Shown: positions 1 to 64,000 of the stretch, in pieces
Numbering within the stretch: position 1 is the stretch's first letter
How the letters are laid out: every line of letters starts with the position of its first letter
Virus genome (UHGV): UHGV-0134778
Strand: one strand, 5' to 3'
Length of the DNA: 64,000 nt
From: a virus
Notes under the pieces: model-generated
Database searches by the model: none
What the model saw: the letters and a program-made list of their open reading frames with translations, nothing else
What the model was told of the DNA's origin: nothing
Program-made: the position numbers and the translations under genes

Positions 1-3000
1 AGCATAGGGTGAGTCTGCAAACTTGTAGTGCAGAGCAACTTCAAAAGGATGTGTAGATGTTCCGTCTGCTGCAAGGACTGGCTTCCCGATCAGATCGCAC
101 TTAATAATCATCACGACACGTCTGTACCCATTAGCAACTGGAACGTCGAACGGATATCTCTCACCATTCATATTCGCATGCACGGCTGCGAAATTTATAT
201 ATGGGTCAACAGCGTTACCTAGAGTCTCAGGTCCCGGGATTATCTTGTACTTCTTGACCTGCCCCATAATATAGTCGCTACCGTAGGTTGCAGCCTCGAA
301 GCAAGAACCTGTATCAGGTAGTTCAGCAGGCCCCCAGAAATATGCGCCATAACAGTTATAAAACCACTTGTTAGGGTCGTAGTTGTTCTTAAAGGTCTGA
401 ACCTCGTTAGCCTGTTTCAACAAGAAAACCTGCGTATCTGTAAAGATTGCAGGATTCACCCTTGCCTGTCGATCAGCATATCCAGGTTGGTTAAACCACT
501 GATTGCAAGAATAGTCCCTCATATAGTCATAATCAGAGTATTTGTTGTTTGCATCCTCGTTCCAACACAAGTTCAGGTTGGTGCCGCCCATGCACACAAT
601 ATATTCTTCAACATATTTATCACTTCTGGTAGGAACACCTATGAACCATCTGTTAACAGGCTCATCCCAAGCGGTGCGCTCATCTTTAACGCAGATCGCA
701 ATCCAGTCATGTGTCCCTGTTTTCTTGCACACATCTCGCTTCATACCGTAGTAGAATTCTTTAGTATTTGGCTCAGGTGCGCTTATTAGGTAGCTCCACG
801 CCTGGTCCGCATAGGTTCCATTGGTACGAGGGTCATGATCAAAAGCATACATGATGATCCTTTCCCCGCCAAGATGTTCACCAAGAGTAACTTTGATGTT
901 CACATCCCCGTAACCGTTGCGAACAACATCCATATTATCAATAGAAATACCTCTAGGAGTGTAGGCAATTTTCAGTGAGTTATCCTCACTGGTGCCACCA
1001 AGGGTAATCCCTATATTGTTTGTTGTCCCGTCGGCATATCTTACTGTAGCTTCCCAGCGTATTCCGAAATATCCTGCATCATGGCTGACAATTTTCAGTG
1101 TACGAGCCCCAGAGTTAGGTTTTCCAGGATCAGGCCAAGGATCTGGATGTTCATGGACAGTCAACGATGTTCCGTTTTGCTCGTTGACCTGCAACATTTT
1201 ACCGCCTCTGCCGTTAGGGTTGAACTCCCACAAGGCTTGTGTTTTCACAACATTGTCATACGTAGTACGTCTCTGATCGTAGATCTCTTGAGTCACATCG
1301 TAGGTTACAGACCCGGCATCCATTCTATGGAGTCGTACCATATACGATGTATCGCCTTCTACAACAGGTTGAGCTGCGTTAAGCCCGAAGTATACAGTAT
1401 CGTTGACATGAAACTGTTTGTTTCTACCGACAGTATGCCACTTGCCGTTGGACGGATACGCAGGAACTATGGTGTTCCAGTTCAAAGTTCTTGTCGTATG
1501 GGTTCTGCCTGTGCCATGCTTGTCATGATAGGTTATTTTTACAGAGTACAGGCCACGTCTGTTGACATTTCTGTTATACTGGGTAACAACAACTTCGTTG
1601 GCCCCACCGTGGTTCCAGTTGGTGGAGAATTGGTAATTTGCATCTGTAACAACCGTACCTGCAGCATTTACCAGTTCAATCTTGTCAATAATGAACGTAG
1701 CTCCCTCTGGCTGAGGCTTCAATTTCATCTTGACTGTGTCACCAATGTAAATATTGCTAACGCTGCTAACACCGTTAACGTCAAAAATATCATCAACACC
1801 CCAACTATCTACTGGGACATTTTTATACCAATTCTCAGGTACCTCCGTGAACCCTTGGCTATTAAGCCTGCCGCCAAACAGGTTATTAGAGCCTGCAAAA
1901 CTTCCCCTTGGGATACCTGACCACCAAAGTTTACCATTAACAACAGTAAAGGTTCCTAAAAAACCTTCTCTGTGAATGCCTTGGAAATAAACACTCTCTG
2001 TCCAGCTAACTGGCAAACGTTGCTCAACATATTTAGCCGTAGCAACGGCCTGGTAATGAATAAAATCGGCACGGGGGTTATTGTTTGCAGATTGTGCGCC
2101 AATATCGTTGCACAGGTTTCGAGAGAAGCCACGATACTGCTTGGTGCCGTTGTTGAAGAAAATACCACTGGTGCCATAGCCACGAGCCATTATTACTTCA
2201 TGGGTGTAGGTGATATTTAATGGACGCCAGGTATCATCTCCCCAAACGTTTTGCCCGTAGAATACGTTAACAAGTTGTTGGTCATCAGGTCTGTGCATTC
2301 TTTGTGTTGCAACCACTGCCCCGTTCGGACCGCACATGAACCCTTTCCACTCCTCATCTGCAGGAATTCCTCTCAAATCGTCACGGGTAATCTGAGCAGG
2401 AGGCCAAACAAGGTCGTTTCTGCTGTTGTTCCTCAGAAAGTCGTATCCCGCAATCCAGAAACCTCTAGGACCACCGAAAATAACAGAGTTATCATGCACC
2501 TCACAGTTGATGCTTGGGTTTTTCCAAGGACCTGTTTCAGGATTTTCCGATGTTTCACCAATCTTTACAGGGGTTGCATGCTGGTTTTTATCCACATGCA
2601 AAGATCCGTAGGTGTTGTTACCAGATCCGTACAGGTTCAGTATGCCAGTGCCTTCTGCCTCTGCAATAACCCAGACAGTGTTGTTAATACCACCCATTAC
2701 CTCAACAAGGCGCTCTGGGTGTGTGTCGAGGTGCAACCCTTTAACAATCTGCTCAGGAAGAGGTGTCCACTCGTTTACGCAAACATCATTACCACCTGCC
2801 GCAGTGGATCCGATAAGACCTGCAGTGCAGCCGATGTAGAAAAACTGGTTATCAAAAGTCCGGATCACAAACGCACGGTCTGCTCTCCACACATGATCAA
2901 CATTCCAAGCTGTCTCGCTCGGGTAGTTTATAGGGCTACGATCCCCAGTGCGACACTCCCCGAACTTGTTATAACCCGTAATATTAAGCTGACCATTGTC

Positions 3001-3150
3001 AAAAAGTATAGCTAAGCTATTTACATAAGCTACTGTAGTGCTTGTACCGTCACTGTTGTCTATTGGGTATGACAGAACAGCAAGTTCCTTAACTCCACCC
3101 CTCTTATCGAGGAAATGACGACCAAGTTTTAGCAAAGGGATTGGAAGCAT
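1..3150 (-). CDS. tail fibre / tailspike protein, 3' end truncated by window edge
   Basis: Minus-strand ATG at 3148-3150 preceded by GGAGAA; hand translation begins MLPIPLLKLGRHF and stays open as far as checked (about 3000); plus-strand ORFs here look like antisense shadow. Confidence 0.45.
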   Translation of the reverse strand, partial: MLPIPLLKLGRHFLDKRGGVKELAVLSYPIDNSDGTSTTVAYVNSLAILFDNGQLNITGYNKFGECRTGDRSPINYPSETAWNVDHVWRADRAFVIRTFDNQFFYIGCTAGLIGSTAAGGNDVCVNEWTPLPEQIVKGLHLDTHPERLVEVMGGINNTVWVIAEAEGTGILNLYGSGNNTYGSLHVDKNQHATPVKIGETSENPETGPWKNPSINCEVHDNSVIFGGPRGFWIAGYDFLRNNSRNDLVWPPAQITRDDLRGIPADEEWKGFMCGPNGAVVATQRMHRPDDQQLVNVFYGQNVWGDDTWRPLNITYTHEVIMARGYGTSGIFFNNGTKQYRGFSRNLCNDIGAQSANNNPRADFIHYQAVATAKYVEQRLPVSWTESVYFQGIHREGFLGTFTVVNGKLWWSGIPRGSFAGSNNLFGGRLNSQGFTEVPENWYKNVPVDSWGVDDIFDVNGVSSVSNIYIGDTVKMKLKPQPEGATFIIDKIELVNAAGTVVTDANYQFSTNWNHGGANEVVVTQYNRNVNRRGLYSVKITYHDKHGTGRTHTTRTLNWNTIVPAYPSNGKWHTVGRNKQFHVNDTVYFGLNAAQPVVEGDTSYMVRLHRMDAGSVTYDVTQEIYDQRRTTYDNVVKTQALWEFNPNGRGGKMLQVNEQNGTSLTVHEHPDPWPDPGKPNSGARTLKIVSHDAGYFGIRWEATVRYADGTTNNIGITLGGTSEDNSLKIAYTPRGISIDNMDVVRNGYGDVNIKVTLGEHLGGERIIMYAFDHDPRTNGTYADQAWSYLISAPEPNTKEFYYGMKRDVCKKTGTHDWIAICVKDERTAWDEPVNRWFIGVPTRSDKYVEEYIVCMGGTNLNLCWNEDANNKYSDYDYMRDYSCNQWFNQPGYADRQARVNPAIFTDTQVFLLKQANEVQTFKNNYDPNKWFYNCYGAYFWGPAELPDTGSCFEAATYGSDYIMGQVKKYKIIPGPETLGNAVDPYINFAAVHANMNGERYPFDVPVANGYRRVVMIIKCDLIGKPVLAADGTSTHPFEVALHYKFADSPYA

Positions 3151-3198
3151 TGTGTTCTCCAGATAAGAAAACCGCCCCGTCAGGAGCGGTCAGATATA

Positions 3199-4944
3199 TT
3201 AACGTTGTGCAATAACTACATCCACAATATCACCAACACCACAATATGTCAATTGTAGCAAGGTGACGCTGTTGGCTTTGTTGTTAATAACAGGAGTAGC
3301 CGACAGTATGGCATATTTATCGTGCAAAGTCACGTTGTGACCTACAGCATCTTGAATGACATAGATGATTGCAGTAAACGGGTAAGGTTTATCTTCAGCC
3401 GATGTTCCAGGCCATTGGCCTATTGTAAAATCTCCTTTCGCGTGGACAACATACATACTGGCCTGCCCGTTAGGTGTCCATGTCCCACTGGATGCGTCAA
3501 CCTCCTCTAAATCAAAATCTACCTTCCCTGCGTGGAAAGTAGGGGCAGTAATAGTTTTACCAGCCTCAATTTCTTGAGAGGTGGTTATCTTACCACTGGA
3601 GTTAATGCCGTTGCAGACAAAGTTAACATTAGAGAAGTCTGGCAGCCACCCAGTCACCGTGCCGGATATTTCAAGGTTGTGAAGATAAGTGGTTCCCGTA
3701 CCTGCTGCGTTTAAACTAACATCCCCATTTACCTGCAAGTTGCGGGTAACGTTGCAGTTTTCAGAGTTTGCAGTTGTTGCAGTTAGAGTAGTGGTTGTCA
3801 GCTCGGTAATTGCACCTTTGTTGGCTGTAAGCCCTTCTCCTTCAAAAGTGGCACGCTCATTCACCCTCAGAGTATTTAAAGATATGTTCTGGACGGATGC
3901 TGTGCCACGAATGACTATAGATCCGCCAACCTCTAAATCTCCATTGATCAGTGCATCCCCCGTGCTTTCAATATAGCTAGGGTAGATCATGGTGCCATCT
4001 ACAGAGTAGGTTATCCCTGTAACGGTACCTGTCACCTCAAGGTTCTTAACCCTGGTGGTCCCATCAACCTGCAATGTCGGTTCGGTTGCTGCCTTCATGG
4101 CATTACCACGAATGTACACGTAGTCAAAAAAGTTATTACCTAGACCATCAAAATGCACATCGTTGTTATTAGCCACTGGTTTCCCAGAGGTTATAGTGTC
4201 AGCTATAACTCTGTGGGTGGCTACTTCATGAGGTTGTAGCTCTGTGCTTCTCCAGTCTGCATGCTTAGGATCGCTCCACGCAAAAGTCAGTGTAGAAGTA
4301 TTTGCAGTAAGGATTAGGTTCCTGAAGCGTGCAGTAGAATCCGCTCCATTAACAGGCCCGTGTAAGGTAAGGGTGCCACCAACTATGGTGTTAGCAAGTT
4401 CTGTAAGACCTTTTACCACCAAAGACCCTACAGTAACTTTCATCCCCTCCATGGCTTTAAATATACTATCCACATAGTCAACAACAAACTCTGTGTTTGC
4501 TATAGACTCGGACTTATCGTCCATTGGAGGTGTAGGTACTCGCGGGTCACCTTCGAATCTTGGGCTGTTAAGTTTTGCGTAGTATTTTGCCATTACTGCA
4601 GAATCGGTATATAATCTCCAGTTCGGAGATTGTGAAGGATCTGCTGGCATCCTAACCGGGTTAGATTTTGATGCTGCTGGGGCGTACCACCACTGAGGGC
4701 CTGTATCCCCTTTAAACTCATACAACTGGTTAAAAACTGTTGTGGATGCACCATACGCCCAAGGGATTGGTGGCGTTTTAAAATAAAGGGTGTCAAGCAT
4801 GGCTTTTCGTACCGTAGGGATGGTGGTTCCATCCTCTACGACAACTTCATCCACAGCGTTACCGTTGACAATCAAGTGCAAACGTTCAGAATCAACAATT
4901 ACTTGATCTACCGCCTGCTCGAAGCTTGTCATGTCTTGCGCCAT
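3199..4944 (-). CDS. tail fibre protein (beta-helix-like repeats)
   Basis: 581-aa ORF with RBS AAGGAG; Gly/Thr/Asn-rich repetitive segments typical of fibre shafts; sits in fibre locus. Confidence 0.5.
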   Translation of the reverse strand: MAQDMTSFEQAVDQVIVDSERLHLIVNGNAVDEVVVEDGTTIPTVRKAMLDTLYFKTPPIPWAYGASTTVFNQLYEFKGDTGPQWWYAPAASKSNPVRMPADPSQSPNWRLYTDSAVMAKYYAKLNSPRFEGDPRVPTPPMDDKSESIANTEFVVDYVDSIFKAMEGMKVTVGSLVVKGLTELANTIVGGTLTLHGPVNGADSTARFRNLILTANTSTLTFAWSDPKHADWRSTELQPHEVATHRVIADTITSGKPVANNNDVHFDGLGNNFFDYVYIRGNAMKAATEPTLQVDGTTRVKNLEVTGTVTGITYSVDGTMIYPSYIESTGDALINGDLEVGGSIVIRGTASVQNISLNTLRVNERATFEGEGLTANKGAITELTTTTLTATTANSENCNVTRNLQVNGDVSLNAAGTGTTYLHNLEISGTVTGWLPDFSNVNFVCNGINSSGKITTSQEIEAGKTITAPTFHAGKVDFDLEEVDASSGTWTPNGQASMYVVHAKGDFTIGQWPGTSAEDKPYPFTAIIYVIQDAVGHNVTLHDKYAILSATPVINNKANSVTLLQLTYCGVGDIVDVVIAQR

Positions 4945-4953
4945 GATTTCTCC

Positions 4954-5220
4954 TTAAGCTTTTTGCTCTTCGTTTTTAACGTGGTCAGGGTGCTGGCAAC
5001 CCCACCGGAGCGAGATGAATTTGCTAATAAGCTGGGGGCAGGCTACCGAAGGTGCGTATATCCACGCATACCATTCAGGAAGCGTATCATTGTACCCCAT
5101 ATGAATAAACACCCCAGTCATCACTGCCATGCCTATGTTTGACCATAGCTTAGATTGGGACACTTTTGTAGGGTCATCAGATGCTGCAACCAGTCCCCAT
5201 AAAAACTGAGTTAATTTCAT
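4954..5220 (-). CDS. small hydrophobic protein, possible holin
   Basis: 88 aa with 2-3 hydrophobic stretches and a charged C-terminus (HPDHVKNEEQKA). Confidence 0.25.
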   Translation of the reverse strand: MKLTQFLWGLVAASDDPTKVSQSKLWSNIGMAVMTGVFIHMGYNDTLPEWYAWIYAPSVACPQLISKFISLRWGCQHPDHVKNEEQKA

Positions 5221-5229
5221 TTACCCTCT

Positions 5230-6276
5230 TTAAGCATAAGATATGGTGATCCATTGACCGTTTACAAATTTTTGAATAGCTCCAGTCCAATAGTCGCCCT
5301 GATACGGGTGTTTATAGGCGTAATTGCCGGAGCACATTACATGCCCAGGGTATACTCTTGATTCTCTGTAGGTGGTTCTGAAACGGTTTGCTATCCTTAC
5401 ATCTTCAACACCTCTGCTAGGCATAGGAATAGTAAGGTTACCACTACTGTCTGCGCTACTACCATTTACCCTGCGGACCACGTTTCTTCCACCAACTGTT
5501 GCATATTGACCCCTGGCGGTTTTATCGTTACAATCTACTCTTCCGCCTATTTGAGCGCTGCCGCAGGATTGTTGTCCATTAACAGTGGCTCTAGGTATCG
5601 TTACCGCATTAGCATTTGCAGAGGCGCTTTTTGCATCATTGCATTCAAGATTTCCTTGGATAGCCAGTCTTGCACGGTTGGCAGTTATAGCATTGAGCTT
5701 CATAGCCGAAAACACAGGCTGCCCACCGGAAGGTTGAAATCTCCAACGGAAACCGTCTATTTGGTGGGAGGGGTCATCAAGGTCTGTGCCGTCAGCACCA
5801 CCGATGTTGTCCATAATCCAGAAATCCATCATCGTCTTGTCCGGAGTTATGGTGGTATATATTGCCGCATTGTCTGTTGACGCAGATGCAAACTCGATCC
5901 TTTGAAGACCTAAAGTTTGAGTCTGGATCATTGTGTCTCCAGCCTTGTCAACATAAAGGTCATCCATTTCTTCAGGTGAGTATACATTGAGAACTTGACG
6001 TGCAGCAGCTTTGTCTGGAACGTCTGCCAGATTATTAGTGACCCTTAAGAATCTATTATCCCATCCAGGGACAACATCTTCTGTTAAATGCTTTAGCCAC
6101 GCAGAGAGCATGTGGAGTTCAAAGTTAACAACTTCACATGCTATCCTTTGTGTCATATCCCAACCTTTCAATCTCTCTTCTTTGTTCGGTTGAGATTTGT
6201 TCAACTCTCCTGTATTTTCAAGCACAACATCCTGGTTGGCCCAAATATCAAGAGGGATACCTGGTTTAGTCATCAC
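5230..6276 (-). CDS. tail fibre / receptor-binding protein, paralog A
   Basis: 348 aa; N-terminus (PLDIWANQD..KGWD) and C-terminus (KFVNGQWITISYA) match the 7289..8329 protein while the centre diverges. Confidence 0.5.
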   Translation of the reverse strand: MMTKPGIPLDIWANQDVVLENTGELNKSQPNKEERLKGWDMTQRIACEVVNFELHMLSAWLKHLTEDVVPGWDNRFLRVTNNLADVPDKAAARQVLNVYSPEEMDDLYVDKAGDTMIQTQTLGLQRIEFASASTDNAAIYTTITPDKTMMDFWIMDNIGGADGTDLDDPSHQIDGFRWRFQPSGGQPVFSAMKLNAITANRARLAIQGNLECNDAKSASANANAVTIPRATVNGQQSCGSAQIGGRVDCNDKTARGQYATVGGRNVVRRVNGSSADSSGNLTIPMPSRGVEDVRIANRFRTTYRESRVYPGHVMCSGNYAYKHPYQGDYWTGAIQKFVNGQWITISYA

Positions 6277-6363
6277 GTTCTCCTGAGAAAATTCCTTAAG
6301 GACTATTTTAACACTTTAGAGAACAAAATGCAAGAACGGCATCCTTGCCGTTCTGACCTTTGT

Positions 6364-6678
6364 TTACCTTTTACTATGCTCTACAAGCATGTGTAAAATC
6401 TTTTGCACATCGGCTCTGATACCGGAGACATCTGTCCTGACATCTTGCTTAAGGTCGTTAATATCGGCCTCTAGCTTACTTAACCGGGTCTCGATAATGG
6501 AATCAAGTCTATCTTTTGTAACCATGCTATTTTTCACTAAAATGAGGTCTTTCTCCAGCTCATCCAGCCTCTTGGAAATGCCTTTCCATTTGGTGTGCCA
6601 CTGGTTGAAAGCCCATACACAGATCGGGACAACGGTACCCATGCAGATACCGTATAATGCCGCCAAATCCAACTCCAC
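6364..6678 (-). CDS. membrane-anchored coiled-coil protein (holin or lysis regulator candidate)
   Basis: 104 aa; one N-terminal TM helix (LAALYGICMGTVVPICVWAF) followed by heptad-like charged region. Confidence 0.3.
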   Translation of the reverse strand: MELDLAALYGICMGTVVPICVWAFNQWHTKWKGISKRLDELEKDLILVKNSMVTKDRLDSIIETRLSKLEADINDLKQDVRTDVSGIRADVQKILHMLVEHSKR

Positions 6679-6689
6679 AACACCTCCTC

Positions 6690-7274
6690 TTAGAGGGTAG
6701 GTCGTTCCGGGAAGAAAATGTCAGGGGCTTTAGATGTATCTATTTCAAGAAGTTTTACCCTGTACATTTTCAAATCTCTGATGTTGCGTTTCTGGTCATC
6801 AGTAAGATCATATTCAAGGTCAATCATGTCTTGATAGGCACCAATTCTAGCAGTAGCCCAAGCAAGTTCTGTCTCTATGACACCCTCTGCCTGTTGAACA
6901 AAGAACTCATTGTCTGCGACAAATTCATCACCAACTAAACGCAAAGCGTCGTGGTGGAGCATAATGTTTTCTGGTACCTCTTCTTTTTTGGCGATAACCA
7001 CACGAAGACCTGGAGCAGGCCACAAGGCATCAGGCTCTTCTGTAGATGTCTTAAGAATACCCTTCTCGTCAACAAGTAGGAAGATACAGCCAGGATTTTC
7101 TTGTCGCAATGTTCGTGATTGGACATACCAATCGCCATCATCGTTACGTAAAAAATATCCAGTGTATGCCGTGTAATCCTCCACCTCTTGAGGGGTAAGC
7201 TCCTTGGTCTCGTTGTTAGTGAAGTATTCGCCAGATCCCGGCTGGTAAAGTTTAAACTCTTGAAGTATTTTCAT
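6690..7274 (-). CDS. tail fibre assembly chaperone (Tfa-like)
   Basis: 194 aa; C-terminal YRVKLLEIDTSKAPDIFFPERP matches the conserved Tfa motif; directly downstream of a fibre gene. Confidence 0.55.
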   Translation of the reverse strand: MKILQEFKLYQPGSGEYFTNNETKELTPQEVEDYTAYTGYFLRNDDGDWYVQSRTLRQENPGCIFLLVDEKGILKTSTEEPDALWPAPGLRVVIAKKEEVPENIMLHHDALRLVGDEFVADNEFFVQQAEGVIETELAWATARIGAYQDMIDLEYDLTDDQKRNIRDLKMYRVKLLEIDTSKAPDIFFPERPTL

Positions 7275-7288
7275 GCTAGTCCTCCGAT

Positions 7289-8329
7289 CTACGCATAATT
7301 AACAGTGATCCATTGACCATTTACAAGTTTTTGTAAAGGTCCTGCCCAGTAGGTTGAACCACGCATCTCTTTTTTATCACCAAAATGCCAACCTGTGACA
7401 ACGTAGCCGTTGCGAACTGGAGATTCAGAAACACCATCAACAAGTCTTGCACCGATTCTGATATCCTGTACCCCTGTCTGCGGGATGGTGATCGTTACAT
7501 CGCCGTTACCGTTAGCTGTCACTCCATTCACAGAGCGCACCACATTTCTGTTACCGACAACACAATGCTGGCTTCTTACAACCATACTGTCACAACTTGC
7601 GCCGCCATTAACATAAACGGACCCAGCTGTCAACTGACTAGCCACATTACAGTTGGTGAATGTTGCTGTGCTGCTAATGGTAAGGTTGTTACACCGCATG
7701 TTATCGACAACTTCAACATTACCTACCACTTTCAACAGCGCACGGTTAGCCGTGATCGCGTTCAGGTACATCAAAGTGAACTCTGGATTAATGTCTGGCT
7801 GAGTTGGCTGGAATCTCCAACGAAACGCATCTACTGTAGATGTGCCACCATCATCAAACGCCCCAGTGTTATCACTTAACCCAAAGTCGAGAGTTGTCTT
7901 ATCTGGACCAATAGTTGTCTCTATCCAAGCCTTATCTGTCTCGGCAGCTTTAAAGTTGATACGCTGCAAACCTAAGGGGCCTGTCATTGTATCGCCTGTA
8001 ACTTTTACATACCTGGCGTCTGCCTCTTCCTTAGTAATAATCCCAAGGTTTCTACGGGCAACAGGAATGTTCAAAAGATCACTTAGGTTATTATCACGTA
8101 CCAGATAACGGCCTTCTTGGGCTGGGATCTGCTCGTCAGCAATATATTTTGCCCAAGTCCCGAGCATATTGAAAATATAGTTAAGTTCTTCACATGACGG
8201 CTTTTGACCAAGATCCCAACCTTTTCTCCACAAATCATCAATCGGGCGTAGCCTGTTCTGTCTGTGGGTGTTAGGCAGAACCTGATCCTCCTCTGCCCAA
8301 ATCTCTAATGGAAAACTAGGTTTTGACAT
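7289..8329 (-). CDS. tail fibre / receptor-binding protein, paralog B
   Basis: 346 aa; shares conserved termini with 5230..6276 (LQKLVNGQWITVNYA). Confidence 0.5.
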   Translation of the reverse strand: MSKPSFPLEIWAEEDQVLPNTHRQNRLRPIDDLWRKGWDLGQKPSCEELNYIFNMLGTWAKYIADEQIPAQEGRYLVRDNNLSDLLNIPVARRNLGIITKEEADARYVKVTGDTMTGPLGLQRINFKAAETDKAWIETTIGPDKTTLDFGLSDNTGAFDDGGTSTVDAFRWRFQPTQPDINPEFTLMYLNAITANRALLKVVGNVEVVDNMRCNNLTISSTATFTNCNVASQLTAGSVYVNGGASCDSMVVRSQHCVVGNRNVVRSVNGVTANGNGDVTITIPQTGVQDIRIGARLVDGVSESPVRNGYVVTGWHFGDKKEMRGSTYWAGPLQKLVNGQWITVNYA

Positions 8330-8341
8330 TTTATCTCCTGA

Positions 8342-10414
8342 TTATGAGAAGTCTGGCGGAACAACATCTTCTACATACCCTTTTAGAGCAACCTGCCCCA
8401 TGTGCAGAACGGTAGAATCTCTGGCGGTAACAGTGATGCTGTCAGACATTACTTGCGGGTATGCCCACACATACTGTTTTACCTCAGGGTATCTATACTC
8501 TATAGTTGCCATGTTTCCGCAAATACATCTCCATAAAAATTCTTGGTAATTCCTGGTTGGGTCGTAGCCATATACCGGAGCAAGCTCTTTGCTAGGAACG
8601 AACCCTGCAAGGTATTGTATTTCAGACGGCTTCCAACCTAACTTAACGATAGGTATGTTTACAGACTCTTTTGCCTTTTCAATACCTCCCTGCATCACCC
8701 AATCGTAGCACTCAGTGCAGAAGAAATCAAGAGCACCTGCTTCCTTTTTATATTGGTCAGCAAGGTTCAGTTTTTGCGTAAGCTCGGTTTCCATAATGGT
8801 GGGGAAAAACAGTAAAGCTGTCATCTGAGCCGATGCAGCGTGTGCTTTTATTGCCTTTGAAATAGCTGCAATACGAGCGCCAAGCTTACCACGACAAAAT
8901 GCTACATACTTGTCATAAACACCGCCAGTTTTAGGATCGTCAATAGTCCCAATGTCTAGTGCATATTCACCAGTCTCATCATAAAACGCCTGCTTTGTAG
9001 GGTAGTCATAAATACAAGGCTTACGAGTATCGGTATTGAACCACCACCACGGTTCACCAATCTGCATAATCACTGGCAGGTTGTTTCTCATAGCGGCTGA
9101 TGCAAAATTCTTAAATACTGCAGTAAGGAAATTCATACCCTCTTCAATGGTTGGAGACAGGAGGTAACTACAAGGTGTATAGCCTGTTTTAGCATAGTTA
9201 TCGTTCCAGTCTCTCTGGGTCCATTCCAACGGACAGGCATCGCTATAAAGCTCAAAGCTTACAGACTGCATAACGTCGAAGTCATGTCGTTTGGCATTGT
9301 ACATAAAATCATCATGCCATTTATAAGCTGCAGCGTTTAGAGCCCCTGTTTTGTTTATAGACCATTGGGTTCCTGACCATGTGTAGTCATAATAATGGCT
9401 CATACCAACATAATGATTTATGGTTCCGGTATAGCCCAGACGCTTGATATTGCTCAACACCCTTAAAGGGGATACGTTCCACATATCGTCATATGCTGTG
9501 CAGATCCCGACGTCGTGCTCTTTCACCTGGATATTGTTAAGTTGCATCATTTTCCAGCCTGTGTCCGGCTGAAGCAGATCTAGACGCAGCTCACACTCTA
9601 CATTTTCCGTTCTTGGGTCTGTGCTATTACTTACCCAATCTTTAGGCATAAGCGGTATTAAAATCCTTCTCACCTGCCGAGGATCAACACCCATCATGTT
9701 GTTGTTCTGGTCCATCCCGACGCAGTCCTCGAAATCAATATGAATTTCTGCAACATTCTTATCCTCTGAGATGCTGACAGCATATTGAGCTAAAGGAACA
9801 TAGATGATTGTACCATCAACAAGGTCTACAGTCATAATCATCTTTTCAGGGGTGGAGAAGTTGCTGGCATTGGTTATTGACATTCTGAACCAAAGCTTGG
9901 TGTTTCTCATCTCGTAGTGATCATCAAATCCAATGCCGAAATGGTCATACTTGTCAACTGTTTCCCAAATGCACCCAGCCATGCCTCCATATGTTCTTGA
10001 CACTAAACGGTTAATACAGCAGTTATTATCCGCAACAATACAGGTGCTTTCAGTCTGCTGTGTGGTTGTAACCCAGTATCTTGGGTGAAACATTCTCTCC
10101 TCAACTGTATCCCAAGATATTCTGTCAAGATTCTCATCTGAAACTATTGTACATTTCGCTCTTTGTGTTCCAATCATAACCCCTTGGGAGTTTGATGAAA
10201 ACTCCATAAAGAAGCTCCTTGGCAACCTGTTTGGCAATTTGTCAACAATTTCTACAGGGATCTCGATACTGGTTGCCCCAACCGGGATAGTTACATCGCC
10301 CTCAACATGATCATAATCCCTACCCGGAACTGCAGTATCCTGAACTGTGCGGTAATGAAACCGTGCAGCCATTGTAGAGTAATCACGGTAAGGTTTAAAA
10401 ACAGCTGTTGCCAT
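8342..10414 (-). CDS. large structural (tail/baseplate-associated) protein
   Basis: 690-aa ORF in the fibre/baseplate block; no catalytic motif recognised. Confidence 0.3.
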   Translation of the reverse strand: MATAVFKPYRDYSTMAARFHYRTVQDTAVPGRDYDHVEGDVTIPVGATSIEIPVEIVDKLPNRLPRSFFMEFSSNSQGVMIGTQRAKCTIVSDENLDRISWDTVEERMFHPRYWVTTTQQTESTCIVADNNCCINRLVSRTYGGMAGCIWETVDKYDHFGIGFDDHYEMRNTKLWFRMSITNASNFSTPEKMIMTVDLVDGTIIYVPLAQYAVSISEDKNVAEIHIDFEDCVGMDQNNNMMGVDPRQVRRILIPLMPKDWVSNSTDPRTENVECELRLDLLQPDTGWKMMQLNNIQVKEHDVGICTAYDDMWNVSPLRVLSNIKRLGYTGTINHYVGMSHYYDYTWSGTQWSINKTGALNAAAYKWHDDFMYNAKRHDFDVMQSVSFELYSDACPLEWTQRDWNDNYAKTGYTPCSYLLSPTIEEGMNFLTAVFKNFASAAMRNNLPVIMQIGEPWWWFNTDTRKPCIYDYPTKQAFYDETGEYALDIGTIDDPKTGGVYDKYVAFCRGKLGARIAAISKAIKAHAASAQMTALLFFPTIMETELTQKLNLADQYKKEAGALDFFCTECYDWVMQGGIEKAKESVNIPIVKLGWKPSEIQYLAGFVPSKELAPVYGYDPTRNYQEFLWRCICGNMATIEYRYPEVKQYVWAYPQVMSDSITVTARDSTVLHMGQVALKGYVEDVVPPDFS

Positions 10415-11100
10415 TAACCCTCCTGTCTAGTTGCGTTTACTGTAATACTTTCACAATAAATGGTTGTAGTGTCCCAATCAGGTCTTACGTCAGGAACATA
10501 TAACAAAGTAGCCAGCCCACCAACCCCGAACTGATTTTCTTCCCACACTGATCCAAAGCCGAGAGCTGTAGAGTCCCCTTCAAAACCAAAAGCTTGCCCT
10601 TGCGACTCCGTAAGACGCAAATGACAAGGCAATGGCAGCATATCTAAGATTTGGTCGATAGACTGCAATATGTCAAAGCAAGTTTTTCTAATGTTTATGT
10701 CAAACCTGAAATTGTCACCTTTCCACGTATCGAAATTATCTCTTCCGAACAACTGTCGTAAGGTGGAGATGACATCTTCGCGAGTACCACCTCTTGATGA
10801 TGCTGCCTGCTGAATAATCAGCGTAGCACGAAAATCCGCGTCTGAAAGACCATTCCTAAGAATACCAAGTTGATTACCAACTTCGTCAAGGTATCTCCCG
10901 CTGGCATTGTTAAGCAATCTTCCTTCAGCCAAGCCTACCAGCATTTTATCAACATTCTCCAACCTTTTAAGGTATACGGTTAAGAATGTGACTAAATTAA
11001 CCTTCTCAGCCAGAAAATCCCCAGGGAGGTAATCAAGACCTCCCTGAACAAAATCTGGCAGAGTGTGGATGTGGTTGACATCCGACTTAATCTCTGCCAT
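10414..11100 (-). CDS. baseplate protein (gpI-like position)
   Basis: 228 aa immediately downstream of the Baseplate_J-like gene. Confidence 0.3.
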   Translation of the reverse strand: MAEIKSDVNHIHTLPDFVQGGLDYLPGDFLAEKVNLVTFLTVYLKRLENVDKMLVGLAEGRLLNNASGRYLDEVGNQLGILRNGLSDADFRATLIIQQAASSRGGTREDVISTLRQLFGRDNFDTWKGDNFRFDINIRKTCFDILQSIDQILDMLPLPCHLRLTESQGQAFGFEGDSTALGFGSVWEENQFGVGGLATLLYVPDVRPDWDTTTIYCESITVNATRQEG

Positions 11101-11111
11101 ATCTCACCGCC

Positions 11112-12602
11112 TTAAATAGTTTGTTGGAAAGTTATATTACTTTCGTCTAGATCAAACACCTCAGTCATGTTTGCAACAATATCGTTTGTGGTGTAAGCTT
11201 CATCAGAGGCCCCCACAGGTTTGACTTGAATTACAAGTCTGTTAAATCTGCCTATTGACACAGCAGCCGATGCAGCACCAACCAATTGGATATTGTACAA
11301 CGTATCTGCAACATCCAGTCCGTTAACAACCTGCAAAAGAGCCTCTACAATGGCATCTTTTTCGGTTGTGGAAAGCGCAGCACCTGAGTAGGTAATTCTT
11401 ACATCTAGGCGGTAGGTATTTGCCTTGGAGTAATAAATCCTTTCAGTCTGACCGTCTGATGTGGTAATATCGTAGAAGATATTCCCATAAGTCCTGTTTG
11501 TGCAAGCTATGGTTTGATACAGCGCCTGACAGATATCCTCTGTTGCACCGCCAAACACCACCACTTGAAACTTATAAGGTGGTATACCTTTCGCATCCGT
11601 TTTATCGGTGTTGTTAGAGAACACTCTTACTTTCTCAACACCTTTCACCTCGCTTACAGCGCTAAGGATTGCAGGACGAGTAGCTTTAGATGTCAGCTGT
11701 TTAGTGCTGGAAGCTCTTAAGCGATACTCCGAGTCCTTCTCAACATCCCTGCCCTCATTGAATCTTTCTCGGTTGGTAAGCTTGATAAATCCGCTGGGAG
11801 TAGGCGACATTGTTGTCACGGTTTCTGCCTCTCTCGACAGCTCACCAGCCTCGTTAGCGATAACATCCAGGGTGATAGTTCTTTCACCTACAATCGGAGA
11901 TACTCTGAAATCTACTCTGCTATTAAGCCCAACTTGATCAAGATTCGAATTGTACCCTATCCACAACGTTCCTGTCAACATATCGATCTGAATTAAGTCA
12001 TCGTTCAACAGGGTTGTATTATCGACAATGAATTGCTTAATCTCACCGTAAAAGCTTGGCAAATCAGAAGAGTCCAGAGCCTTATCGGTTAAAACCAGAC
12101 TTTTTGTTTTGATACTTCCGTCTGTCTGGTTGGTAATTTGAAAGTTGTATTTCCCAATTCTTAGGTCTGGAGCGTTTATTCTGTGAGCAATAAGATTTCC
12201 CGCCACCTGCACATCGTTGCTAAGAACAAAGTTGCCACTGTCCAGCGTATAAGTTTTGGAATCATAAATCATATTGTACGGCACAGTTGTGTTAATTGTC
12301 AACTGGCAGGTACCTGACGATTTAGAACGACCTCTTCGGTAAATACCTTGCCTTCCAAGAAGTTCATCAAGGTAAATACCTTCTGCCCCATACAGCGTCT
12401 GCGATGCGTACACAGATGCTGCCATAAGAATAAGTTGATACTCTCGCTCGTTGAAGATAGTGGTCAGCTTATCTGCAACGGAGTTACTCTGTACGTTGAA
12501 GTTTTCGCCAAAAGCACGGATCAGGCTTTGCTTAGTTTCAACGATTAGGTCATTTAGGGTTGGTATAACGAAACCAGCCTCTGTCAATCCATACTTAGCC
12601 AC
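11112..12602 (-). CDS. baseplate J-like protein
   Basis: 496 aa, GTG start with GGAGGA RBS; N-terminus GFVIPTLNDLIVETKQSLIRAFG fits the Baseplate_J pattern. Confidence 0.5.
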   Translation of the reverse strand: MAKYGLTEAGFVIPTLNDLIVETKQSLIRAFGENFNVQSNSVADKLTTIFNEREYQLILMAASVYASQTLYGAEGIYLDELLGRQGIYRRGRSKSSGTCQLTINTTVPYNMIYDSKTYTLDSGNFVLSNDVQVAGNLIAHRINAPDLRIGKYNFQITNQTDGSIKTKSLVLTDKALDSSDLPSFYGEIKQFIVDNTTLLNDDLIQIDMLTGTLWIGYNSNLDQVGLNSRVDFRVSPIVGERTITLDVIANEAGELSREAETVTTMSPTPSGFIKLTNRERFNEGRDVEKDSEYRLRASSTKQLTSKATRPAILSAVSEVKGVEKVRVFSNNTDKTDAKGIPPYKFQVVVFGGATEDICQALYQTIACTNRTYGNIFYDITTSDGQTERIYYSKANTYRLDVRITYSGAALSTTEKDAIVEALLQVVNGLDVADTLYNIQLVGAASAAVSIGRFNRLVIQVKPVGASDEAYTTNDIVANMTEVFDLDESNITFQQTI

Positions 12603-12635
12603 GTCACTCCTCCGGTATGAAAATCTCTACAAGGT

Positions 12636-12664
12636 ATTTTACCAAATTTTGTAACAATAGTCAA
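12636..12664 (-). promoter_or_regulatory. sigma70-like promoter TTGACT-N17-TAAAAT
   Basis: Read on minus strand upstream of the baseplate J gene. Confidence 0.45.
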
Positions 12665-12667
12665 TCT

Positions 12668-12698
12668 GAGCATAAAAATAAACCCCGCCGAAGCGGGG
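12668..12698 (-). terminator. rho-independent terminator
   Basis: CCCCGC-UUCG-GCGGGG hairpin followed by UUUAUUUUUAU on the minus-strand RNA, just after the 1279-aa gene. Confidence 0.55.
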
Positions 12699-12707
12699 CT
12701 TTAAAGG

Positions 12708-15700
12708 TTAGTCGTGAGACTCGTTCCAAGGTCCTTGGAAACTAGAGTTTGAACGACTTACTACAACGGTAGGACAGGATATTGTGATGCCTGTCACGTT
12801 CCCTGTTGACCATGGCGTGTAAATTTCAACGATAATGTCTATGGTTTGTTCTCCAAGGCCTGTTATTCCGATAGCGCACATACCATCATTGTCGTTTCCG
12901 TACTTCTTACCAGCAAGGAGCTGATGACCAGCTATCCACGCATTCAGTTGAGAGTTGGCACGCGTACCGTTCAGTTTAAAGAAGAATGTTACGTTCTTAC
13001 CTTGGCCTTGCACGTTGTCCACATATCTCCACCTCCAACGGCAAACCCTTTGCTGGGAGTTATATACTGGAGCACAATCTCCGTAAGTCCTGTGTGCAAC
13101 AATCGCACCTTCGAACTGGTTAGCACGGATAACGGAAGCTTCTACACGTCCACGGAATGTACCTCCTGTTGCATCTATGGTGCCTCTAAAGCTACCATTA
13201 TTGGCATAAACATCCCCACGGAAAGTGCCACTGGTAGCGTTAACTGCCCCTGTGAAGTTACCTGCACTAGCGTTGATGTTACCTTTCACCCACACATCCA
13301 TAAACTGGGCGTGTCCGTTCTTGTTAATATACCAACCGTATTTATGGTACCCGTTGCCATCGTAGTTGTTAGACGAAATTTCTTGTGCAATCTTGGCAGA
13401 AGAGATCGTCCCGTTCTCTATAAAAGCATCTTTCAAGAACGCTTGGTTGTTCTTGATTGCGAAAGCAAGGGTTGCTGTTCCATTTCCGGGGTTGTATACC
13501 GCAAAGTTGTTTGCACTAACCATGAAGTATGATTGAACTTGGCCTCCAGAGCCTTCCATGCCCAATTGGATACCTGCCACATACTTATTCCCTGCAGAGT
13601 CTACCTGTATTTTTGTGCCCCATTGAGCATTTACTTTGCCCTCTAAGTCTGTCACAGCCTTAGATGTTGTAGCTACTGCAGCTCTAAGCTCTGACACATC
13701 ACCGACATCATCAATGATCTCCTGCTTAGCAACAGCAAGTTCTTGACGAATAGCTGACGCTGTGCCGTTAATAAGATCCACGGTTGCTTTGTTGGTATCG
13801 GAGATTGTAGCGTCCAGTGCTGTTTTTGTGGAGGTCAGCTTACCATCCAAATCCTTAATCGCCTGTTTGTTGGTAGAAATTTCTCCACGTGCAGAAGTTA
13901 TCTGCTCCGACAGTGCAGAGGTTTTCTGATTCAACAAATCTGTGGTGGCCTTGTTGGTATTGGCAATCAAGGTATTGAGATCAGTTTTTGCGGTAGTTAT
14001 CTTACCATCAAGGGTGGTATAGTTCTTAGATACCGTAGCGTTTGTCTGACTGATCTTTTGATCCAGAGTTTCAGATGTCCTGTTGAGAAGATCCACTGTC
14101 GCCTGGTTGGTGCTTAAGATGCTTGCATCAAGTTCCGTTCTCTGGGTATTGATCTTGCCATCTAGAGTTTTATCTCCGGCAAGGTATCCGCTCTCCACAC
14201 CACTTATTTGTTCTACCAACTCCCCTTTGGCTGCAACCAATTTCTCGTCTAAAGCCTCTGTCTTTTTGTTCAGAAGATCAGTGGTTGCTTTATTGGTTGT
14301 CTCGATCAGGGATGCCAGTCTTCCACTTTCAGTGTTCAGATCGTTGGTGAACTTGTTCTGTGCAGCAACAAGTTTCCTATCCAGAGCTGTGATATTACCA
14401 TTGACATCCTCAAACTTCTGAGTTGTCTCTGCAACTACCGCACCTATCCTATCTCCAAGTTGTTGGAATGCCTCATCTACCCTTCCGTCCATGTACTTGT
14501 TAAGCTCTGTGACACGATTTTCAACCTCCTCGATAGAGGAATCTAAAGTGCTCATCAACTCTTTATAAGTTTCTGTCTTTTTAAATTCAGCATCTATCTG
14601 AGGCATCAAATCTTCAATAGAGGTGTAGCAGCGTGCAGCGCATTCTACAAACTGAGAACTACCAAAAGCGTTTGTGGTTCGAATATACCAATAATAAATC
14701 TTATCGTTCTGCAGACCTTCAGATGTCCAAGTTGAACCAACACCCATACGGGTAGCTTTTGAAGTAACGGTTGCATCACTTGTGTCCGGCAACCTTGTCA
14801 TACCAGATGTCCAAAAATCATACTGGGTGCTTACACTTGCTAAGTCCCTGCTGTGCGGAATCAAGGTGATAGCAAAGTATCCCTGCTTAACTTCTACAGA
14901 AACAGGAGCTTCAGGTGCTTGAATGTTGAACTCGCAGTAGGCTTCTGGAGATACACCACCCTTATAAGATGTTGCAGCCACGGTTGCTGTGTATGACCCT
15001 TTGGTCAATCCTTCTACGCGGACAAACTGCTCGACTGTTTGTGCTGTCCAAATAATCTCTCCGTTCTTTCTTACCTGCACAATATTTTGAGCATAAGTTC
15101 CAACGTTGTCCCAAGCCAAAACACCATGAGTTACTTCCCCAGCTTGAAGAACAGAGTATCTGAAGTTTTGCGGTTGAGCTACACCGGACGGGGATATCGG
15201 AATATCCACATCTCCAGAATCCGGAAGTTGCCCTGTGGCATCATTCCACTCTTTAGCATCTTGACGGAGTTTTACCTTGACACCGCCCTTTTTGGTGAAC
15301 TCCCATTCAAGAACCCTCATTTCTTGGCCCACTATACCAATACTTGGAAGGTCCATCGTAACGTAACGCCCAGGCTTAAATTTAAAACCCCGCATATTGC
15401 AGGTTACTTCAATAATCCTGCCAGCTCTGGCACGTCTTAAGAATATTGCGGAAACACGCTGAGCCTGATAAGGACTGGTAACAAAACGATAATCTATATC
15501 AATTATCTTTCTTTCTCCGTCCTTCTCCACCCACTCAGGTATGAACACTGATGGGAAGTCTGTTTCAGAATACCCTTTGGTCGGACTAGTGAATCTGCCA
15601 GTTATTGTGTTCGATCTTTTGTCGAAGGAGGCTTCCGGATAGATCTTAACCTCACCGCAAACACAGTCCTCGCTCAGTGTCATTGTTGCCGGACCATAGT

Positions 15701-16547
15701 ATGCACCTACCAGCAGACCATACTTACCAGCTACATAGCTAAGATCTGCACCACAAGCTTTAAGCATTTCTGCCATAATACTTGCGGGAGCCTCGTCCAT
15801 GTCGAACTCACCATTAATGGTGTAACGACGCTCACTGGTTCCGTCTGCGTTTCTTACAGCCTCGTCGCATATGTTGGCAGCTTCCTTGAAGGAATCCCAG
15901 TTGATGGTTTCGTCAGGACATCTAAGGTACGTTCTTAAATAGTCCAAAATCACCAAGGCAGCGTTATTGGTATATACCTCTTTACTGGTGCGAGGATCAT
16001 AACATTTTTTACCAACCTTGACAAGTGTGACGTTTGGCAACCCAAAAGGAAACTTGTTAGGGTCAAACCTGAAGCTGACCCGTAGCCAACTGATCCCTCT
16101 ACCTATCATGTCCGGTGACCACGATGGGCAGTGTGTGCCCATGAAAGGATCAGGGGTTTTTCTGTCGTTATGTAGCTCCCACGATACCAAATCTCCATAC
16201 GAGGAAATAGGATTACCGTCTATAAGTATATCTTCTATACCTTCCAGAGGGTGATTGGCAAGAACAATAGCACAATGAAGGGTTCTGTCCCTGTCCTGCT
16301 CCAAAAACGCAAGCAATCCAGATGTGCGTGTCTTCCCATACACTACAGAGCAAGGTGCAGCAGAAGATCTGAGAAGCTTTTGTCTATCTTGCTGACTTCT
16401 GTAAGATTTGTTGCCCTCGAAAATCTTATCCAGGGTTCTGGTGGTAACAGTGTTCAGGCTGTCAGCCAGAGCTGCCTTGGATGCGTTCCAGTCATAGCTT
16501 GAAGATCTTGCAGAAGCAACGATGTTTTCAATCATTGCAATTGGCAT
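12708..16547 (-). CDS. central tail fibre / host-specificity protein (lambda J-like N-terminal region)
   Basis: 1279 aa; segment YRFVTSPYQAQRVSAIFLRRARAGRIIEVTCNMRGFKFKPGRYV resembles the conserved J/tail-tip region; long ATTDLLNxKT coiled-coil repeats; Gly-rich C-terminus. Confidence 0.45.
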   Translation of the reverse strand: MPIAMIENIVASARSSSYDWNASKAALADSLNTVTTRTLDKIFEGNKSYRSQQDRQKLLRSSAAPCSVVYGKTRTSGLLAFLEQDRDRTLHCAIVLANHPLEGIEDILIDGNPISSYGDLVSWELHNDRKTPDPFMGTHCPSWSPDMIGRGISWLRVSFRFDPNKFPFGLPNVTLVKVGKKCYDPRTSKEVYTNNAALVILDYLRTYLRCPDETINWDSFKEAANICDEAVRNADGTSERRYTINGEFDMDEAPASIMAEMLKACGADLSYVAGKYGLLVGAYYGPATMTLSEDCVCGEVKIYPEASFDKRSNTITGRFTSPTKGYSETDFPSVFIPEWVEKDGERKIIDIDYRFVTSPYQAQRVSAIFLRRARAGRIIEVTCNMRGFKFKPGRYVTMDLPSIGIVGQEMRVLEWEFTKKGGVKVKLRQDAKEWNDATGQLPDSGDVDIPISPSGVAQPQNFRYSVLQAGEVTHGVLAWDNVGTYAQNIVQVRKNGEIIWTAQTVEQFVRVEGLTKGSYTATVAATSYKGGVSPEAYCEFNIQAPEAPVSVEVKQGYFAITLIPHSRDLASVSTQYDFWTSGMTRLPDTSDATVTSKATRMGVGSTWTSEGLQNDKIYYWYIRTTNAFGSSQFVECAARCYTSIEDLMPQIDAEFKKTETYKELMSTLDSSIEEVENRVTELNKYMDGRVDEAFQQLGDRIGAVVAETTQKFEDVNGNITALDRKLVAAQNKFTNDLNTESGRLASLIETTNKATTDLLNKKTEALDEKLVAAKGELVEQISGVESGYLAGDKTLDGKINTQRTELDASILSTNQATVDLLNRTSETLDQKISQTNATVSKNYTTLDGKITTAKTDLNTLIANTNKATTDLLNQKTSALSEQITSARGEISTNKQAIKDLDGKLTSTKTALDATISDTNKATVDLINGTASAIRQELAVAKQEIIDDVGDVSELRAAVATTSKAVTDLEGKVNAQWGTKIQVDSAGNKYVAGIQLGMEGSGGQVQSYFMVSANNFAVYNPGNGTATLAFAIKNNQAFLKDAFIENGTISSAKIAQEISSNNYDGNGYHKYGWYINKNGHAQFMDVWVKGNINASAGNFTGAVNATSGTFRGDVYANNGSFRGTIDATGGTFRGRVEASVIRANQFEGAIVAHRTYGDCAPVYNSQQRVCRWRWRYVDNVQGQGKNVTFFFKLNGTRANSQLNAWIAGHQLLAGKKYGNDNDGMCAIGITGLGEQTIDIIVEIYTPWSTGNVTGITISCPTVVVSRSNSSFQGPWNESHD

Positions 16548-16984
16548 TAATACCTCCAGACATCAACAACGATAGAATCTTTCATATCGAACGTAAAGAT
16601 CCCTTTATCACCTTTCGCCCAAATCTGGTTGTTCCAGAACACACCAGCCGTGAGGCCGTTCAGACCTTCGAAAATAACAATATCACCACGCTGAATCTGC
16701 TTAGGAGTATCCAGTCTAGTCAAAAAGAGATCAAAAATAGTAGGTAGGTGTGTAGTTTTGAAACGGAGCATGCACCATCTCTTGCTTTCCAACTCTGTTT
16801 TATACGTTCCTTCAAAGTTAGAAAGAAAATCTGTTCCGTATTGGGCATCAACACATTTAGCCGCAAAAGTGCAACAATCGTGGAATCCCCATTCAAACGG
16901 GACGGTGGCTTCTTCGTCAAATACTTTCCACAATCTTTCTTGCCAGTCTACTAAACGAGGATGTGTGCTCATTAAACCTCCCAA
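16547..16984 (-). CDS. tail protein with NlpC/P60-like Cys motif (gpK-like)
   Basis: 145 aa; WGFHDCCTF motif resembles the NlpC/P60 catalytic Cys context. Confidence 0.3.
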   Translation of the reverse strand: MGGLMSTHPRLVDWQERLWKVFDEEATVPFEWGFHDCCTFAAKCVDAQYGTDFLSNFEGTYKTELESKRWCMLRFKTTHLPTIFDLFLTRLDTPKQIQRGDIVIFEGLNGLTAGVFWNNQIWAKGDKGIFTFDMKDSIVVDVWRY

Positions 16985-17538
16985 ATGATCGGGCGGCTCG
17001 CCACCTGATCCACATATTTAAAAAATCTGTCATTATCGTTTCTTGAGCTATGGCTTTCCTCGGTGTATCGATAAGGAAAACCTCTTAACCAGCTGTTGAA
17101 GATGGAAGAGATGGATATGGACAGAGCACTATTCTCCCCTGTCTGAATAGCCATGTCTGTTATAAGACCGTCAAACAAGCCATTAGTTGTGACAGGTAAA
17201 CCATTCTCCATAGCGGTGATATATAACGTGGCACGGCAACCAGAATACTCCGTCTTCAGCAGATCACCCACATACTTGGGATCAAACCCGTTTAATGTTG
17301 CTACCACAGATCCAAAGTTGGTGGCATCTTTCTCGGACACAGCAGTCAATGTTGCTGATCCACCTATCCCTATAAAATGTTGCCCCTCAATCACCACAAC
17401 ACCAGTTCCTGAGCACACCCTGACAGTCCCTGTTGGCAGCTCTAGCTTTGCAGCAATTAAGATTTCAACACCATCAAGCTCCAGCTTTTCAAGAAATAAA
17501 TTATCTAATGGCGCTCTTATCATCTTAGAAATCCTCAA
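16972..17538 (-). CDS. minor tail protein
   Basis: 188-aa ORF in distal-tail block upstream of the J-like gene. Confidence 0.3.
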   Translation of the reverse strand: MRISKMIRAPLDNLFLEKLELDGVEILIAAKLELPTGTVRVCSGTGVVVIEGQHFIGIGGSATLTAVSEKDATNFGSVVATLNGFDPKYVGDLLKTEYSGCRATLYITAMENGLPVTTNGLFDGLITDMAIQTGENSALSISISSIFNSWLRGFPYRYTEESHSSRNDNDRFFKYVDQVASRPIIWEV

Positions 17539-18115
17539 AGAAGTTGATAACTATATTGTCACCTTTCTGCATAGCATCAACCTTTTGCTTAATTTTATAA
17601 AGATCCCTGATATGAAATCTACCCTTCGGAGATTGAGTTATTATCTTCATGGTATCCCCTGCGGCAATAGGCTTCCTAAGTCTTGGAGATATGTTTATAA
17701 CAGCAGCCCCAACACCATCGCTACGCACTGAAGCTGTTACCACTTTCAATTCATCATTGACAGATATTTTATCCCCGGCTCTGGCTATGTCTCTGTTTGG
17801 CTCCCACCCAACAGTCTTCAAAAAATCGTCGTTACCGGTAGGCCCAAGGGCGATTGGCTCATTAGCTGTTACCGAGTGACCGTAAGTTTTAATAAGAAAG
17901 ATGTTCCCATCTTTATACACCTGATCAACAAAGCTCTTAAGCTCTAGCAGCTGTGACTCGCTGATATTGGAAACCGTCAAAGTGCCTTTCCAGTTAGGTG
18001 TGGCATAGGTCACTTTTTGCGTTTTACCTGTAAACGGACTTTTAAACGTAACAATATCTGCCAGCAGCTCCAATCTGATATCTGGAAGGTATCTAGGCCT
18101 TTCCCATAAAAACAT
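17525..18115 (-). CDS. minor tail protein
   Basis: 196-aa ORF with CCTGGAGG RBS. Confidence 0.3.
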   Translation of the reverse strand: MFLWERPRYLPDIRLELLADIVTFKSPFTGKTQKVTYATPNWKGTLTVSNISESQLLELKSFVDQVYKDGNIFLIKTYGHSVTANEPIALGPTGNDDFLKTVGWEPNRDIARAGDKISVNDELKVVTASVRSDGVGAAVINISPRLRKPIAAGDTMKIITQSPKGRFHIRDLYKIKQKVDAMQKGDNIVINFFEDF

Positions 18116-18171
18116 TGTGCCTCCAGGTTAAACAATTATGATAGTTATTTTACCAGATTTTAAGTTAATAC

Positions 18172-18208
18172 GCAATACAAACAAAAAGCCCCCGCCGAAG
18201 CGAGGGCA
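18172..18208 (-). terminator. rho-independent terminator
   Basis: GCCCUCGC-UUCG-GCGGGGGC hairpin plus U-rich tail on minus RNA after the 1268-aa fibre gene. Confidence 0.55.
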
Positions 18209-18214
18209 AAACAG

Positions 18215-21200
18215 TTACTTCAGTTTCTCTTGCAACCCAGTAACAACCTCTGTCAATTTTTTAACCTGTTCCTCAAGGGCGGTTATTTTATCATCCTGTT
18301 CCCTACAAACTTGGACAAGCAAGCCTGTTACGGCTGCGTAATCCACGCTGTAGAATCTTTCCTCTGTTATCAAAGGAGTTCCATCTTGATCAGAGTTTGG
18401 GATTTCCTTTCTTTGCACGAAAGAACCAACTGCTTCCGGCAGCGCTTCAAGCACTTCTTGTGCTATAACGCCTGCATAAGGCATACCGTTCTCTTTAAGA
18501 GTGTAAGTATAACCCTTCATCTTCCGGATAGCTTCTAACGCATCAGGAATAACAGATATGTTATCTTTCAGGTCTCTGTCAGAACTCTGATTGACAGATG
18601 TGCAATTCACAGCACCGTTTACAGAAAGATATCTTGAGGTATCCGGCAAGGTACCGCAATGCCATACCCAATTTGCTTGAGACTCGTCACGAACCTTAAA
18701 CTCTAACACGTTTGGACGATCCCCTGTGCTGCCGTTACCCCAATAATGGAGTACAGCATCATTCTTAGGTAAGTTATCGGCGTTGGAGGGAAGACCATTA
18801 GCACCAACATGAATTTCCAGTTGATTACTGGTTTCACCGAAAGTGTAATTAGGTCTTAGCTGAATGCCCTTACCAGCATCGTGTCTCCATTCTTCCCAAG
18901 TAAAGACATCACCAACGTAGTTACCAGCACGAGTATATCTGTCACCAAAATAGGTGATATATTCCTGCACACAACCTTGAGGTCTGTTAGCTGTGTTTTT
19001 GTAAACAAGCAGTGTACCAGCGTACGGAGCAGGGTAGTGGCGATCTATTACAAGTGCGTCAGCGTTTGAACCTTGGTGATAGAAACCTTCACGGCTACCA
19101 TCGTAGGCATTAAGGTCTTCTGTCCCCAGACCTTGACCACGGTGCTGAATAACTTTGTTCCACGCCCTGTGGTTACCACCCTCAATAGATCTGGTGTATA
19201 ACTGATCAAGGCGACCAGCCATTTGGAAGGCATAGTTTCCAGAAAACGCCACAGACAACCCACCAACAACCATCGAACCTTCTGGTCCGTTGACGTTGCC
19301 AGCCATTATTTTTGACGGGTTATTAGGTCCGAACTGGTTGTTCCAGTCTCCACCAGTATGACATACAAAACCACCTGGGGCTGAGAAAGTACCATCTTTG
19401 TTGAAGTTGTAGAATCTATGAGCTGTTCCCACAACATCTCGAACAATAACTTGACCAGCTTCTGGAGTAGACCTGAACTCTGCTTGGCCTTTAAGGCCAG
19501 CACCATTACCACATTTAGAGGTAAACGTGCCGTTAGTTAGATCCTCTGTTCCGTCAGATGCACACTGGAATCCCGCGTTAGAGAATAATGCCTTTCTAGG
19601 ACCGCCGTAGCACAAATAGTCAAGACCGTCTGCCCACAGCTCGACTTTAGGCATGTTCGTTTTGCTCATCACTGCATAGCGTTCAGGAGTCCCCAGGTAG
19701 TGCCACATAGTTCCACCACCAGTGTAGAAACCTGATGTTCCTTTGAACTCAACCAGAGGTCTGGTGTTTGTTACATCATCACCTTTGATTGCAAGACTCA
19801 AATCTGCAGATTCCAGAGGAGCACAGAACTTGACACCATCTTGGTTACCTGTCACGTTGCCTACTTGCCAATCAACCTCCCTGGTTGACACTTCTATTAC
19901 AGTAGCGCCAGCATATACTGTAACAGGGAATGCACGTGCCTCTACATAGAATGCAACATACTCCTGCTTACCTCTGGTTGGAGATACACATCCGAGGATT
20001 GCTCTCTCGTTTTGGTAGAAATTAATAACCCCTTGGAAAGAATCACCTCTGTCTGTCCAGCCACCAGTTCTGTAGTGACACTGTAGTGTAGCACAGTTCA
20101 TTGGGTCGCCGCCAGAAGAAGATCTGGTGACAATGGTTAAATCTGTCCCGATAGTTGCTGCAAAGTTGGGGTCAGTTCTGACGATAATAGGATAATACTT
20201 ACCGTCCTGCATAGCTGCAGTTCTAGGCAGGTTTACATATGGTCTAGCGCCTGCTGCCAGAGGTATTCTGAATTGTGCTTGAGCATCCCCTACAGTCCTG
20301 GCACTGGTACCACCACAAGCTATCGGTAGTGGTTCCCATTTGGCTTTCCGGTTGTTATAAACACCCCACTCAAGCGTCCCTTCACCTTGCTCGTCCATAC
20401 CGCCATCCCAGATGACCATCTTGGCGGCTTTCTTAGATCCCCAGAAACCTCTTTCTGCTCCTGAACTGCGGATCCATTCTCCAAGTCCCCAGTTTGCCAG
20501 CTGACCGTTCAGATCACCAACCTGCATATATTTAGGACAATCTAAGACCCCATCCTCACGGAAGCCTAAATATCTATGAGTTTCAGATCCTTTTGCACCT
20601 TTGTGCAGGTGGATTGTTAACCACGCCTTATTGTCGTTTCTTACCTCGGAATAGATCCTATACCCATGCTCAAGGACACCGTCAGCACTGTATTTGTCCC
20701 CGTTAACAATGCCAGATGCCGACTTGACATCAGCAGAGCTTTGAGATAGGTAAAGGTGTCCGAAGGTAGGAGAATTCCTAGACCCAAGACCGATGTGCGA
20801 TCTAAAGGTCTCATCGTTACGAGGTCTGACCATCGGCTGCCATGCAGTCCACTGGTTTGTGTTGGCCTGATAGGTTCTCAAATACCAAACATCTACGTTA
20901 GAGAATGGGTAGTATTCCTGACGACAGCCTGTGCCGCCGTTAGCATTGTTCTGCCAAACAATTAGGTGACCCGCACCAGAACCCGCAGGGTAACCATTTG
21001 CCTCAGTTGCATTAGCAGTCATCGGCTGGTAGTATACACCATCCTGATTACCAGTCAGGTTATTGATATTGAAATTTGCCTCAAGGGCTGCACGTTGCTT
21101 ATAGAAAGCTCCTAAGTTAATGCGTGCACCTGCGGCATCTTTGGCCCCTGTACCACCCTGCTCTATAGCAAGAGGCTGCCACGAGGCTGTTTGTTGGTTC

Positions 21201-22021
21201 CACATACCCCAACGGCCTGTTGCATCAAGCTGCAAGTACCCTGCTGTGTTTACATCATCCCCAGCACGGATAACTGTTCTTGTTGGATTATTTGCCTCCA
21301 GGCGTTTAAATTCGTCACGAAGTGCTATTCTTTTTGTTGTTACCACACCGTTGGTTACTGCAATGGTATACATGGCTCCGGAAGTAGCGCCACGGAAAAT
21401 ACCATCAACAGTTGTAGTATCACGACGAGATACCACACCGTTCAGAAATTTTTCACCAGCTGCTACGGAAGGATAGTTAGTGGTTCTTCCCTCTTCAATA
21501 ACTGCAGGGCCAACAAAGTTGACAAGGTGAACAACATCACCTACAGTATGCACTGTGCCAAAATCTACCCGCTGCGCAAGTGCTTTAGCATCATTGGCTG
21601 TCTTAACCGTAACATCCATTACATCCTGGACAGACTGCCCTTCGGCTGTCATAATCATAGACGCACCAATGGTAGACTCCAGCTCCTCCCTTAAGGACGG
21701 GTCTGTATACACCATCCAGGCAGCGTCAGTAATCCCACCGTCAGAGTATGGTGAAGACAGCGCAGGAACAGTGTGCGGAAATTCGCCTTTCCAACGCAGG
21801 TAGAGGTCTTCCTCTTCGAAGTAGGCAAAATCCATTGGGCCGTTTAACTTACCACCTTCCTTAAAGGAGATTACATGAGAAACAGTCCCATCCACATGGA
21901 CAACATCGCCAATTTTTACACGACGGGTCAGGTCTGGTTGTTGAACAACCAGGTAATCATCCTCTGTCACTGCGGTAGTGGCAGGAAGAGATTCAATTCT
22001 GACAACTTTAATATCAGCCAT
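18215..22021 (-). CDS. long tail fibre with C-terminal intramolecular chaperone (peptidase S74-like) domain
   Basis: 1268 aa; N-terminal anchor domain shared with 24656..25324; C-terminal SDRDLKDN...coiled coil typical of self-cleaving chaperone domains. Confidence 0.6.
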   Translation of the reverse strand: MADIKVVRIESLPATTAVTEDDYLVVQQPDLTRRVKIGDVVHVDGTVSHVISFKEGGKLNGPMDFAYFEEEDLYLRWKGEFPHTVPALSSPYSDGGITDAAWMVYTDPSLREELESTIGASMIMTAEGQSVQDVMDVTVKTANDAKALAQRVDFGTVHTVGDVVHLVNFVGPAVIEEGRTTNYPSVAAGEKFLNGVVSRRDTTTVDGIFRGATSGAMYTIAVTNGVVTTKRIALRDEFKRLEANNPTRTVIRAGDDVNTAGYLQLDATGRWGMWNQQTASWQPLAIEQGGTGAKDAAGARINLGAFYKQRAALEANFNINNLTGNQDGVYYQPMTANATEANGYPAGSGAGHLIVWQNNANGGTGCRQEYYPFSNVDVWYLRTYQANTNQWTAWQPMVRPRNDETFRSHIGLGSRNSPTFGHLYLSQSSADVKSASGIVNGDKYSADGVLEHGYRIYSEVRNDNKAWLTIHLHKGAKGSETHRYLGFREDGVLDCPKYMQVGDLNGQLANWGLGEWIRSSGAERGFWGSKKAAKMVIWDGGMDEQGEGTLEWGVYNNRKAKWEPLPIACGGTSARTVGDAQAQFRIPLAAGARPYVNLPRTAAMQDGKYYPIIVRTDPNFAATIGTDLTIVTRSSSGGDPMNCATLQCHYRTGGWTDRGDSFQGVINFYQNERAILGCVSPTRGKQEYVAFYVEARAFPVTVYAGATVIEVSTREVDWQVGNVTGNQDGVKFCAPLESADLSLAIKGDDVTNTRPLVEFKGTSGFYTGGGTMWHYLGTPERYAVMSKTNMPKVELWADGLDYLCYGGPRKALFSNAGFQCASDGTEDLTNGTFTSKCGNGAGLKGQAEFRSTPEAGQVIVRDVVGTAHRFYNFNKDGTFSAPGGFVCHTGGDWNNQFGPNNPSKIMAGNVNGPEGSMVVGGLSVAFSGNYAFQMAGRLDQLYTRSIEGGNHRAWNKVIQHRGQGLGTEDLNAYDGSREGFYHQGSNADALVIDRHYPAPYAGTLLVYKNTANRPQGCVQEYITYFGDRYTRAGNYVGDVFTWEEWRHDAGKGIQLRPNYTFGETSNQLEIHVGANGLPSNADNLPKNDAVLHYWGNGSTGDRPNVLEFKVRDESQANWVWHCGTLPDTSRYLSVNGAVNCTSVNQSSDRDLKDNISVIPDALEAIRKMKGYTYTLKENGMPYAGVIAQEVLEALPEAVGSFVQRKEIPNSDQDGTPLITEERFYSVDYAAVTGLLVQVCREQDDKITALEEQVKKLTEVVTGLQEKLK

Positions 22022-22056
22022 TCTTTCTCCTGAAAGGGGGCAAACCGCCCCCTATG

Positions 22057-24654
22057 TTAAAGGTACAATCCACGGTATTGAGCATAAAGTCCCAGACCGC
22101 GAAGGATTTCGCCAGAGTGATAGCCTACCGGATCAGAAACTGCCCAGCAGCCGTTTAAAACATTATCCCCGTTAATGAAGTGGTGCTTTTGCAGTAACTT
22201 CACACAGGCTTCTACAACAATATCTATTTGAGGTATTGTCTCTGAATACCCGCATAGACCTAACCAGCAGCAACCTGCAAGCCATTCACCTACCACCCAC
22301 ATCCTGTCACCTCTGTCTTGATAAGAATATCCACCAGAGGTGTTAAAGTCTGTAGGTAGATTTCCGGAATGAGATGACTGGAATCTGTTGAGGAACCATG
22401 CCCATTTCTGGCAGAACAGGAACAGTCTTTCATCAACAGGCTCTTTATGTTTCTTAAGCTCATAGAGTGTGCGGCACGCAGCAACAAAGGCTCTTGATTG
22501 GAGTTTAGAGTTATCTACCATCTCCCACCAACCAGTTAACCCCTCATTACCCCTCTGCCATACGTAGCGGGATGCAACTGGTCCTTCTGTTTTAAATGTG
22601 TTATTATACCAAACTTGGGAGTCGTACATAAATCCAATTGTATTTGCCAATCTTTGACGATCTATGTTTTCCGCACCCATACAGTAGACTACCGGATATT
22701 GCATTCCAGGATAGGGCCAATTTGGCCTTTCCTCTAAGAGATAATTTTCCTTGTCTATCACCTTTCCGGCAGGGAACACACCTGGGGTGTGCCTGTAGGC
22801 ACCTTGCTTGTAGTTTCTGACATAGCAATCACCAACCTTGGCTGTTGATTCTGTCTTGCTTGCCATCCATACACTAAACCAGATCAGATAAGCATCCCTA
22901 TCTGCAACATAAAATTGTGGCAGCGTGTTGACGCAATACAGATCGAACAAGCCATTGCCTATCTGCCTGTCGCTCAGACTGAAATCTACAGAGGTAATTC
23001 CTTTAGGGTTAGCAAAGAAAGGTTTAATCTCATCTTCTGTGTGATGAGGTTGTGTTGGGTCTAGTTTAAAATCACCTAGGGTAAGAGTTTCTGTTATCCA
23101 TTGTCCATTAGTGGCATATAGATCAGCATACCATAACCAACGGTCTTTGTCAAGAAATTTGACCCTTATCATCTCATCATCTGATCGATAAGTTACTGAG
23201 TTTAAAGAAATCTCTCTTCCAAAATTGAAAGTTACCTTGCCTCTTGCTATGTTGCAACGGGTGAAGTTGTCGGAGTGGTTATAAATGTCGGTATCATACT
23301 GCATACTAACACTAGCGCCACCGCTTACGACAATGTTTTCCTCTTTTGGTAAGAGATACGGGTTACCATCTTTACCAACCACCTCTACGAAATCAGTAAC
23401 CTTGGCAACTGTCTCTGTTACCTCTGACCCTCCAAAAGGGACCCCTATCCTATACTGTTTTTTGTTATTGTTGCCATCATTAAGAATGAAGTGTGGCTGG
23501 AACAGAACCCCTTCTCCTCCGAAATTCATAACAATTTCAGCATCTCTTCCTACCTTGTATGTAGTCCCTTTTTGAATTATTTCGCAAGGCTGGCGTGCGT
23601 TCATTCTAAAATTGATATACCCGTCACTGTCCCTGCTCATGACAGGAACTGTTCCTGCGACGAGACAAGTACCATCTGTGAACGGTGCCTTAATTAACGT
23701 GGTCTTTCTAAACAGTTTGTCGTAGGCATTTATATCGCTGAAATTAAGCAGCTTGTTGTAAGACTGCTTAAACGCTGTGTAATACTTTTCCTCACCTGTC
23801 AAGGTGTAGAGTTGATAACAAGCGTCACACCACATTTCTTCCCCGTCCAACTCTGGGGCTTGATTGTCTGCAACCACATTTATAGGATTTACAATTACAG
23901 GGGATCCAGCAGGTATCACCGATCCACCCTGCTCTTGTGGCAATCTTACACAATAGGTTACCTTGTGGCTTCCTGTAACACCCTTATCTTGTAATTGGAT
24001 TGTGCCGAACTCTACAGACGTATGACCACTGTCGGCTATGCTACCGTTAGCCCAATAGCGGTTACCATCCCATGCTATATACCACTCAACCCACCAACTT
24101 AATCCGGATGTTGTCCAATCTGGGTTAGCATCTGTGCCACCGTAAACATCGGAGTCTACAGTGTTTCTTCCTAGCACACCGTTATACGCTTGGAATGCCT
24201 TGTCTAGATATTCACCCCATGTTGGAGATCCGGCTGGGATTTTCCCTCTACCGTTGGTAAAAGACACCACTACATCTTTAAACCCACCATGTGATGGAAC
24301 TCCATCTGTGGATAATGGGTAGTGGGACAGTCTTTGCATTTTACTTTCTACTGCATATGCACCCAGAAGATGACTGTTGTAGGCTTCCCAAGCTTCTTTG
24401 GCCCTATCTAGGTAAAAATCGCTTTTTGATGCCCTGTATGCCTCAATGTACCCCAGAATCAACACAGCCTGAGCTTCATGCATTGCCCAATCATTATTTA
24501 TCTTACTCCCTGACCAACCTGACGCTATAAGTCCATCCTGGTTTACCAGTTTATTCTGCGTGGGGAGATTGGTAATACCTGTGTTGTTATCGAGGCACTT
24601 CCTGTGCCCCTCAATCATCTGAAATACGTTATCAATGTTATGTTGAATACGCAT
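22057..24654 (-). CDS. tailspike-like protein, possible glycan depolymerase
   Basis: 865-aa ORF between the adaptor-like protein and the long fibre; Trp/Tyr-rich like carbohydrate-active enzymes; no motif confirmed. Confidence 0.35.
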   Translation of the reverse strand: MRIQHNIDNVFQMIEGHRKCLDNNTGITNLPTQNKLVNQDGLIASGWSGSKINNDWAMHEAQAVLILGYIEAYRASKSDFYLDRAKEAWEAYNSHLLGAYAVESKMQRLSHYPLSTDGVPSHGGFKDVVVSFTNGRGKIPAGSPTWGEYLDKAFQAYNGVLGRNTVDSDVYGGTDANPDWTTSGLSWWVEWYIAWDGNRYWANGSIADSGHTSVEFGTIQLQDKGVTGSHKVTYCVRLPQEQGGSVIPAGSPVIVNPINVVADNQAPELDGEEMWCDACYQLYTLTGEEKYYTAFKQSYNKLLNFSDINAYDKLFRKTTLIKAPFTDGTCLVAGTVPVMSRDSDGYINFRMNARQPCEIIQKGTTYKVGRDAEIVMNFGGEGVLFQPHFILNDGNNNKKQYRIGVPFGGSEVTETVAKVTDFVEVVGKDGNPYLLPKEENIVVSGGASVSMQYDTDIYNHSDNFTRCNIARGKVTFNFGREISLNSVTYRSDDEMIRVKFLDKDRWLWYADLYATNGQWITETLTLGDFKLDPTQPHHTEDEIKPFFANPKGITSVDFSLSDRQIGNGLFDLYCVNTLPQFYVADRDAYLIWFSVWMASKTESTAKVGDCYVRNYKQGAYRHTPGVFPAGKVIDKENYLLEERPNWPYPGMQYPVVYCMGAENIDRQRLANTIGFMYDSQVWYNNTFKTEGPVASRYVWQRGNEGLTGWWEMVDNSKLQSRAFVAACRTLYELKKHKEPVDERLFLFCQKWAWFLNRFQSSHSGNLPTDFNTSGGYSYQDRGDRMWVVGEWLAGCCWLGLCGYSETIPQIDIVVEACVKLLQKHHFINGDNVLNGCWAVSDPVGYHSGEILRGLGLYAQYRGLYL

Positions 24655-24655
24655 C

Positions 24656-25324
24656 TTAGATAGCTCCTGCGATAATCAGTGCCCCGTACCAAGTTAACCC
24701 GTTGTCGTAGGTTTCCAACTTGAAAATATCTGTTGCACCAGCTGTAAATGTTAGGATAGGATCTCTTCCGTATGACCATTTAACATTACCAGGCCAATAG
24801 ACTTTGTTGCCGCCAGAGGTCTGAGCAATGCATACGGTTATAGTTCTCGCCACCCCTTCAAGACCTTCTGTTTGATTTTCAAAAGAGATTGTGGTATTTG
24901 AAGTTAGTCGAACCTTAAAGGTATCCGCAACTTCAAGATCCATATCAAGCTGACCACCGATAGATCCGTAATCAACTATTCTGCCAGAAGAAGTTGCAGC
25001 AAGCTCACCAAAAACAGACCAGGCATTTGCAGACACACCTCCAGCACCCTCTACAGTGGAGTCTGGGAGGATTATTTTAGGATAATCCCCGTTCCACGTG
25101 TAGTAGCGCTTAGTTTCTGGGTCATAAGCAAAGTCCTTCTTGCTCTTAAGATAACCACCCTCTGTGAAATAAACTATCTTAGTAATGCTAAGATCGTTGA
25201 CAACATCGTCAATCTTAGCCTTTCTTGTCCCATCAGTCTGGTTGACAACCAAGAAGTCATCACTCAGGACTGTTTCTGCATCTTCAAGATCTGGAATTGG
25301 TATTGTAGGATAAGCTACAGCCAT
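24656..25324 (-). CDS. tail fibre/spike adaptor protein with conserved N-terminal anchor domain
   Basis: 222 aa; N-terminus (DDFLVVNQTDGTRKAKIDDVV...FTEGGYL...DFAY) parallels the N-terminus of the 1268-aa fibre. Confidence 0.4.
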   Translation of the reverse strand: MAVAYPTIPIPDLEDAETVLSDDFLVVNQTDGTRKAKIDDVVNDLSITKIVYFTEGGYLKSKKDFAYDPETKRYYTWNGDYPKIILPDSTVEGAGGVSANAWSVFGELAATSSGRIVDYGSIGGQLDMDLEVADTFKVRLTSNTTISFENQTEGLEGVARTITVCIAQTSGGNKVYWPGNVKWSYGRDPILTFTAGATDIFKLETYDNGLTWYGALIIAGAI

Positions 25325-25333
25325 GATTTCTCC

Positions 25334-26050
25334 TTAGTTAACATCAATAGCACGACCAGACTGGTTGGCAATAGCCTCATCATTGGAGGTAGCAATAACA
25401 CCAGAGTATTCGCGCTCATCTGGAGCAAGCGTCCAGGTATTGCGGTTAATGGTTTGTTCTGCCTCAGTCATCAGCAGATCTTTATCCTGAGTCAACAGAG
25501 AGCCTACAGGGATCGGGTTTTCCATCTCAGGACCAGCATACTGGTTCCACCATGTGGCATCTCCGGTTCTAGGTAATCTGAAGTTAATCAGGTAGTACAG
25601 TTTATTAGCCCACTTAATCCAACCCTCATCATCACAGAGAGAGGTTGTCCCAGAATCAGGCTGTGGGTAGGTAAACTGATCAAGACCTACGAAAGCCAGC
25701 CTTACAATCTCGTTCTCTTTGGTAACAACCTCAAAGAACGCTTGGTATGTTCTCGATCTTCGATCCATGGTAGACTGGAAGTTTATGATGTTTAGCACAT
25801 CCGGCTCTTGTCTTGCCACTTCCATGATCTTGTTATCAAGAACAGTCTTCATGACCTTCTTACTTAGAAAGTCCATATAAGGGAAGCCAAACAACTCGTC
25901 AAAGTACCAGCTCCCCTTCCACGTATTAAACCTCATCCACAAGCGCTGACGCAGACTTACCTGGTTTGAATCTATCAACTCAAGACCTTTGTCTATCGCC
26001 AAATCGCCTGTTTGTGGGTCCATCAATATATCACTATAAAGCGTAGCCAT
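25334..26050 (-). CDS. baseplate wedge protein
   Basis: 238-aa ORF between spike-like gene and fibre genes. Confidence 0.3.
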   Translation of the reverse strand: MATLYSDILMDPQTGDLAIDKGLELIDSNQVSLRQRLWMRFNTWKGSWYFDELFGFPYMDFLSKKVMKTVLDNKIMEVARQEPDVLNIINFQSTMDRRSRTYQAFFEVVTKENEIVRLAFVGLDQFTYPQPDSGTTSLCDDEGWIKWANKLYYLINFRLPRTGDATWWNQYAGPEMENPIPVGSLLTQDKDLLMTEAEQTINRNTWTLAPDEREYSGVIATSNDEAIANQSGRAIDVN

Positions 26051-26062
26051 GAAAGCCCTCTA

Positions 26063-26740
26063 TTAGTGCGGTCCACTTGTCTCGCCATCAGGGCAAGAGT
26101 GGGTATGACCTTTATATTCTGCATAGAATGAATCCAAATCCACACCAGCAGCAGTTATAATTCTACCAGATGGGTCTATTGTGGCACCATTCATTCTGAT
26201 ATTTCCATCCACAGCAGCTCGCAAATTGGCAGCCCCGTTAGTGAAAGAAAACTCCCCACTGCTGTCGCACCGTAATGTCCCACCAGGTGTTTGAAGCTCA
26301 AAATCGCCAGAAGGTGTCAGTTTAAAATAAACCCTATCATTCCATAGCTCTACGTTATCAGGATCGATCTGTAAGGCGTTTGAGTCTGAATGAACAGAGG
26401 TGATTGCCCACCCTGGAAACAGGCCGTGAGTTTGTTGATCGTCGTTATTGTTTTCATTTCTCTCTGAAAACTGCAATCCTACAACATCTCCAGCCTTAAT
26501 AGGGAGTGTTAACCTTGCCTTTCCGCTGTTTGCAGACATCACCTGAATTGGAACGTCATAGATAAGAGGGTATCTCTCCACATCTCCGTCATCAAACGTA
26601 GTTTCAGCTATTGGCTGCACGGCTGCAGAAGGTATACTGTAGTCAACACTGACAACTCTGGCCCTGATACTGGTGTGGTAGTCCCTCATTATTTTTTCTA
26701 TAAAGGATCTTACAGCAGCATCTTTCCTATTTATTGCCAT
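26063..26740 (-). CDS. baseplate central spike-like protein
   Basis: 225 aa; His/Cys-rich C-terminal tip GHTHSCPDGETSGPH. Confidence 0.35.
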   Translation of the reverse strand: MAINRKDAAVRSFIEKIMRDYHTSIRARVVSVDYSIPSAAVQPIAETTFDDGDVERYPLIYDVPIQVMSANSGKARLTLPIKAGDVVGLQFSERNENNNDDQQTHGLFPGWAITSVHSDSNALQIDPDNVELWNDRVYFKLTPSGDFELQTPGGTLRCDSSGEFSFTNGAANLRAAVDGNIRMNGATIDPSGRIITAAGVDLDSFYAEYKGHTHSCPDGETSGPH

Positions 26741-27744
26741 TATACCTCCTCAGTTTTGTCAACAACTCCACCCACTGTTTCCCCAAGGCCAAGCTCTGTA
26801 GTGTAATCACCACCTTCTATGGTGCCCTTATGATGCACCGTGATCACCTTATAGAAGCCTGTATATTGCTTGCTTTTAAGATAAATGGTGGACTCTGGGA
26901 GGATAGCTCCGTTAAGGCATGTGGTTACAGTAAGGCCAACATCCTCTCTCGGGTTTTTCTTTTTCTTTTTAGATGTCGAACCACCTTTGGCAGCAGCTTT
27001 AGCTTTTCGTTTTTTAGCAGGTTCTGGGTTTTTAGGGGTAGGAGATCCGTGCATCCCAGACTCTGCACTTATTTCAAACACAGAGTCTTTGAACCTTTTT
27101 CCAACCTTGGTCCAATACAAAGCCCCATCCTGAACGCTAAATGTTGAGTTGGTCAGCCTTGCAAACCTGCGGAGGTTCTCTGCAGTGTTTCCAGAGAAAG
27201 CCATAGAGTATTGCAGAGTCTGGTTTCCAAAACCAACGACCCTACCTTTTGGCAAGTTCATATCCTTCAGTAGGTCATTAAGCACAGAGTTCAGAGGCGT
27301 GCCTTTCTGATAAGATCTTGTGCTTTGGCACTTAATGATGTTCTCAGTGCCATCCCCAAAGATGAACTTAGTTTTTCTGGTCGGACCTTCCCACCTGTCT
27401 TCAACAAACTCCACAGTTCCGGAGAATATCAACTGGTTCTCATTATCATAGCCAGCTTCAAACATAACTGCAAGAGCATCAGCCTGATGCATATCCAGAT
27501 AGTTAACTGTATCGTCAGACAGGTTGTAAACTGTCACATAGCCTTTGTTTGGCTCTTTGGTATTGTCCTTTTGTATGTCAAACTCTATATTGGCAGCACC
27601 AGTGTCCGAACTAATCTCATAAACTCCGGAATCACTCTCTCCTTTCTTTTCAACAGATTTTGGGATATTGGTTTTTGATTTACCACCATGCTCTACAGGA
27701 CGACCAAATAACAATCGCCATGTTCTACGTCTGTACTCTGCCAT
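26740..27744 (-). CDS. baseplate hub-like protein
   Basis: 334 aa with lysine-rich low-complexity insert; position after tape measure. Confidence 0.3.
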   Translation of the reverse strand: MAEYRRRTWRLLFGRPVEHGGKSKTNIPKSVEKKGESDSGVYEISSDTGAANIEFDIQKDNTKEPNKGYVTVYNLSDDTVNYLDMHQADALAVMFEAGYDNENQLIFSGTVEFVEDRWEGPTRKTKFIFGDGTENIIKCQSTRSYQKGTPLNSVLNDLLKDMNLPKGRVVGFGNQTLQYSMAFSGNTAENLRRFARLTNSTFSVQDGALYWTKVGKRFKDSVFEISAESGMHGSPTPKNPEPAKKRKAKAAAKGGSTSKKKKKNPREDVGLTVTTCLNGAILPESTIYLKSKQYTGFYKVITVHHKGTIEGGDYTTELGLGETVGGVVDKTEEV

Positions 27745-28124
27745 TATTCTAACCCTTGCTGCTCCTTGTAAAGATCAACTGGGGTACCGTATACAAGTTG
27801 CAGCTCAGATCTTGCTCCAAGGTTGTATCTTCCAACCCTTCCCCAATATTGATCGTCTTTAAACGACAGCGCCATCAATCTACCTTTCGGTAAATCGTCT
27901 CTGTAATGCAGTCCGTCTAAAATATCTTGACAAGCTGTTACTTTTCTGGTTACTAAAGGGCTGTCACCTACCGGACCAAGAGATAACCACCAGGACTCAT
28001 CCCTCTCATTCCATTGCATACGCATTTCATACGTCTCATTGTCTAAAACAACACGCATGGTTTGATCAGGAAAGCCGTCAATGTCCCACACAAAGGTGAT
28101 TATGCACCAATCTTTAAGTTCCAT
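27744..28124 (-). CDS. baseplate/tail protein
   Basis: 126-aa ORF, translationally coupled to neighbours. Confidence 0.3.
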   Translation of the reverse strand: MELKDWCIITFVWDIDGFPDQTMRVVLDNETYEMRMQWNERDESWWLSLGPVGDSPLVTRKVTACQDILDGLHYRDDLPKGRLMALSFKDDQYWGRVGRYNLGARSELQLVYGTPVDLYKEQQGLE

Positions 28125-28136
28125 TACACGCTCCCC

Positions 28137-29048
28137 TTATTTTCCGTTAACTTTGTTGTAGTTTCCCTGCTCAGATGGGACTATGGTAGAAGGTCTTCCA
28201 TATTCCTGATAATACCAATCTGCTGCGGATTGGGTAACACCGTTTTCATCCGTCCACATCATAGATTTGTATGGCTGCCACTCTTCTGCGGCATTTGTGG
28301 AGGCAGTGTCTGCAAATGCCCCTGTGTCCCTCTTGTTACCTACGTTACTACCATTCTTACAGTCGTTGACAGCACCTTTTTGCTGGGTCTTGCCCACTTT
28401 CTTAGGGTTGCTGTATACAGTTGCATTAACAACCTTGTTCAAGTAGAATGTGCGGAACTCTGTAAGTTCTACATCAAACACCATCGCAGCACCTTCACCA
28501 ACAGACTTGTTGGCAGAAAGGCTGGTTATGATGTAGTTCTCAAGAAGTCTTTCCTCGGTAACCAAAGAAACCAACTGGCGCTTATTAATGATCTCAGTCA
28601 AAGCCTCCAGTGCAGCGCCTGGTCGCATAGATGCTGCAGGATTTTTAGAGTCAGTATTCCTGTCAATGTAGTTTTGCTCATAGATTATATGTGGTGATGT
28701 ATTTACCCTACCAGTAAAAGAAAATACACCATCTTTAATTACAGCGTGGTCTGACAGGGTAGATTTATCTTCCACCGCAAACCCGGTCTTATCAACAGAA
28801 TGTTTGAAAGAGTAGTTCTCAACCTGATCGAAGATAATGGCAAGATCGTTAGTAAAGTTTTTACCCTTCATCTCCGTATTGCGACCACCATAGTTAAGAC
28901 CACTGACAAACATAGTGTACTTTACATCGCTTTCAGTTTGCTGCTCTGCCTTTTCAGCCTTTGGAGATTTAACCTCTTGAGGCTTGTACAGGTCTTTTTC
29001 ATCAACTATATTGCTTGGCATAACCTCTCCAGGACACTCCGATACCAT
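28137..29048 (-). CDS. tail protein distal to tape measure (start may be internal Met near 29021)
   Basis: 303-aa ORF; GGAGAGG RBS precedes the internal MPSNIV start. Confidence 0.3.
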   Translation of the reverse strand: MVSECPGEVMPSNIVDEKDLYKPQEVKSPKAEKAEQQTESDVKYTMFVSGLNYGGRNTEMKGKNFTNDLAIIFDQVENYSFKHSVDKTGFAVEDKSTLSDHAVIKDGVFSFTGRVNTSPHIIYEQNYIDRNTDSKNPAASMRPGAALEALTEIINKRQLVSLVTEERLLENYIITSLSANKSVGEGAAMVFDVELTEFRTFYLNKVVNATVYSNPKKVGKTQQKGAVNDCKNGSNVGNKRDTGAFADTASTNAAEEWQPYKSMMWTDENGVTQSAADWYYQEYGRPSTIVPSEQGNYNKVNGK

Positions 29049-29084
29049 CTAGATATTGTATCATAAAATAGCCGTTTTTACAAC

Positions 29085-29114
29085 ACCGATAAAATAAAGG
29101 GGGCCGGAGCCCCC
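29085..29114 (-). terminator. rho-independent terminator
   Basis: GGGGGC-UCCG-GCCCCC hairpin plus UUUAUUUUAU after the tape measure gene. Confidence 0.55.
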
Positions 29115-29127
29115 TATGTGCCGTTTA

Positions 29128-31464
29128 TTACCAAAGATCTGTTGACATAAAGTTAATATCTTTGTTGTTCTCCCACTCAAGTTTTGCATCAATTATTTTG
29201 TTAAACTCGCCCTCATTTATTGAAATAGTGATTTTCCCATCACTGATCTCTAAAGGTAGCATTTCCATAGTTCTTAATTGAGAAGCAAAACCAGGGCCAC
29301 CTGGCAACGGAAGAGTACCGCCCGGTAAGGTGTCCAAAGGATCAACAAACCCGTTACCTCCAGATATAATATCTTTGCGAATCATATCGCTGATAGTATC
29401 CAGTTGCTGATTTCTTTCACTCAGCGGGTTGAAACGGTCATTAAATAACTCTCCGGCACTCAATATTGTGCCGATAATGCCCAGCTTGCCAAGTATGCCA
29501 ATTTTACCACCAGGTGTCTTGAGGCCACCTCCACCTTTTCCTGCCGCGCCGCCACCACCAGATCCTTCTGCAGTGGCTGCACCTGCTGCTCCAGCTGCAC
29601 CTCTTAGAGAACTAAGGAATTTAAAGGTTTTTACAAGCATGGATGCCATGACAAAACCTTTTGTCAGGGCGTTGACGACCAGCATGATGGCAGCAGCAAA
29701 CCCTGCCCATTTAGCATAGCTAAAGGTGTCATGAAGCTCTTCAGAATATTCCTTCGTCTTAGCTGTTATGAATCCCCATTTAATCCCCCATTCAAGGAAA
29801 AACATGCGGATCTTGACTATAGTGTTGTTCAGTTCACCAACTACCCAGTTAAGACCTCTCACAAACCCGCTAACAAAATCACCAGAGGCATCCCACACAA
29901 ATTGCAAAGTCTCACCAGTGCGGATCAGTGTATAATAGAACTCTGTTAGTTCGTCAGCCCAACGGGTGAACAGTTTCTGACGGGACAGTTCGATGAAGGT
30001 TTTCAGCCTGTTTTCTGCCAGCACGTTAGACTTCTGCATTCTCTCATAACCAGCTGCAGATGCCTCGTTCATGTACTTAGCCACATACTTCATGATCTTG
30101 GCTGTTTTAACCTCGCCTTTCTTCATCATGTCCATGAACTGATCCATGGAGAGCTCAGAAAGACCAAAAGCCTCTTTGGTGGCCTTGATAAAAGGTTCAT
30201 ATGCCCCAGGTAACGCTTCAGCAAGCTGTTGCTTAAGTTCTTCAGACATTACCTGTCCTTTACCAAGCATTTGCTGGATTGCCATAATACCGCGCTGGTA
30301 TTTTACCTCATCGGCACCATAAGCAGCAGCATACTGTGAGTATGCAGAGAATAGCTCATGGACCTCTTGGTTTGTCATCTGATTTTTGGCGTTCACCGCC
30401 ATCTGAGAATAACCCTGAAGACCAGATTTGAGATCAAAACCAAGACGCATAGCCTCCTGCTGGACAAACGCAACTTCACTGTTGGCTTTGTTTGGATCTC
30501 CAGTAACAGCAGTAAGAGCAGCACTTGCCCCCTCCATCATGTGACCGGATCTGTTAACCGCAGCAAATCCAGAAAAAGCTGTATACGCAGCTGTTGCATT
30601 AATAACAGATCTACGTAAGTCTCTCAGGGCATCGCCTAGTGTAAGCGTTTGGCTGGTGGCGCTTTTAAACCCAGACTGCAGAGCTGACAGGTGGGCGTTA
30701 AAGGTTGACTTTTTCATCTCTCCGCGAGCAAACCTGGACTCTAACTCTGAGTATCCTGGCAAGCTTCCACGGAATCCAGCCCCATACTTGGCAGAAAGTC
30801 TTATCGCAGAGTTGTAGAGGTGGGTTCTTCTTGCCTCACGATCCGACATAAGCCTATTATCCATACCAGCTTTACTGTCCCTTCTTAGCTGCCTATGGTA
30901 ACGGTTCATAGCCGCTGTCTGAGCTTTCACAAGATTAGGGTCGGAAGCCACACCACCCATGTTAGGGTTACCGGGGATATATTTGAAAGATTTGGCATTA
31001 GCCAAAACTCTTGCCTTAGGTGCCTTATACCCGCCGTAAGACACTGGTGCAGATTTGGCAGCCTTTTTGGCCTCTTTAGCTTGCTGCTGGTAGAACTTAC
31101 GCATCCTAGCCATTTCTGGATTTTTAGCGGTAAGATTACCCACAGCTTGTTTACGTCTCGCGTTCTCCCTACGTTCTATTGCAGCCCTTACTGCAGCCTC
31201 TTTCTTGGCTTGTGTTACGCTCTCCCTGTGCAGTTTAGCATTTGCCTGAGATTGCTGCCTGGCAACCCGCTGCATTGTTTGCTGGGTTTTAACAGCCACT
31301 GCCTGCCATCTACTCATTGGGTTGGCTGAGTTAAAATCCTCGCCCAGTTTCCTGAACTCCCTCCCAATACTGCGAATTTTCTCTACAGCTTTTTTGTAGG
31401 AGGAGTTCTCTATCTCAAAGCCAATCTTGTTGACTGTTGTGGCAACTATTTTGTTTGTAGCCAT
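29128..31464 (-). CDS. tail tape measure protein
   Basis: 778 aa; coiled-coil-rich with Gly-rich C-terminal segment; preceded by chaperone pair. Confidence 0.65.
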   Translation of the reverse strand: MATNKIVATTVNKIGFEIENSSYKKAVEKIRSIGREFRKLGEDFNSANPMSRWQAVAVKTQQTMQRVARQQSQANAKLHRESVTQAKKEAAVRAAIERRENARRKQAVGNLTAKNPEMARMRKFYQQQAKEAKKAAKSAPVSYGGYKAPKARVLANAKSFKYIPGNPNMGGVASDPNLVKAQTAAMNRYHRQLRRDSKAGMDNRLMSDREARRTHLYNSAIRLSAKYGAGFRGSLPGYSELESRFARGEMKKSTFNAHLSALQSGFKSATSQTLTLGDALRDLRRSVINATAAYTAFSGFAAVNRSGHMMEGASAALTAVTGDPNKANSEVAFVQQEAMRLGFDLKSGLQGYSQMAVNAKNQMTNQEVHELFSAYSQYAAAYGADEVKYQRGIMAIQQMLGKGQVMSEELKQQLAEALPGAYEPFIKATKEAFGLSELSMDQFMDMMKKGEVKTAKIMKYVAKYMNEASAAGYERMQKSNVLAENRLKTFIELSRQKLFTRWADELTEFYYTLIRTGETLQFVWDASGDFVSGFVRGLNWVVGELNNTIVKIRMFFLEWGIKWGFITAKTKEYSEELHDTFSYAKWAGFAAAIMLVVNALTKGFVMASMLVKTFKFLSSLRGAAGAAGAATAEGSGGGGAAGKGGGGLKTPGGKIGILGKLGIIGTILSAGELFNDRFNPLSERNQQLDTISDMIRKDIISGGNGFVDPLDTLPGGTLPLPGGPGFASQLRTMEMLPLEISDGKITISINEGEFNKIIDAKLEWENNKDINFMSTDLW

Positions 31465-31470
31465 GCTTTC

Positions 31471-31514
31471 CTCATAATAAAAAGGGCCAGATCCCAGAAA
31501 AGGAATCCGGCCCT
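31471..31514 (-). terminator. hairpin terminator / attenuator upstream of tape measure gene
   Basis: Long GC stem followed by UUUUUAUUAU on minus RNA, between the chaperone extension ORF and the tape measure start. Confidence 0.4.
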
Positions 31515-31518
31515 TAGA

Positions 31519-31767
31519 TTATCCTCTCCTGCGCTTAGCTTTCGCAGCAGCTGCGGCAGCCTTCTGCTCCCGCTCCATTTCCCTGTTTTGGACGGTATCT
31601 AGGAATTCTTCGATATCAAGATACTCACAGAGTTTCAGGAAATACGCCATATCTGCAAGATTTAGCGATTCAAAATTTTCCCCTTTGAAATTCTTGAGCA
31701 CCCTGCACCAAAGAAAGTCGAACCAGTTAAGTGAACTGTTCTTGGCTGCCCACTCACTGGCCCTCAC
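31519..31767 (-). CDS. tail assembly chaperone frameshift extension (GT-like)
   Basis: 82-aa ORF in the -1 frame relative to 31779..32252; its frame is open across the upstream gene's stop. Confidence 0.35.
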   Translation of the reverse strand: MRASEWAAKNSSLNWFDFLWCRVLKNFKGENFESLNLADMAYFLKLCEYLDIEEFLDTVQNREMEREQKAAAAAAKAKRRRG

Positions 31768-31778
31768 AACAACCTTGC

Positions 31779-32252
31779 TTATTCCTGCTCTTCCGGAGCC
31801 TGATCCAGATTGTTCACCTGCTGGATCATACCCATCTGCTGTAACATCTCCAGAAGGCTTCCTAAACCGTCTTGTGTGAAAAAACAGCCGTAGTTAACCT
31901 CCAGAACCTTACCTGCCAGCTTAATCATCTCCAGCAGATGCCCTGCAAACACAACATCAGGGTTAAGCTTATCCACACCATCCACGGTAATATCTTCGAA
32001 CAAGATTTTAAATAACTCTTCAATAGAGTTATCATCAAGTTCTTGAAACAGGTAAGCCAGGGCTGTAGGAAGGACCTCTGCCATATTCTGACCACCTGAG
32101 AGAATAGATCCGCCGACAGCTCCTAGCGGGACAGCTACAATCTTACCGATTTTAGGCATGTTTTTCATTGCTTTCATCGGTCCCCAGTGGGTGATCACAA
32201 AGTTGTGCCCTGCTAAATCAATCTCTGTTGTAGGTCTAAAGTTTATAGCCAT
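31779..32252 (-). CDS. tail assembly chaperone (G-like)
   Basis: 157-aa acidic protein between tube and tape measure genes. Confidence 0.45.
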   Translation of the reverse strand: MAINFRPTTEIDLAGHNFVITHWGPMKAMKNMPKIGKIVAVPLGAVGGSILSGGQNMAEVLPTALAYLFQELDDNSIEELFKILFEDITVDGVDKLNPDVVFAGHLLEMIKLAGKVLEVNYGCFFTQDGLGSLLEMLQQMGMIQQVNNLDQAPEEQE

Positions 32253-32295
32253 TTTATAGCATCCTTATTAGTCATGTTGTGCACCATATTTGTGT

Positions 32296-32324
32296 ATTTT
32301 ACCATGATTATGGTGCATTGTCAA
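32296..32324 (-). promoter_or_regulatory. sigma70-like promoter TTGACA-N17-TAAAAT
   Basis: Perfect -35 and near-consensus -10 on minus strand upstream of chaperone gene; flanked by inverted repeat GCACCAT...ATGGTGC. Confidence 0.5.
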
Positions 32325-32361
32325 TTTAACCTTTCAAGCAATCCAAAAGAGTTTGTCAAAA

Positions 32362-32397
32362 CCATAAAAGCAAAAAGCCCCACCCGAAGGTGAGGCT
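32362..32397 (-). terminator. rho-independent terminator
   Basis: CCUCACC-UUCG-GGUGGGG hairpin followed by CUUUUUGCUUUUAU after tube gene. Confidence 0.55.
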
Positions 32398-32414
32398 TAT
32401 ACTAAAGTGTGCCC

Positions 32415-32888
32415 TTAGATAATACCTGCAAGACCTGCGAGGCCAGTGAGAGCACCAGTGATGTTGTCACGGTTGAGCCATGCATCCAGAATACCGATAT
32501 CCCAGTCCAGCTGACCTACTTCGGTTCCGTAAGTGAGGTCAGGCTGTTTTTGGATCCAACCGATTGTAGCAATACCAGGACCCTGGCTACCTTCCAGTAG
32601 AACCGGGAAGAATACCAGACCAGTAATAGATGCCTGTTTCTGCCAGTCAGAAAGGTAGGCGTTCCATACAGAAGTGTTCTGCAAAGACACAGTCATAACA
32701 CCAGATTGGTTACGAGACAGGGCTGCAGACATTTCGCCATCCACACCAACGTGAGGGTAGATGTTGTCTTCGTTTCTTGAAACAACGATCTTGGTGTCAG
32801 CAGCGAAGCCAGTGACACGCTGCTGCATCAGGTACAGTTTGACCTTTTTAGGGTCATAAGCATAAGGAGTTAAAATTTGAGTTTCCAT
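32415..32888 (-). CDS. tail tube protein
   Basis: 157 aa immediately downstream of sheath gene and upstream of chaperone; myovirus synteny. Confidence 0.55.
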   Translation of the reverse strand: METQILTPYAYDPKKVKLYLMQQRVTGFAADTKIVVSRNEDNIYPHVGVDGEMSAALSRNQSGVMTVSLQNTSVWNAYLSDWQKQASITGLVFFPVLLEGSQGPGIATIGWIQKQPDLTYGTEVGQLDWDIGILDAWLNRDNITGALTGLAGLAGII

Positions 32889-32898
32889 CTAGTCTTCC

Positions 32899-34275
32899 TT
32901 ATTCAGTCATTGCAACAGCATTGGTGGATTTAGAACCAACTTTGTCCAGAAGGACGTTGATCCGGATACGAACGAAGTGCAGGGCGTTGTTATACACCAG
33001 TTCTACTTTCACACCTTCCAGAACACGAGCAGCCAACTGATTGGTTGGGATCTCTGCACGTTTAGGAACTGTGATGATCGGGTCGTAGAACACATTGTTG
33101 TCTTCGTCAAAACCTGTCAGGATCGCGCCATTCTTAATGCCAGTATTGATCGGGTTGTTCATCAGAACAGATTTGATAACCGGAAGATCATCATCAGACA
33201 TCTTCATGCTTAAACCCATGTTGGAGCGGCGATGCATGTACCCAAACATGGATTCTTCAGATCTGAACTTGATCCAGTGTGCAAAACGAATAGCGTCTGC
33301 ATACTGACCTGAAGCACACTTACCTTCCCAGAAAGCGCCAACACCGTTAATCATTCTGTAGAAGTTAACGTGGTTTTCCCAAATCGCCATACGCTGAGTT
33401 AAAGTCAGAGATGGTGCAATCACACCCGGCATCTGTTTTAAGTGCAAGCTGTCACCGTAGGACGGATCGTTGGATGCCATAGCACCTATGATACCACCCT
33501 CCGGGAAGTCCTTATCTGCACGAGGATCGTACATGCCAACACTGTCATATTGTGCAGCTTTCAGTTTGGTAGCGATGTTACTATCTTTGCCAGTCACATC
33601 TTCTGCAGTAGAGTAGACATGGAGCTTGTAGTTAGCCTGAGCCCACTTAGCACATGCTTCAATGTCGGTGTGGTCTTCATGGCACAGGAAGTACCAATTG
33701 TCACGCTCAGCATTGATCTTATCAACTACTGTAGAAGGTTTTTCAGTATTGGCGATATTTTTGATTGTATAGTTACCAGTATGATAACCAACAGTACAGT
33801 CACCAGTGATGGTGATAACACCTTCAGAAGCCTCCACAGTGATATCTTCCAAGTTATCATCTGCTTCGATTTTAGTCTTCATTGATTCTGCAATCTGAGT
33901 TGCAGCTGTTCCACCAGAGATAGGAACTATCAAAGAGGTATTGTAGCCACCTTTTGCAATAGTCATTACGACATCGGTATCGGCTGCGGCAGCAATACCC
34001 TTAAAGTCTACAGTGGTTTTTTCTTTGGCCTGTCTGCCGATCATAACATATTGTGGAGGGAATACACCACCAAAAGCTTTTGCTGCAAACTCATACGCTG
34101 CAGAGCCTTGTGCGAAACCATCTTCCACCATCTGATCCAGCTCCGCATATACGCGAGCTCGCTCAGTAAAGTTGTTGTGGATAGCGATGAACAGGGGAGT
34201 TTCGAAACCTACAGTGTCAATAGGTTGGGTTCCGAGGTTAACTGTAACATCTACCACTTTATCTAAATATGGCAT
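32899..34275 (-). CDS. tail sheath protein
   Basis: 458 aa directly upstream of the tube gene; synteny-based call. Confidence 0.55.
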   Translation of the reverse strand: MPYLDKVVDVTVNLGTQPIDTVGFETPLFIAIHNNFTERARVYAELDQMVEDGFAQGSAAYEFAAKAFGGVFPPQYVMIGRQAKEKTTVDFKGIAAAADTDVVMTIAKGGYNTSLIVPISGGTAATQIAESMKTKIEADDNLEDITVEASEGVITITGDCTVGYHTGNYTIKNIANTEKPSTVVDKINAERDNWYFLCHEDHTDIEACAKWAQANYKLHVYSTAEDVTGKDSNIATKLKAAQYDSVGMYDPRADKDFPEGGIIGAMASNDPSYGDSLHLKQMPGVIAPSLTLTQRMAIWENHVNFYRMINGVGAFWEGKCASGQYADAIRFAHWIKFRSEESMFGYMHRRSNMGLSMKMSDDDLPVIKSVLMNNPINTGIKNGAILTGFDEDNNVFYDPIITVPKRAEIPTNQLAARVLEGVKVELVYNNALHFVRIRINVLLDKVGSKSTNAVAMTE

Positions 34276-34347
34276 TTGTTTCCTCTTAATATCTGTGCAC
34301 GGATATCAAACACGCAGTGTAATCATTACACTACACAATTATAACGA

Positions 34348-34899
34348 TTACTGACCACTGTCTGTAACCGCTTTACCAGAATTGGGTGAAGGGAAATGTG
34401 TGGTTATTTCAGCCTTAATTCCCTGAAGATCCTCAAAAGCCCCAATGTCTGTCTCAACAAACCTTACGTTAAATGTCAGCATTACGGTAGCTCTATTTTC
34501 ATACGTCTGCTTATTCAACGGCACCCTTTGAGGTGAAATTGTTGAATTGTTAGAGTAGGCAAAGCACGATCCCAGAGGGAAATACTTGTCATAAAACATT
34601 GGAAGGTTTATTGCTTGCAATACTCTGCTAAGTGCAGCATATGCCCTGCCGCGATAAGCTGTTAACAGATAAGTAACAGTATAACTGTGGGTGACGTAAG
34701 CATTACCCTCCGCATCTTGAAACTCATTATCTTCCCAAGTGGTGGGATTGATCGCCAGGGTTTGCAAAAGTACAAACTCACCTTCCGGCTTCGGTATGGT
34801 AGAGCTTTCTGCCAGAACTACAGTTCTTCCTGTGGCAACCATGACAAGCTTAGCGATGGTTGTTTCAAGATCAGAAAAAACTTTTTCGAAAGCTTCCAT
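34348..34899 (-). CDS. tail completion / terminator-like protein
   Basis: 183-aa ORF between head-tail joining genes and sheath. Confidence 0.3.
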   Translation of the reverse strand: MEAFEKVFSDLETTIAKLVMVATGRTVVLAESSTIPKPEGEFVLLQTLAINPTTWEDNEFQDAEGNAYVTHSYTVTYLLTAYRGRAYAALSRVLQAINLPMFYDKYFPLGSCFAYSNNSTISPQRVPLNKQTYENRATVMLTFNVRFVETDIGAFEDLQGIKAEITTHFPSPNSGKAVTDSGQ

Positions 34900-35324
34900 C
34901 AGTTTTCTCCTTCAGGCTCTTCTACCACAAAAAATCTATATCTTCCACCACCAGATGTGACATATGCATCGCATTTTAAAACGGTAAACCATTTCAAGTC
35001 ACCACGGATGTCAGGTAGTTGAATTTGATCAGCCATTGCATATGTTCCTTCATCTGGACTATACAACTTGGTTGATGAGTAAACTGTAAAAGCCTCGTAC
35101 TGTCTGTCACCCTCAGGATTTATCTGGGAGGAGTAATCTTTAGCTGCTCTTCCTGTCAACGGCTGCACAACACACTCTAAGACATCAAACTCTTCATACT
35201 CAAGTTCTAACCCCTCGTTAGCAAAAGGACTGCCAACTGTTTTGTTATACACTCTGTGGCGACCTTTGAATGTTTTACGAGGTATTAGCCTGTTCTTTCC
35301 TATCAGCTTATAACCTGCTGCCAC
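34899..35324 (-). CDS. head-tail joining protein
   Basis: 141-aa ORF, coupled start/stop. Confidence 0.3.
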   Translation of the reverse strand: MAAGYKLIGKNRLIPRKTFKGRHRVYNKTVGSPFANEGLELEYEEFDVLECVVQPLTGRAAKDYSSQINPEGDRQYEAFTVYSSTKLYSPDEGTYAMADQIQLPDIRGDLKWFTVLKCDAYVTSGGGRYRFFVVEEPEGEN

Positions 35325-35343
35325 TCAACCACCCCCTTATTTT

Positions 35344-35814
35344 TTACTGTCCAATTTTAAAGGTTGCAGATTCAAGCAGCACATCGTAATGCCGCATAGC
35401 CTCGTTGAAGCCCTTCTCTTGTGCCCACTGCTCACTAACAGTAGGGTTACTAAACTGACCAGCCTCAATAACAAACTGGATAGCTTTGGCCCCTGTGTCC
35501 CCCATCTGCCTAAGAACAGCCTCTGCACTTGATCCTCTAGCCATAGCTCTCAACAATTTTTCTGTCAAGGTCTGTAGTTGCGTGCTGTGAAATGCAAAGG
35601 CCGTCTCCATGAAATTGCGAACAGGCAGCCCGTTCCAACCGAAGTTGTGAATAGCTGCCAATGTTGCCATATTTAAGCCTGACGGGTGAGGTTCATCATA
35701 AAAGCCGTAGGTTATTGTTTTGCTTTCAAGTTTCACAAGGTCTTTATAAAAGCGATCTAAACGCTTTAGGTTGAACCTTGTTTGACATTTAACCTTTAGC
35801 ATTATATTCCTCAC
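35344..35814 (-). CDS. head completion / neck protein
   Basis: 156-aa ORF in head-tail connector block. Confidence 0.3.
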   Translation of the reverse strand: MRNIMLKVKCQTRFNLKRLDRFYKDLVKLESKTITYGFYDEPHPSGLNMATLAAIHNFGWNGLPVRNFMETAFAFHSTQLQTLTEKLLRAMARGSSAEAVLRQMGDTGAKAIQFVIEAGQFSNPTVSEQWAQEKGFNEAMRHYDVLLESATFKIGQ

Positions 35815-35855
35815 TAATGTATTTTACCACAAAGATACATCAAAAGCAACAATTT

Positions 35856-36533
35856 TTAAAAACTGCGTTTGCGTCTTGGGTGGCGAGGAGGTTGATTATT
35901 TAGACCACTAATAGGTGTAATCCCCTGAACATCGAACGGGCCGTTACTGTTTTCATTAAATTTAACCCGAATTCCTTCGTCTACACGAACACCGCCAATG
36001 ATAATCATTCTGCTATAAGCATCTAGCTCAGAGTCTACATAATCTGGGTGTGCCAGCAGCCAATCAAGAAAATCTTTCCACTGAGCGTAGGAAGATCCAC
36101 CACGAATCTCTATGGTCTCATCACCTATTTTTTCCAGACGAGAAGTTATACTTGCATTACCGCTGGAAACTTCCTGCATCATCAGCCACCGCACAAGCTG
36201 CACAAGCACATTGTACTTAAGCAGGGGTAGCTTATCAGGGTCTGCCGGATAATTTAGTTTCAGCTTCTCCATGTCAAGGAATGTTTTAATTACCTCATCA
36301 GGGAGTGTTTCCTCATCAACATTGCCAAGCAATAACCTCATAATATCGATAAGAGGTTGGTCTGGATCAGGTTCCGGAGGCACAGGATCTTCTTTTGGTG
36401 GTTCTTCTGGGGTATCGACTACACCATCATGGTTAGGCGGTGACGGGATAATCTCTTCATCTTCATACCATGCCATTTGAAAATACCTCGTAAAAATAAA
36501 GCCCCATTCCTGATTTGGAAGGGGCCTTAACAA
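35856..36533 (-). CDS. structural protein with Pro/Glu-rich N-terminal linker
   Basis: 225-aa ORF; true start may be internal Met. Confidence 0.3.
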   Translation of the reverse strand: MLRPLPNQEWGFIFTRYFQMAWYEDEEIIPSPPNHDGVVDTPEEPPKEDPVPPEPDPDQPLIDIMRLLLGNVDEETLPDEVIKTFLDMEKLKLNYPADPDKLPLLKYNVLVQLVRWLMMQEVSSGNASITSRLEKIGDETIEIRGGSSYAQWKDFLDWLLAHPDYVDSELDAYSRMIIIGGVRVDEGIRVKFNENSNGPFDVQGITPISGLNNQPPRHPRRKRSF

Positions 36534-36535
36534 AA

Positions 36536-37390
36536 TTATGCCAGTGCAGCCTCAAAATCTTTCATCATATTTTGGAAAGTTTTTGCCTTACTTAAGGTAA
36601 CACCGTGCTCTTTAGCGAAGGTTTGGAGTGCATCTTTCGAACCACTCTTGTCATCTTCGTTGTTAAGAGCTGCGGCTTGCTGCAGTATGGCATCAACATC
36701 GCCGTGAGAAGATCTTGATTCTTGTGCCTGTTCAGGATCCTGCTCAGTACCTTCCGTACCCTCCGGTGCGGTCGGACCTGGTGATTCCTCACTGCCACCA
36801 CCAGGTTCAGTAGGGCCTACAGGTGGCTCCGGCTCTGGTTCAGGTTCTGGGGCTACTGTAGAAGTCAGCCCAAGATTTACAACCTGAGAACGTTTCTTAG
36901 GCCACTCAATGGTGAAAGTCTGGGTATCTTCTGCATAAGCAACATCGCATTGCTCATCGTTTATGGTCACTTTTTTAGGCATCCCTTCAGGGTCCCACAG
37001 ATGGCCCTCTGCCACTGAAACTTTGAAAGCGGCATCTACCTCTTTAAACACTGACGGGGTGAGTGTGATATTGACATCACCGCTTTGCAGTGTTAAAGTG
37101 CTTTCATCAAGGTTCTCTGTGAAGAACAGAAGAATAACACCCATACGGATAGTTGAAATACCAGTATCAATTGGCAGACCTGTGTGTTTTGCAATCTTCT
37201 CGAAGAAGTCTACAATCGTTCTGCATGGATAGTGAACACTGCCAATAACGAACTCTGTTGGTGGCAGCAGGGCTGATAAACCAACATTGATTTCTGGATT
37301 GTATTGTGCTAAAAATTGATAAAAACTTAACTGATTGTTGAAAACTCTTAATAGAGGATCATACTCGACTGGATATACGGCTCTCTTCAC
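36536..37390 (-). CDS. structural protein with PEPEPEPEP linker
   Basis: 284 aa; GTG start with AGGAG RBS; acidic Pro-rich hinge. Confidence 0.3.
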   Translation of the reverse strand: MKRAVYPVEYDPLLRVFNNQLSFYQFLAQYNPEINVGLSALLPPTEFVIGSVHYPCRTIVDFFEKIAKHTGLPIDTGISTIRMGVILLFFTENLDESTLTLQSGDVNITLTPSVFKEVDAAFKVSVAEGHLWDPEGMPKKVTINDEQCDVAYAEDTQTFTIEWPKKRSQVVNLGLTSTVAPEPEPEPEPPVGPTEPGGGSEESPGPTAPEGTEGTEQDPEQAQESRSSHGDVDAILQQAAALNNEDDKSGSKDALQTFAKEHGVTLSKAKTFQNMMKDFEAALA

Positions 37391-37410
37391 GGGACACTCC
37401 TGTTAAACCC

Positions 37411-37447
37411 TAATAAATAAAAAGGGGAGGGGGAGAACCCCCTCCCC
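37411..37447 (-). terminator. strong rho-independent terminator
   Basis: GGGGAGGGGG-UUCU-CCCCCUCCCC hairpin plus UUUUUAUUUAUU downstream of capsid gene. Confidence 0.65.
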
Positions 37448-37471
37448 ATATGGGATGAATCACCTTAGTGA

Positions 37472-38479
37472 TTAGTCACCTTTCAGAGTTGCTTTAACAA
37501 CCAGCTCTGGGCGGGTGTTAACTGCCAGCATTGAAGTTTCAGATTCAATCTTCTCTTCACGCAGGTATGCAGAGTGTTTATACCACATGTACAGTTCCTG
37601 TGCAGGGGTATTTGCTTCGTTAACATCATCTGCCGGAGCAAAGTGCAGCTGGAACATCTGATCAATACCCATCGGCAGGATGCGAGCCTCTTTCTTAGGA
37701 ATATTGCCAGAGATATCTTCGATAAAGGTGATACCTTTATGTTCAAACACACGGTATACGCTGTCTTGACCGCCAGCACCCAGACGGCGACGCAGAGGTT
37801 CCTGAGCAGAGCCGTAATAGGTGTATGCCAGTTCTACCAGTGGGTGATGGGTAATAGCACTGAAGAACTCCGGTGAGCACAGAGCTACAATACGATAGCC
37901 AGCTGCGTTATCACCAGCTTGCAGTGCGATGTGCAGACGAGCTTCTTCCAGAACCTCCATAGGATCCTGATCTGCTTTTGCAGGGTCGATCTCAACAGAC
38001 TTCTGAGACACACCCCACAGAGTGTAGTAGTCATACTGACAGGTTGTGTCACCCGGTGCATAGGATTTACCCAGAATAGCCTGGAACAGCGCTTTCTCAC
38101 GCAGTGCTTCATGAGAAACACGGATACGGCGAACAACGCGGGTTACTACGTCCTGAACAGTTTTCGGAGCGTCAGGGGTGAAGTAACGACGGAAGTTCTG
38201 AACATCTGCGGCAGTGATGCCTTTGTCCAGAGGGAAGAACGGGATGTTCAGGTTTTTAACCTGGGCACGTTCACTACCAACGTAGTTACGCTCACCACCA
38301 CGACGGCGTGCCGGAATGTCGGTTACAACTTCATCAACACGCTCGATCTGAGCAATTGTTGAGGTGCCGAGACGGGTTTCGAACAGATCCATACCAGTGA
38401 TCAGTCGGAATTGGCGCGGAACAAGGTCCAGAGTAGCACCTAAATCAACAATGCCAAATTCATCTTTACGAGTAATCAT
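37472..38479 (-). CDS. major capsid protein
   Basis: 335 aa; position after scaffold and decoration-like genes; followed by strong terminator. Confidence 0.6.
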   Translation of the reverse strand: MITRKDEFGIVDLGATLDLVPRQFRLITGMDLFETRLGTSTIAQIERVDEVVTDIPARRRGGERNYVGSERAQVKNLNIPFFPLDKGITAADVQNFRRYFTPDAPKTVQDVVTRVVRRIRVSHEALREKALFQAILGKSYAPGDTTCQYDYYTLWGVSQKSVEIDPAKADQDPMEVLEEARLHIALQAGDNAAGYRIVALCSPEFFSAITHHPLVELAYTYYGSAQEPLRRRLGAGGQDSVYRVFEHKGITFIEDISGNIPKKEARILPMGIDQMFQLHFAPADDVNEANTPAQELYMWYKHSAYLREEKIESETSMLAVNTRPELVVKATLKGD

Positions 38480-38529
38480 TTATTTCTCCAAAGTAAAACT
38501 TAAATATTTCCCGAACAATTTAGGGCTTA

Positions 38530-38916
38530 TTATTCACCAATAGTCTGGACGTGAACTTTGTTACCTAAAGCTTCCAACTTATCCAGAATTCTTTGGTCTG
38601 CTTTAGCTCCGTCTGCACCTAACAGCATATCTTTTGCAAAGGTAACACCGTGGACGGCAACAACCAGGTTATAGGACTGTCCCACTTCTAATGGTTTTGC
38701 AAGATGAACCGTACCAGCATCTTTGACAAGAGCACGGTCAACAAGAACGCCGTACACATCAGAACCGTCTGCGTTAGCGATAGTCCCAGTTTTTGTTACA
38801 ACAGTACCAGCGTGGTGATGCTCTGTCAGTGTTACCTTGATCTCTTTAAAATTGTAGCCCGCATCGCTAGAATCAACTTTGCCGAGCACGATATCAGAAT
38901 ATTGAGCGGTAATCAT
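38530..38916 (-). CDS. head decoration-like protein
   Basis: 128 aa between scaffold and capsid genes (lambda Nu3-D-E order); Gly/Val-rich. Confidence 0.4.
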   Translation of the reverse strand: MITAQYSDIVLGKVDSSDAGYNFKEIKVTLTEHHHAGTVVTKTGTIANADGSDVYGVLVDRALVKDAGTVHLAKPLEVGQSYNLVVAVHGVTFAKDMLLGADGAKADQRILDKLEALGNKVHVQTIGE

Positions 38917-38936
38917 TTATTTCCCCCGTTAATGTC

Positions 38937-39914
38937 TTATTTGTTAGATTCTGCACGTGCACGAGCAAGTGCTTTTGCAACGTTTTCAGCAAGAATTTCT
39001 TCTGCGGATTTTGCAATATCATCCACAACAGGTTCGCCATCATTACCATGTTCAGTGGTGGCAAACTCTTCTTTGGTTTTATGCACCTCTGCTTCCAGCT
39101 CTTCAATTTTGGCTTGAGCTTTCTCCAGCATAGCTACAATAGGTTCGTTAGCTTTTTCCAGCATGAAGTCAACCAGGGTTGCATGATCTTCTTCACCAAC
39201 AAAGCTTAAAGCTTGAGCTTTAGCCAGCATTTTAGCTTTTTCAACTTCAACCTGGGCCTTGATGATTTCTTCAGCTTTACTCTGGGTTGCTTTCAGCTCT
39301 TCTACTTGCTTCAGCAGATCCAGATACTCTTTAGTTTTGGTTACGTCCACCGGATTCTCCTCGGTATTTGCGGATTTTGCAACATCATCCACCTCGGTAG
39401 TTTTATCCACCTCAGTAGGTTCCTGTACCGCCTTGATCAGGTTCCCTTCTTTATCGAAGAGATCAGCGGTTACTTGTTCAAAAATCTGTTGTGTTTTTAA
39501 CAGACTGTACTGATCTACCACACTAAGCTGCTTGCCTTCTTTTGCAGCTTTATGAATGGTCACGTTATCACAACGCTCTTCCAGCCATGCAATGCAAGAC
39601 TCTGCGTCAGCTTGTGCCCATTCCCAATCAGGATGCTCTTTAGCCCAAGCTTCCTCTTCAATCTCAAAACCAAGCATGTGTGCAAGTGCTTTGGCATCAT
39701 CATACCACATATCGAAGAAACGACGCAGGTATTCTTCAAAACTCAGCTCCACAGTAACTTGGCGAAGTGCCTTAACAATATCGTCTGTTAACTGCTCAGG
39801 CTGAAGATCACTCTTCATCAAAAGAGATACAGGTCTGTTGTTAGCGCTATAGCCTTGCGCCTTATGGCACAGGGCAATCCCCTTCTCTTTAATAGTAATC
39901 GTTTTTTCAGACAT
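38937..39914 (-). CDS. scaffolding protein
   Basis: 325 aa, highly charged predicted coiled coil, between protease-like gene and capsid. Confidence 0.5.
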   Translation of the reverse strand: MSEKTITIKEKGIALCHKAQGYSANNRPVSLLMKSDLQPEQLTDDIVKALRQVTVELSFEEYLRRFFDMWYDDAKALAHMLGFEIEEEAWAKEHPDWEWAQADAESCIAWLEERCDNVTIHKAAKEGKQLSVVDQYSLLKTQQIFEQVTADLFDKEGNLIKAVQEPTEVDKTTEVDDVAKSANTEENPVDVTKTKEYLDLLKQVEELKATQSKAEEIIKAQVEVEKAKMLAKAQALSFVGEEDHATLVDFMLEKANEPIVAMLEKAQAKIEELEAEVHKTKEEFATTEHGNDGEPVVDDIAKSAEEILAENVAKALARARAESNK

Positions 39915-40333
39915 TATTCATTGCCCTCTTCTACAACACTGATCCCGAAGTTTACGTTGGTAATTTCACCAGTTTCTTCATCAACATTACCTGTTGCCTG
40001 AATGCTTAGGCCACCAACAATGCCAGCCTTCTTAGCTTCCCATAATTCAGGATTATTGTATTTAACTTTAGCAACCCAAGAGCCAGCCTTGATGACCTGC
40101 TCAGTGCCAATTACTACAACATCAAACTCTTCTTGAATCCACGTCTTTTCAATGGTGAAAGCATCTGTGGAGGTCAAGTGGAAAAGGTTTTCAGAAACTA
40201 GGCCTGCGGCGTATGCTGCGTCCCAATTATCTTTAGCCTTTTTGATGGTGTCTTTACTCATCCACTCACCGTGAGCATCTTTAGTGTCAGGTTCGTAGAT
40301 GATTTCGTAGGAAATCATTTCTTCCTGTGGCAT
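39914..40333 (-). CDS. prohead protease-like / head maturation protein
   Basis: ORF track gives 39914..40489, but the N-terminus overlaps the portal gene; RBS GGGGAA precedes the internal MPQEEM start. Confidence 0.25.
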   Translation of the reverse strand: MPQEEMISYEIIYEPDTKDAHGEWMSKDTIKKAKDNWDAAYAAGLVSENLFHLTSTDAFTIEKTWIQEEFDVVVIGTEQVIKAGSWVAKVKYNNPELWEAKKAGIVGGLSIQATGNVDEETGEITNVNFGISVVEEGNE

Positions 40334-40400
40334 CTTATTCCCCATGTGGATTATTTTATCACGCCAAAGGAGGTTTTGCAACCCCCTGTGTTGATAATTT

Positions 40401-48519: not shown

Positions 48520-48745
48520 CACATAACTTTATCCGAACTCGCGCGGGAGGCTCTCAACCGACTCCTTCCGGCGCTGGCAAGCTTTCGTCGGTGGTCCACA
48601 TTAGTGCTCGGCCTTTGGCCTGCGCTATCGCTTCGCTCCCACACATGTTAACAGTCCTGCATGTATGCACTTCTGTTATTGTGTGCACTATGGAGGCCCG
48701 GCATCTCGCCCCCCCCGTAGGCGAGTGCCAATGAAGGGCCGACAC
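48520..48745. other. GC-rich structured island, candidate non-coding RNA or long 5' leader
   Basis: About 225 nt of high GC in an AT-rich genome with nested hairpins (e.g. GGCACUCGCC...GGCGAGAUGCC, GGCC-AAA-GGCC); overlapping ORFs have implausible composition. Confidence 0.3.
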
Positions 48746-48883
48746 TACCCATAATAAGTAATAAATTTAAAACATGGTACTTAGGATCTAGTATATTCTA
48801 CATAAGTTAAGTATATGTACTTTAGTACCATAAGTACTAGATCTTTTATTTTTATTATTTAGTTATTTTAGTTATATTCTTTA

Positions 48884-48967
48884 TGTGTCCGTATCACGGA
48901 CAGTTAGTGTCCGTATTACGGGCAGATGTGTCCGCGTGACGGACAGTAGTGTCCGTATCACGGACAG
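48884..48967. repeat. four tandem 19-bp palindromic repeats (GTGTCCGTATCACGGACAG) with 21-22 bp period
   Basis: Copies start at 48885, 48907, 48928, 48949; each has arms TGTCCGT/ACGGACA; AT-rich hairpin just upstream. Confidence 0.6.
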
Positions 48968-49041
48968 TTACTAACCTCTGTTCCAGAGTGAACATAAAAC
49001 ATACAAATCCTTATAGTACAGATGTTTAAGTTTTTACTGGT

Positions 49042-49392
49042 CTAACCAGTTGTTGACATTCGAATAACTTCTTCTGGTGGCAAAACTTTGGAAAATGTGC
49101 ATCTTTTACCTCTCCCTTGTGTGGATATTTCAACCACTCCTGCACATTCTAAAGTTTTAACGCACGCTGCTGCTTTTGTTTTCTTTATCCCAACATCTGC
49201 TGCAATTTTCCTTGTGCTTGGTGTGAAGCGTGAATTTTCTCCAAGCTTATACCAGTTGTGCAGGTAGCAGTATACGATCTTGTCATATAAGTCAAGAACA
49301 ACAACCTCCCCAGTTGTGTCATTCAAAACTTTTGACATAGACAGTATTTCAAGGGGGACTTTAAGATATAGCAGCTTATCCCCATCTTTCAT
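49042..49392 (-). CDS. winged-helix-like DNA-binding protein
   Basis: 116 aa; segment STRKIAADVGIKKTKAAACVKTLECAGVV resembles an HTH; gene ends 75 bp from the repeats. Confidence 0.35.
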   Translation of the reverse strand: MKDGDKLLYLKVPLEILSMSKVLNDTTGEVVVLDLYDKIVYCYLHNWYKLGENSRFTPSTRKIAADVGIKKTKAAACVKTLECAGVVEISTQGRGKRCTFSKVLPPEEVIRMSTTG

Positions 49393-49439
49393 ATCTCCTG
49401 ATTCTCCTTGTGTGGCAATTTTCTTTAAAATAGCAGGGA

Positions 49440-49994
49440 TTACTCCCCGCTGTCAATAGCAAGACTCATTGCAATACGGTATGCCTCTTCTAATGGTAAG
49501 AGTCTCCCCCACACATCCCAACCGACATCAAACTGCCTGCCAAACAACTGCTGTGTGGTTCCGTGAGCATGACCGAACAGTTGGACTGATCCGTGAGGCT
49601 TTCTGTTCCACTTTGCAAACTGGTAATGGCTCATACAGATCAAATTCTTGTTGTGGCGAAGCTCGTAATAATCTACAACCTCATGACCGAACTCTTTCAT
49701 AATTCTGACAGTCGTCCTTGTGTCATGGTTACCACGAACAAGAATAATATGTCCGTTCAACATATTTAGAACATCTGGAAGCAATTTGTTGATATTCTTA
49801 TCATTAGTGCACGCAATATCCCCCAAGTGAAACACAGTGTCTGCAGGTGACACAACAGAGTTCCACTTGGTGATGATTCCCGCATTCATACTGTCAAGAT
49901 TGTGATCATACTGAGATCTGTGTTTTTGACATGAGTCGAACTCCATTACCCGCTGGTGGAGAAAGTGTGTGTCGCTTGTTACAAAGTATTTCAT
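49440..49994 (-). CDS. calcineurin-like metallophosphoesterase (polynucleotide 2',3'-phosphatase candidate)
   Basis: ORF track gives 49440..50099, but GAGGAA RBS precedes the internal MKYF start; motifs SDTHF, HLGDI, RGNHD. Confidence 0.55.
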   Translation of the reverse strand: MKYFVTSDTHFLHQRVMEFDSCQKHRSQYDHNLDSMNAGIITKWNSVVSPADTVFHLGDIACTNDKNINKLLPDVLNMLNGHIILVRGNHDTRTTVRIMKEFGHEVVDYYELRHNKNLICMSHYQFAKWNRKPHGSVQLFGHAHGTTQQLFGRQFDVGWDVWGRLLPLEEAYRIAMSLAIDSGE

Positions 49995-50001
49995 ACATTC
50001 C

Positions 50002-50412
50002 TCATTTAAGTTTAATGCAGTTTTTAAGCTGGCGTTCCATACGATCCACAACCCTGTCTGGAACATCATGAATGCTTTTATTACCATGGCGGTTTTCAAC
50101 CACGATCACGGTATAACTATATCCATGACTGATCGCCATGTCAATATATTCTTGCACATATTTTTCTTTTGTAAACGTATTACTTACCACGATACGGTCG
50201 TAGCCCATACGCATCATATCTTCTACGTTATCTTTGCACCATTTTGCTGCAAGTGTTACTTTACTTGCATCCCAATTGTAATTGCCGTCATCGTCGTACC
50301 AGAACATATCGTTCTCAAAATGTGGATACAGACCTTCTAAAGATAGCGCATTTGCCAGTGTTGATTTGCCAGACCCTGGTAGACCACGCACGATATATAG
50401 CATTTTAGACAT
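50002..50412 (-). CDS. P-loop polynucleotide 5'-kinase-like protein
   Basis: ORF track gives 50002..50568, but GGAGAG RBS precedes the internal MSKMLYIVRGLPGSGKST start; Walker A GLPGSGKST. Confidence 0.55.
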   Translation of the reverse strand: MSKMLYIVRGLPGSGKSTLANALSLEGLYPHFENDMFWYDDDGNYNWDASKVTLAAKWCKDNVEDMMRMGYDRIVVSNTFTKEKYVQEYIDMAISHGYSYTVIVVENRHGNKSIHDVPDRVVDRMERQLKNCIKLK

Positions 50413-50440
50413 AGTAACTCTCCGTTTTAATTTTAATGAT

Positions 50441-50469
50441 AGTATACCTAACTGTTTTGTTAATTTCAA
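50441..50469 (-). promoter_or_regulatory. sigma70-like promoter TTGAAA-N17-TATACT
   Basis: Read on minus strand upstream of the kinase gene in the divergent intergenic region. Confidence 0.45.
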
Positions 50470-50512
50470 GTGTTGACACCAAGTTATTTGTGTGGCAGGA
50501 TAAAGGGACAAA

Positions 50513-51448
50513 ATGACAAATGAGGAATGTATAATGAAGTATTTTAATGCAGACGACCTAGTTGACAAAGGTCTTGTAACCAGCAGATATTACCCGGATC
50601 TTGGGTTAAAGATCTATAAATATGCCAGAAAAGTATTCTACAACAATTTATGGCATTTGTCTCCTCGTTTGCTGGAGTGCCGAGGCATTGTTGTCGGTAA
50701 TGAAGGAAATGTTGTGGCATGGCCCTTCACAAAAGTGTTTAACTTGGGAGAAAATTCCACCAACCTGCCTGACAATAAACTTGTGACGGCGGTAGAGAAA
50801 AAGAACGGATTCCTTGGTGTGGTATCATCTCATAAAGGTGAACTATTGTTCTCAACAACCGGGTCTCTTGATTCTCCATATTGTAACCTTGCAAAGGAAA
50901 CAATCCAGGAGCAATGTGGTAATTTAGATCTTATCAAGAGGGTTATGGGCCATGAAAACATGACATTCATGTTTGAAATTTGTCACCCTTCAGATCCGCA
51001 TATTGTTCAGGAAGATCATGGCGCATATTTGATAGGTTGCAGATATAATGATTCTGGAATAATGCTACCAGAAGCAGCTTTAGATGGGATTGCCAAATAC
51101 CTTGGTGCAAAACGTCCTCACACTGTGCGTGAAATTCCGTTCAGCTATGCAAAAGAATTAGCTGCAGAAACAAGAGGTGAAGGGTATATGATTCGTAAGC
51201 CTTACTACCCTTATGATCTGCAGCTGAAGATCAAGTCTCCATACTATTTGGCACGGAAGGCCGTAATGAGGGGTAAAGCTTGGAAGATTTGGGATGATGA
51301 TATCTTTAAACGTGTTGACGAAGAGTTTTATGGCATGGTAAACTTCATTCGTAGCAATTACACAGAAGATGTGTGGAACTGCCTCCTGGAGCAAGAACGT
51401 CGTGAGATACTTGACTGCTATTTCCACAACGAGGACTATATGCAATGA
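50513..51448 (+). CDS. rnlA: RNA ligase, T4 Rnl1-like
   Basis: Stretch LLECRGIVV...PFTKVFNLGEN...VEKKNGFLGVVS parallels T4 Rnl1 around its KEDG adenylylation motif; alternative start at 50534. Confidence 0.65.
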   Translation: MTNEECIMKYFNADDLVDKGLVTSRYYPDLGLKIYKYARKVFYNNLWHLSPRLLECRGIVVGNEGNVVAWPFTKVFNLGENSTNLPDNKLVTAVEKKNGFLGVVSSHKGELLFSTTGSLDSPYCNLAKETIQEQCGNLDLIKRVMGHENMTFMFEICHPSDPHIVQEDHGAYLIGCRYNDSGIMLPEAALDGIAKYLGAKRPHTVREIPFSYAKELAAETRGEGYMIRKPYYPYDLQLKIKSPYYLARKAVMRGKAWKIWDDDIFKRVDEEFYGMVNFIRSNYTEDVWNCLLEQERREILDCYFHNEDYMQ

Positions 51449-51795
51449 AGAAGTTGATTGTGTGGCTGGATGACTTGAGAGATCCGTCAAATTATGGGCT
51501 CCCAGATGCTCTTTGGCTAAAGAATTCCTCTGAGTTTATGGATTTTATTAACGATAAGGGAAAGCTCTACAGGCGCGTTTCTGAGTGGCACATGGACAAC
51601 GATCTTGGAGAGGTATTTGAAGGGTACGATTGCCTATCTATGTTGGAGGAAAAATTTGTATTTGGTAAGCCTCCTGTAGTTGACAACGTGAAGATTTTCG
51701 TGCATACTTCTAACCCATCAGCGGCTCGTAAATTCATGATTGCTGCTGACTCGTTTAAAAAGTTTGGAATAGAGATTAAACAAAACATCTACTGA
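51445..51795 (+). CDS. small protein with receiver-like acidic pocket pattern
   Basis: 116 aa; LIVWLDD...HMDND...FVHTSNP...K pattern; translationally coupled to ligase gene. Confidence 0.3.
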   Translation: MKKLIVWLDDLRDPSNYGLPDALWLKNSSEFMDFINDKGKLYRRVSEWHMDNDLGEVFEGYDCLSMLEEKFVFGKPPVVDNVKIFVHTSNPSAARKFMIAADSFKKFGIEIKQNIY

Positions 51796-51803
51796 GGACA
51801 CTT

Positions 51804-52565
51804 ATGCGACGACTGATCATTATCTCCGGTGCTGGTTTGAGCGCTGAATCTGGTATCCCCACTTTCCGATCTGGTGGCACTGCAATGTGGGAGAATTTCA
51901 GCATCGATGAGGTGTGTAACATCCACACCTTTGCCAAGAACTACTATAAGGTGCATGACTTTTACAATGCACGGCGTGTAGCTCTGGGCAGTGTTGATCC
52001 TAACCTTGCACATCTCCGGATCGCTGAGTGGTATTCACGCTGGTCTGGTCGTGTGATCAACCTGACAACCAATGTAGATGATTTGCTGGAGCGTGCTGGT
52101 GTAAAACATGAAGATATTTTACATGTCCACGGATATTTGCCAGAAATAGTCTACGAGGATGATGAAGGGAGTAACGTCATTAAAGACATTGGATACTCTG
52201 AGGTAGACGCAAGCAAGTATACTTGGGTTAAGCCTAATGTAGTGTTTTTCGGAGAAGTAGCTCCAAAGTATACAGACATGTATGACCTGTTGACTTCTCT
52301 GACGAGCAATGATATGGTTATCCTTGTAGGGTGCTCCAACACAGTTATCAATTTTAACTGGGAGCTATTCCCTGCCTGTAATAAGGGAACCAAACTGCTG
52401 ATCGTTAACAAATACGACTCACAGCATTTAGGGGAGAATGGCATTTCACGTAGTGACATTTACCAGTATGAGGATCGCGGCATCCCAGTTTGGTTTAACG
52501 GGGCGGTTGACGCTTTCTCTGATAAAACATTTATTGACATCGTAGAAAACTTTATGGAACTGTAA
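51804..52565 (+). CDS. Sir2-family NAD-dependent protein lacking zinc ribbon
   Basis: GAGLSAESGIPTFR, TTNVDDLLERAG, HVHG and VGCSNTV motifs; no CxxC pairs. Confidence 0.65.
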   Translation: MRRLIIISGAGLSAESGIPTFRSGGTAMWENFSIDEVCNIHTFAKNYYKVHDFYNARRVALGSVDPNLAHLRIAEWYSRWSGRVINLTTNVDDLLERAGVKHEDILHVHGYLPEIVYEDDEGSNVIKDIGYSEVDASKYTWVKPNVVFFGEVAPKYTDMYDLLTSLTSNDMVILVGCSNTVINFNWELFPACNKGTKLLIVNKYDSQHLGENGISRSDIYQYEDRGIPVWFNGAVDAFSDKTFIDIVENFMEL

Positions 52566-52579
52566 GCGGAGGCCTTTTA

Positions 52580-53293
52580 ATGCTGAATACTAAACTGATC
52601 GACAACCTGGAAAAACTGTCTCAGCCTGAAAACTACCTTTGGTCTGCCAACTGGGTGGAAAATTGGAACCGTGTAGCAGCTAAAGTGAAAAAATCATACA
52701 CACCATTCGAACTTCAGCTGAGTTTCATTGAGGAAGAGTTCAATGAAGTTTTGGAAGAGTTGGAGAAAGGTGATGGTGGGGATCATCTCCTAAAAGAGGC
52801 CTGCGATCTTCACGTTGTCACAAGTTATGCCGCTTATCTTGTTAACGATAACCATGAAAAGTGGTCAAACCTGTTTGATAATCCGCGAGGTCTTAAGTTT
52901 AAGATCGGTGAATTTTATGATACACTGATCGCTGCGAAAAATACCTCTAAGCAAAGAGCGTCTGCTTACCGCTTAGCAGAGCTGTCAACGGCTTTACTGT
53001 TCCAGCTTCGCGGTGATGTGTGCGGGATGATGCGGAAGGTTCTAAAATCTAATGACAGCAAGTTTGCACGTGTCAACCATCTGCGGCATTCACACGGTGC
53101 CAGTGCAGATATGCCTGCTGAACAACTCATCGAGTTGGAGATTAAAGATCTTGAGCGACGCTTTGATGGTCGCTATGAAGGTTTTGTTGCTAAAGAAGAA
53201 TTCTACAACGGAAATAAAGTTATCATATTCCTCGACAGTAAAGGTAAGATTATGAAGCCTTCAAGCTTCAAGGATGTAACAGAATATATTTAA
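52580..53293 (+). CDS. MazG-like nucleotide pyrophosphohydrolase candidate
   Basis: 237 aa; EEEFNEVLEELE...EACD fits the EExxE...ExxD pattern. Confidence 0.3.
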   Translation: MLNTKLIDNLEKLSQPENYLWSANWVENWNRVAAKVKKSYTPFELQLSFIEEEFNEVLEELEKGDGGDHLLKEACDLHVVTSYAAYLVNDNHEKWSNLFDNPRGLKFKIGEFYDTLIAAKNTSKQRASAYRLAELSTALLFQLRGDVCGMMRKVLKSNDSKFARVNHLRHSHGASADMPAEQLIELEIKDLERRFDGRYEGFVAKEEFYNGNKVIIFLDSKGKIMKPSSFKDVTEYI

Positions 53294-53300
53294 TAACATA

Positions 53301-53328
53301 GCCGGGGCGATCCCGGCTTTACTTGTTT
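53301..53328 (+). terminator. rho-independent terminator
   Basis: GCCGGG-GCGAU-CCCGGC hairpin followed by TTTACTTGTTT. Confidence 0.55.
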
Positions 53329-53357
53329 CGGAAAGTATGCAAGTGAGGTAGAAAGTT

Positions 53358-53666
53358 ATGTACAAGCACTCCAGAGATCTTGAAAACGATGATGTGTTTG
53401 GGGATCAGATGAAAGAATTGGTTAAACTTATAGGTAGGATAGAGGATAAGTTTGACACTAAGATCTACATCGACAGCAAAGTATTCAACCACAAAATATG
53501 GACAAATCTGTGTGTTGGACTGCATGGAGATAAAGATGTGGTAAATTTAGTTGTAATTAAGTTCATAGTGTGGCAGAATAAAACTATAAATTATTACGAT
53601 CCACACCTACTTGTTTACCCGATAAAAGACCTATTAGAGAAGGAGGACTGCAATGCCGTTATTTAA
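53358..53666 (+). CDS. hypothetical protein
   Basis: 102-aa ORF. Confidence 0.35.
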   Translation: MYKHSRDLENDDVFGDQMKELVKLIGRIEDKFDTKIYIDSKVFNHKIWTNLCVGLHGDKDVVNLVVIKFIVWQNKTINYYDPHLLVYPIKDLLEKEDCNAVI

Positions 53667-53922
53667 TCTTGCTAGACCTGTAGAAGCACACCAGTTTGAC
53701 GGAAGCTCTTCATCAGTATCTGATCTGCAACGGTGGATTGATACAGGTGTGTTTACACCGTCACCTGTTCGGACCAGAGATATTCTTCGCATGTGTGAGC
53801 TTGTCGAGCCGTTTGGTAACCTGGTCTTGTACCAAGGGGATTGGTTAGTTGACTTTATGGGAGACTGGTTGGTAATGAGCAAAGAAGAGATGTTTAAAAT
53901 TTTTAAGGAAGAGGCTGAGTAA
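53653..53922 (+). CDS. hypothetical protein
   Basis: 89-aa ORF coupled to DNA ligase start. Confidence 0.35.
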   Translation: MPLFNLARPVEAHQFDGSSSSVSDLQRWIDTGVFTPSPVRTRDILRMCELVEPFGNLVLYQGDWLVDFMGDWLVMSKEEMFKIFKEEAE

Positions 53923-55205
53923 TGCATCAGATCAAAACAACACTGTACGCACTGAACAAAGATGGCAGCTACCAACAGTGGAAAGTATTCACGGATGGTG
54001 ATAAGGTTATCGTAGAGTTTGGCAAGCTTGATGGTAAACTGCAATACAAAGAGACGATCTGCACACCTAAGAACGTGGGTCGTGCCAATGAAACTACAGC
54101 TGAGCAACAGGCTGAGCTGGAAGCGATCAGTAAGTGGGAAAAACAAGTCCGTCTGGGGTATGTTGAAAATATGGAAGATTGCGAGCAGGGTGTTGACCTT
54201 TTACCCATGTTGGTGCATGACTACCTGAAGCGTGGAAAGGCACTTAAATTACCTTGCTGGATTTTGCGTAAGTTAGATGGCCTTCGTCTACTGGTTGTTT
54301 TCCAAAACGGTGAGCCTAAATTTATTTCCCGTGGTAATAAGTCCTACCCTATTCAAGGAAAGCTTCTGGAGCAACTTCGTTCTTTCCACTTCACCACCGG
54401 GATTAAACAGCTCGACGGAGAGATCTATATTCATGGTCTGCCTCTGCAGAAAATAGTGTCTCTTGCTAAACGTTGGCGCACACAGGAAGAGATTCAGGCC
54501 GAGATCGATAAAGACTACGAGGCAGATAAAAAACGCCGTCATGCCGCAATTAAGGCAGGCTTATCAACATACAAAAACTTCAATAAGGTAGATATTCCTG
54601 TTGATGTTGAGCCTGTTCGTGATGATTTGCGTTACGGAGGGTACTGTAGCTATGACTTAGAGTATCATATTTTCGACATCCCTAGTGACAAGGTATGGTG
54701 GGATCCAGAAACAGAATCTGGACGATGCAAGGATCTTATGGATGCAGAAGATACCATTACCACCCTGATGCTTGACCATATCAAGGTTGTTGACGCAGAG
54801 CTTGCGTACACAGTTGATCATTGCGAAGAATCTGTTGGTGTATTCATGTCCGAAGGATATGAAGGTACTATCATGCGTAACTTCTGCGGTAAATATGAAT
54901 ATGGTCAGCGAACATCTGAAGCATTGAAATGGAAAAAGTTCAACGATGCTGAGGTGAAAGTTATTGACGTTGAGAAAGATAAGAATGATGAAGGTGTTCT
55001 TATCTGCGTTGACAAGGAAGGTATCGTTGTTAAAATGAAGATGAAAGGCACGCACGAGGAGCGTAGCTATGACAGGATGCAGGAAATGATCGGCAAGTTT
55101 GTCACCTTCAAATATCAAGCAAGGACAGAAGACAACAACTACCAATTCCCTGTCGGCATCTGCGTCCGAAATGTTAACCCTGACACTTGGGAGGTTCTGG
55201 AATGA
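53922..55205 (+). CDS. ATP-dependent DNA ligase with N-terminal extension
   Basis: 427 aa; motif I KLDGLR; roughly 90-aa N-terminal extra domain. Confidence 0.65.
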   Translation: MHQIKTTLYALNKDGSYQQWKVFTDGDKVIVEFGKLDGKLQYKETICTPKNVGRANETTAEQQAELEAISKWEKQVRLGYVENMEDCEQGVDLLPMLVHDYLKRGKALKLPCWILRKLDGLRLLVVFQNGEPKFISRGNKSYPIQGKLLEQLRSFHFTTGIKQLDGEIYIHGLPLQKIVSLAKRWRTQEEIQAEIDKDYEADKKRRHAAIKAGLSTYKNFNKVDIPVDVEPVRDDLRYGGYCSYDLEYHIFDIPSDKVWWDPETESGRCKDLMDAEDTITTLMLDHIKVVDAELAYTVDHCEESVGVFMSEGYEGTIMRNFCGKYEYGQRTSEALKWKKFNDAEVKVIDVEKDKNDEGVLICVDKEGIVVKMKMKGTHEERSYDRMQEMIGKFVTFKYQARTEDNNYQFPVGICVRNVNPDTWEVLE

Positions 55206-55232
55206 TGTAGGAAGGTTTAGTAGGTAACGGTA

Positions 55233-55261
55233 GCCAATTGAATGATGGTTTTTCAATTGGC
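55233..55261 (+). promoter_or_regulatory. 9-bp-stem inverted repeat GCCAATTGA/TCAATTGGC
   Basis: Perfect inverted repeat with 11-nt loop just after ligase stop; no T-run, so regulatory rather than terminator. Confidence 0.3.
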
Positions 55262-55329
55262 ACCTACATAACCACATTATGCAGTGTTGTTGATCGGGTT
55301 AGTTATGAGTAAATTGGAGAGTATGAAAA

Positions 55330-55800
55330 ATGAAACTTGATAAAAATGTTCAACGAAAAGCTTTCTTGGATATGATCGCATATTCAGAAGGTACAGATAA
55401 TGGTAGACAACCTACCAAGGATCGGGGCTATGATGTCATAGTCGGTGGCAAGCTGTTTAGCGATTACAGTAAGCATCCAGGTGTGTACGTTAAGCTAAAT
55501 GCTAAACTTACCTCCTCTGCTGCGGGGCGCTACCAAGTTTTGGAGAAGTTTGCTAAACACTATATGAAACAGTTAGGATTACCAGATTTTGGCCCTGCCA
55601 GTCAGGATAAGATCGCACTACAATTGATCCGTGAGTGCAAGGCGCTCGATGATATTGATGAAGGTCGTATTCATCAGGCCATCCATCTTTGCAGATCCCG
55701 ATGGGCAAGCCTTCCTGGTGCAGGGTATGGTCAGCACGAACAGAAGATCGAAAAGTTGATCGAGGTGTTTAAAAAGTCAGGCGGTGTTGTCCTAGATTAA
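55330..55800 (+). CDS. endolysin, lambda R-like lytic transglycosylase
   Basis: QRKAFLDMIAYSEGTDNGRQ...GYDVIVGG...WASLPGAGYGQ closely parallels lambda R. Confidence 0.8.
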   Translation: MKLDKNVQRKAFLDMIAYSEGTDNGRQPTKDRGYDVIVGGKLFSDYSKHPGVYVKLNAKLTSSAAGRYQVLEKFAKHYMKQLGLPDFGPASQDKIALQLIRECKALDDIDEGRIHQAIHLCRSRWASLPGAGYGQHEQKIEKLIEVFKKSGGVVLD

Positions 55801-55803
55801 TCA

Positions 55804-55832
55804 TTGACATGACCACACGGATGTGGTATTGT
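55804..55832 (+). promoter_or_regulatory. sigma70-like promoter TTGACA-N17-TATTGT with CCACA..TGTGG inverted repeat in spacer
   Basis: Located between endolysin stop and lipoprotein gene. Confidence 0.35.
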
Positions 55833-55863
55833 TACCCAGTAAAATGTTAAGGAGAGTTTAACC

Positions 55864-56070
55864 ATGAAAGATTTTCTGTTGGCAATTTTATTCATGGCAG
55901 CATGCTTTGCCTGTGGTGTCGTGTTTGCAGGTGAAACAGCGTATCTTGTAGATGTATATCGGGACAATGGTAAACGTATTTGCCTTTATGAAACAAGCCA
56001 AGGTGAGCTCTACGAGCTTGTGAAACAAGGCGAGGCTGGATCTTGTCCTCGGACTCACTTCTTCGAATAA
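55864..56070 (+). CDS. small lipoprotein (superinfection-exclusion candidate)
   Basis: 68 aa; signal peptide ending in lipobox-like MAAC; Cys-rich mature part. Confidence 0.35.
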   Translation: MKDFLLAILFMAACFACGVVFAGETAYLVDVYRDNGKRICLYETSQGELYELVKQGEAGSCPRTHFFE

Positions 56071-56080
56071 TGGTGGTAAT

Positions 56081-56299
56081 ATGGCTTTAGAAGGCACTGA
56101 TTATATTCACGATTATCGTGGGAGTGCAGTGTATGTGGGAGATACTGTTGCAGTATACTACGGTTATGGTTCCCTAGAAACAGCGAAGGTCATACAGATC
56201 AAGAATGACCGTGCTAAGCTTGAAGTTTATTACTCTAATGGCGAAAGATCGATTTCTAAGTGGAAAGATGGTCATTGTATGGTCAAATTGGAGGGCTGA
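56081..56299 (+). CDS. hypothetical protein
   Basis: 72-aa ORF. Confidence 0.35.
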   Translation: MALEGTDYIHDYRGSAVYVGDTVAVYYGYGSLETAKVIQIKNDRAKLEVYYSNGERSISKWKDGHCMVKLEG

Positions 56300-56763
56300 T
56301 GGAAGACGGACGTTTAATGAAGTCTGAACGCAGGCTTATTGTGCAACTGATCCCGGAAACAGCTTGGTATAATAACCTCAGAAACGCTGTGAAGAAGAGT
56401 GAGTGGGATAAGATCCGTAAGAAGTGCTACAGAGAAGCCAACTACACTTGTGAGGTGTGCGGTGGTAAAGGCAGCAAACATCCGGTGGAGTGTCATGAAC
56501 TTTACACTTTCGAAGAGGGAGTGATCCGGCTTGTCGGACTGATAGCGTTGTGCCCAGATTGTCACACATCGGTGCATCCTGGTTTAGCAAATATCCGTGG
56601 AAAGTATGCTCAGGCAGTTAATCAGTTGGCTAAGGTGAATAAGATCACCAAGGGTATGGCAGAGGCGTATTACCGAGACTGCTTTGCAGAGTGGCGTGAG
56701 CTTAGTAAAGTTCCAGAATGGAAGACTGACTTTTCGTGGATAGAGGGTTACCTTGATGGCTAA
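56299..56763 (+). CDS. HNH family endonuclease
   Basis: ORF track gives 56260..56763, but GGAGGG RBS precedes the internal MEDGRL start; CEVCGG...ECHELY...CPDCH zinc-finger HNH pattern. Confidence 0.5.
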   Translation: MEDGRLMKSERRLIVQLIPETAWYNNLRNAVKKSEWDKIRKKCYREANYTCEVCGGKGSKHPVECHELYTFEEGVIRLVGLIALCPDCHTSVHPGLANIRGKYAQAVNQLAKVNKITKGMAEAYYRDCFAEWRELSKVPEWKTDFSWIEGYLDG

Positions 56764-57046
56764 GAAACCTGTAAAAGAGAAATTCGATAAGACAGCTTTT
56801 GTATTTGATACGCCTCTGGACGACATTATCAGAGGTATGCAAGCACTGTATCGAAAGGCTGAATCTGAGCAGTTGTCTGAATCAGAACTTTACTGGCTTG
56901 GTTGGTGGGAGTTAAACCTGCCTAAAGCTGAAAGTTCTTGTCTGAGAACTGTTAAAACGTGCGCCCAAGAAAACGCCGCACTTGGAATCTACCACAAAAG
57001 GAAAAGACCAACAAAAAGCTCTCCAAGAAAGACTAAAAAGTCTTGA
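56753..57046 (+). CDS. hypothetical protein with basic C-terminus
   Basis: 97-aa ORF. Confidence 0.35.
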   Translation: MMAKKPVKEKFDKTAFVFDTPLDDIIRGMQALYRKAESEQLSESELYWLGWWELNLPKAESSCLRTVKTCAQENAALGIYHKRKRPTKSSPRKTKKS

Positions 57047-57072
57047 CAAAAGTGCTATTAATCTGATATTAT
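57043..57072 (+). promoter_or_regulatory. sigma70-like promoter TTGACA-N18-TATTAT
   Basis: Located about 35 nt upstream of the 57106 gene. Confidence 0.45.
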
Positions 57073-57105
57073 CAGTCAGATATTTATAAACTAGGAGAAC
57101 TAGAC

Positions 57106-57414
57106 ATGCTTAAAATTTTTATTGTTGAAGATAAAGATATTGTCCAGTTGTATGCAAACGAGAATCATAAAGGTATGATCCTGAAGAAGGCAAGCAACCT
57201 TCATGAAAACACCATTCAACCTGGCGATGTAATTAAGATCTGTGGCTATCTGATACCAGACTCCTTGATGAAAATAACCCACCACTGGGGGTCTAATCCG
57301 TTCCTTTTTGAAAAATATTGGGATGTTGAGTCACTTATTGCAGAGAGTGATGATGCATTCCATTACAGCATCCAACCATCTTGCAGAATAACTAACAGGA
57401 GGGTCTTTGAGTAG
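57106..57414 (+). CDS. hypothetical protein
   Basis: 102 aa with AGGAGAA RBS. Confidence 0.4.
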   Translation: MLKIFIVEDKDIVQLYANENHKGMILKKASNLHENTIQPGDVIKICGYLIPDSLMKITHHWGSNPFLFEKYWDVESLIAESDDAFHYSIQPSCRITNRRVFE

Positions 57415-58546
57415 AGAATATCCGCTTATTGAGTCCATAGATTGTCTAGCTGATCTTCTTGAACCTGACGCTATAGTTTATTATGACTTCGATCAGGTTG
57501 CATATCAAGCTGCAGCAAGTTGTGAAAAAAGGACAATTGAGGTAACACATAAAGCCTCAGGACGTAAGAAGGTGTTTAAAACACGAACAGAGTTTTGGGG
57601 GAGACAGAAGAACGCAGTTGGTGGTTGGTTAAAGGCTGAGAACACCAACCGTGAAGCTGCATGTAAAAAAGCTGGTAAGGAGTTTATTCCGTGGACACGA
57701 GAAGATTTCGATGTCTTGGATATCCAAACCCCTGATCCTGTAGAGAACTGCTTGCACACAATTAAGTGTAAAGCTAATGCAGTCCTTAACTATCTCGGTA
57801 TTCCTGAAGATCGGTGCGTAGGAGTGCTTGGGGGTACTGGTAATTTCAGACTAGATCTTCCCATGCCGGAACGATATAAAGCCAACCGTAACAATACTCT
57901 TCGACCACTGTTGCTTGAAGATGCAAGACAGTATCTCCAAAAGCAATATAACGCTCAAGTGATCAACGGTATTGAAGCTGACGACTGGTTAGCTATCCAG
58001 CAATTTGAAGGTTGGAACCACTACCAGAAAACAGGCAAGTTCAACAAGTTTATTATCTCTATAGATAAGGACCAGCGAACACTTCCTGGGCTTGTATTCG
58101 ATCCGATGAGGAACGATAAAGGTGATTTTGTAAGAGAGACACCTATGCTCATTGATAACGGTATGGGTAACATATTCATGAAACCAAACGGCGATGTTGG
58201 TGGGTATGGAATGTTGTTCTTCGGTTATCAAATGCTATGTGGTGACTCAGCTGACAATATTAAGCCTTACCAAGGTCTTATTGGTAAAGGGAAGTTTGGA
58301 GATGCATCTGCATTCTCCTTGCTGTCCCAGTGCAGCACACCGAAAGAGATGTGGTTAACAATCATTGATCAGTATAAAAAATGGTTTCCGAAAGGTGCTG
58401 TTAAGTATACCGATTTCAATGGTATCGACCGTAGGATTTCCGTAGGTCAGTGGATGAGTATAATTTTTGACTGTTTGTATATGAAGCGAACATTCAATGA
58501 TCAAACAAAACTTGTTAACGTTCTTAGAAATGTTGGAGCAATTTGA
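57407..58546 (+). CDS. 5'-3' exonuclease / flap endonuclease (FEN family)
   Basis: YKANRNNTLRP...VINGIEADDWLAI matches the Pol I 5'-nuclease/T5 D15-type signature. Confidence 0.6.
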   Translation: MSREYPLIESIDCLADLLEPDAIVYYDFDQVAYQAAASCEKRTIEVTHKASGRKKVFKTRTEFWGRQKNAVGGWLKAENTNREAACKKAGKEFIPWTREDFDVLDIQTPDPVENCLHTIKCKANAVLNYLGIPEDRCVGVLGGTGNFRLDLPMPERYKANRNNTLRPLLLEDARQYLQKQYNAQVINGIEADDWLAIQQFEGWNHYQKTGKFNKFIISIDKDQRTLPGLVFDPMRNDKGDFVRETPMLIDNGMGNIFMKPNGDVGGYGMLFFGYQMLCGDSADNIKPYQGLIGKGKFGDASAFSLLSQCSTPKEMWLTIIDQYKKWFPKGAVKYTDFNGIDRRISVGQWMSIIFDCLYMKRTFNDQTKLVNVLRNVGAI

Positions 58547-58869
58547 TGACTAAAAATTCTGTAGATAATGCAATTATGGAAGCTGTTTTTGAGGATGATC
58601 ATACAACAGGGACCCTTAAAACAAAAAATACATTTATTGTTGCTACAGGTATGTGGCGGTTGTATGAAGATGACACTATTGCATACATCTTGTATACTGA
58701 TGATTACGCAGATGATCGTGTATGGTCTGCTGTTTTAAAAGAAGATTGTGAGCTGATTGAGGGCGAGCGGTTATGCATGTTTACCAGCGTGGAAACAGAC
58801 GTTAAGCTTTGCTCTCTTGTGCTATTCAAAGACAAAGCTTATTCCCCAGATGAAGAGGAAACAGCATGA
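58543..58869 (+). CDS. hypothetical acidic protein
   Basis: 108-aa ORF. Confidence 0.35.
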   Translation: MMTKNSVDNAIMEAVFEDDHTTGTLKTKNTFIVATGMWRLYEDDTIAYILYTDDYADDRVWSAVLKEDCELIEGERLCMFTSVETDVKLCSLVLFKDKAYSPDEEETA

Positions 58870-59495
58870 GAGAAAGACTGCTGTCTATAGACCAGTCTCT
58901 TACCCACACAGCCTGTGTTGTATGGGACGATGGTAGGCCTGTTCATAAGGTTGTGTTACGCACCCAAAGCTCATCTGCAAAAGAGAAGAAACCAGGGACG
59001 GTTTCTTTTGCAACAGCGGCTGAGCGTATTGACTGGATCTGCAAACAGGTTAGATATTATATCCACACGCACGGCGTTGACACCGTGGTTATGGAAGGGC
59101 TCTCCTTCGGATCGCGAGGAGATGCCACACGTGAACTGGCTGGGTTGTTTTACGGTCTTGAAGTTATGCTTTGGGATGCTTTAGCAGATTGTGAAAATGA
59201 CGGCCTGTTTAAGGTTCACACAGTGACACCAACAACTGCCAAAAAGTTTGCTCGTAGTCATCTTCCTGAAGAACTTGCTTTTGAGGAGAAGAAAAAGCTT
59301 GACAAAAGGACAGGTAAAGAGCATACTGTGAAGAAACCTGTTACGATGGATAAAAAGTTGATGGTTAAGGCCTGCGAAGTATCTGAACCCGGGTTCCTGG
59401 ATGGGATCAACTTGGTACAAGGTAAGGCCGATCTCGCAGATGCTTATTGGATAGGTAGGGCGCATCTGGAGGGATTATCGCAAAGCGTAAAATAA
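58866..59495 (+). CDS. RuvC-like Holliday junction resolvase
   Basis: LSIDQSLTHTACVV start motif and ADAYWIGRAHL C-terminal motif. Confidence 0.5.
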   Translation: MRERLLSIDQSLTHTACVVWDDGRPVHKVVLRTQSSSAKEKKPGTVSFATAAERIDWICKQVRYYIHTHGVDTVVMEGLSFGSRGDATRELAGLFYGLEVMLWDALADCENDGLFKVHTVTPTTAKKFARSHLPEELAFEEKKKLDKRTGKEHTVKKPVTMDKKLMVKACEVSEPGFLDGINLVQGKADLADAYWIGRAHLEGLSQSVK

Positions 59496-59572
59496 GAAAG
59501 AAAGCTGTCAAAGCCCCCGTCCATAGCGGGTGGCTAAAAGATTCTAAGGACATAGCCGACTTTCGGAAAGAA

Positions 59573-60052
59573 TTGTCAGAAGAGCAGGATGGTCTTGATC
59601 CAATCTTGTGCGAACCACTTCGTAAGCCTTGTTTAGATCATGATCATCTGACTGGTCGTTGCAGGGGTGTTTTGTCCCAATGCACTAATACCTTTGAGGG
59701 GTATGTGCTTAAATACTGGATGAAATACTGTAACGAGTATACAGATTGCAGTTTATCAGAGGCGTTACGCCGGATGGCTGACTATCTGGAGAAAGACTAC
59801 AGCGACTTCCCGCTCCACAAAAACTACAGAGATGATATGACAAAGTTCTTGAGGAGATGCTCTAAAGCTACGATTATTGCACGTGCAGAATCAGATCTCG
59901 GTCTTGTCATTAATTCAGAGTATACCAAGCATGAGGCTATTGAGTCCTACATGCAGGAGTTTATAAAGAAAACTGAGGAGAGAGATTTCTATGGGGACGA
60001 AAAAGGTATTCAATCCTTGCGATTCAGTTCTGATCAGGATGAAATACCGTAA
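59573..60052 (+). CDS. endonuclease VII-like (His-Me finger) junction nuclease
   Basis: CLDHDHLTGRCRGVLSQCTN parallels T4 endo VII HLDHDH...GKVRGLLCNLCN. Confidence 0.6.
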   Translation: MSEEQDGLDPILCEPLRKPCLDHDHLTGRCRGVLSQCTNTFEGYVLKYWMKYCNEYTDCSLSEALRRMADYLEKDYSDFPLHKNYRDDMTKFLRRCSKATIIARAESDLGLVINSEYTKHEAIESYMQEFIKKTEERDFYGDEKGIQSLRFSSDQDEIP

Positions 60053-60212
60053 CTGGAAAGGTGTTGTTGCAGATCGCTGCGTTACTGAGCCTAATTTATG
60101 GTTTGGCTCTACAGAGTATCATAAAGAAGAGCAGTGGTTGATGCATGCATTTGACGTAGATAAGGGCGAATACCGTGACTTCGCTTTAAAAGACATTCTT
60201 CAGTTTTACTAA
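59991..60212 (+). CDS. hypothetical protein (start likely internal, about 60039)
   Basis: 73-aa ORF overlapping the end of the endo VII-like gene. Confidence 0.3.
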   Translation: MGTKKVFNPCDSVLIRMKYRNWKGVVADRCVTEPNLWFGSTEYHKEEQWLMHAFDVDKGEYRDFALKDILQFY

Positions 60213-60224
60213 GGAATCTTAACG

Positions 60225-61208
60225 ATGATGACAAAGTTAACTCTTGAGCAAATTTTAACACTAAAGCAACAGGGATACACTAATAGACAAATTGCTCGTG
60301 AATTTTTAGGGCGTGAGTCGCGTGAAAGCTGGATCCGACTACAGCTTAAACGTGCACAAGAGAATATGTCAGAGATTGTAGGAGAGGCAACGGAGCGCTT
60401 CCTTGAAGAACATAAAGGTGCTAAAGTTTGGGTGTATGACACAGAGACATCTCCAACAAACGGCTGGTTCTTTGGGCATTATAAGACCAACATTCAAACC
60501 TGCGGTATTGAAATTATGCCCTATATGCTGACTTTCGCAGGTAAGTGGTTAGATAGCCCTAGCGTGGTTGACTGTGGTCTTCCTGATTACAAAATGTGGG
60601 ACGAGGATATCCACAACGATCTTGAACTGATTCAAGATTTGTGGTATTATCTGGATAAATGTGATGTAGCAGTAGCGCACAACTCCGGTTTTGACTGTGG
60701 GTGGGCCAACCAACGATTTGCATTTCACGGTTTGCCGCCAACAAGTCCATACAAAGAGGTTGACACCCTCAAGATGATTAAAAAGGCATTCCGTTTGAAT
60801 GCAAACACGTTAGAGTATGCATGTAAATACTTCCAACTGGCCCGACAGAAGCTGATTGACCACACATTTGAAATGTGGATCAAGTGTGTTCATGGTGATC
60901 TTGAGGCGTTTAAACAGATGCGGGAGTATAATGTTGGGGACATCTTGTCTCTGGAAGGCCTGTATTTGCTGGCGCGTCCGTTTGCTAAGCAGCACCCCAA
61001 CATGTCATTGTACTACCAAGATGAGGAGTCAAAAGTTCGTTGCCCACGTTGTGGTGGAGAACACCTTCACGAGGAAGAAGCTTTGGCGTATACTCAGCTG
61101 AGTGCATTTAAAACATACCGCTGCGAAGGTTGTGGATCTGTTGTTCGTGATCGTAACAACATCCGTACTAGGGAAGAGATGAAAAACACCCTTATTCAGA
61201 TAATCTAA
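60225..61208 (+). CDS. DEDDy 3'-5' exonuclease with C-terminal zinc finger
   Basis: Exo motifs VYDTETS, HNSGFD, YNVGD; CPRCGG...CEGCG zinc ribbon. Confidence 0.55.
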   Translation: MMTKLTLEQILTLKQQGYTNRQIAREFLGRESRESWIRLQLKRAQENMSEIVGEATERFLEEHKGAKVWVYDTETSPTNGWFFGHYKTNIQTCGIEIMPYMLTFAGKWLDSPSVVDCGLPDYKMWDEDIHNDLELIQDLWYYLDKCDVAVAHNSGFDCGWANQRFAFHGLPPTSPYKEVDTLKMIKKAFRLNANTLEYACKYFQLARQKLIDHTFEMWIKCVHGDLEAFKQMREYNVGDILSLEGLYLLARPFAKQHPNMSLYYQDEESKVRCPRCGGEHLHEEEALAYTQLSAFKTYRCEGCGSVVRDRNNIRTREEMKNTLIQII

Positions 61209-61214
61209 CAAATA

Positions 61215-61244
61215 GAGGGAGGCTTGCGCCTCCCTTTTCCTTTT
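61215..61244 (+). terminator. rho-independent terminator
   Basis: GGGAGGC-TTGC-GCCTCCC hairpin followed by TTTTCCTTTT. Confidence 0.55.
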
Positions 61245-61253
61245 GGAGGCACT

Positions 61254-62060
61254 TTGAGCAAGAAAGAGTCCAACGACAAATATTACACAGACCCCGAGTA
61301 TGCAGAATATCTTGTTGGTAAAGTAAAAGGTAAGTATGGGAATTGTGCATACGTTGAGCCTTCTGCTGGAAAGGGTTCTTTTTCAAAACTATTTTCAGAG
61401 ATACTGTCGTATGATTTGGTACCAGATCCTGAATTTGAAGGCCCAACCCCGTGTATTAAGGCAAACTTCTTAGAGGTGTATCCCAAGGCCGATGTATTCA
61501 TAGGTAATCCTCCATTCGGCAAAAATTCGTCTTTAGCTTGCAAGTTCTTTAACCACTGTGCATCATTGCTAGAGCCTGGTGGAGCTATAGCCTTCATCTT
61601 GCCACGGACTTTTGAAAAAATATTTTTTGCAAACAAACTGGACATGTCGATGCACCTTATTTACAGTGAAAGGTGCCCCAAGAACTCGTTTTTACTTAAC
61701 GGCAAACCTTATGACGTGCCATGTGTTTTCCAAATTTGGGAGAAAAAGGTGTGCAGTAGGGATCCTGTAGAGATCGGGGAGAATAAGTTATTTTCTTTTG
61801 GCACACCGAATGATTATGACTTCTGTATAAGACGTGTTGGGTATAATGCTGGGAAAGTATTGGGAGATGATGACCCAAAATCTGAAGAATCAACATATTT
61901 CATAAAATCTTTAGTTGATGGTATTGACAGAGTGTTTGTTGAGTGCTATTCTTCTTTTCAAGAAGAAGCAGGTAAGACTGCTGGAATGAAGAGTATAGGC
62001 AAGAAAGAACTACAATACATTTTGGAGACCAGGTATGATCAAAAGCATAGACTTGACTAA
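61254..62060 (+). CDS. N6-adenine DNA methyltransferase
   Basis: ORF track gives TTG at 61224 inside the terminator; in-frame TTG at 61254 has GGAGG RBS; motifs VEPSAGKGSF and NPPF. Confidence 0.55.
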   Translation: MSKKESNDKYYTDPEYAEYLVGKVKGKYGNCAYVEPSAGKGSFSKLFSEILSYDLVPDPEFEGPTPCIKANFLEVYPKADVFIGNPPFGKNSSLACKFFNHCASLLEPGGAIAFILPRTFEKIFFANKLDMSMHLIYSERCPKNSFLLNGKPYDVPCVFQIWEKKVCSRDPVEIGENKLFSFGTPNDYDFCIRRVGYNAGKVLGDDDPKSEESTYFIKSLVDGIDRVFVECYSSFQEEAGKTAGMKSIGKKELQYILETRYDQKHRLD

Positions 62061-62493
62061 AGAGCTTTCCGATGCAAAAGCTTTTGGTGAGACAGCCGTG
62101 CAAAGGGGGCAGGCTATGGGGCTGGCACTACCTTTTGTCTTAAAAGAGCATTTTACAGATTTTCAGCTTATCCGGGGTGAAAAGGGTATGCTTATTCTGG
62201 AACATAAGCTGAGTAAGAAACGTTATAAAGTTGTTTTTAATTCTAAAGCTCCAACAAAACTTGGATTCAGAACTTACAATCTCAACCCTTCTTATACTAA
62301 GGGTGTTGGAAGAGTGGAGCAGCAGCATTTCAGTGCTAGAGCTTCTTTAGCACCTTTGATGGTAAATTTCTCAGGTGTGGCTTTAGGATACCTAGATAAG
62401 AAAAGAGTTCTTCATGTTCGTTTTACAGACTTTATAACGCTTTTAGCTAACAACGAAGTAGATGAAAAGGGACGTGTAAAAACAAACTTCTAA
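62035..62493 (+). CDS. hypothetical protein
   Basis: 152-aa ORF overlapping methyltransferase 3' end. Confidence 0.35.
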   Translation: MIKSIDLTKELSDAKAFGETAVQRGQAMGLALPFVLKEHFTDFQLIRGEKGMLILEHKLSKKRYKVVFNSKAPTKLGFRTYNLNPSYTKGVGRVEQQHFSARASLAPLMVNFSGVALGYLDKKRVLHVRFTDFITLLANNEVDEKGRVKTNF

Positions 62494-62508
62494 TAACGTG
62501 CAGTATGA

Positions 62509-62712
62509 TTGGAGACCGCAATGACACCAGAGTTAACAATTCCAGACAGCTTTTCAGAAAGCTTTATCCCAGAAATGATGAAGAAGATGCGATCACTGCT
62601 TGATCAGATTGAGGAGGCTGTTTGGGAAGACGATGCTGTAGTAGCTAACGAGCTGGTAGATAAGTGTAAAAGTATTATTGATGCAGTTGAAGAATACCAC
62701 GGAGGTTTTTAA
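62509..62712 (+). CDS. hypothetical small acidic protein
   Basis: 67-aa ORF with GGAGACC RBS. Confidence 0.35.
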   Translation: METAMTPELTIPDSFSESFIPEMMKKMRSLLDQIEEAVWEDDAVVANELVDKCKSIIDAVEEYHGGF

Positions 62713-63314
62713 TGGATATTATTGTTCTTAATGCTCCACCAAGTTCTGGAAAAGACCATATCGCAGATCTTTTGTTGGAAGCCATTCCAAACTCGCATCA
62801 CCGAGAGGTAAAGGAAATGCTATTCAGTGTGGCAATTAAGGCAGCTGGTATTTCACCGCAGTTGTGGAATGCACTCTATGATCGCCGCTACAAAGAAGAA
62901 CCGTGCCCGTTCTTAATGATAGACGGCAAGCATGTTTCTCCGCGAGAATGGATGATCCATTGTAGTGAAAATCTGATTAAACCTATCTTTGGTGAAGACG
63001 CTTTCGGTAAGGCCGCAGTCGCATCCTTGAAGAAAGATTTCCCTGAAGGTAAAGGGGTTGTTGTTTACTCCGATGGTGGCTTCAAAGAGGAGCTGGCATG
63101 CCTTGGCGAGTACGCATACAGCACAGGTGGCGATCTTCTACTGTTCCGTATCCACCGTGCAGGATATGATTGGGGAAATGATTCCAGAACTTACCTTAGC
63201 CTAGAGAAGAACGGGATAAAAGGTATCGAGTTTGATGTTGTTAACCCTGAGGGGTCTCCTTGGGAGTGCGCATCTGAGATTGTGTGCAAGTATATTGATG
63301 CTAAAGAGGTCTGA
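62712..63314 (+). CDS. deoxynucleoside monophosphate kinase-like P-loop protein
   Basis: N-terminal NAPPSSGKDH parallels T4 gp1 SGVKRSGKDT. Confidence 0.45.
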   Translation: MDIIVLNAPPSSGKDHIADLLLEAIPNSHHREVKEMLFSVAIKAAGISPQLWNALYDRRYKEEPCPFLMIDGKHVSPREWMIHCSENLIKPIFGEDAFGKAAVASLKKDFPEGKGVVVYSDGGFKEELACLGEYAYSTGGDLLLFRIHRAGYDWGNDSRTYLSLEKNGIKGIEFDVVNPEGSPWECASEIVCKYIDAKEV

Positions 63315-63319
63315 GAACA

Positions 63320-63913
63320 ATGCTGATCGGAATTGATGTAGATTTAACACTGGTAGACTCAGGAACAGCATGGTGGGAGTGGCTAGAGCGTTTATATGGT
63401 CCAGCCAGCAAGACAGTCGCTAAACCTTCTAACGGACTGATGTATTACGATCTGTCAAAGTATTGGCCTGATCGCCCCAAAGAAAACATCATAGGGCCTT
63501 TTGATTTCTGGAGTGACCCGTTCCTCTACGACTTTCTTAAGCCTGAAGAGGGGGCTATTGAGGTTATGAAAGATTTGGTGGCTCGTGGTCACAAGCTTGC
63601 ATTTATCTCTGTATGCAAGAAAGGTCACCTTGCATCTAAATCAAGGTTCTTAAAGCGTTGGACCAGCGATTTTATGGATCTTGACGATCACACCCAGGGC
63701 CACGGCTTCTATGCCACACATTTCAAAGGTAATGTGGCTGTAGATGTTATAATTGACGACAGGCATGAATACCTGAACCAATTCGCTTCACGCCCTGAAG
63801 TTATTAAAATCTTAAAAGACACTCCTTATGAGCAATTCGAGGAGTTGAAGGTCAGTGTTGACTATACCACCAATAGTTGGTATAAAATAGGAAAGTTTTT
63901 AGAAGGTATTTGA
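63320..63913 (+). CDS. HAD-family phosphatase / 5'-nucleotidase-like
   Basis: HAD motif I GIDVDLTLVD (DxDxT). Confidence 0.45.
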   Translation: MLIGIDVDLTLVDSGTAWWEWLERLYGPASKTVAKPSNGLMYYDLSKYWPDRPKENIIGPFDFWSDPFLYDFLKPEEGAIEVMKDLVARGHKLAFISVCKKGHLASKSRFLKRWTSDFMDLDDHTQGHGFYATHFKGNVAVDVIIDDRHEYLNQFASRPEVIKILKDTPYEQFEELKVSVDYTTNSWYKIGKFLEGI

Positions 63914-63914
63914 A

Positions 63915-64000
63915 ATGGGCAGATGTTCTAAAGGTGGCGATCCTGTAGTCAGATACGGTGACTGGCTAGAGGTATATGATCTTGGAGGTAAGCTAGTGTA
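63915..64000 (+). CDS. hypothetical protein, 5' fragment
   Basis: ATG at 63915 overlapping previous stop; frame open to window end. Confidence 0.3.
   Translation, partial: MGRCSKGGDPVVRYGDWLEVYDLGGKLV

What the first reader, a model, noticed from the sequence alone, without database searches (positions are those of the whole stretch)
48520..48745. GC-rich structured island with no credible ORF, a candidate non-coding RNA
About 225 bp of sharply higher GC than the surroundings, dense with nested hairpins, lies 150-370 nt upstream of the 47802..48380 gene. The two overlapping ORFs have non-protein-like composition. No match to RNase P, tmRNA or group I/II core motifs was recognised by eye, so it may be an undescribed RNA, a riboregulatory leader, or a foreign remnant.
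Basis: seen in the sequence. Interest (0 to 1): 0.5.

Follow-up and report, generated by a model that had tools for sequence, protein, structure and literature searches.

The report
Conserved structured non-coding element, rV5-like phages
The GC-rich island is a real, non-coding, strand-specific folded element, most likely RNA, that all rV5-like coliphages share with small phage-like E. coli plasmids; it reuses a motif of ribosomal-RNA operon leaders and sits beside a lambda-like replication-origin module, but its function is untested.

Summary
Observation confirmed. Window 48520-48745 is the most GC-rich 226-nt stretch of the 64 kb (0.584; z = 4.1). It is not coding, matches no Rfam family, and occupies the same place in all 119 Vequintavirus records.

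The element spans 48493-48745 and folds on the minus strand, the sense strand of the flanking early genes. It has a 15-bp hairpin, a variable hairpin and a 106-nt core.

Homologues occur in one divergent phage and in 13-15 kb circular E. coli plasmids that carry capsid and tail genes. Across 13 distinct cores, 99.3% of pair cells are paired (35-46% when partners are slid). Eleven pairs change on both sides. There are 26 G.U cells against at most 2 A.C, which fixes the strand. The GNRA loop varies only as GGAA, GUAA or GGGA.

Modules are joined by UGUGUGGG, the rrn leader boxC. The plasmids add an rrn-like boxA-boxC pair.

Upstream lies a lambda-like origin module: an HTH_36 protein gene, four dyad iterons and an AT-rich tract.

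Best reading (about 0.4): a cis-acting leader RNA of rrn/nut type with a factor-docking junction. Main rival: a single-stranded origin priming signal. No transcript data were available.

The parts
48493..48745 (-). Whole element, folded on the minus strand. Runs from GUGUC GGCCC... to the conserved ...CCCCUAAAU.
   Evidence: Extent of homology with divergent phage L006 and with the plasmids. The 5' edge coincides with the point where homology with L006 starts.
48695..48740 (-). Hairpin H2: outer stem GGCCC/GGGCC, conserved 6-nt internal loop UUCAWU, and a 10-bp inner stem with a bulged A.
   Evidence: In 5 lineages, 15 pairs are 100% paired, against 36-47% when partners are slid. Two pairs changed on both sides (G-C to U-A).
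48646..48694 (-). Variable middle hairpin.
   Evidence: An 18-nt indel and uncompensated changes occur among close phages. Plasmids carry unrelated hairpin modules at this position.
48638..48645 (-). UGUGUGGG linker, identical to the 8-nt core of rrn boxC. It forms the 5' strand of closing helix P1.
   Evidence: It pairs with CUCCCGCGCG (48540-48549), including three U.G pairs. boxC is given as UCUGUGUGGG in PMC10250234 and is seen in the rrnB leader.
48540..48645 (-). 106-nt core domain: P1, small GC hairpins, the AAUGUGGACC segment, helix H1 and an apical three-way junction.
   Evidence: Covariance model R1 scores 130.8 bits here, and this is the only copy in the window.
48557..48592 (-). 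Helix H1 (48587-48592 with 48557-48562) capping the nearly invariant 24-nt junction GAAA-[GCU UGCC AGC]-G-[CC GNRA GG]-A (48563-48586).
   Evidence: H1 has four sequence versions, all paired, and 5 of its 6 pairs changed on both sides. The GNRA loop reads GGAA, GUAA or GGGA. The 3-bp hairpin covaries in L119.
48517..48523 (-). Second, degenerate linker copy (UGUGUGG).
48493..48501 (-). Conserved CCCCUAAAU motif at the 3' end of the element.
   Evidence: Present in all phage and plasmid lineages at a similar distance from the core.
48424..48434 (-). boxA-like GCUCGUUACAA (7 of 8 to GCUCUUUA), inside a 40-nt block identical between the window and L006.
   Evidence: Read directly. Weak evidence; not counted as a member.
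48746..48885 (.). AT-rich tract (GC 0.21-0.24). Context, not part of the folded element.
   Evidence: Invariant in six phages.
48886..48966 (.). Four 17-bp dyad repeats TGTCCGTNNNACGGACA, starting at 48886, 48908, 48929 and 48950, spaced 21-22 bp apart. Context.
   Evidence: Read. Invariant in six phages. Replaced by a different repeat set, together with a different HTH protein, in L006.
49042..49392 (-). 116-aa winged-HTH protein (rV5 gp075), related to the N-terminal domain of the plasmid Rep proteins. Context.
   Evidence: Pfam HTH_36 24.8 bits against a cut-off of 25, and DUF6945. PHROG 'replication initiation protein'. BLASTP to plasmid Reps gives E 1e-4 to 3e-7.
49427..49456 (-). Nearest upstream sigma-70-like promoter on the minus strand (TTGACA-18-TATTTT with TG). 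Context.
   Evidence: No promoter-like or terminator-like site on the minus strand between here and the element.

Best explanation
The island is the phage copy of a modular, strand-specific folded element read on the minus strand. I take it to be RNA, made as part of the early transcript that starts at the promoter before the gp075-like gene. That transcript would run through the 660-nt untranslated spacer into the 192-aa gene, and possibly on towards the tRNA cluster, although other sigma-70-like promoters lie in between.

The element is built of stable hairpin modules joined by a GU-rich linker identical to rrn boxC. The linker pairs by G.U wobble with CCCGCGCG to close a 106-nt core. The top helix of the core carries a nearly invariant three-way junction with a GNRA tetraloop.

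Proposed mechanism: a cis-acting leader of the rrn/nut type. It would keep a long untranslated, structured stretch of transcript from premature Rho-dependent termination and help it fold or be processed. The invariant junction would be a docking site for a specific factor, phage-encoded rather than host-encoded.

The 13-15 kb phage-like plasmids carry the same docking module behind an rrn-like boxA-boxC pair. This would let them plug into the same system.

Shown: the structure, the strand, the conservation, the non-coding status, the boxC identity, and the boxA-boxC composite in the plasmids. Inferred: that the element is transcribed, that Nus factors are involved, that a factor docks on the junction, and the biological effect.
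For: Structure and strand. In 13 distinct cores, 99.3% of pair cells are paired, against 35-46% when partners are slid. Eleven pairs changed on both sides. There are 26 G.U cells and at most 2 cells that would be G.U on the other strand. Hairpin H2 is 100% paired with 2 compensatory pairs. Core MFE is lower on the sense strand than on the antisense strand in 13 of 15 rows, by up to 7 kcal/mol.

Loop types. The GNRA tetraloop changes only in ways that keep the GNRA form: GGAA, GUAA, GGGA. Plasmid modules carry cUUCGg and GAA loops.

Orientation. The folded strand is the sense strand of the downstream operon in every phage and plasmid.

rrn likeness. UCUGUGUGGG is the Enterobacteriaceae boxC, which forms a wobble-rich closing helix (PMC10250234; rrnB leader). 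In plasmid L008 this 10-mer occurs 9 times with at most one mismatch, against 0.8 expected, and 8 of the 9 are sense to the local genes. One exact copy lies about 170 nt after a consensus promoter in the capsid-operon leader.

The composite CTCTTTA-N3-22-TGTGTGG occurs once per unit in every plasmid locus that covers this region and in the rrnB leader. It is absent from the 112 other loci held. L121 carries the exact rrn boxA UGCUCUUUA five nt before an exact boxC (boxA sequence from PMC2724277).

Precedent. BoxA-dependent protection of long untranslated arrays from Rho is established for rrn operons and CRISPR arrays (PMC7665894).

Phage transcript context. The only sigma-70-like promoter upstream on this strand is the one before gp075, and no terminator-like site lies in between.
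Against: I had no transcript data. The phage copy has only the 8-nt core of boxC (8 of 10 positions) and no convincing boxA. Its best candidate is 7 of 8 and lies 100 nt downstream of the core.

In the plasmids the boxA-like heptamer sits in the 3' arm of a 10-bp hairpin and only 5 nt from boxC. The spacing in rrn leaders is 18-19 nt. The role of boxC in antitermination is itself unclear (PMC10250234).

In the plasmids a good sigma-70 promoter lies between the element and the operon. Terminator-like hairpins downstream are weak.

This reading does not explain why the element always sits next to iterons and AT-rich tracts. GNRA and GAA mini-hairpins are also typical of single-stranded DNA origins. 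Covariation rests on few independent lineages, and alignment A4 was fitted to the model.
Confidence: 0.4

Rival explanations
1. An accessory of the replication origin acting as single-stranded DNA. After the initiator opens the AT-rich tract, the minus strand, which is the lagging-strand template of the fork moving away from the tract, would fold into these hairpins. They would serve as a priming or helicase-loading signal, like ssi sites, or as a GC clamp that limits unwinding. The invariant junction would be recognised by the phage primase-helicase. Plasmids would carry it so that the helper replisome copies them.
For: In at least seven contexts the element lies just downstream of an iteron array, often with an AT-rich tract in between. 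In each, a gene for an HTH_36 or lambda-O-like initiator-type protein is close by. Examples: window; L006; L008 and L002; L119, with a 230-nt pure A/T tract; L121 and L123.

The iterons and initiators differ between these contexts while the element stays. That is what one expects of the part that meets a common replisome.

The layout of four dyad repeats at two-turn spacing followed by an A-rich tract matches lambda ori, which is annotated in NC_001416. L006 shares the 14-mer AGAAAAAAGAAAAG with the lambda tract.

GCGAAGC and CGAAAG mini-hairpins occur in the phage G4 complementary-strand origin.
Against: The covariance model finds nothing in G4 or phiX174. L119 has two copies on the same strand, one on each side of the A/T tract, whereas ssi pairs face each other. 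Recombination swaps initiator, iterons and AT tract as a unit and leaves the element with the downstream genes. This reading does not explain the rrn boxA-boxC composite or the boxC copy in the capsid-operon leader.
Confidence: 0.27
2. A gene for a stable trans-acting small RNA. The core, closed by the P1 helix, would be cut out, for example by RNase III as at the rRNA leader-trailer helix. It would then act in trans as a decoy, a scaffold or a helper-satellite signal.
For: The core is a compact closed domain with a three-way junction and a GNRA loop. P1 resembles the boxC leader-trailer helix that RNase III processes in rRNA precursors (PMC10250234). In L119 each of the two units is followed by a terminator-like hairpin with a U run. 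T4 also carries small stable RNAs of unknown function next to its tRNA genes (my own knowledge).
Against: No promoter-like site lies directly upstream in the phage, and the sequence just 5' of the element is its least conserved part. P1 is only about 10 bp. No terminator follows the element in the phage.
Confidence: 0.15
3. A double-stranded DNA array of protein-binding sites, such as a packaging (pac) site for the small terminase or a plasmid partition site, which a satellite copies from its helper.
For: It is the only non-coding sequence shared between the phage window and the plasmids. The plasmids show no terminase or portal gene. An 8-10-bp motif is repeated at spacings of 40-120 bp. rV5 is described as circularly permuted (PMC3606486).
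Against: Strand-asymmetric wobble pairing (26 G.U against at most 2 A.C) and compensatory changes in five helices make no sense for duplex DNA. The hairpin sequences between the motifs are free to vary as long as they pair.
Confidence: 0.06
4. A functionless remnant: a decayed gene or a captured piece of plasmid DNA.
For: Its GC content is foreign to the phage. Homologous DNA exists in plasmids. Some annotators call short ORFs here.
Against: The element is kept in all 119 Vequintavirus records at 90-99% identity. Pairing is maintained through compensatory changes. Frames are not conserved and no protein family matches the region's ORFs by composition.
Confidence: 0.03

Closest known systems
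rrn operon leader (boxB-boxA-boxC antitermination signal and leader-trailer helix) of Enterobacteriaceae
   Same: The GU-rich octamer UGUGUGGG is identical, and the full 10-mer UCUGUGUGGG is present in the plasmid copies. It is used as one strand of a wobble-rich helix that closes a structured domain. In the plasmids a boxA-like CUCUUUA precedes it, and L121 has the exact UGCUCUUUA. All of it lies on the sense strand of an untranslated, highly structured stretch.
   Different: The phage copy has no convincing boxA. The boxA-boxC spacing is 5 nt rather than 18-19. The boxA-like heptamer lies inside a hairpin. The linker is repeated 2-5 times between unrelated hairpins. The enclosed domain is a 90-nt core of unknown function rather than 16S rRNA.
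Lambda nut sites (boxA, boxB hairpin, boxC) with the N protein
   Same: A protein-docking hairpin with a GNRA-type loop lies next to Nus-type linear motifs. The site is downstream of the first small HTH gene of an early operon, as nutR lies after cro, and just upstream of a gene of unknown function, as nutL lies before N.
   Different: There is no sequence similarity to boxB and no N homologue was recognised. The docking structure is a three-way junction rather than a 15-nt hairpin. No clear terminators lie downstream.
Single-strand initiation (ssi) signals and the phage G4 complementary-strand origin; ssiA/ssiB of RSF1010 oriV
   Same: Clusters of stable GC hairpins with GAA or GAAA loops lie on one DNA strand beside iterons and an AT-rich tract.
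   Different: There is no sequence or model match to G4 or phiX174. The element is far larger and modular. The two copies in L119 share one orientation.
ColE1 RNA II primer
   Same: A folded transcript of a few hundred nt whose structure matters, lying beside a replication origin.
   Different: ColE1-type origins have no initiator protein or iterons, and there is no sequence similarity. In the phage, the element's sense RNA would be transcribed away from the AT-rich tract.
Cis sites shared by helper phage and satellite (for example P2/P4 cos and late-promoter elements)
   Same: A non-coding element conserved at about 85% identity links a large virulent phage to small elements whose shared proteins are only about 50% identical to the phage's.
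   Different: The helper-satellite relationship is only inferred here, and the shared element is a folded single-stranded structure rather than a duplex site.

Membership tests
Any Rfam 15 family | Score at or above the family's gathering threshold | tested here: not met
   No hit over the island at gathering score. At E <= 10 the only listing is rli43, at 22.4 bits against a threshold of 100. Plasmid L008 also has none.
rrn / nut-type antitermination signal | boxA (UGCUCUUUA in rrn, CGCUCUUA in lambda), single-stranded and able to bind NusB-NusE | tested here: inconclusive
   Window: no exact GCTCTTTA, CGCTCTTA or CGCTCTTT in or near the island. The best candidate is GCUCGUUA at 48427-48434, 7 of 8. 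Plasmids: exact UGCUCUUUA in L121, and ACUCUUUA or CCUCUUUA in others, but inside a 10-bp stem.
rrn / nut-type antitermination signal | boxC UCUGUGUGGG downstream of boxA | tested here: met
   Window: the 8-nt core is exact at 48638-48645, which is 8 of 10 positions of the 10-mer. Plasmids: exact 10-mers, strongly enriched.
rrn / nut-type antitermination signal | boxA-boxC spacing of 18-19 nt and a position just after the promoter | tested here: not met
   The spacing is 5 nt in the plasmid modules. In the phage the element lies about 700 nt after the nearest promoter-like site.
rrn / nut-type antitermination signal | Nus-factor-dependent read-through of terminators | not testable with these tools
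   This needs reporter assays in nusB, nusE and suhB mutants.
Lambda-type origin of replication (context module) | At least 4 dyad-symmetric iterons about two helical turns apart, next to an AT-rich tract | tested here: met
   The repeats start at 48886, 48908, 48929 and 48950, and are followed by a 140-bp tract of GC 0.21-0.24. Compare the lambda annotation.
Lambda-type origin of replication (context module) | A cognate initiator with an O-like or HTH_36 DNA-binding domain that changes together with the iterons | tested here: met
   gp075-like protein: HTH_36 at 24.8 bits against a cut-off of 25, plus PHROG families, and homology to the plasmid Rep N-termini. In L006 both the protein and the repeats are replaced. 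The phage protein has the N-terminal domain only.
Lambda-type origin of replication (context module) | Origin activity | not testable with these tools
   This needs marker-frequency analysis or origin cloning.
G4-type or phiX174-type single-strand initiation signal | Similarity in sequence or structure to known ssi sites | tested here: not met
   Model R1 finds nothing in the G4 or phiX174 genomes at E <= 10. Only short CGAAAGC or GCGAAGC strings are shared.
Protein-coding gene | A conserved reading frame under purifying selection | tested here: not met
   Indels of 1 and 2 nt occur between close relatives, the frames differ between phages, and the substitutions checked are non-synonymous.

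The most novel reading that the evidence does not exclude
The invariant three-way junction is a helper-specific docking module. The 13-15 kb circular E. coli plasmids that carry capsid, tape-measure, Dit and neck genes, but no terminase or portal, would be satellites of virulent rV5-like phages. They would use a copy of the helper's folded element to couple their own expression or replication to infection. Plasmids with the alternative 'type 2' junction would answer to a different, still unsequenced helper. This would be the first satellite system for Vequintavirus and an RNA-structure-based way of sensing a helper.
Probability: 0.2. Interest if true: 0.85.

Novelty: new variant of a known kind. 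Interest (0 to 1): 0.62.

Why it matters
rV5-like phages are widely used against E. coli O157 and in therapy cocktails, yet their early region and origin are uncharacterised. This element is among the best conserved non-coding features of the genus and carries clear signs of selection on structure.

It is also the only non-coding sequence the phage window shares with a family of small phage-like plasmids that look like undescribed satellites. That makes a helper-satellite link directly testable.

If the rrn-like reading is right, it would show a virulent phage and its hitchhikers reusing the ribosomal-RNA leader logic for their own untranslated RNA. If the origin reading is right, it would define the replication origin of the genus.

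Tried and rejected
- Rfam at gathering and permissive thresholds found nothing.
- tmRNA and tRNA were excluded.
- Host origin was checked against 5,426 E. coli genomes. There were no chromosomal matches, only 4 plasmid records.
- Exact-pattern scans of IMG/VR found only one divergent rV5-like contig plus chance hits. GTDB species genomes gave nothing. Metagenomes gave rV5-like contigs, two more plasmid-like contigs and one chance hit in a GC-rich gene.
- Protein-guided searches for plasmid relatives in GTDB genomes and IMG/VR found nothing.
- Synteny in other Vequintavirinae and Stephanstirmvirinae genera failed. The gene order differs and the model finds no copy. The 192-aa neighbour gene is restricted to the genus.
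- A plus-strand promoter-like TGGTATAGT at 48463-48471 was rejected because it is not conserved (TGCAGT in L006 and L105).
- DnaA boxes, Xer/cer sites, Chi, the SP6-type promoter and the type I-E CRISPR repeat were compared by eye and rejected for too many mismatches. T7-type primase sites were also compared by eye and left as speculation.
- Type III toxin-antitoxin and CRISPR-like arrays were rejected because the units are not repeats of one another.
- An SRP RNA resemblance (CCGGAAGGA) is not supported by Rfam.
- An AlphaFold model of the 192-aa protein was unusable (pLDDT 37).
- The type 2 core has no match in 50,697 phage records.
- One literature search for Vequintavirinae transcriptomes returned nothing relevant.

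Full report
**What the window is.** The window comes from an rV5-like myovirus of genus Vequintavirus. The stretch 48400-48800 matches 119 phage records over its full length at 90-99% identity, the closest being vB_EcoM-ECP26. Most records annotate nothing there. A few call short hypothetical ORFs.

**Checking the observation.** The island 48520-48745 has GC 0.584. The window mean is 0.440 with sd 0.035, so z = 4.1, and this is the single most GC-rich 226-nt stretch in the 64 kb. On one side lies a tract of GC 0.21. Folding energy alone is unremarkable, with z = -1.39 on the minus strand and -2.85 on the plus strand. The case for structure therefore rests on comparison, not thermodynamics.

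**Not a gene, not a known RNA.** Open frames occur in several frames because stop codons are rare at this GC. Between close relatives there are 2-nt and 1-nt indels as well as 3- and 18-nt ones, so the frames differ from phage to phage. In the one frame that stays open in all phages, the four core substitutions I checked are all non-synonymous. Rfam gives nothing at gathering score or at E <= 10, apart from a chance rli43 line at 22 bits against a cut-off of 100. ARAGORN finds only the seven tRNA genes at 45.7-46.5 kb.

**Relatives outside the genus.**
- A divergent rV5-like contig (IMG/VR 3300010279_000001, loci L006 and L108) carries the element at 85% identity. Homology begins exactly at the element's 5' edge on the minus strand. 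Everything upstream is different.
- E. coli genome and plasmid searches found the element only on small circular 'plasmids' of 13-15 kb: CP020521, CP148565, CP035869, CP178698 and a 39.6-kb trimer, CP043822.
- Metagenome and assembly look-ups added more plasmid-like contigs: L104, L107, L117, L119, L121 and L123.
- These plasmids encode a major head protein, a tape measure, a Dit-like baseplate protein, a neck/tail-completion protein and a lambda-O-like HTH_36 Rep. None has an ORF large enough to be a terminase or portal.
- Their Dit and neck proteins are 54% and 48% identical to proteins encoded at window 28335-28892 and 35374-35715. The shared blocks of the non-coding element are about 85% identical. 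It is the only non-coding sequence the phage window and the plasmids share.

**Structure and strand.** The element spans 48493-48745 and has three parts on the minus strand.
- Hairpin H2 (48695-48740) has 15 pairs. They are 100% paired in five lineages, against 36-47% when partners are slid, and two pairs changed on both sides.
- The middle hairpin (48646-48694) is not conserved. It carries an 18-nt indel and uncompensated changes, and plasmids have other hairpins in its place.
- The core (48540-48645) was modelled as a covariance model. The model recovers the plasmid copies, including a distant one in L119 (42 bits, E about 3e-7) whose neighbouring marker protein is only 46% identical.

On the 13 distinct cores, 99.3% of the 302 pair cells are standard pairs, against 35-46% for slid partners. 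Eleven of 24 pairs changed on both sides, and no shuffle reached the observed values. Helix H1 exists in four versions, all paired: ACCGAC/GUCGGU, GCUGCC/GGCAGC, CCGUCC/GGACGG and GCCGGA/UCCGGC.

H1 carries a nearly invariant 24-nt three-way junction, GAAA-[GCU UGCC AGC]-G-[CC GNRA GG]-A. The tetraloop reads GGAA, GUAA or GGGA, so it changes only where GNRA allows. The 3-bp hairpin covaries in L119.

The pairing contains 26 G.U cells and at most 2 cells that would be G.U on the opposite strand. The folded strand is therefore the window minus strand. Core MFE is lower on the sense strand than on the antisense strand in 13 of 15 rows.

Two caveats apply. The alignment was fitted to the model, and the number of independent lineages is small.

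**Modular build and the rrn motif.** In the plasmids the element is an array of two to five unrelated small GC hairpins, several with UUCG, GAA or GNRA loops. Each hairpin is followed by (UC)UGUGUG(UG)GGG. H2 is one such module in L117.

The linker equals boxC of the Enterobacteriaceae rrn leader, UCUGUGUGGG. There it forms the 5' strand of the leader-trailer helix with interchangeable Watson-Crick and wobble pairs (PMC10250234). I confirmed the motif in the rrnB leader. In the phage core the same octamer pairs with CUCCCGCGCG through three U.G pairs to close the domain.

The 10-mer, allowing one mismatch, occurs 9 times in L008 (0.8 expected) and 13 times in L104. In L008, 8 of the 9 copies are sense to the local genes. 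One exact copy lies about 170 nt after a consensus TTGACA-17-TATAAT promoter in the capsid-operon leader.

The first plasmid module reads ...CUCUUUAGGCAAUCUGUGUGGG. In L121 it reads UGCUCUUUA, the exact rrn boxA (PMC2724277), five nt before an exact boxC. The composite CTCTTTA-N3-22-TGTGTGG occurs once per unit in every plasmid locus that covers this region and in the rrnB leader. It occurs in none of the other 112 loci held.

The phage copy lacks this first module. It has only a weak boxA-like string at 48424-48434.

**Context.** On the minus strand the order is as follows:
- a sigma-70-like promoter (49456-49427);
- the 116-aa gp075-like winged-HTH gene (49392-49042);
- four 17-bp dyad repeats at 21-22-bp spacing (48966-48886);
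- a 140-bp AT-rich tract;
- the element;
- the 192-aa gene (48380-47802).

No other promoter-like or terminator-like site lies on that strand between the promoter and the element. The repeats and the AT tract are invariant in six phages whose coding flanks differ by 5-8%.

gp075 hits HTH_36 and 'replication initiation protein' PHROGs. It is a distant homologue of the N-terminal domain of the plasmid Reps.

In L006 a different HTH protein, a different repeat set and an A-rich tract replace all of this, while the element stays. That A-rich tract shares AGAAAAAAGAAAAG with lambda ori. In each plasmid the element likewise follows an iteron array. At least four different iteron types are seen, and in L119 there is a 230-nt pure A/T tract. 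The layout matches lambda ori as annotated.

**A second junction type.** Plasmids L121 and L123 keep the frame (UGUGUGUGGGG ... AAUGUGGA ... long H1 ... CUCGCGCG) but carry a different apical domain. That version matches no phage record. The Reps of L117 and L123 are 91% identical, yet L117 has the type 1 junction and L123 has type 2. Whatever reads the junction is therefore not Rep. Since all these elements live in E. coli, a variable partner such as a phage-encoded factor is more likely than a host factor. This is inference.

**Interpretation.** Five points are established:
- the element is real, conserved and non-coding;
- it is selected to fold on the sense strand;
- it is built from modules joined by an rrn boxC-like linker;
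- it is shared with phage-like plasmids;
- it is always placed between an origin-like module and an operon.

I give about 0.4 to a cis-acting leader RNA of rrn/nut type. In this reading the element protects and helps fold or process a long untranslated early transcript, and carries a docking junction. The support is the strand, the boxC identity, the boxA-boxC pair in the plasmids, and the precedent of BoxA protection of untranslated arrays (PMC7665894).

I give about 0.27 to a single-stranded DNA origin accessory, such as a priming or loading signal or a GC clamp. This reading best explains the constant company of iterons and AT tracts. It does not explain the rrn-like motifs or the same-strand duplication in L119.

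A processed trans-acting small RNA gets about 0.15. A duplex DNA site such as pac gets about 0.06. A dead remnant gets about 0.03. The last two are disfavoured by the wobble asymmetry and the compensatory changes.

Orientation cannot separate the RNA and ssDNA readings. The sense strand of genes that point away from an origin is also the lagging-strand template.

**Novelty.** No described family matches. The nearest known things are the rrn leader and lambda nut for the motifs and logic, and ssi signals for the position. Membership of either is not established: a clear boxA is absent in the phage, the spacing is wrong, and nothing matches G4 or phiX174. I rate the element a new variant of a known kind. 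A more novel possibility, a helper-satellite docking module, is not excluded.

Noticed in passing
window 46985-47200 (minus strand), especially 47072-47116: A second GC-rich (0.56-0.61) non-coding island lies between the gp071-like and gp070-like genes, just upstream of a near-consensus promoter (46995-46967). About 45 nt of it are 91-93% identical to an intergenic stretch of some 850 T4-like phages, for example phiD1 62701-62745. It has no Rfam hit and is unrelated to island A.
   Followed up: partly
L008 (CP148565), L002 (CP020521), L007 (CP043822, a trimer), L104, L107, L117, L119, L121, L123: A family of 13-15 kb circular E. coli 'plasmids' encodes a head protein, tape measure, Dit-like and neck proteins (about 50% identical to proteins of this phage) and a lambda-O-like Rep. 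None shows a terminase or portal. They look like undescribed plasmid-borne satellites or mini-phages related to rV5-like phages. I found no paper describing them.
   Followed up: partly
window 48886-48966 and 48746-48885: Four perfect or near-perfect 17-bp palindromes (TGTCCGT-N3-ACGGACA) lie at 21-22-bp spacing next to a 140-bp AT-rich tract, downstream of a Rep-N-terminal-domain-like gene. This is a lambda-ori-like architecture and a candidate origin of the genus. All of it is invariant in six phages.
   Followed up: partly
window 45936-46034 (minus strand): A 99-nt tRNA-like gene sits within the tRNA cluster. It has a 26-nt insertion in the variable region, and ARAGORN calls a 4-nt anticodon. 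Its Rfam tRNA score is only 35.5 bits. It is conserved in L108.
   Followed up: no
L119 6150-6365: About 230 nt of pure A/T, made of (ATATAATATA)-like repeats, lie between two diverged copies of the element in one plasmid. Each copy is followed by a terminator-like hairpin.
   Followed up: no
L121 6797-7183 and 7194-8078: This plasmid encodes a stand-alone 128-aa copy of the Rep N-terminal domain next to its full-length Rep. The short copy is 78% identical to the N-terminus of another plasmid's Rep. It is the same kind of short protein as phage gp075.
   Followed up: no
phage database records MG0656xx; PLSDB CP057073.1: About 18-20 GenBank records named 'Campylobacter phage' carry this rV5-like E. 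coli phage sequence. A 137.5-kb PLSDB 'plasmid' also matches the element. These are probably mislabelled or contaminating rV5-like genomes.
   Followed up: no
window 48.5-51.5 kb: Nine of the 20 CCACACA/TGTGTGG heptamers in the 64-kb window fall within this 3-kb stretch, and the total of 20 exceeds every shuffle (mean 11.2).
   Followed up: no

Follow-up and report, generated by a model that had tools for sequence, protein, structure and literature searches.

A palindromic iteron-like array, a small winged-helix protein, and an AT-rich block form a candidate replication origin in rV5-like phages

Four phased palindromes lying between an AT-rich stretch and a gene for a small winged-helix protein may mark a replication origin or a set of operator sites, and the locus raises the question of which of the two it is. 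It is found in what we call the window, the whole 64,000-nucleotide stretch of the virus genome UHGV-0134778 that we analyzed, and an earlier note on this DNA had proposed either function. The window comes from a Vequintavirus (rV5-like E. coli myovirus, ~137 kb), and rV5-like phages are in wide use for biocontrol and therapy. The origin of rV5 was sought by skew analysis in 2013 and not found, the only inflections being tied to changes in transcription direction (Kropinski et al., PMC3606486), and we found no later description of an rV5-like origin or of its iterons in the literature. The comparative, compositional, and published genetic evidence assembled here favors the reading of the locus as a candidate origin.

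Over 47500-50600, the window shares 99.4% identity with Escherichia phage vB_EcoM-ECP26 and 90-99% with about 120 records of the genus Vequintavirus. For analyses of a whole genome, we used the assembled ECP26 sequence (136,993 bp, 99.4% identical to the window) as the reference. The array lies in a noncoding stretch of 661 bp between the genes for the 116-aa winged-helix protein and a 192-aa protein; the flanking genes are on the minus strand, and the array separates two co-directional gene groups. The features of the locus are, in the order of transcription:

50568..50002, minus strand: kinase/AAA protein
50099..49440, minus strand: metallophosphoesterase
49427..49456, minus strand: sigma-70-like promoter (TTGACA, 18-nt spacer, TG-TATTTT), just upstream of the 116-aa gene
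49392..49042, minus strand: 116-aa winged-helix protein, orthologue of rV5 gp075 and candidate origin-binding protein (from Pfam, PHROG, and hhalign)
48971..49041, minus strand: spacer between stop codon and array, 71 bp, varying freely among genus members
48885..48970, no strand: four iteron-like palindromes TGTCCG-N5-CGGACA (from repeat alignment, motif search, and conservation)
48744..48883, no strand: AT-rich block of 140 bp, 79% AT, candidate DNA-unwinding element
48507..48745, no strand: conserved GC-rich noncoding block, ~240 bp and ~60% GC, with the ribosome-binding site of the next gene after it
48380..47802, minus strand: 192-aa protein with no assigned function, followed by more small genes and a tRNA cluster

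The GC skew, which the earlier note had suggested as a check, turns near position 50,000. This is the same place as the switch in gene orientation, with transcription diverging, and the turn is therefore not independent evidence and adds nothing to the case for an origin.

The array itself was described correctly in its main outline. Its four copies (48885-48906, 48907-48928, 48928-48949, and 48949-48970) start 22, 21, and 21 bp apart, about two helical turns and in agreement with the 21-22 bp given before, and each is an inverted repeat with a conserved core of 6-bp arms around a 5-bp center (cores at 48886-48902, 48908-48924, 48929-48945, and 48950-48966). The claim that a 19-bp sequence occurs four times holds for the palindromes and not for the exact 19-mer, which is present in copies 1 and 4 only; over 22 nt, the identity is 82% for copy 2 and 77% for copy 3, and copy 3 has a TGCCCG arm in every relative. 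A search for the 17-bp core TGTCCGTATCACGGACA with up to three mismatches found it within the 64-kb window at the array only. The eight matches, representing the four palindromic sites counted on both strands, compare with an expectation of 0.10, and none of the 100 shuffled sequences reached eight. The genome-wide motif search called for in the earlier note gave the same picture: with up to two mismatches in the 12 specified bases, the array is the sole locus in the 137-kb ECP26 genome apart from one two-mismatch match, which is within chance expectation.

We assessed conservation in an alignment of six genus members, including the most divergent available (88% identical in the 116-aa protein). 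Across these, the positions of the four sites are invariant and their arms conserved, and the rare changes within the sites affect the central bases or those adjoining them. Most of the intergenic substitutions are in the spacer (alignment columns 29-100), which drifts while the array and the AT-rich block are nearly invariant. The 116-aa ORF ends 75 bp from the array, as was noted earlier, and we found no terminator-like site between the two.

The array occupies the 3' untranslated region of the 116-aa gene, where no other terminator is present, and judged from its sequence, each copy could form a stem of 6-7 bp. Such hairpins in a read-through transcript might protect the 3' end, pause or terminate transcription, or serve in processing. 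The pattern of changes speaks against a role in RNA, however. Neither strand is favored, with copy 2 having a G-U wobble and copy 3 a C-A mismatch on the minus strand; in copy 4 of SYGMH1, a stem position is broken with no compensating change; and no T-run follows the array. A function of the transcript would also leave unexplained the phenotype that the array shares with the protein gene and the recurrence of the motif behind the winged-helix domains of initiators, both described below, and we regard it as extremely unlikely.

The 116-aa protein consists of a single winged-helix domain (Pfam DUF6945, 1.7e-6; HTH_36, 1.9e-5) and stops right after the wing, with no second domain. It belongs to PHROG 12838, labeled "replication initiation protein," and has weak matches to the N termini of the initiator PHROGs 8102, 428, and 270. 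Phage_rep_O of Pfam gave no match at E≤1, and the comparison with lambda O by hhalign a probability of 0.2%. The nearest solved structure, 4RO3, is an uncharacterized protein of 120 aa. Among 50,697 phage records, the family was found in the genus Vequintavirus only, and the neighbor of the gene is likewise confined to one genus. A word-indexed search for homologues returned near-identical proteins only, and an exhaustive HMMER search of 1.84 billion representatives just weak matches to other winged-helix proteins. With an alignment of only five near-identical sequences, the AlphaFold model reached a pLDDT of 40, too low for use. The profile matches suggest a resemblance to the N-terminal origin-binding domain of phage initiators, a resemblance common to many transcription factors.

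Two labels compete for the protein, "replication initiation protein" and the "putative transcriptional regulator" of most GenBank records. The regulator label would make the locus an operator array, to which the 116-aa protein binds cooperatively at all four sites as a transcription factor. It would repress or activate transcription that enters the downstream gene cluster (from the 192-aa gene on, towards the tRNA genes) and originates either in the operon of the protein itself or at a phage-specific promoter within the AT-rich block. The Pfam matches agree with this in being to generic winged-helix families and, weakly, to LexA, CodY, and TrmB; palindromic sites suit dimeric regulators, and the position between two co-directional gene groups with no terminator would suit them as well. 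Against it, the protein has no effector or oligomerization domain, and the motif has no other copy in the 137-kb genome and hence no regulon. A scan confined to the sigma-70 type found no promoter in or beside the array on the transcribed strand of 48744-49041, which weighs against operators as far as promoters of that type are concerned. The strongest promoter-like match in 48200-49500 is the one just upstream of the 116-aa gene (10/12 with an extended -10), where the RefSeq record of rV5 has promoter P76 annotated.

The AT-rich stretch beside the array, mentioned in the earlier note, proved to be real and extreme. By nearest-neighbor energies, it is the least stable duplex of 60, 100, and 140 bp in the window and, for 100 and 140 bp, also in the ECP26 genome as a whole. 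Over 140 bp, its stability is -145.8 kcal/mol versus a genomic mean of -186.9 (SD 7.1), about 5.8 SD below, and the next-lowest value is -157.7 kcal/mol. Such a cis-element, present at a single place in the genome and directly beside its most easily melted DNA, looks like an origin and not like a regulon.

The block contains two GATC sites (48785 and 48840), where 0.25 are expected (P=0.024), and GATC is also enriched in the AT-rich blocks of related phages discussed below, with 4 sites versus 0.12 expected in SalP219 (P<0.0001) and 4 versus 0.27 in a Phapecoctavirus (P=0.0001). Since the boundaries of the blocks were chosen after the sequences had been seen, we count this enrichment as supportive only. 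A similar enrichment is known from oriC and P1 oriR. Both GATC sites of the window lie inside the inverted repeat that had been described as a hairpin with a 10-bp stem (GGATCTAGTA at 48784-48793 and TACTAGATCT at 48835-48844). The description does not stand: the stem has 9 perfect base pairs and one mismatch around a loop of 41 nt, and a perfect inverted repeat at least as long was found in 48 of 300 shuffles of the block. Being no better than chance, the repeat has no weight in the argument for an origin.

On the far side is the conserved GC-rich block. Relatives differ in it by indels of 1, 2, and 18 nt, which speaks against coding. Folding z-scores of -0.8 and -2.1 were unconvincing for a structured RNA; Rfam at the gathering threshold found only tRNAs in the window, and a permissive scan of 48350-49100 gave only matches far below threshold and no family for the block. 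We also considered the decayed C terminus of an initiator and rejected it, as tblastn with the array-bearing initiators described below matched the array alone. Inspection by eye showed no convincing DnaA box at the locus, only one 8/9 match to TTWTNCACA near 48510-48520; partial matches of this kind are frequent, and one is within chance expectation.

The genetic evidence comes from HIDEN-SEQ, a saturating transposon mutagenesis of the Vequintavirus Bas54 (phage MaxBurger) (bioRxiv 10.1101/2025.11.20.689424). We took the values per gene from its Extended Data tables, with the read count as a proxy of fitness (10.1101/2025.11.20.689424). In MaxBurger, the array and the AT-rich block are at ~132.65-132.87 kb. 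For the genes around the array, TA sites hit, published class, and mean normalized counts per site are:

bas54_0209, bas54_0210, and bas54_0211, upstream: 56/60, 33/36, and 26/27; Non-essential; 192, 171, and 140
bas54_0212, orthologue of the 116-aa gene: 17/20; Intermediate; 13.6
bas54_0213, small annotated ORF overlapping copies 1-3 and half of copy 4: 4/7; Intermediate; 18.1
bas54_0214 and bas54_0215, small ORFs in the GC-rich block: 5/5 and 4/6; NA and Intermediate; 135 and 78
bas54_0216, the 192-aa gene: 31/34; Non-essential; 140

The 116-aa gene and the array thus have in common a nonlethal, ~10-fold depletion of insertions, while their neighbors are neutral. One quantitative phenotype for the gene and the array argues for a joint function. 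The neutral insertions in the upstream phosphoesterase gene fit a promoter of its own for the 116-aa gene, and those tolerated in the GC-rich block (means of 135 and 78) indicate that what the array and the gene do probably does not require this block. Viable insertions were recovered both in the gene (17/20) and in the ORF over the array (4/7), and the module is therefore not an essential, sole origin. From the sequence, 5 of the 7 TA sites of bas54_0213 are inside the array, and with four of the seven hit, at least two viable insertions must lie within the array itself.

A repressor with its operators would also give matched phenotypes, and two downstream genes could be named in favor of such a pair: bas54_0218 also has a low count (12.1) and bas54_0220 is essential (10.1101/2025.11.20.689424). 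The former shows that low counts occur outside the gene and the array as well. Against the operator interpretation, insertions in the intervening downstream ORFs are neutral, which makes it unlikely that transcription entering from the array region is important.

A stretch of ~2 kb of intergenic DNA separating bas54_0134 from bas54_0135 (92.8-95.3 kb in MaxBurger) received no insertions at all (10.1101/2025.11.20.689424). In ECP26, this region corresponds to ~120.2-122.7 kb, outside the window; it has repeat families of its own and holds the second- and fourth-ranked windows of low stability. It must be taken as a serious candidate for an essential cis-element, which may be the main origin or a packaging site.

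Packaging has to be considered for the array as well, which could be a pac or cosB-like site with the 116-aa protein as a recognition subunit resembling the small terminase. Lambda offers a parallel, its cosB being made up of repeated sites to which the winged-helix N terminus of gpNu1 binds. The large terminase gene is ~6 kb from the array, and the GenBank records of the genus start at arbitrary positions, which fits permuted genomes. Recognition of the DNA for packaging would be essential, however, and the gene and the ORF over the array both tolerate insertions. Moreover, the family links of the protein are to replication initiators and not to terminases; its gene shares an early-type operon with those for polynucleotide kinase and phosphoesterase and is served by a promoter of the sigma-70 type; and an extreme unwinding element is foreign to pac sites. 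We give a packaging role for the array a probability close to negligible.

To see where else the motif occurs, we scanned IMG/VR for two adjacent copies and obtained 17 contigs (among them L007, L037, L085, L086, L118, and L136-L145). A pattern for a single site was too loose for viral contigs, chance single matches dominating among the matches listed, and it was the two-copy pattern that was informative. The 17 contigs are 7-64 kb long with a GC content of 49-70%, and their nucleotide similarity to the window is limited to the array. Their TGTCCG-N5-CGGACA sites form tandem arrays of three to seven, with a spacing that is mostly 21-23 bp and ranges from 20 to 25. Every one of the 17 has an ORF running across the array, which starts directly after an N-terminal winged-helix domain (at residues 82-205) and is translated as a linker of repeated peptides. 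These ORFs represent six protein lineages, and the proteins are 225-400 aa long with a C-terminal part beyond the array. When we tested four representatives against PHROGs, three matched initiator families, including the "replication initiation O-like" families 345, 391, and 678, and the one from L037 had no initiator match.

The array-bearing winged-helix domains matched the small proteins of Vequintavirinae in hhalign with a probability of 96.9% (E=1.5e-10). BLASTP of the 116-aa protein against a motif-bearing initiator was not significant, so the common motif may be convergent. We found no named cultured relatives of the array-bearing initiators, the only matches being to cyanophage proteins at ~36% identity over the winged-helix domain. 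For an operator, these contigs are difficult: arrays of the same motif are found inside the coding sequences of initiators in six unrelated lineages, where an operator is implausible. As a general observation, profiles of winged-helix domains cross-match rather easily.

Using the neighboring RNA ligase gene as an anchor, we obtained loci from a Seunavirus, a Mydovirus, a Henunavirus, and a Phapecoctavirus. Analogous modules were found in the first three, which represent sister genera within the Vequintavirinae (Seunavirus SalP219, Mydovirus K18PH07C1, and Henunavirus pEa_SNUABM_55). They combine an ORF for a winged-helix protein of 107-124 aa with two to three tandem, genus-specific repeats at a spacing of 23-24 bp and an AT-rich block with GATC sites. 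The repeats are ATTCC-N6-GGAAT palindromes in the Salmonella and Klebsiella phages and a 20-bp direct repeat in the Erwinia phage. The small proteins are 21-28% identical to the 116-aa protein. Their matches are to the same initiator PHROGs, over the N-terminal ~100 residues of these, with "replication initiation O-like" and "DnaD-like helicase loader" among the labels; the match of the Erwinia phage protein to phrog_8102 reaches 5e-33. In SalP219, the gene for the small winged-helix protein abuts the palindromes. Its whole genome (146,994 bp) has no duplex less stable than the AT-rich block, whether 60, 100, or 140 bp are considered, and contains the perfect palindrome ATTCC-N6-GGAAT only in the array.

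The sister modules differ from the window in that the winged-helix gene is divergent from the repeats and, unlike that of the window, does not read towards them, the long GC-rich block is absent, and the repeat sequences are different. They are not syntenic with the window, either: the conserved neighbor has a weak homologue elsewhere in the Vequintavirus genome, for which reason we regard the modules as analogous and not syntenic.

These modules bear on two of the alternatives. The repeats occupy a divergent promoter region and reach the start of the winged-helix gene, a placement that would suit autoregulation, and the two roles are compatible, as initiators commonly autoregulate; operator and origin are not mutually exclusive. 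An operator array as such would, however, leave unexplained the genome-wide stability minimum next to the repeats in two genera, and taking the evidence together, we consider it an unlikely account of the locus. The other alternative is that the module is the relic of a captured lambda-like origin that no longer fires and is either decaying or kept to exclude or compete with phages using the same iterons. This would be consistent with an initiator truncated to its DNA-binding domain and iterons stranded outside the ORF, with the restriction of the protein and its neighbor to one genus, and with the dispensability of the module for plaque formation. A decaying relic should hardly remain almost invariant beside a drifting spacer, however, nor should its disruption cost about 10-fold in the abundance of insertions. 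The sister genera, moreover, retain analogous modules with their own motifs and, again, an extreme AT-rich block, and a relic appears very unlikely.

We think it probable, if by no means certain, that the array, the 116-aa protein, and the AT-rich block constitute an iteron origin of the lambda type that is important but not essential to the phage and whose initiator is pared to its DNA-binding domain. In such an origin, the 116-aa winged-helix protein would be made from its own sigma-70-type promoter, and its dimers would bind the four dyad-symmetric 17-bp sites. As the spacing of 21-22 bp places the sites on one face of the helix, the bound dimers could form a wrapped complex like the "O-some," and the stress of the wrapping would melt the adjoining 140-bp AT-rich block. 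Read-through transcription from the 116-aa gene may aid the melting, which is conceivable as no terminator lies between the gene and the block. The phage's own helicase-primase and polymerase would then begin replication at the block. Binding of the array by the protein, melting of the block, and the start of replication there are what we infer from the combined evidence. The module would raise fitness and yet be dispensable, with another origin or recombination-dependent replication presumably substituting for it; by analogy with other large virulent phages, rV5-like phages probably have alternative ways to start replication.

More tentatively, rV5-like phages and their sister genera may be seen as having a "minimal split initiator," in which a free winged-helix protein of ~110 aa, lacking any part that recruits a helicase, fires a lambda-type origin for a phage-encoded replisome, the protein and its iterons co-vary by genus, and the iteron code is shared with six uncultured high-GC lineages whose O-like initiators are still of full length. 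This wider generalization is possible, and we hold it to be rather doubtful. Were it true, it would document the capture and paring down of a lambdoid origin module by large virulent phages.

For rV5-like phages, the analysis provides a candidate origin made up of four sites, the 116-aa protein, and a 140-bp unwinding element, and ties this module to published transposon phenotypes and to modules of related genera. It also gives annotators grounds to choose between "transcriptional regulator" and "replication initiation protein." If the origin reading is true, a lambda-style origin can function when only the DNA-binding domain of its initiator is left, and the protein and its sites are a small orthogonal protein/DNA pair for engineering.

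Among known systems, the iteron plasmid origins (RK2 oriV with TrfA, pPS10 with RepA, and P1 oriR with RepA) combine contiguous, phased repeats of ~22 bp, an AT-rich unwinding element bearing GATC, and a GC-rich stretch. The window has the same arrangement of phased ~22-bp repeats beside an AT-rich GATC block, followed by GC-rich DNA. The plasmid iterons are, however, direct repeats bound by Rep monomers with two winged-helix domains, while those of the window are palindromes accompanied by a protein with a single such domain. The uncultured initiators with in-gene arrays are closer in the sites themselves, having the same half-sites, the same 5-bp center, and the array directly after the winged-helix domain, and they have PHROG initiator families and a winged-helix profile match in common with the window. 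They differ in having the array inside an ORF of 225-400 aa and in retaining a C-terminal part.

The closest parallel in organization is the origin of lambda. The RefSeq record of lambda annotates, within gene O at 39034-39118, four "ori iterons" of 18 bp; they are of the type TCCCTC-N5-GAGGGA, are spaced by 20, 24, and 23 bp from codon 117 onwards, and are followed by DNA of 68% AT. Like lambda, the window has four tandem 6-N5-6 palindromes at intervals of about two helical turns, which begin just behind the coding sequence of a winged-helix domain (at codon 117 in lambda and at the equivalent of codon 143 in the window), with AT-rich DNA directly after the iterons and transcription through the region. 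The differences are also clear. The iterons of lambda are within the gene and those of the window ~75 bp past the stop codon; lambda O has a C-terminal domain that recruits the helicase loader, whereas the 116-aa protein has none and no remnant of one is found downstream; and the AT-rich stretch is ~40 bp in lambda and ~140 bp in the window. The phage of the window is a virulent myovirus of 137 kb that has its own helicase-primase and polymerase, and its module, unlike the lambda origin, is dispensable for plaque formation, as the Bas54 insertions demonstrate. Since the iterons lie outside the gene and the protein has neither detectable similarity to lambda O nor a C-terminal recruiting domain, we do not describe the module as a member of the lambda O family but as a variant that would work like the lambda origin.

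On the far side of the AT-rich block that adjoins the array of palindromes lies a GC-rich block that is kept across the genus:

48507-48745, GC-rich block of ~240 bp, ~60% GC against 43% in the genome

Judged by the 1-, 2- and 18-nt indels between relatives, the block is non-coding. A search of Rfam gave no family match for it and folding no significant structure, and its counterpart in phage MaxBurger (Bas54) tolerates transposon insertions (10.1101/2025.11.20.689424). Elsewhere in the genome, outside the window, we located a further non-coding region at the meeting point of two convergent gene blocks:

ECP26 (MK883717) ~120,231-122,722, equal to ~28,331-30,822 of locus L128, non-coding region of ~2.5 kb
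MaxBurger 92,785-95,298, the same region

The HIDEN-SEQ preprint reports zero transposon insertions within the MaxBurger interval (10.1101/2025.11.20.689424). The region contains an array of the repeat CTGTTTACGC with a 15-bp period, dispersed extra copies of that repeat and several inverted repeats, and the second- and fourth-ranked low-stability windows of the ECP26 genome both fall inside it. We consider it a candidate essential cis-element, whether the main origin, a packaging site or a set of RNA genes.

Two features of the tRNA cluster and its surroundings were recorded:

45936-46034, - strand, tRNA-like gene of 99 nt within the tRNA cluster
~46600-46938, - strand, gene for a ~112-aa protein, orthologue of bas54_0220, immediately upstream of the cluster

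The tRNA-like gene was left unassigned by ARAGORN, with a four-base "atcc" anticodon call, scored weakly against Rfam (35.5 bits) and is annotated as tRNA-OTHER or tRNA-Lys in relatives; its anticodon loop may be unusual, or the gene may be interrupted by an intron. The orthologue of the protein gene is essential in Bas54, where 1 of 20 TA sites carried insertions (10.1101/2025.11.20.689424), and is among the essential genes that lack annotation in this group of phages. According to the Bas54 annotation table, the large terminase gene of that phage is in two pieces (683-1108 and 1992-3113), split by a putative homing endonuclease gene; the counterpart position is approximately 42,000-44,500 of the window. 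Among the database records, 18 GenBank entries carry the name "Campylobacter phage" (MG0656xx) and give Campylobacter jejuni as host. They share ~96% identity with 47500-50600 of this E. coli Vequintavirus, and their host labels look doubtful, through contamination or mis-assignment.

Arrays within genes were found in uncultured phages and repeat-bearing modules in the sister genera:

L007, L037, L046, L076, L085, L086, L118 and L136-L145, array-bearing initiator loci on IMG/VR contigs
L131 1290-1500, L130 2351-2560, L132 3002-3110 and L129 860-1020, sister-genus loci

The uncultured phage initiators form six lineages in which the gene's own iteron array is translated as a repeated peptide linker, as in the 380-aa ORF of L086 with its repeated CPETGQGVRKPDSG. 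The TGTCCG-N5-CGGACA site is common to all six, though the proteins share little similarity. The sister genera have tandem repeats of their own, adjoining a small initiator-type winged-helix gene and a block that is rich in AT and enriched in GATC. The repeat is ATTCC-N6-GGAAT with a spacing of 24 bp in the phages of Salmonella and Klebsiella; the Erwinia phage has a 20-bp direct repeat with a spacing of 23 bp. The Phapecoctavirus locus carries AGATCT and clustered (A)GTAC motifs, resembling those at 48784-48844 of the window.

Follow-up and report, generated by a model that had tools for sequence, protein, structure and literature searches.

Three intact genes, encoding a metallophosphoesterase, a P-loop kinase and an Rnl1-type RNA ligase, were identified at positions 49440-51448 of the window (the whole 64,000-nucleotide stretch of phage DNA that was analysed), the window being 97-99.5% identical to rV5-like phages (Table 1). 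The metallophosphoesterase and kinase genes lie on the minus strand and were found to be translationally coupled, with 7 nt between the stop codon of the kinase and the start codon of the phosphatase, and the ligase is transcribed divergently from this pair. The first-pass annotation had described a kinase and a calcineurin-type phosphatase as separate adjacent genes next to a divergent T4 Rnl1-like RNA ligase, and this description was borne out. The region was found to be kept in 118 of 120 related GenBank genomes.

Table 1. Features of the RNA repair locus and its surroundings (positions are those of the window)
Feature	Position	Strand	Evidence or remark
7 tRNA-like genes	45692-46503	-	ARAGORN, Rfam tRNA matches
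Metallophosphoesterase, stand-alone calcineurin-type, 184 aa	49440-49994	-	Pfam, phrog_547, motifs, family profile
Mini P-loop kinase, polynucleotide-kinase fold, 136 aa, predicted RNA 5'-OH kinase	50002-50412	-	
Divergent intergenic region, 100 bp, between kinase-phosphatase operon and ligase operon (proposed)	50413-50512	.	Promoter-like sites, GC skew
ATP-dependent RNA ligase, Rnl1/Trl1 structural clade, 311 aa, short all-helical C-terminal module	50513-51448	+	
cREC protein (cyclic-phosphate-processing receiver-like domain), 116 aa	51445-51795	+	PF20274 cREC_REC, 4.8e-14
Sir2-family (sirtuin) protein, 253 aa	51804-52565	+	PF02146 SIR2, 1.1e-26
MazG-like nucleotide pyrophosphohydrolase, 237 aa	52580-53293	+	phrog_671, 1.1e-21
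ATP-dependent DNA ligase	53922-55205	Rightward operon	2.5 kb downstream

The mechanical ORF call for the metallophosphoesterase (49440-50099, minus strand) begins at a TTG codon. Its true start is almost certainly the ATG at 49994, since a Shine-Dalgarno sequence, GAGGA, is situated 5 nt upstream, homologue alignments start there and the gene is annotated at 555 nt in GenBank phage HMD-6. Similarly, the kinase was called mechanically as 50002-50568 on the minus strand, with its real start being the ATG at 50412. The ligase may begin at its second ATG (50534, giving 304 aa), as confidence in the model is low for residues 1-4 and the alignments of homologues begin at approximately residue 8.

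The intergenic region is the predicted boundary between leftward and rightward transcription, and the GC skew switches there from negative to positive. Its minus strand carries two overlapping sites that resemble sigma-70 promoters (TTGAAA-17-TATACT, 50469-50441, and TTAACA-16-TATCAT, 50463-50436, both 10/12), and a TTGACA is present at 50473 on the plus strand, all of them matches to consensus only. The kinase and phosphatase are proposed to be co-translated from one leftward operon, with the ligase, cREC, Sir2 and MazG genes proposed to form a rightward operon that begins 100 bp away; the start of cREC overlaps the ligase stop codon in ATGA, and a terminator-like hairpin (53300-53318) follows the MazG-like gene. 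A perfect inverted repeat of 15 nt flanks the kinase gene (49993-50007 and 50518-50532) and was rejected as an active invertible switch; the flipped junction occurred in 0 of the 114 GenBank records matching a chimeric query, and the repeat becomes degenerate in relatives that are more distant.

The tRNA-like genes were assigned as Pro-UGG, Met, Thr-UGU, an aberrant Lys-UUU-like gene (97 nt with a long extra arm), Ser-UGA, Tyr-GUA and Arg-UCU. They are located on the strand of the kinase-phosphatase pair and downstream of it, 2.9 kb from the phosphatase stop codon and 4.0 kb from the ligase start codon, the distance of 4 kb given previously being approximately right, and they are regarded here as genomic context for the pair.

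The metallophosphoesterase was matched by Pfam Metallophos (PF00149; 5e-6, 27.5 bits, above the gathering score of 21.5), Metallophos_2 (3.6e-6) and phrog_547 'phosphoesterase' (5e-51). All five motifs of the calcineurin superfamily (DxH, GD, GNH(D/E), H and GHxH) are kept, with residues D8, H10, G58-D59, G88-N89-H90(-D91), H123, G141-H142 and H144 being invariant or nearly so among 40 homologues. Searching the PDB with the family profile showed the nearest solved relative to be Aquifex aq_1665 (1xm7, 9e-28), a protein without an assigned function, with other matches to GpdQ, YfcE, the MPE nuclease and MJ0936. Neither the phosphatase of Clostridium thermocellum Pnkp (CthPnkp) nor any lambda phosphatase chain was retrieved at E<=0.1, chains which we take to be present in the PDB copy searched. 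Placement of the phosphatase in the Pnkp/lambda-phosphatase clade was therefore rejected, the phosphatase domain of bacterial Pnkp being of the lambda-phosphatase type. The term 'Pnkp-like' used earlier for this locus thus stands as an analogy, in that a kinase is paired with a separate metallophosphoesterase, but not as homology. Fusions of kinase to phosphatase, which would be the true counterpart of a split Pnkp, were not found in 90 phosphatase homologues or in the best 120 of approximately 8000 kinase homologues. A distant homologue of the phosphatase (P0162) belongs to a Bacteroidota prophage without kinase or ligase, and the phosphatase family is therefore not diagnostic by itself. The protein is predicted to be an RNA 3'-end healing enzyme that removes a 2',3'-cyclic phosphate and/or a 3'-phosphate. 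Metallophosphoesterases that heal 2',3'-cyclic phosphate ends have a precedent in CthPnkp and lambda phosphatase (PMC2190708).

PDB searches with single sequences gave no match for the kinase or the ligase, family profiles being required for both. The kinase was matched by Pfam AAA_33 (9.7e-10), and the best solved relatives of its family profile were RNA/polynucleotide kinases, headed by the Mucorales stand-alone kinase 9d8a (3.5e-6). Alignment to T4 Pnk using hhalign (95.8%) superimposed the general-base Asp, and the protein possesses a P-loop domain of the Pnk fold with this residue approximately 20 positions past the P-loop, fold and catalytic Asp being common to it and T4 Pnkp. It differs in having no equivalent of T4 Pnk Arg38, position 38 being Trp or Phe. 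The polypeptide ends with the kinase domain, the C-terminal HAD (DxDxT) 3'-phosphatase domain being absent, and the best 120 of the approximately 8000 homologues are likewise stand-alone proteins of about 130 aa. Polynucleotide and tRNA kinases ranked above gluconate, shikimate and nucleotide kinases in both structural and profile matches, and the protein is predicted to be an RNA 5'-OH kinase.

The ligase was matched by RNA_lig_T4_1 (PF09511; 1.1e-14, 55.3 bits with a gathering score of 28.3) and possesses nucleotidyltransferase motifs I (KxxG), III, IV (EG) and V (KxK). Like the AAA_33 and Metallophos matches, the match to RNA_lig_T4_1 is far stronger than chance would produce. Residues K96-x-N98-G99, F154-E155, E223-G224 and K239-x-K241 are invariant in 37 homologues and align to T4 K99, E159, E227-G228 and K240/K242. 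[quoted passage not shown] Judged from motifs and the predicted model, the ligase is an adenylyltransferase of the Rnl1/Trl1 type with intact catalytic residues.

It is the domain appended to the nucleotidyltransferase core that defines a ligase family, and in T4 Rnl1 the C-terminal domain provides specificity for the tRNA anticodon loop (PMC6379707). The ligase studied here is 63 aa shorter than T4 Rnl1, and its short, different C-terminal module could not be aligned to the tRNA-specificity domain of T4. It also has Thr at the position of T4 Lys119 and Asn at that of Asp101, and it scored 39 bits against the NCBI T4 RnlA equivalog, for which the cut-off is 242. Specificity for tRNA cannot be inferred, because the T4-type C-terminal domain is absent. 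The predicted model matched Trl1-LIG nearly as well as T4 Rnl1, and two further invariant residues, K249 and R253, lie 8 and 12 residues past motif V.

The ligase family was identified in 664 GenBank phages, with hosts that include Escherichia, Pseudomonas, Vibrio, Klebsiella and Streptomyces. Many GenBank records carry the annotation 'RNA ligase 1 and tail attachment protein', and 'tail' is the category given to phrog_562, which would agree with the ligase being kept mainly for a structural role beside unrelated neighbours, namely the attachment of tail fibres, which T4 gp63 performs as its second activity. The probability of this is close to negligible, as the label is inherited from T4, the nucleotidyl-transfer residues are all invariant in the diverse homologues, and the gene is situated among early/metabolic genes rather than tail genes and is linked or fused to a kinase elsewhere.

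The ligase was used to seed 80 loci of IMG/VR, which form 41 clusters at 70% identity, and gene linkage was examined in these. Loci were picked by similarity to the query, with mechanical gene calls and detection using our own HMMs. The kinase was found near the ligase in 37 of the 41 clusters and the phosphatase in 35, with both present in 33, counts to be read in the knowledge that the clusters are not phylogenetically independent. Distances were mostly below 1 kb (32/41 for the kinase), and both genes lie on the ligase strand in all clusters but the rV5-like one. Fusions of kinase to ligase were identified in two clusters (13 loci), and phrog_8238 matches the kinase as well as the ligase. 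On contigs seeded by the kinase, this gene abuts a Metallophos gene with an RNA ligase of the PF09414 type 1.8 kb downstream, the pair thus also adjoining a second, unrelated RNA ligase family; a ligase of either family was found near the kinase in 16 of 21 kinase clusters. The linkage to the ligase, the fusions and the second ligase family therefore support a heal-and-seal RNA repair module. The reading of the locus as such a cassette, put forward earlier, is in this way supported computationally by motifs, ligase type and linkage or fusions over many unrelated phage contigs.

The same survey bears on whether the kinase and phosphatase might instead process DNA ends together with the DNA ligase of the rightward operon, in replication, recombination or the repair of nicked DNA, as eukaryotic PNKP does. 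T4 Pnkp is also active on DNA ends, a DNA ligase gene was found less than 4 kb from the RNA ligase in 15 of the 41 clusters, and the phosphatase faintly matches PdeM, a ligase-associated DNA-damage endonuclease (TIGR04123, E 2.4e-4). The score of this match (20.6 bits) is nevertheless far below the cut-off of 150, the RNA ligase is the tightest and commonest partner, to the extent of fusion with the kinase, and a DNA ligase was not detected in the flank where the pair travels with the second RNA ligase family. A role in processing DNA ends is thus considered very unlikely.

Of 42 representative loci, 17 have transfer RNA genes less than 8 kb from the ligase. Together with the tRNA cluster downstream of the pair on the same strand, and its aberrant 97-nt member with the long extra arm, this could be taken to indicate that the module serves the RNA metabolism of the phage itself, for example the maturation or quality control of its tRNA cluster, rather than counter-defence. 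This was given a very low probability; 25 of the 42 loci have no tRNA gene within 8 kb, the neighbourhood yielded no intron, splicing endonuclease or other enzyme that would make the cuts, and for the homologous T4 enzymes the sole role established by experiment is the repair of tRNA damage inflicted by the host.

A predicted NAD+-using RNA repair system, a gene neighbourhood centred on a sirtuin, has been described previously, with Escherichia phage V5 and Proteus phage Mydo as prototypes (Iyer, Burroughs, Anantharaman & Aravind 2022, Viruses 14:1977; PMC9503650, section 3.7.3). Its members are a T4-like tRNA ligase, cREC, a nucleotide kinase, a sirtuin, a MazG pyrophosphatase and a calcineurin-like phosphoesterase (PMC9503650). 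All six genes occur here within 49440-53293, in the same phage group and with nothing essential different from V5. The cluster is already known from comparative genomics, as a computational prediction, and it is annotated in more than 100 GenBank genomes, so that the cassette noted at first pass is not a new insight. The cREC, Sir2 and MazG-like genes, which had been missed there, belong to the cassette, making it larger than the originally described kinase, phosphatase and ligase, all of which were confirmed. What can be added to the published account is that the phosphoesterase is a regular partner of the ligase (35/41 clusters) and not an occasional one, that the kinase-phosphatase pair accompanies a second ligase family too, and that the pair is inverted relative to the ligase in the rV5-like lineage only.

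The cREC protein scored 53.2 bits against PF20274 (gathering score of 27). Residues W7, D9, D10, R12, P14, D51, D53, H87 and N90 are conserved in 40 relatives, with H87 being invariant and D9-D10 and D51/D53 the conserved acidic residues of a receiver-like active site; no solved homologue of cREC was found. A ring-opening activity on 2',3'-cyclic phosphates or on cyclic ADP-ribose phosphates has been predicted for this family (PMC7824862, PMC9503650). The Sir2 protein was matched by an NCBIfam NAD-dependent deacylase model (4e-35, under the family cut-off) and by phrog_2162 (9e-109), and the sirtuin of V5-type neighbourhoods has been proposed to act like the 2'-phosphotransferase KptA/Tpt1 (PMC9503650). 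The MazG-like protein, which is without a Pfam match, was assigned from phrog_671 ('nucleotide pyrophosphohydrolase') in agreement with the annotation of HMD-6, and MazG is a listed, peripheral member of the V5 neighbourhood (PMC9503650). In sister genera cREC is placed between ligase and kinase, and the single-strand gene order of Seunavirus is phosphoesterase, ligase, cREC, kinase and Sir2. Since cREC was found near the ligase in only 13 and Sir2 in only 11 of the 80 loci, both are regarded as lineage-specific additions.

The presence of these families raises the question of whether the kinase, phosphatase, cREC, Sir2 and MazG proteins act on small nucleotides or on second messengers of immunity (alarmones, ADP-ribose derivatives or cyclic nucleotides), with the ligase a mere neighbour. 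The cREC, Sir2 and MazG proteins belong to families that process NAD+ or nucleotides, a role on cyclic ADP-ribose derivatives is among those given for cREC in the literature, genes resembling NAMPT and PRPP synthetase recur beside the module in other phages, and the AAA_33 fold includes small-molecule kinases, seen here among the lower-ranked structural matches. However, these are outranked by polynucleotide and tRNA kinases, kinase-ligase fusions exist, and most clusters without cREC, Sir2 and MazG still have the kinase and phosphatase beside RNA ligases. Action on such small substrates is accordingly held to be highly improbable.

Comparison of the predicted RNA repair module to known systems revealed both shared and divergent features. 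T4 Pnkp (PseT) and RnlA repair tRNA-Lys after cleavage by PrrC, and the same three chemical steps are expected here; the adenylyltransferase domain and catalytic residues of T4 Rnl1 are common to the phage ligase, whereas T4 Pnkp has a fused HAD/DxDxT phosphatase in place of a separate binuclear metallophosphoesterase. Bacterial Pnkp is a single polypeptide with a C-terminal Rnl4-type ligase and a Hen1 partner, an organization not seen at this locus: the Pnkp-Hen1 system of C. thermocellum and Pnkp1-Rnl-Hen1 of Capnocytophaga gingivalis are fused whereas the genes here are separate, and no Hen1 methyltransferase was detected among the neighbours scanned. In the split system of Mucorales, a stand-alone RNL and separate healing enzymes are encoded apart, as they are here. 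Fungal and plant Trl1 consists of LIG-KIN-CPD with a 2H cyclic phosphodiesterase, while in the phage a metallophosphoesterase is predicted to heal. Sealing by Trl1 requires a 2'-phosphate, followed by the action of the NAD+-dependent Tpt1, and Tpt1/KptA is absent at this locus.

A yeast-type tRNA ligation could be envisaged in a coliphage, in which the ligase is dependent on a 2'-phosphate like fungal Trl1 and the sirtuin convergently replaces Tpt1/KptA. Here the cyclic phosphate would first be opened to 3'-OH/2'-PO4, by either cREC or the metallophosphoesterase, before sealing by the ligase and NAD+-dependent removal of the junction 2'-phosphate by the sirtuin. The near-equal match of the ligase model to Trl1-LIG, the location of K249 and R253 roughly where Trl1 has its 2'-phosphate-binding RxxR, and the single operon of ligase, cREC and Sir2 are consistent with this. 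On the other hand, K249 and R253 are invariant also in many phages without sirtuin or cREC, the commonest partner of the ligase is a full phosphatase, and the idea regarding the sirtuin has already been published (PMC9503650). Ligation of the yeast type is therefore seen as rather unlikely.

The gene structure, the intact catalytic motifs, the folds assigned and the conserved linkage of the genes, which are direct observations, are best explained by the locus being an RNA repair ('heal and seal') module of rV5-type phages, to which a probability of roughly 0.78 was assigned from the sequence analysis. The substrates and division of labour that we infer would be as follows. Cleavage by ribonucleases of the host or a competitor, such as anticodon nucleases, would produce ends with a 2',3'-cyclic phosphate and a 5'-OH. 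The Pnk-fold kinase would phosphorylate the 5'-OH end, and from the cyclic or 3'-phosphate end a hydroxyl fit for ligation would be generated by the stand-alone metallophosphoesterase, possibly assisted in the rV5-like lineage by cREC through opening of the cyclic phosphate. The ligase would then adenylylate itself at Lys96, transfer AMP to the 5'-phosphate and seal the break. Sir2 and the MazG-like enzyme would form an accessory NAD+/nucleotide branch that may remove residual 2'-phosphate or process by-products. The cassette probably counters RNA-cutting host defences. In the literature that could be searched, neither biochemical nor genetic studies of the rV5 genes or the three enzyme families were found.

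Defences that cut tRNA (PrrC, RloC, PARIS, retron effectors, Cas13, OLD and Schlafen-like nucleases) are a major arm of bacterial immunity, and to our knowledge T4 Pnkp/Rnl1 is essentially the sole phage RNA repair system proven by experiment. The predicted module would represent a solution different from that of T4 and far more widespread, with a mini-kinase and a metallophosphoesterase as a portable pair. This raises the questions of which nucleases are neutralized, whether cREC and the sirtuin do process RNA ends, and whether the small enzymes could be of use as reagents. As rV5-like phages are easily grown and engineered, they would offer a good experimental entry point to this module.

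The three genes placed by the first-pass annotation at 49440-51448, encoding a mini P-loop kinase, a calcineurin-type metallophosphoesterase (phosphatase) and an Rnl1-type RNA ligase, were confirmed as real, although two of their proposed boundaries were mechanical ORF ends and were revised (see table). Alignments of phosphatase homologues begin at the methionine of the revised start, and because the corrected starts put the kinase TGA stop inside the phosphatase ribosome-binding region, translation of the two is coupled. On the opposite strand, the ligase start lies 100 bp from this pair. The intervening region has promoter-like hexamers in both directions, and the GC skew changes sign there, which identifies it as the border between leftward and rightward gene blocks. 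The unit is larger than first described, also including cREC, whose start overlaps the ligase stop codon, a Sir2 gene and a MazG-like gene, followed by a terminator-like hairpin.

Features of the predicted repair locus and of related phage loci (positions refer to the respective sequence)
Feature	Position	Strand	Remarks
Seven-gene tRNA cluster	45692-46503	-	kinase strand; 2.9 kb beyond phosphatase
tRNA-Thr(UGU)	45856-45931	-	within cluster
Aberrant tRNA-like gene	45938-46034	-	97-99 nt
Phosphatase	start ATG 49994, not TTG 50099	-	184 aa; GAGGA 5 nt upstream
Kinase	50002-50412	-	136 aa
Ligase	50513-51448	+	start possibly second ATG, 50534
Repeat arm	49993-50007	-	AAATGAGGAATGTAT
Repeat arm	50518-50532	+	AAATGAGGAATGTAT
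cREC	51445-51795	+	PF20274, 4.8e-14
Sir2	51804-52565	+	1.1e-26
MazG-like pyrophosphohydrolase	52580-53293	+	phrog_671, 1e-21
ATP-dependent DNA ligase	53922-55205		
NAD+ salvage genes, L169 (PaP1)	4322-6867		
NAD+ salvage genes, L040	11591-12433		
NAD+ salvage genes, L034	11925-13538		
Two-ligase locus, L040	10509-11588		
Two-ligase locus, L087	6859-7977		
Two-ligase locus, L108			

A 15-nt perfect inverted repeat, unique within the 64-kb window (chance expectation none), encloses the kinase gene and the divergent promoter region. Its arms supply the Shine-Dalgarno and start context of the phosphatase and of the second ligase ATG, and both proteins, read from these starts, begin with MKYF. HMD-6 carries it with a single mismatch, and the related locus L006 has lost it. 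An active invertible switch is unlikely, the flipped junction being absent from all 114 GenBank records matching a chimeric query; the repeat is probably left over from the rearrangement or reflects a translation-initiation context common to both genes.

More than 100 rV5-like coliphages (Vequintavirus) were 97-99.5% identical to the region over 3 kb, phage NHEP1 being the top match (99.5%), and at least 80% of the query was covered in 118 of 120 matching records. GenBank already names these genes 'RNA ligase', 'phosphoesterase' and '3'-phosphatase 5'-polynucleotide kinase' or 'ATPase', with cREC appearing in newer records as 'cyclic-phosphate processing receiver domain-containing protein'. 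Some 18-23 'Campylobacter phage' records with Campylobacter jejuni as host (MG065646, MG065647 and about 20 others) matched this E. coli rV5-like sequence at ~97% identity, and their host assignment looks doubtful.

The kinase was matched by Pfam AAA_33 (9.7e-10) and has approximately 8000 homologues, the best 120 of which are stand-alone proteins of ~130 aa. Invariant in the family are the P-loop, D35, N78-T79 and E106-N107-R108-H109, with S77 near-invariant. Among solved structures the best profile matches were RNA or polynucleotide kinases, led by the Mucorales stand-alone kinase 9d8a (3.5e-6), Pnkp1 (4e-5) and T4 Pnk (1e-4), then PSTK and CthPnk. Aligned by profile with PseT from the T4 genome, the family covers all of the T4 kinase domain at 95.8% probability. 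D35 corresponds to the T4 general base D35, S77-N78-T79 to S84-D85-T86 and R108 to R122, while T4 Pnk R38 has no counterpart in the profile alignment.

The phosphatase scored just over threshold with Pfam Metallophos and Metallophos_2 and matched phrog_547 at 5e-51. It is predicted to be catalytically competent, since none of the five binuclear metallophosphoesterase motifs varies among 40 homologues. Its top profile match was Aquifex aq_1665 (1xm7, function unknown; 9e-28), followed by GpdQ, YfcE, MPE nuclease and MJ0936; the PDB entries that we take to hold the CthPnkp and lambda phosphatase domains were not matched in this search of solved structures. The description of the module as Pnkp-like thus stands as an analogy within the metallophosphoesterase superfamily and not as homology. 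The analogy is still relevant because superfamily members heal 2',3'-cyclic phosphate ends (PMC2190708). No kinase-phosphatase fusion was found among 90 phosphatase homologues and the best 120 of the ~8000 kinase homologues.

The ligase was matched by PF09511 (1.1e-14), and T4 Rnl1 entries were the only significant PDB sequence matches of its family profile (3e-13). Its proposed likeness to T4 Rnl1 was upheld by hhalign against T4 RnlA (97.5% over residues 33-248), which paired K96 with the adenylylated lysine K99, R57 with R54, K74 with K75, E155 with E159, E223-G224 with E227-G228, and K239 and K241 with K240 and K242. Invariant T116 and N98 stand in place of K119 and D101 of T4 Rnl1, motif V is followed by a short helical module of ~65 aa not alignable to T4 Rnl1, and the protein reached 39 bits with the NCBI T4 RnlA equivalog, whose cut-off is 242 bits. 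It is the domain attached to the core that defines an RNA ligase family, and in T4 Rnl1 the C-domain confers tRNA specificity (PMC6379707). The protein is an Rnl1-type enzyme and not a T4 RnlA orthologue, so that T4 is no guide to its substrate preference.

The cREC domain was defined by Iyer et al. 2021 (PMC7824862). Its relatives retain acidic residues of the receiver type and an invariant His; the structure search returned no solved homologue. The Sir2 protein fell below every NCBIfam deacylase cut-off and, by eye, shows none of the CxxC pairs that form the zinc module in typical sirtuins, features consistent with its belonging to the 'distinct clade of sirtuins' of Iyer et al. (PMC9503650), who proposed a KptA/Tpt1-like action of the sirtuin on 2'-phosphates. 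cREC and Sir2 occurred in 13/80 and 11/80 ligase-seeded IMG/VR loci respectively, and so are lineage-specific additions.

These 80 loci were drawn by similarity to the query, with mechanical gene calling and with detection by HMMs derived from the query families, and formed 41 clusters at 70% identity, which do not equate to independent evolutionary events. The kinase was present in 37 clusters, the phosphatase in 35 and both in 33, lying within 1 kb of the ligase in 32/41 and 29/41, respectively. Divergence of the kinase-phosphatase pair from the ligase holds here but is not a general trait: in every other cluster the partners lie on the ligase strand, indicating that a widespread operon, co-directional elsewhere, has been rearranged locally. 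In the sister genus Seunavirus the order on one strand is phosphoesterase, ligase, cREC, kinase, Sir2 and DNA ligase, and Pseudomonas phage PaP1 has the order phosphoesterase, ligase, kinase, PRPP synthetase and NAMPT. Across GenBank, the ligase family turned up in 664 phage records spanning many host genera.

In some phages an Rnl1-like RNA ligase and one of PF09414/PHA02142 type stand side by side near the same kinase, which suggests specialised rather than redundant sealing enzymes. NAMPT-like (15/41) and PRPP-synthetase-like (14/41) genes adjoin the ligase-kinase-phosphatase module in ligase clusters, examples being PaP1 gp018/gp020 and, in Seunavirus, a nearby ribose-phosphate pyrophosphokinase, which suggests that RNA repair and NAD+ supply are more broadly connected.

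tRNA genes lay within 8 kb of the ligase in 17/42 representative loci, which suggests, and does not prove, preferred co-location. In the cluster of this phage, ARAGORN assigned the aberrant gene a 4-base anticodon, 'atcc', while the Rfam tRNA alignment (35.5 bits) gave a loop UUUUUAA with anticodon UUU (Lys), a 4-bp anticodon stem and a ~27-nt extra arm with a hairpin. The gene is conserved in L006 (89% identity), and the tRNA cluster of the sister phage locus L008 includes a canonical tRNA-Lys(UUU). Because PrrC and PARIS both target tRNA-Lys(UUU), the aberrant gene might be a nuclease-resistant variant or decoy. Preferential cleavage of host tRNA-Thr(UGU) by P2 OLD, which phage threonyl-tRNAs withstand via anticodon-stem changes, is reported in a 2025 paper (PMC12445682).

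In two clusters (13 of the 80 loci) the kinase is fused to the ligase N-terminus. In kinase-seeded freshwater phage contigs it abuts a Metallophos gene, with an RNA ligase of a different family (PF09414) 1.8 kb downstream; an RNA ligase of either family was nearby in 16 of 21 kinase-seeded clusters, and the phosphatase in 11. Mainly these fusions, the association of the pair with two RNA ligase families and the invariant catalytic residues weaken the proposals that the kinase and phosphatase process DNA ends with the nearby DNA ligase, that such small enzymes act on small nucleotide messengers, that the module matures the phage's own tRNAs, or that the ligase has a purely structural, tail-fibre role.

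Operonic linkage of cREC with RNA ligase, and calcineurin-like domains in place of HAD phosphatases in some phages, had been noted (PMC7824862), and literature searches found no biochemical or genetic studies of these proteins. With the genes confirmed, the first-pass finding is correct but was already known as a computational prediction, Iyer et al. 2022 (PMC9503650) having described this gene neighbourhood for Escherichia phage V5. The analysis shows how the genes are structured and linked, that their motifs are intact and which folds they encode; what they act on, in which order, and the biological targets we infer. Classical heal-and-seal is the best-supported model, RNA end-healing and sealing being the function with a probability of roughly 0.78. 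The kinase would phosphorylate the 5'-OH, the metallophosphoesterase would generate the 3'-OH, possibly, in this lineage, once the cyclic phosphate has been opened by cREC, and the ligase would seal through ligase-AMP and AppRNA, while Sir2 and MazG may form an accessory NAD+/nucleotide-dependent branch.

Follow-up and report, generated by a model that had tools for sequence, protein, structure and literature searches.

A class III-like sirtuin without zinc ligands in an RNA-repair gene array of an rV5-like bacteriophage

The Sir2 protein encoded beside an RNA ligase in the window (the whole 64-kb stretch of DNA analyzed here) was confirmed as a true sirtuin fold in which the NAD-binding and catalytic residues are intact and the zinc ligands are gone. 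Both its sequence and its fold place it nearest to E. coli CobB, SIRT5, and Af1, which are class III deacylases. The window belongs to a Vequintavirus and is 94–99% identical to the genomes of rV5-like phages, which infect E. coli; over 100 genomes have the Sir2 gene annotated. Earlier publications already cover the gene, the loss of its zinc site, and a proposed role in RNA repair, and the locus is no new kind of element. The RNA-repair neighborhood of type-2 phage sirtuins was described with Escherichia phage V5 and Proteus phage Mydo as prototypes, and KptA/Tpt1-like removal of 2'-phosphates was proposed for the rV5 neighborhood (Iyer, Burroughs, Anantharaman, and Aravind, 2022, Viruses 14:1977, section 3.7.3; PMC9503650). 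The present locus comes from the same phage group and shows no material difference, with the sirtuin, T4-like ligase, cREC, kinase, MazG-like protein, and calcineurin-like phosphoesterase all lying within positions 49440–53293. Zinc-less sirtuins of Vibrio phages KVP40, phiSt2, and phiGrn1 had been described earlier, with deacetylation of host acetyl-CoA synthetase as the proposed role (Skliros et al., 2016; PMC5107563). These proteins belong to the same phage sirtuin clade and likewise lack the zinc ligands. In KVP40-type loci (L064 and L067), Sir2 is about 45% identical to the present protein, but the context differs, as an Rnl1-type ligase and cREC were not detected within 8 kb. Our literature searches turned up no experiments on a phage sirtuin.

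The sirtuin assignment is supported by sequence motifs, conservation, and predicted structure. Sir2 matched the Pfam SIR2 family (PF02146) with E = 1.1e-26 and has the Rossmann core and the GAGxS...GIPxFR, TxNxD, HG, FGE, and GxS elements of canonical sirtuins. The cofactor-loop motif GAGLSAESGIPTFR spans residues 9–22, followed by TTNVDD (88–93), FFGE (148–151), GCS (176–178), and VN (201–202), and the catalytic positions are H109-G110 together with N90 and D92. The NAD-pocket and catalytic motif positions were invariant in an alignment of 18 family sequences, and among homologues at 51–62% identity 59 positions were invariant, including every catalytic and NAD-binding residue. An initial annotation had recognized the canonical NAD-pocket motifs of the 253-residue protein, and these results bear it out. 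The AlphaFold model (pLDDT 88.7), for which CobB and SIRT5 were the top Foldseek matches (E about 1e-18), places the motifs on a real sirtuin fold. Conservation and the confident fold rule out a chance open reading frame or pseudogene; the start codon, ATG 51804, has a GAGGA Shine-Dalgarno sequence 6 nt upstream.

Canonical sirtuins carry a Cys4 zinc site (CxxC...CxxC) in a small β-sheet module. Sir2 contains three cysteines (C38, C177, and C192), with none between H109 and FFGE and no CxxC anywhere in its 253 residues, and none of the four cysteines in the zinc segment of E. coli CobB has a Cys counterpart in the alignment. The three-stranded β module itself persists in the predicted structure (strands 110–118, 124–128, and 142–146). 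The absence of a CxxC zinc module, as annotated initially, holds for the ligands, though not for the module that would carry them. Motifs specific to the clade are D-[IV]-G-Y in this module, KPNVVFFGE, and VCNI replacing ATP. The best explanation is that Sir2 would descend from class III (CobB/SIRT5-type) enzymes, with the β module kept and the zinc ligands replaced.

SIRT5 and CobB were also the best PDB sequence matches (E = 5e-21). Sir2 has GAGxSxxSGIxTFR, TxNxD, HG, and FGE in common with CobB, SIRT5, and Archaeoglobus Sir2-Af1, and its β module is of similar length. Its FYNARR segment, which contains the acidic-acyl-binding Y-x-x-R motif of class III (Y54-x-x-R57), is identical to that of CobB, and Y54 and R57 are kept in every enterobacterial-phage member of the clade. 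Sir2 differs from class III sirtuins in lacking the zinc cysteines and in being only about 26–28% identical to them, and it does not score as a CobB equivalog (120.9 bits at best, where NCBIfam NF040867, NF001753, and related models require 243; 102 against 320 for prot_deacyl_CobB). The initial annotation had likened Sir2 to the NAD-consuming SIR2 domains of defence systems, a comparison that did not survive. Sir2 matched the canonical Pfam SIR2 family and gave no match to SIR2_2 (PF13289) at E ≤ 0.01; its sole match among PADLOC defence models was spurious (33 residues, E = 0.012); and the best matches by PDB sequence search and by Foldseek were SIRT5 and CobB. Defence NADases (ThsA, DSR1/2, SIR2-HerA, SIR2-pAgo; SIR2_2) do have a sirtuin Rossmann core without bound zinc, as does Sir2, but the entire zinc module is missing from defence SIR2_2 proteins (PMC12700824), whereas the phage protein keeps the three strands and has lost only the Cys ligands. 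No SLOG, HerA, pAgo, TIR, or STAND sensor or partner accompanies it. Pfam and PADLOC searches found no macrodomain partner or defence sensor domain at the locus, and Sir2 has neither the adjacent or fused macrodomain nor the sequence type of SirTM proteins.

Table 1. Features of the sirtuin locus (positions in the window).
Feature	Position	Strand	Basis
Calcineurin-like metallophosphoesterase, candidate RNA 2'/3'-end phosphatase	49440-50099	-	Pfam, PHROG
P-loop kinase, polynucleotide-kinase type (AAA_33)	50002-50415	-	Pfam, PHROG
Divergent intergenic region between kinase/phosphoesterase pair and ligase operon	50416-50512		97 bp, presumed promoters
Rnl1-type (T4 RnlA-like) ATP-dependent RNA ligase	50513-51448	+	Motif I K96-x-N-G; Pfam, PHROG
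cREC, cyclic-phosphate-processing receiver-like domain protein	51445-51795	+	Pfam cREC_REC
Sir2, 253 aa, class III-like sirtuin, zinc module without Cys ligands	51804-52565	+	Pfam, alignments, AlphaFold
MazG-like all-alpha NTP-pyrophosphohydrolase-type protein	52580-53293	+	EEEFNE...CD motif, PHROG
Intrinsic-terminator-like hairpin	53300-53318	+	8-bp stem, 6 GC pairs, then T-tract TTACTTGTTT
ATP-dependent DNA ligase, downstream of terminator	53922-55205	+	Pfam DNA_ligase_A_M and DNA_ligase_OB_2

The order initially annotated for this array, with the RNA ligase, a receiver-like protein, Sir2, and a MazG-like protein preceding the first terminator, agreed with the positions of the open reading frames and with Pfam and PHROG assignments (Table 1). 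The RNA ligase matched RNA_lig_T4_1 (PF09511, E = 1.1e-14) and phrog_562 (E = 1.6e-65), and its relatives begin at the equivalent of ATG 50534. When its family profile was searched against the PDB, T4 Rnl1 (2c5u, E = 8.6e-9) was the sole ligase type returned and others, such as fungal Trl1, were not matched; single-sequence PDB searches with the RNA ligase and with the MazG-like protein gave no match. The cREC protein (cREC_REC PF20274, E = 4.8e-14) carries the conserved motifs WLDDLRDP, H-x-D-N-D-L-G-E, and HTSNP, and D9, D10, D51, D53, N90, and P91 were invariant in its family alignment. The MazG-like label, which had no match in Pfam or NCBIfam, is the weakest part of the confirmed observation. 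PHROG 671 ('nucleotide pyrophosphohydrolase') matched with E = 1.1e-21, the family alignment revealed invariant E52, E53, E56, C75, and D76 and a conserved C-terminal region, and the family profile reached HisE (1yvw) over the EExxE...D motif at a weak E of 0.25. The stop codon of the ligase gene and the start codon of cREC share bases (ATGA), the following gaps are 8 and 14 nt, a Shine-Dalgarno sequence precedes each gene, and a terminator-like hairpin comes after the MazG-like stop at 53293. From this spacing, we infer that the four genes would be co-transcribed.

On the opposite strand, the kinase matched AAA_33 (E = 2.8e-10) as well as phrog_2071 and phrog_505 ('polynucleotide kinase'), and in relatives it adjoins the RNA ligase gene on the same strand. 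The metallophosphoesterase, which belongs to the conserved repair module of relatives, matched Metallophos and Metallophos_2 (E about 4e-6) and phrog_547 ('phosphoesterase', E = 5e-52); its start is probably ATG 49994 (MKYFVTSDTHF), 7 nt past the kinase stop. The divergent region between the two transcription units has TTGACA at 50473–50478 and lacks a convincing –10 element; to judge from its letters, it may contain promoters. A DNA ligase gene like that downstream of the terminator was co-located with Sir2 in 10 of 39 lineage groups and present in every cREC-Rnl module examined.

What might this sirtuin do? The Tpt1-like RNA-repair option of the initial annotation is a reasonable one and coincides with the hypothesis that Iyer et al. 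(2022) put forward for this neighborhood. Our tentative preference, held well short of even confidence, is for the proposal of Iyer et al. (2022) that Sir2 catalyzes RNA-directed ADP-ribosyl transfer within a heal-and-seal set. We infer the enzymatic activity, the RNA substrate, and each step of the following pathway. Sir2 would be an active NAD+-dependent sirtuin, co-expressed with the Rnl1-type ligase, cREC, P-loop kinase, and metallophosphoesterase. Host ribonucleases would cut tRNA or mRNA to leave 2',3'-cyclic phosphate ends, and a phosphodiesterase (cREC or the metallophosphoesterase) would open the cyclic end. The kinase would then phosphorylate the 5'-OH, and the RNA ligase would close the break. 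Finally, the sirtuin would move ADP-ribose from NAD+ to a phosphate that remains on the RNA, at a terminus or as a 2'-phosphate at the junction; nicotinamide would be released, and the RNA phosphate would be removed or capped, as it is by Tpt1/KptA with an unrelated fold. Tpt1/KptA has an ADP-ribosyltransferase fold (Pfam PTS_2-RNA), which was not found in Sir2 with its sirtuin Rossmann fold, and any correspondence between the two could be one of functional analogy only. We know of no sirtuin that acts on RNA. It is possible, but on balance unlikely, that the clade represents the first nucleic-acid-acting sirtuin fold, an enzyme that, by convergence with Tpt1/KptA, would serve as an RNA 2'-phosphotransferase or as an ADP-ribosyltransferase of RNA ends, in which the Y-x-x-R pocket would be re-used for phosphate and the Cys-free D-[IV]-G-Y module for RNA. 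The idea of an RNA-acting sirtuin has been published as a predicted role only, and novelty would therefore lie in its demonstration.

Several observations count in favor of RNA-directed transfer. The FYNARR segment, with Y54 and R57 kept, suits a negatively charged acceptor. Sir2 lies in a tight array with Rnl1 and cREC beside the divergent kinase/phosphoesterase pair, an arrangement that recurs in 110 of the 122 records of close relatives. Mydo/GAP31-like phages have a rearranged order (MPE-Rnl-cREC-kinase-Sir2-DNA ligase), and Sir2 stays inside the module despite the rearrangement. An independent Rnl1...Sir2 array occurs on a 607-kb megaphage contig, where Sir2 retains the zinc ligands. Phosphoesterases of RNA ends or ADP-ribose recur beside the clade: a HAD_SAK_2 phosphatase gene lies 19–280 nt downstream of Sir2 in T5-like phages, and a Nudt16-like Nudix gene and cREC lie beside it in a jumbo phage. 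The lack of a macrodomain partner or defence sensor domain points the same way, and the comparative study already in print came to this view as well (PMC9503650).

Other observations count against this role. Linkage to the RNA ligase, a premise of the initial annotation, held in rV5-like and Mydo-like phages and failed in T5-like phages and phAPEC8-like contigs. Among Sir2 relatives, which were found in 992 phage records and include those of T5-like, rV5-like, phAPEC8-like, and KVP40-like phages, co-occurrence analysis covered 39 lineage groups; just 7 of them had an Rnl1-type ligase within 8 kb of Sir2, and 5 had cREC, which tempers the idea of Iyer et al. (2022). T5-like phages, the nearest outgroup (Sir2 58% identical), have Sir2 among ribonucleotide-reductase and replication genes, with no RNA ligase in the flanks examined (8–9 kb on each side). 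In phAPEC8/Justusliebig-like contigs, Sir2 lies 31–33 kb away from a repair module that itself lacks it. The closest characterized relatives of Sir2 are all protein deacylases, and the metallophosphoesterase could clear 2'- or 3'-phosphates alone. The T4 Rnl1 pathway leaves no 2'-phosphate, and the ligase associated with the phage Sir2 is T4 Rnl1-like. A Tpt1-like model would require a 2'-phosphate at the junction after sealing.

Protein deacylation is a close rival of RNA-directed ADP-ribosyl transfer, and we regard it as a serious if somewhat unlikely possibility. Sir2 would then be a CobB-like deacetylase, desuccinylase, or demalonylase acting on host or phage proteins to reprogram metabolism or gene expression, and its location would reflect incidental clustering of early genes. 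The succinyl-binding Y-x-x-R of class III is kept, as are FGE, GxS, and the H, N, and D of the catalytic site, the β module that helps to form the peptide cleft is still present in the predicted structure, and many of the contexts in which the gene is found contain no RNA ligase; moreover, a deacylase role has been argued for the Vibrio-phage homologue (Skliros et al., 2016; PMC5107563). However, the zinc module of canonical sirtuins is reportedly needed for deacetylation (PMC12700824) and all four ligands are lost here, the V-x-P of the acyl-lysine tunnel is V-I-N in the phage protein, Sir2, at 121 bits, falls far under all the NCBIfam CobB cut-offs (243 required), and repeated independent adjacency to cREC, HAD_SAK_2, and Nudix genes would be unexpected for a general deacylase. 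Either outcome would be useful, although both question and hypothesis are already in the literature. About 1,000 sequenced phage genomes contain relatives of this zinc-less sirtuin. As a deacylase, the phage protein would represent a zinc-free sirtuin of natural origin, one with which phages could rewrite the acylome of the host. Should RNA repair prove to be its role, sirtuin chemistry would reach from proteins to RNA, 2'-phosphate removal would have a second, convergent route, and phage NAD+ salvage would be linked to mending the ribonuclease damage inflicted by host defences.

An improbable alternative is that Sir2 serves the NAD+/ADP-ribose economy of the phage or counter-defence, together with NAMPT, PRPP synthetase, Nudix, and NADAR proteins, by converting NAD+ or NMN to ADP-ribose or phosphoribosyl derivatives (base exchange or CobT-like transfer) or by modifying or destroying NAD-derived immune signals. 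In 11 of 39 groups, a NAMPT gene lies within 8 kb of Sir2, and in L063 and L070 the two are adjacent. No other neighbor is as frequent, a pattern that speaks for NAD economy no less than for RNA. PRPP synthetase, Nudix, and NADAR genes lie near Sir2 in 6, about 10, and 5 of the 39 groups, respectively. The jumbo-phage locus unites NMNAT-Nudix, NAMPT, Sir2, Nudt16-like Nudix, and cREC, and CobB can replace CobT (PMC9503650). Proximity to NAMPT may be incidental, however, as this gene is common in large phages generally (2042 records), and the window contains none of these NAD genes. No Vequintavirus was among the NAMPT matches listed by tblastn. In addition, a stand-alone NAD+ consumer would oppose the phage's own NAD supply, and Sir2 neither carries a sensor or regulatory domain nor resembles defence NADases. 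That Sir2 is instead what is left of a captured cobB gene, decaying and without catalytic activity, is scarcely credible: loss of all zinc ligands and the absence of Sir2 from the otherwise intact repair module of some relatives would fit, but the invariance of catalytic and NAD-binding residues at the divergence noted above, the breadth of its distribution, the confident fold, and the strong Shine-Dalgarno sequence speak against it.

The survey points to a wider cREC-MPE-Rnl-kinase-DNA ligase-MazG module, in which the presence of the sirtuin is optional and its position movable. This module was present in two of the phAPEC8/Justusliebig-like contigs and, with Rnl and kinase not detected, in a third. 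A related module of an uncultured phage had neither Sir2 nor a recognizable KptA among the open reading frames checked by Pfam. Modules thus exist without Sir2, so cREC and MazG are independent of the sirtuin and the module can evidently work without it. KptA/Tpt1 was considered as a stand-in for Sir2 in the Sir2-less modules L092 and L095 and rejected; the unassigned open reading frames tested there were an Rnl2-type ligase, RdgC, and unknowns. The L095 module had no close relative in the phage collection by megablast; its ligase is similar to the one in Pseudomonas phage phiPMW, and L095 is therefore not Felix O1-like. In a 100-bp megablast search, another locus, L025, was found to begin within a NAMPT gene.

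An ORF map combined with family scans (Pfam, PHROG) bore out the arrangement described in the initial annotation, in which a zinc-less Sir2 protein follows an RNA ligase and a receiver-like protein (cREC) and precedes a MazG-like protein and a terminator. The cREC start overlaps the ligase stop, gaps of 8 nt (cREC to Sir2) and 14 nt (Sir2 to MazG-like) separate the following genes, and a GAGGA or GGAGG Shine-Dalgarno sequence is present in both gaps. The name "MazG-like" stands on the PHROG match, but the evidence for it is thin, with no Pfam match. Kinase and phosphoesterase genes are divergent from these plus-strand genes. The mechanical ORF call places the phosphoesterase start at TTG 50099, sharing ~100 nt with the kinase gene; the conserved N-terminus of the phosphoesterase, MKYFVTSDTHF, begins at ATG 49994, 7 nt past the kinase stop, which suggests that the two genes are a tightly coupled pair. 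Across region 50400-55300, the window shares 99% identity with Escherichia phage NHEP1 and 94-98% with FV3 and further phages of the rV5 type, and it is therefore part of a Vequintavirus genome; at least 80% of the region is present in 110 of the 122 matching records.

Coordinates of the sirtuin gene array and of heal-and-seal modules in phage loci without a module sirtuin
Sequence	Feature	Coordinates	Strand	Basis or remark
Window	Calcineurin-like metallophosphoesterase	49440-50099	-	start probably ATG 49994
Window	P-loop polynucleotide-kinase-like protein	50002-50415	-	family scan
Window	Rnl1-type RNA ligase	50513-51448	+	PF09511, E=1e-14
Window	cREC receiver-like protein	51445-51795	+	PF20274, E=5e-14
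Window	Sirtuin	51804-52565	+	PF02146, E=1e-26
Window	MazG-like protein	52580-53293	+	phrog_671, E=1e-21; no Pfam match
Window	GC-rich hairpin and T-tract, 3' of MazG-like stop	53300-53318		
L092	Sirtuin-less module	7959-14723		
L094	Sirtuin-less module	7992-13214		
L095	Sirtuin-less module	7983-15976		

The sirtuin motifs of the phage protein are genuine and its zinc cysteines are absent, as had been claimed. The motifs GAGLSAESGIPTFR, TTNVDD, H109-G110, FFGE, GCS, and VN occupy positions that are invariant among homologues of 51-62% identity, and none of the three cysteines lies between H109 and FFGE, a segment in which E. coli CobB has four cysteines with no counterpart in the phage protein. 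An AlphaFold model built with 18 homologues was confident (pLDDT 88.7, pTM 0.86) and contained a three-stranded sheet (residues 110-118, 124-128, and 142-146) that persists at the site of the zinc module. The best Foldseek matches in the PDB were E. coli CobB and SIRT5 (E ~1e-18, TM 0.75-0.85), phmmer against PDB sequences gave SIRT5 and CobB at 5e-21, and the class III acidic-acyl-binding motif FYNARR is the same as in CobB. NCBIfam CobB models matched far under their cut-off (121 versus 243 bits), a Pfam scan gave no SIR2_2 match, and PADLOC defence models gave no meaningful match. Based upon these results, the protein is a divergent class III-type sirtuin that has kept the module and lost the metal ligands, whereas defence-type SIR2 proteins lack the module entirely (PMC12700824); the likeness to defence SIR2 domains drawn initially was thus mistaken. 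An insertion of ~20 residues, KYDSQHLGENGISRSDIYQYEDRG, follows the LLIVN strand (window 52409-52480, Sir2 residues ~203-225), includes low-confidence residues 209-211 (pLDDT <50), and is shared with only three other aligned homologues (P0006, P0028, and P0074).

Exhaustive HMMER searches of 1.84 billion representatives yielded 74 proteins at E<=1e-30, a number that rose to 1495 with a limit of E<=1e-10. When 140 representatives were aligned with the query and CobB (142 rows), at most one module cysteine was present in 47 rows (the query and 46 representatives) and at least three in 91 (CobB and 90 representatives), with D-[IV]-G-Y and KPNVVFFGE motifs common to both sets. An IMG/VR pattern and tblastn scan found 352 loci with Sir2 relatives, and the best 80 formed 39 groups at 80% Sir2 identity. 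Within these viral groups, the zinc ligands are missing from every enterobacterial-phage lineage (rV5-, Mydo-, T5-, and phAPEC8-like) and from the KVP40-like group, and about a dozen of the remoter metagenomic and jumbo-phage members keep CxxC...CxxC. Zinc loss follows lineage rather than RNA-ligase association. Absence of the zinc site was reported previously for Sir2/CobB of KVP40, phiSt2, and phiGrn1, with T5 and other phages named as carriers (Skliros et al., 2016; PMC5107563).

An RNA-repair role, floated in the initial annotation, is plausible and already published, and its synteny support is looser than a single operon implies. Using profiles built from neighbours, we found an Rnl1-type ligase within 8 kb of Sir2 in 7 of the 39 groups (best 80 of 352 loci), cREC in 5, a kinase in 6, and a metallophosphoesterase (MPE) in 9; the same survey counted MazG-like proteins in 7, DNA ligase in 10, HAD_SAK_2 in 5, NAMPT in 11, PRPP synthetase in 6, Nudix in ~10, and NADAR in 5. 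In Mydo/GAP31-like phages (MPE-x-Rnl-cREC-kinase-Sir2-DNA ligase...MazG), the sirtuin is still within the module at a changed position. The T5-like Sir2 (58% identical) follows NrdD, lies <300 nt from a HAD_SAK_2 phosphatase, and has no RNA ligase in the 8-9 kb flanks on each side. One strand of a 607-kb megaphage contig (L072:5582-8705) encodes an Rnl1-type ligase, an enzyme of the arginase family (PF00491, E=9e-76), a 109-residue ORF product, and a Sir2 from the same clade that retains its zinc ligands, an independent ligase association in which an arginase- or deacetylase-fold enzyme stands between ligase and sirtuin. At a jumbo-phage locus (L076:2339-9986), the NAD salvage pair NMNAT-Nudix and NAMPT accompanies Sir2, a 122-residue ORF, a Nudt16-like Nudix, and cREC. 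Common to these contexts are enzymes that act on phosphates of RNA ends or of ADP-ribose, along with a supply of NAD+.

A cREC-centred scan recovered 47 loci, including modules with no sirtuin. Two phAPEC8/Justusliebig-like contigs have the module intact (cREC, MPE, Rnl1, P-loop kinase, ATP DNA ligase, MazG-like, RdgC) with no sirtuin inside it; a third (L094) has the same sirtuin-less module, with Rnl and kinase not detected. The sirtuins of these contigs lie 31-33 kb away among genes without assignment (L036/L092, L035/L093, and L034/L094). The module of L095, from an uncultured phiPMW-like phage, has the same order plus an Rnl2-type ligase and lacks a sirtuin; the unassigned ORFs that were tested included no KptA. 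NAMPT and PRPP synthetase lie upstream of the sirtuin-less modules on the opposite strand. Because the phAPEC8-like and L095 modules have no sirtuin, cREC and the MazG-like protein are part of an older heal-and-seal module that evidently works independently of the sirtuin, and the sirtuin is an optional, mobile add-on.

The RNA-repair hypothesis is in print: the definition of cREC, and of its link with RNA ligases, comes from Iyer et al. (2021), and Iyer et al. (2022; PMC9503650) described three sirtuin-centred neighbourhoods and proposed a KptA-like sirtuin that takes off 2'-phosphates. We tentatively favor this model, in which opening of a cyclic phosphate and sealing of the break would leave an RNA phosphate, the sirtuin would transfer ADP-ribose from NAD+ to it with release of nicotinamide, and a phosphoesterase would then clear the by-product. 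A phosphate would fit the anion pocket (Y-x-x-R) that the protein has kept. Against the model, the module occurs without a sirtuin, stray phosphates could be removed by the metallophosphoesterase, and the window ligase is T4 Rnl1-like. To our knowledge, the T4 Rnl1 pathway leaves no 2'-phosphate.

Protein deacylation, itself doubtful, is nearly as likely as the RNA-phosphate model and is supported by enzyme ancestry; Skliros et al. (2016) proposed that the Vibrio-phage homologue deacetylates host acetyl-CoA synthetase. Involvement in NAD/ADP-ribose metabolism, or in counter-defence, is less likely. We found no experimental follow-up of these proposals on a widespread phage enzyme in the literature.

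Matching records already label the sirtuin gene "Sir2-like" or "NAD-dependent deacetylase". In the NHEP1 record, the CDS starts at internal ATG 51885 and the GAGxS NAD-binding loop is lost; ATG 51804, with its GAGGA Shine-Dalgarno sequence, agrees with the start in all homologues. Elsewhere among the records, the ligase and Sir2 genes are split or given double names. In T5-like RefSeq entries, the HAD_SAK_2 phosphatase 3' of Sir2 is itself named "Sir2 (NAD-dependent deacetylase)" (L083:9985-10491, Escherichia phage OSYSP; T5.105 homologue), which looks like annotation carry-over. Between 18 and 25 GenBank records titled "Campylobacter phage" (host C. jejuni) are >90% identical to the E. coli Vequintavirus region 50400-55300, and these host labels are likely wrong or reflect contamination. 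Finally, ARAGORN called seven genes in a tRNA cluster of the window (45692-46503, minus strand), where a 99-nt tRNA-like gene (45936-46034) with a four-base anticodon call scored 35.5 bits on Rfam tRNA and tRNA-Ser(tga) (46133-46223) fell below the Rfam threshold; only five tRNAs are annotated in the record of NHEP1, whose sequence is nearly identical.
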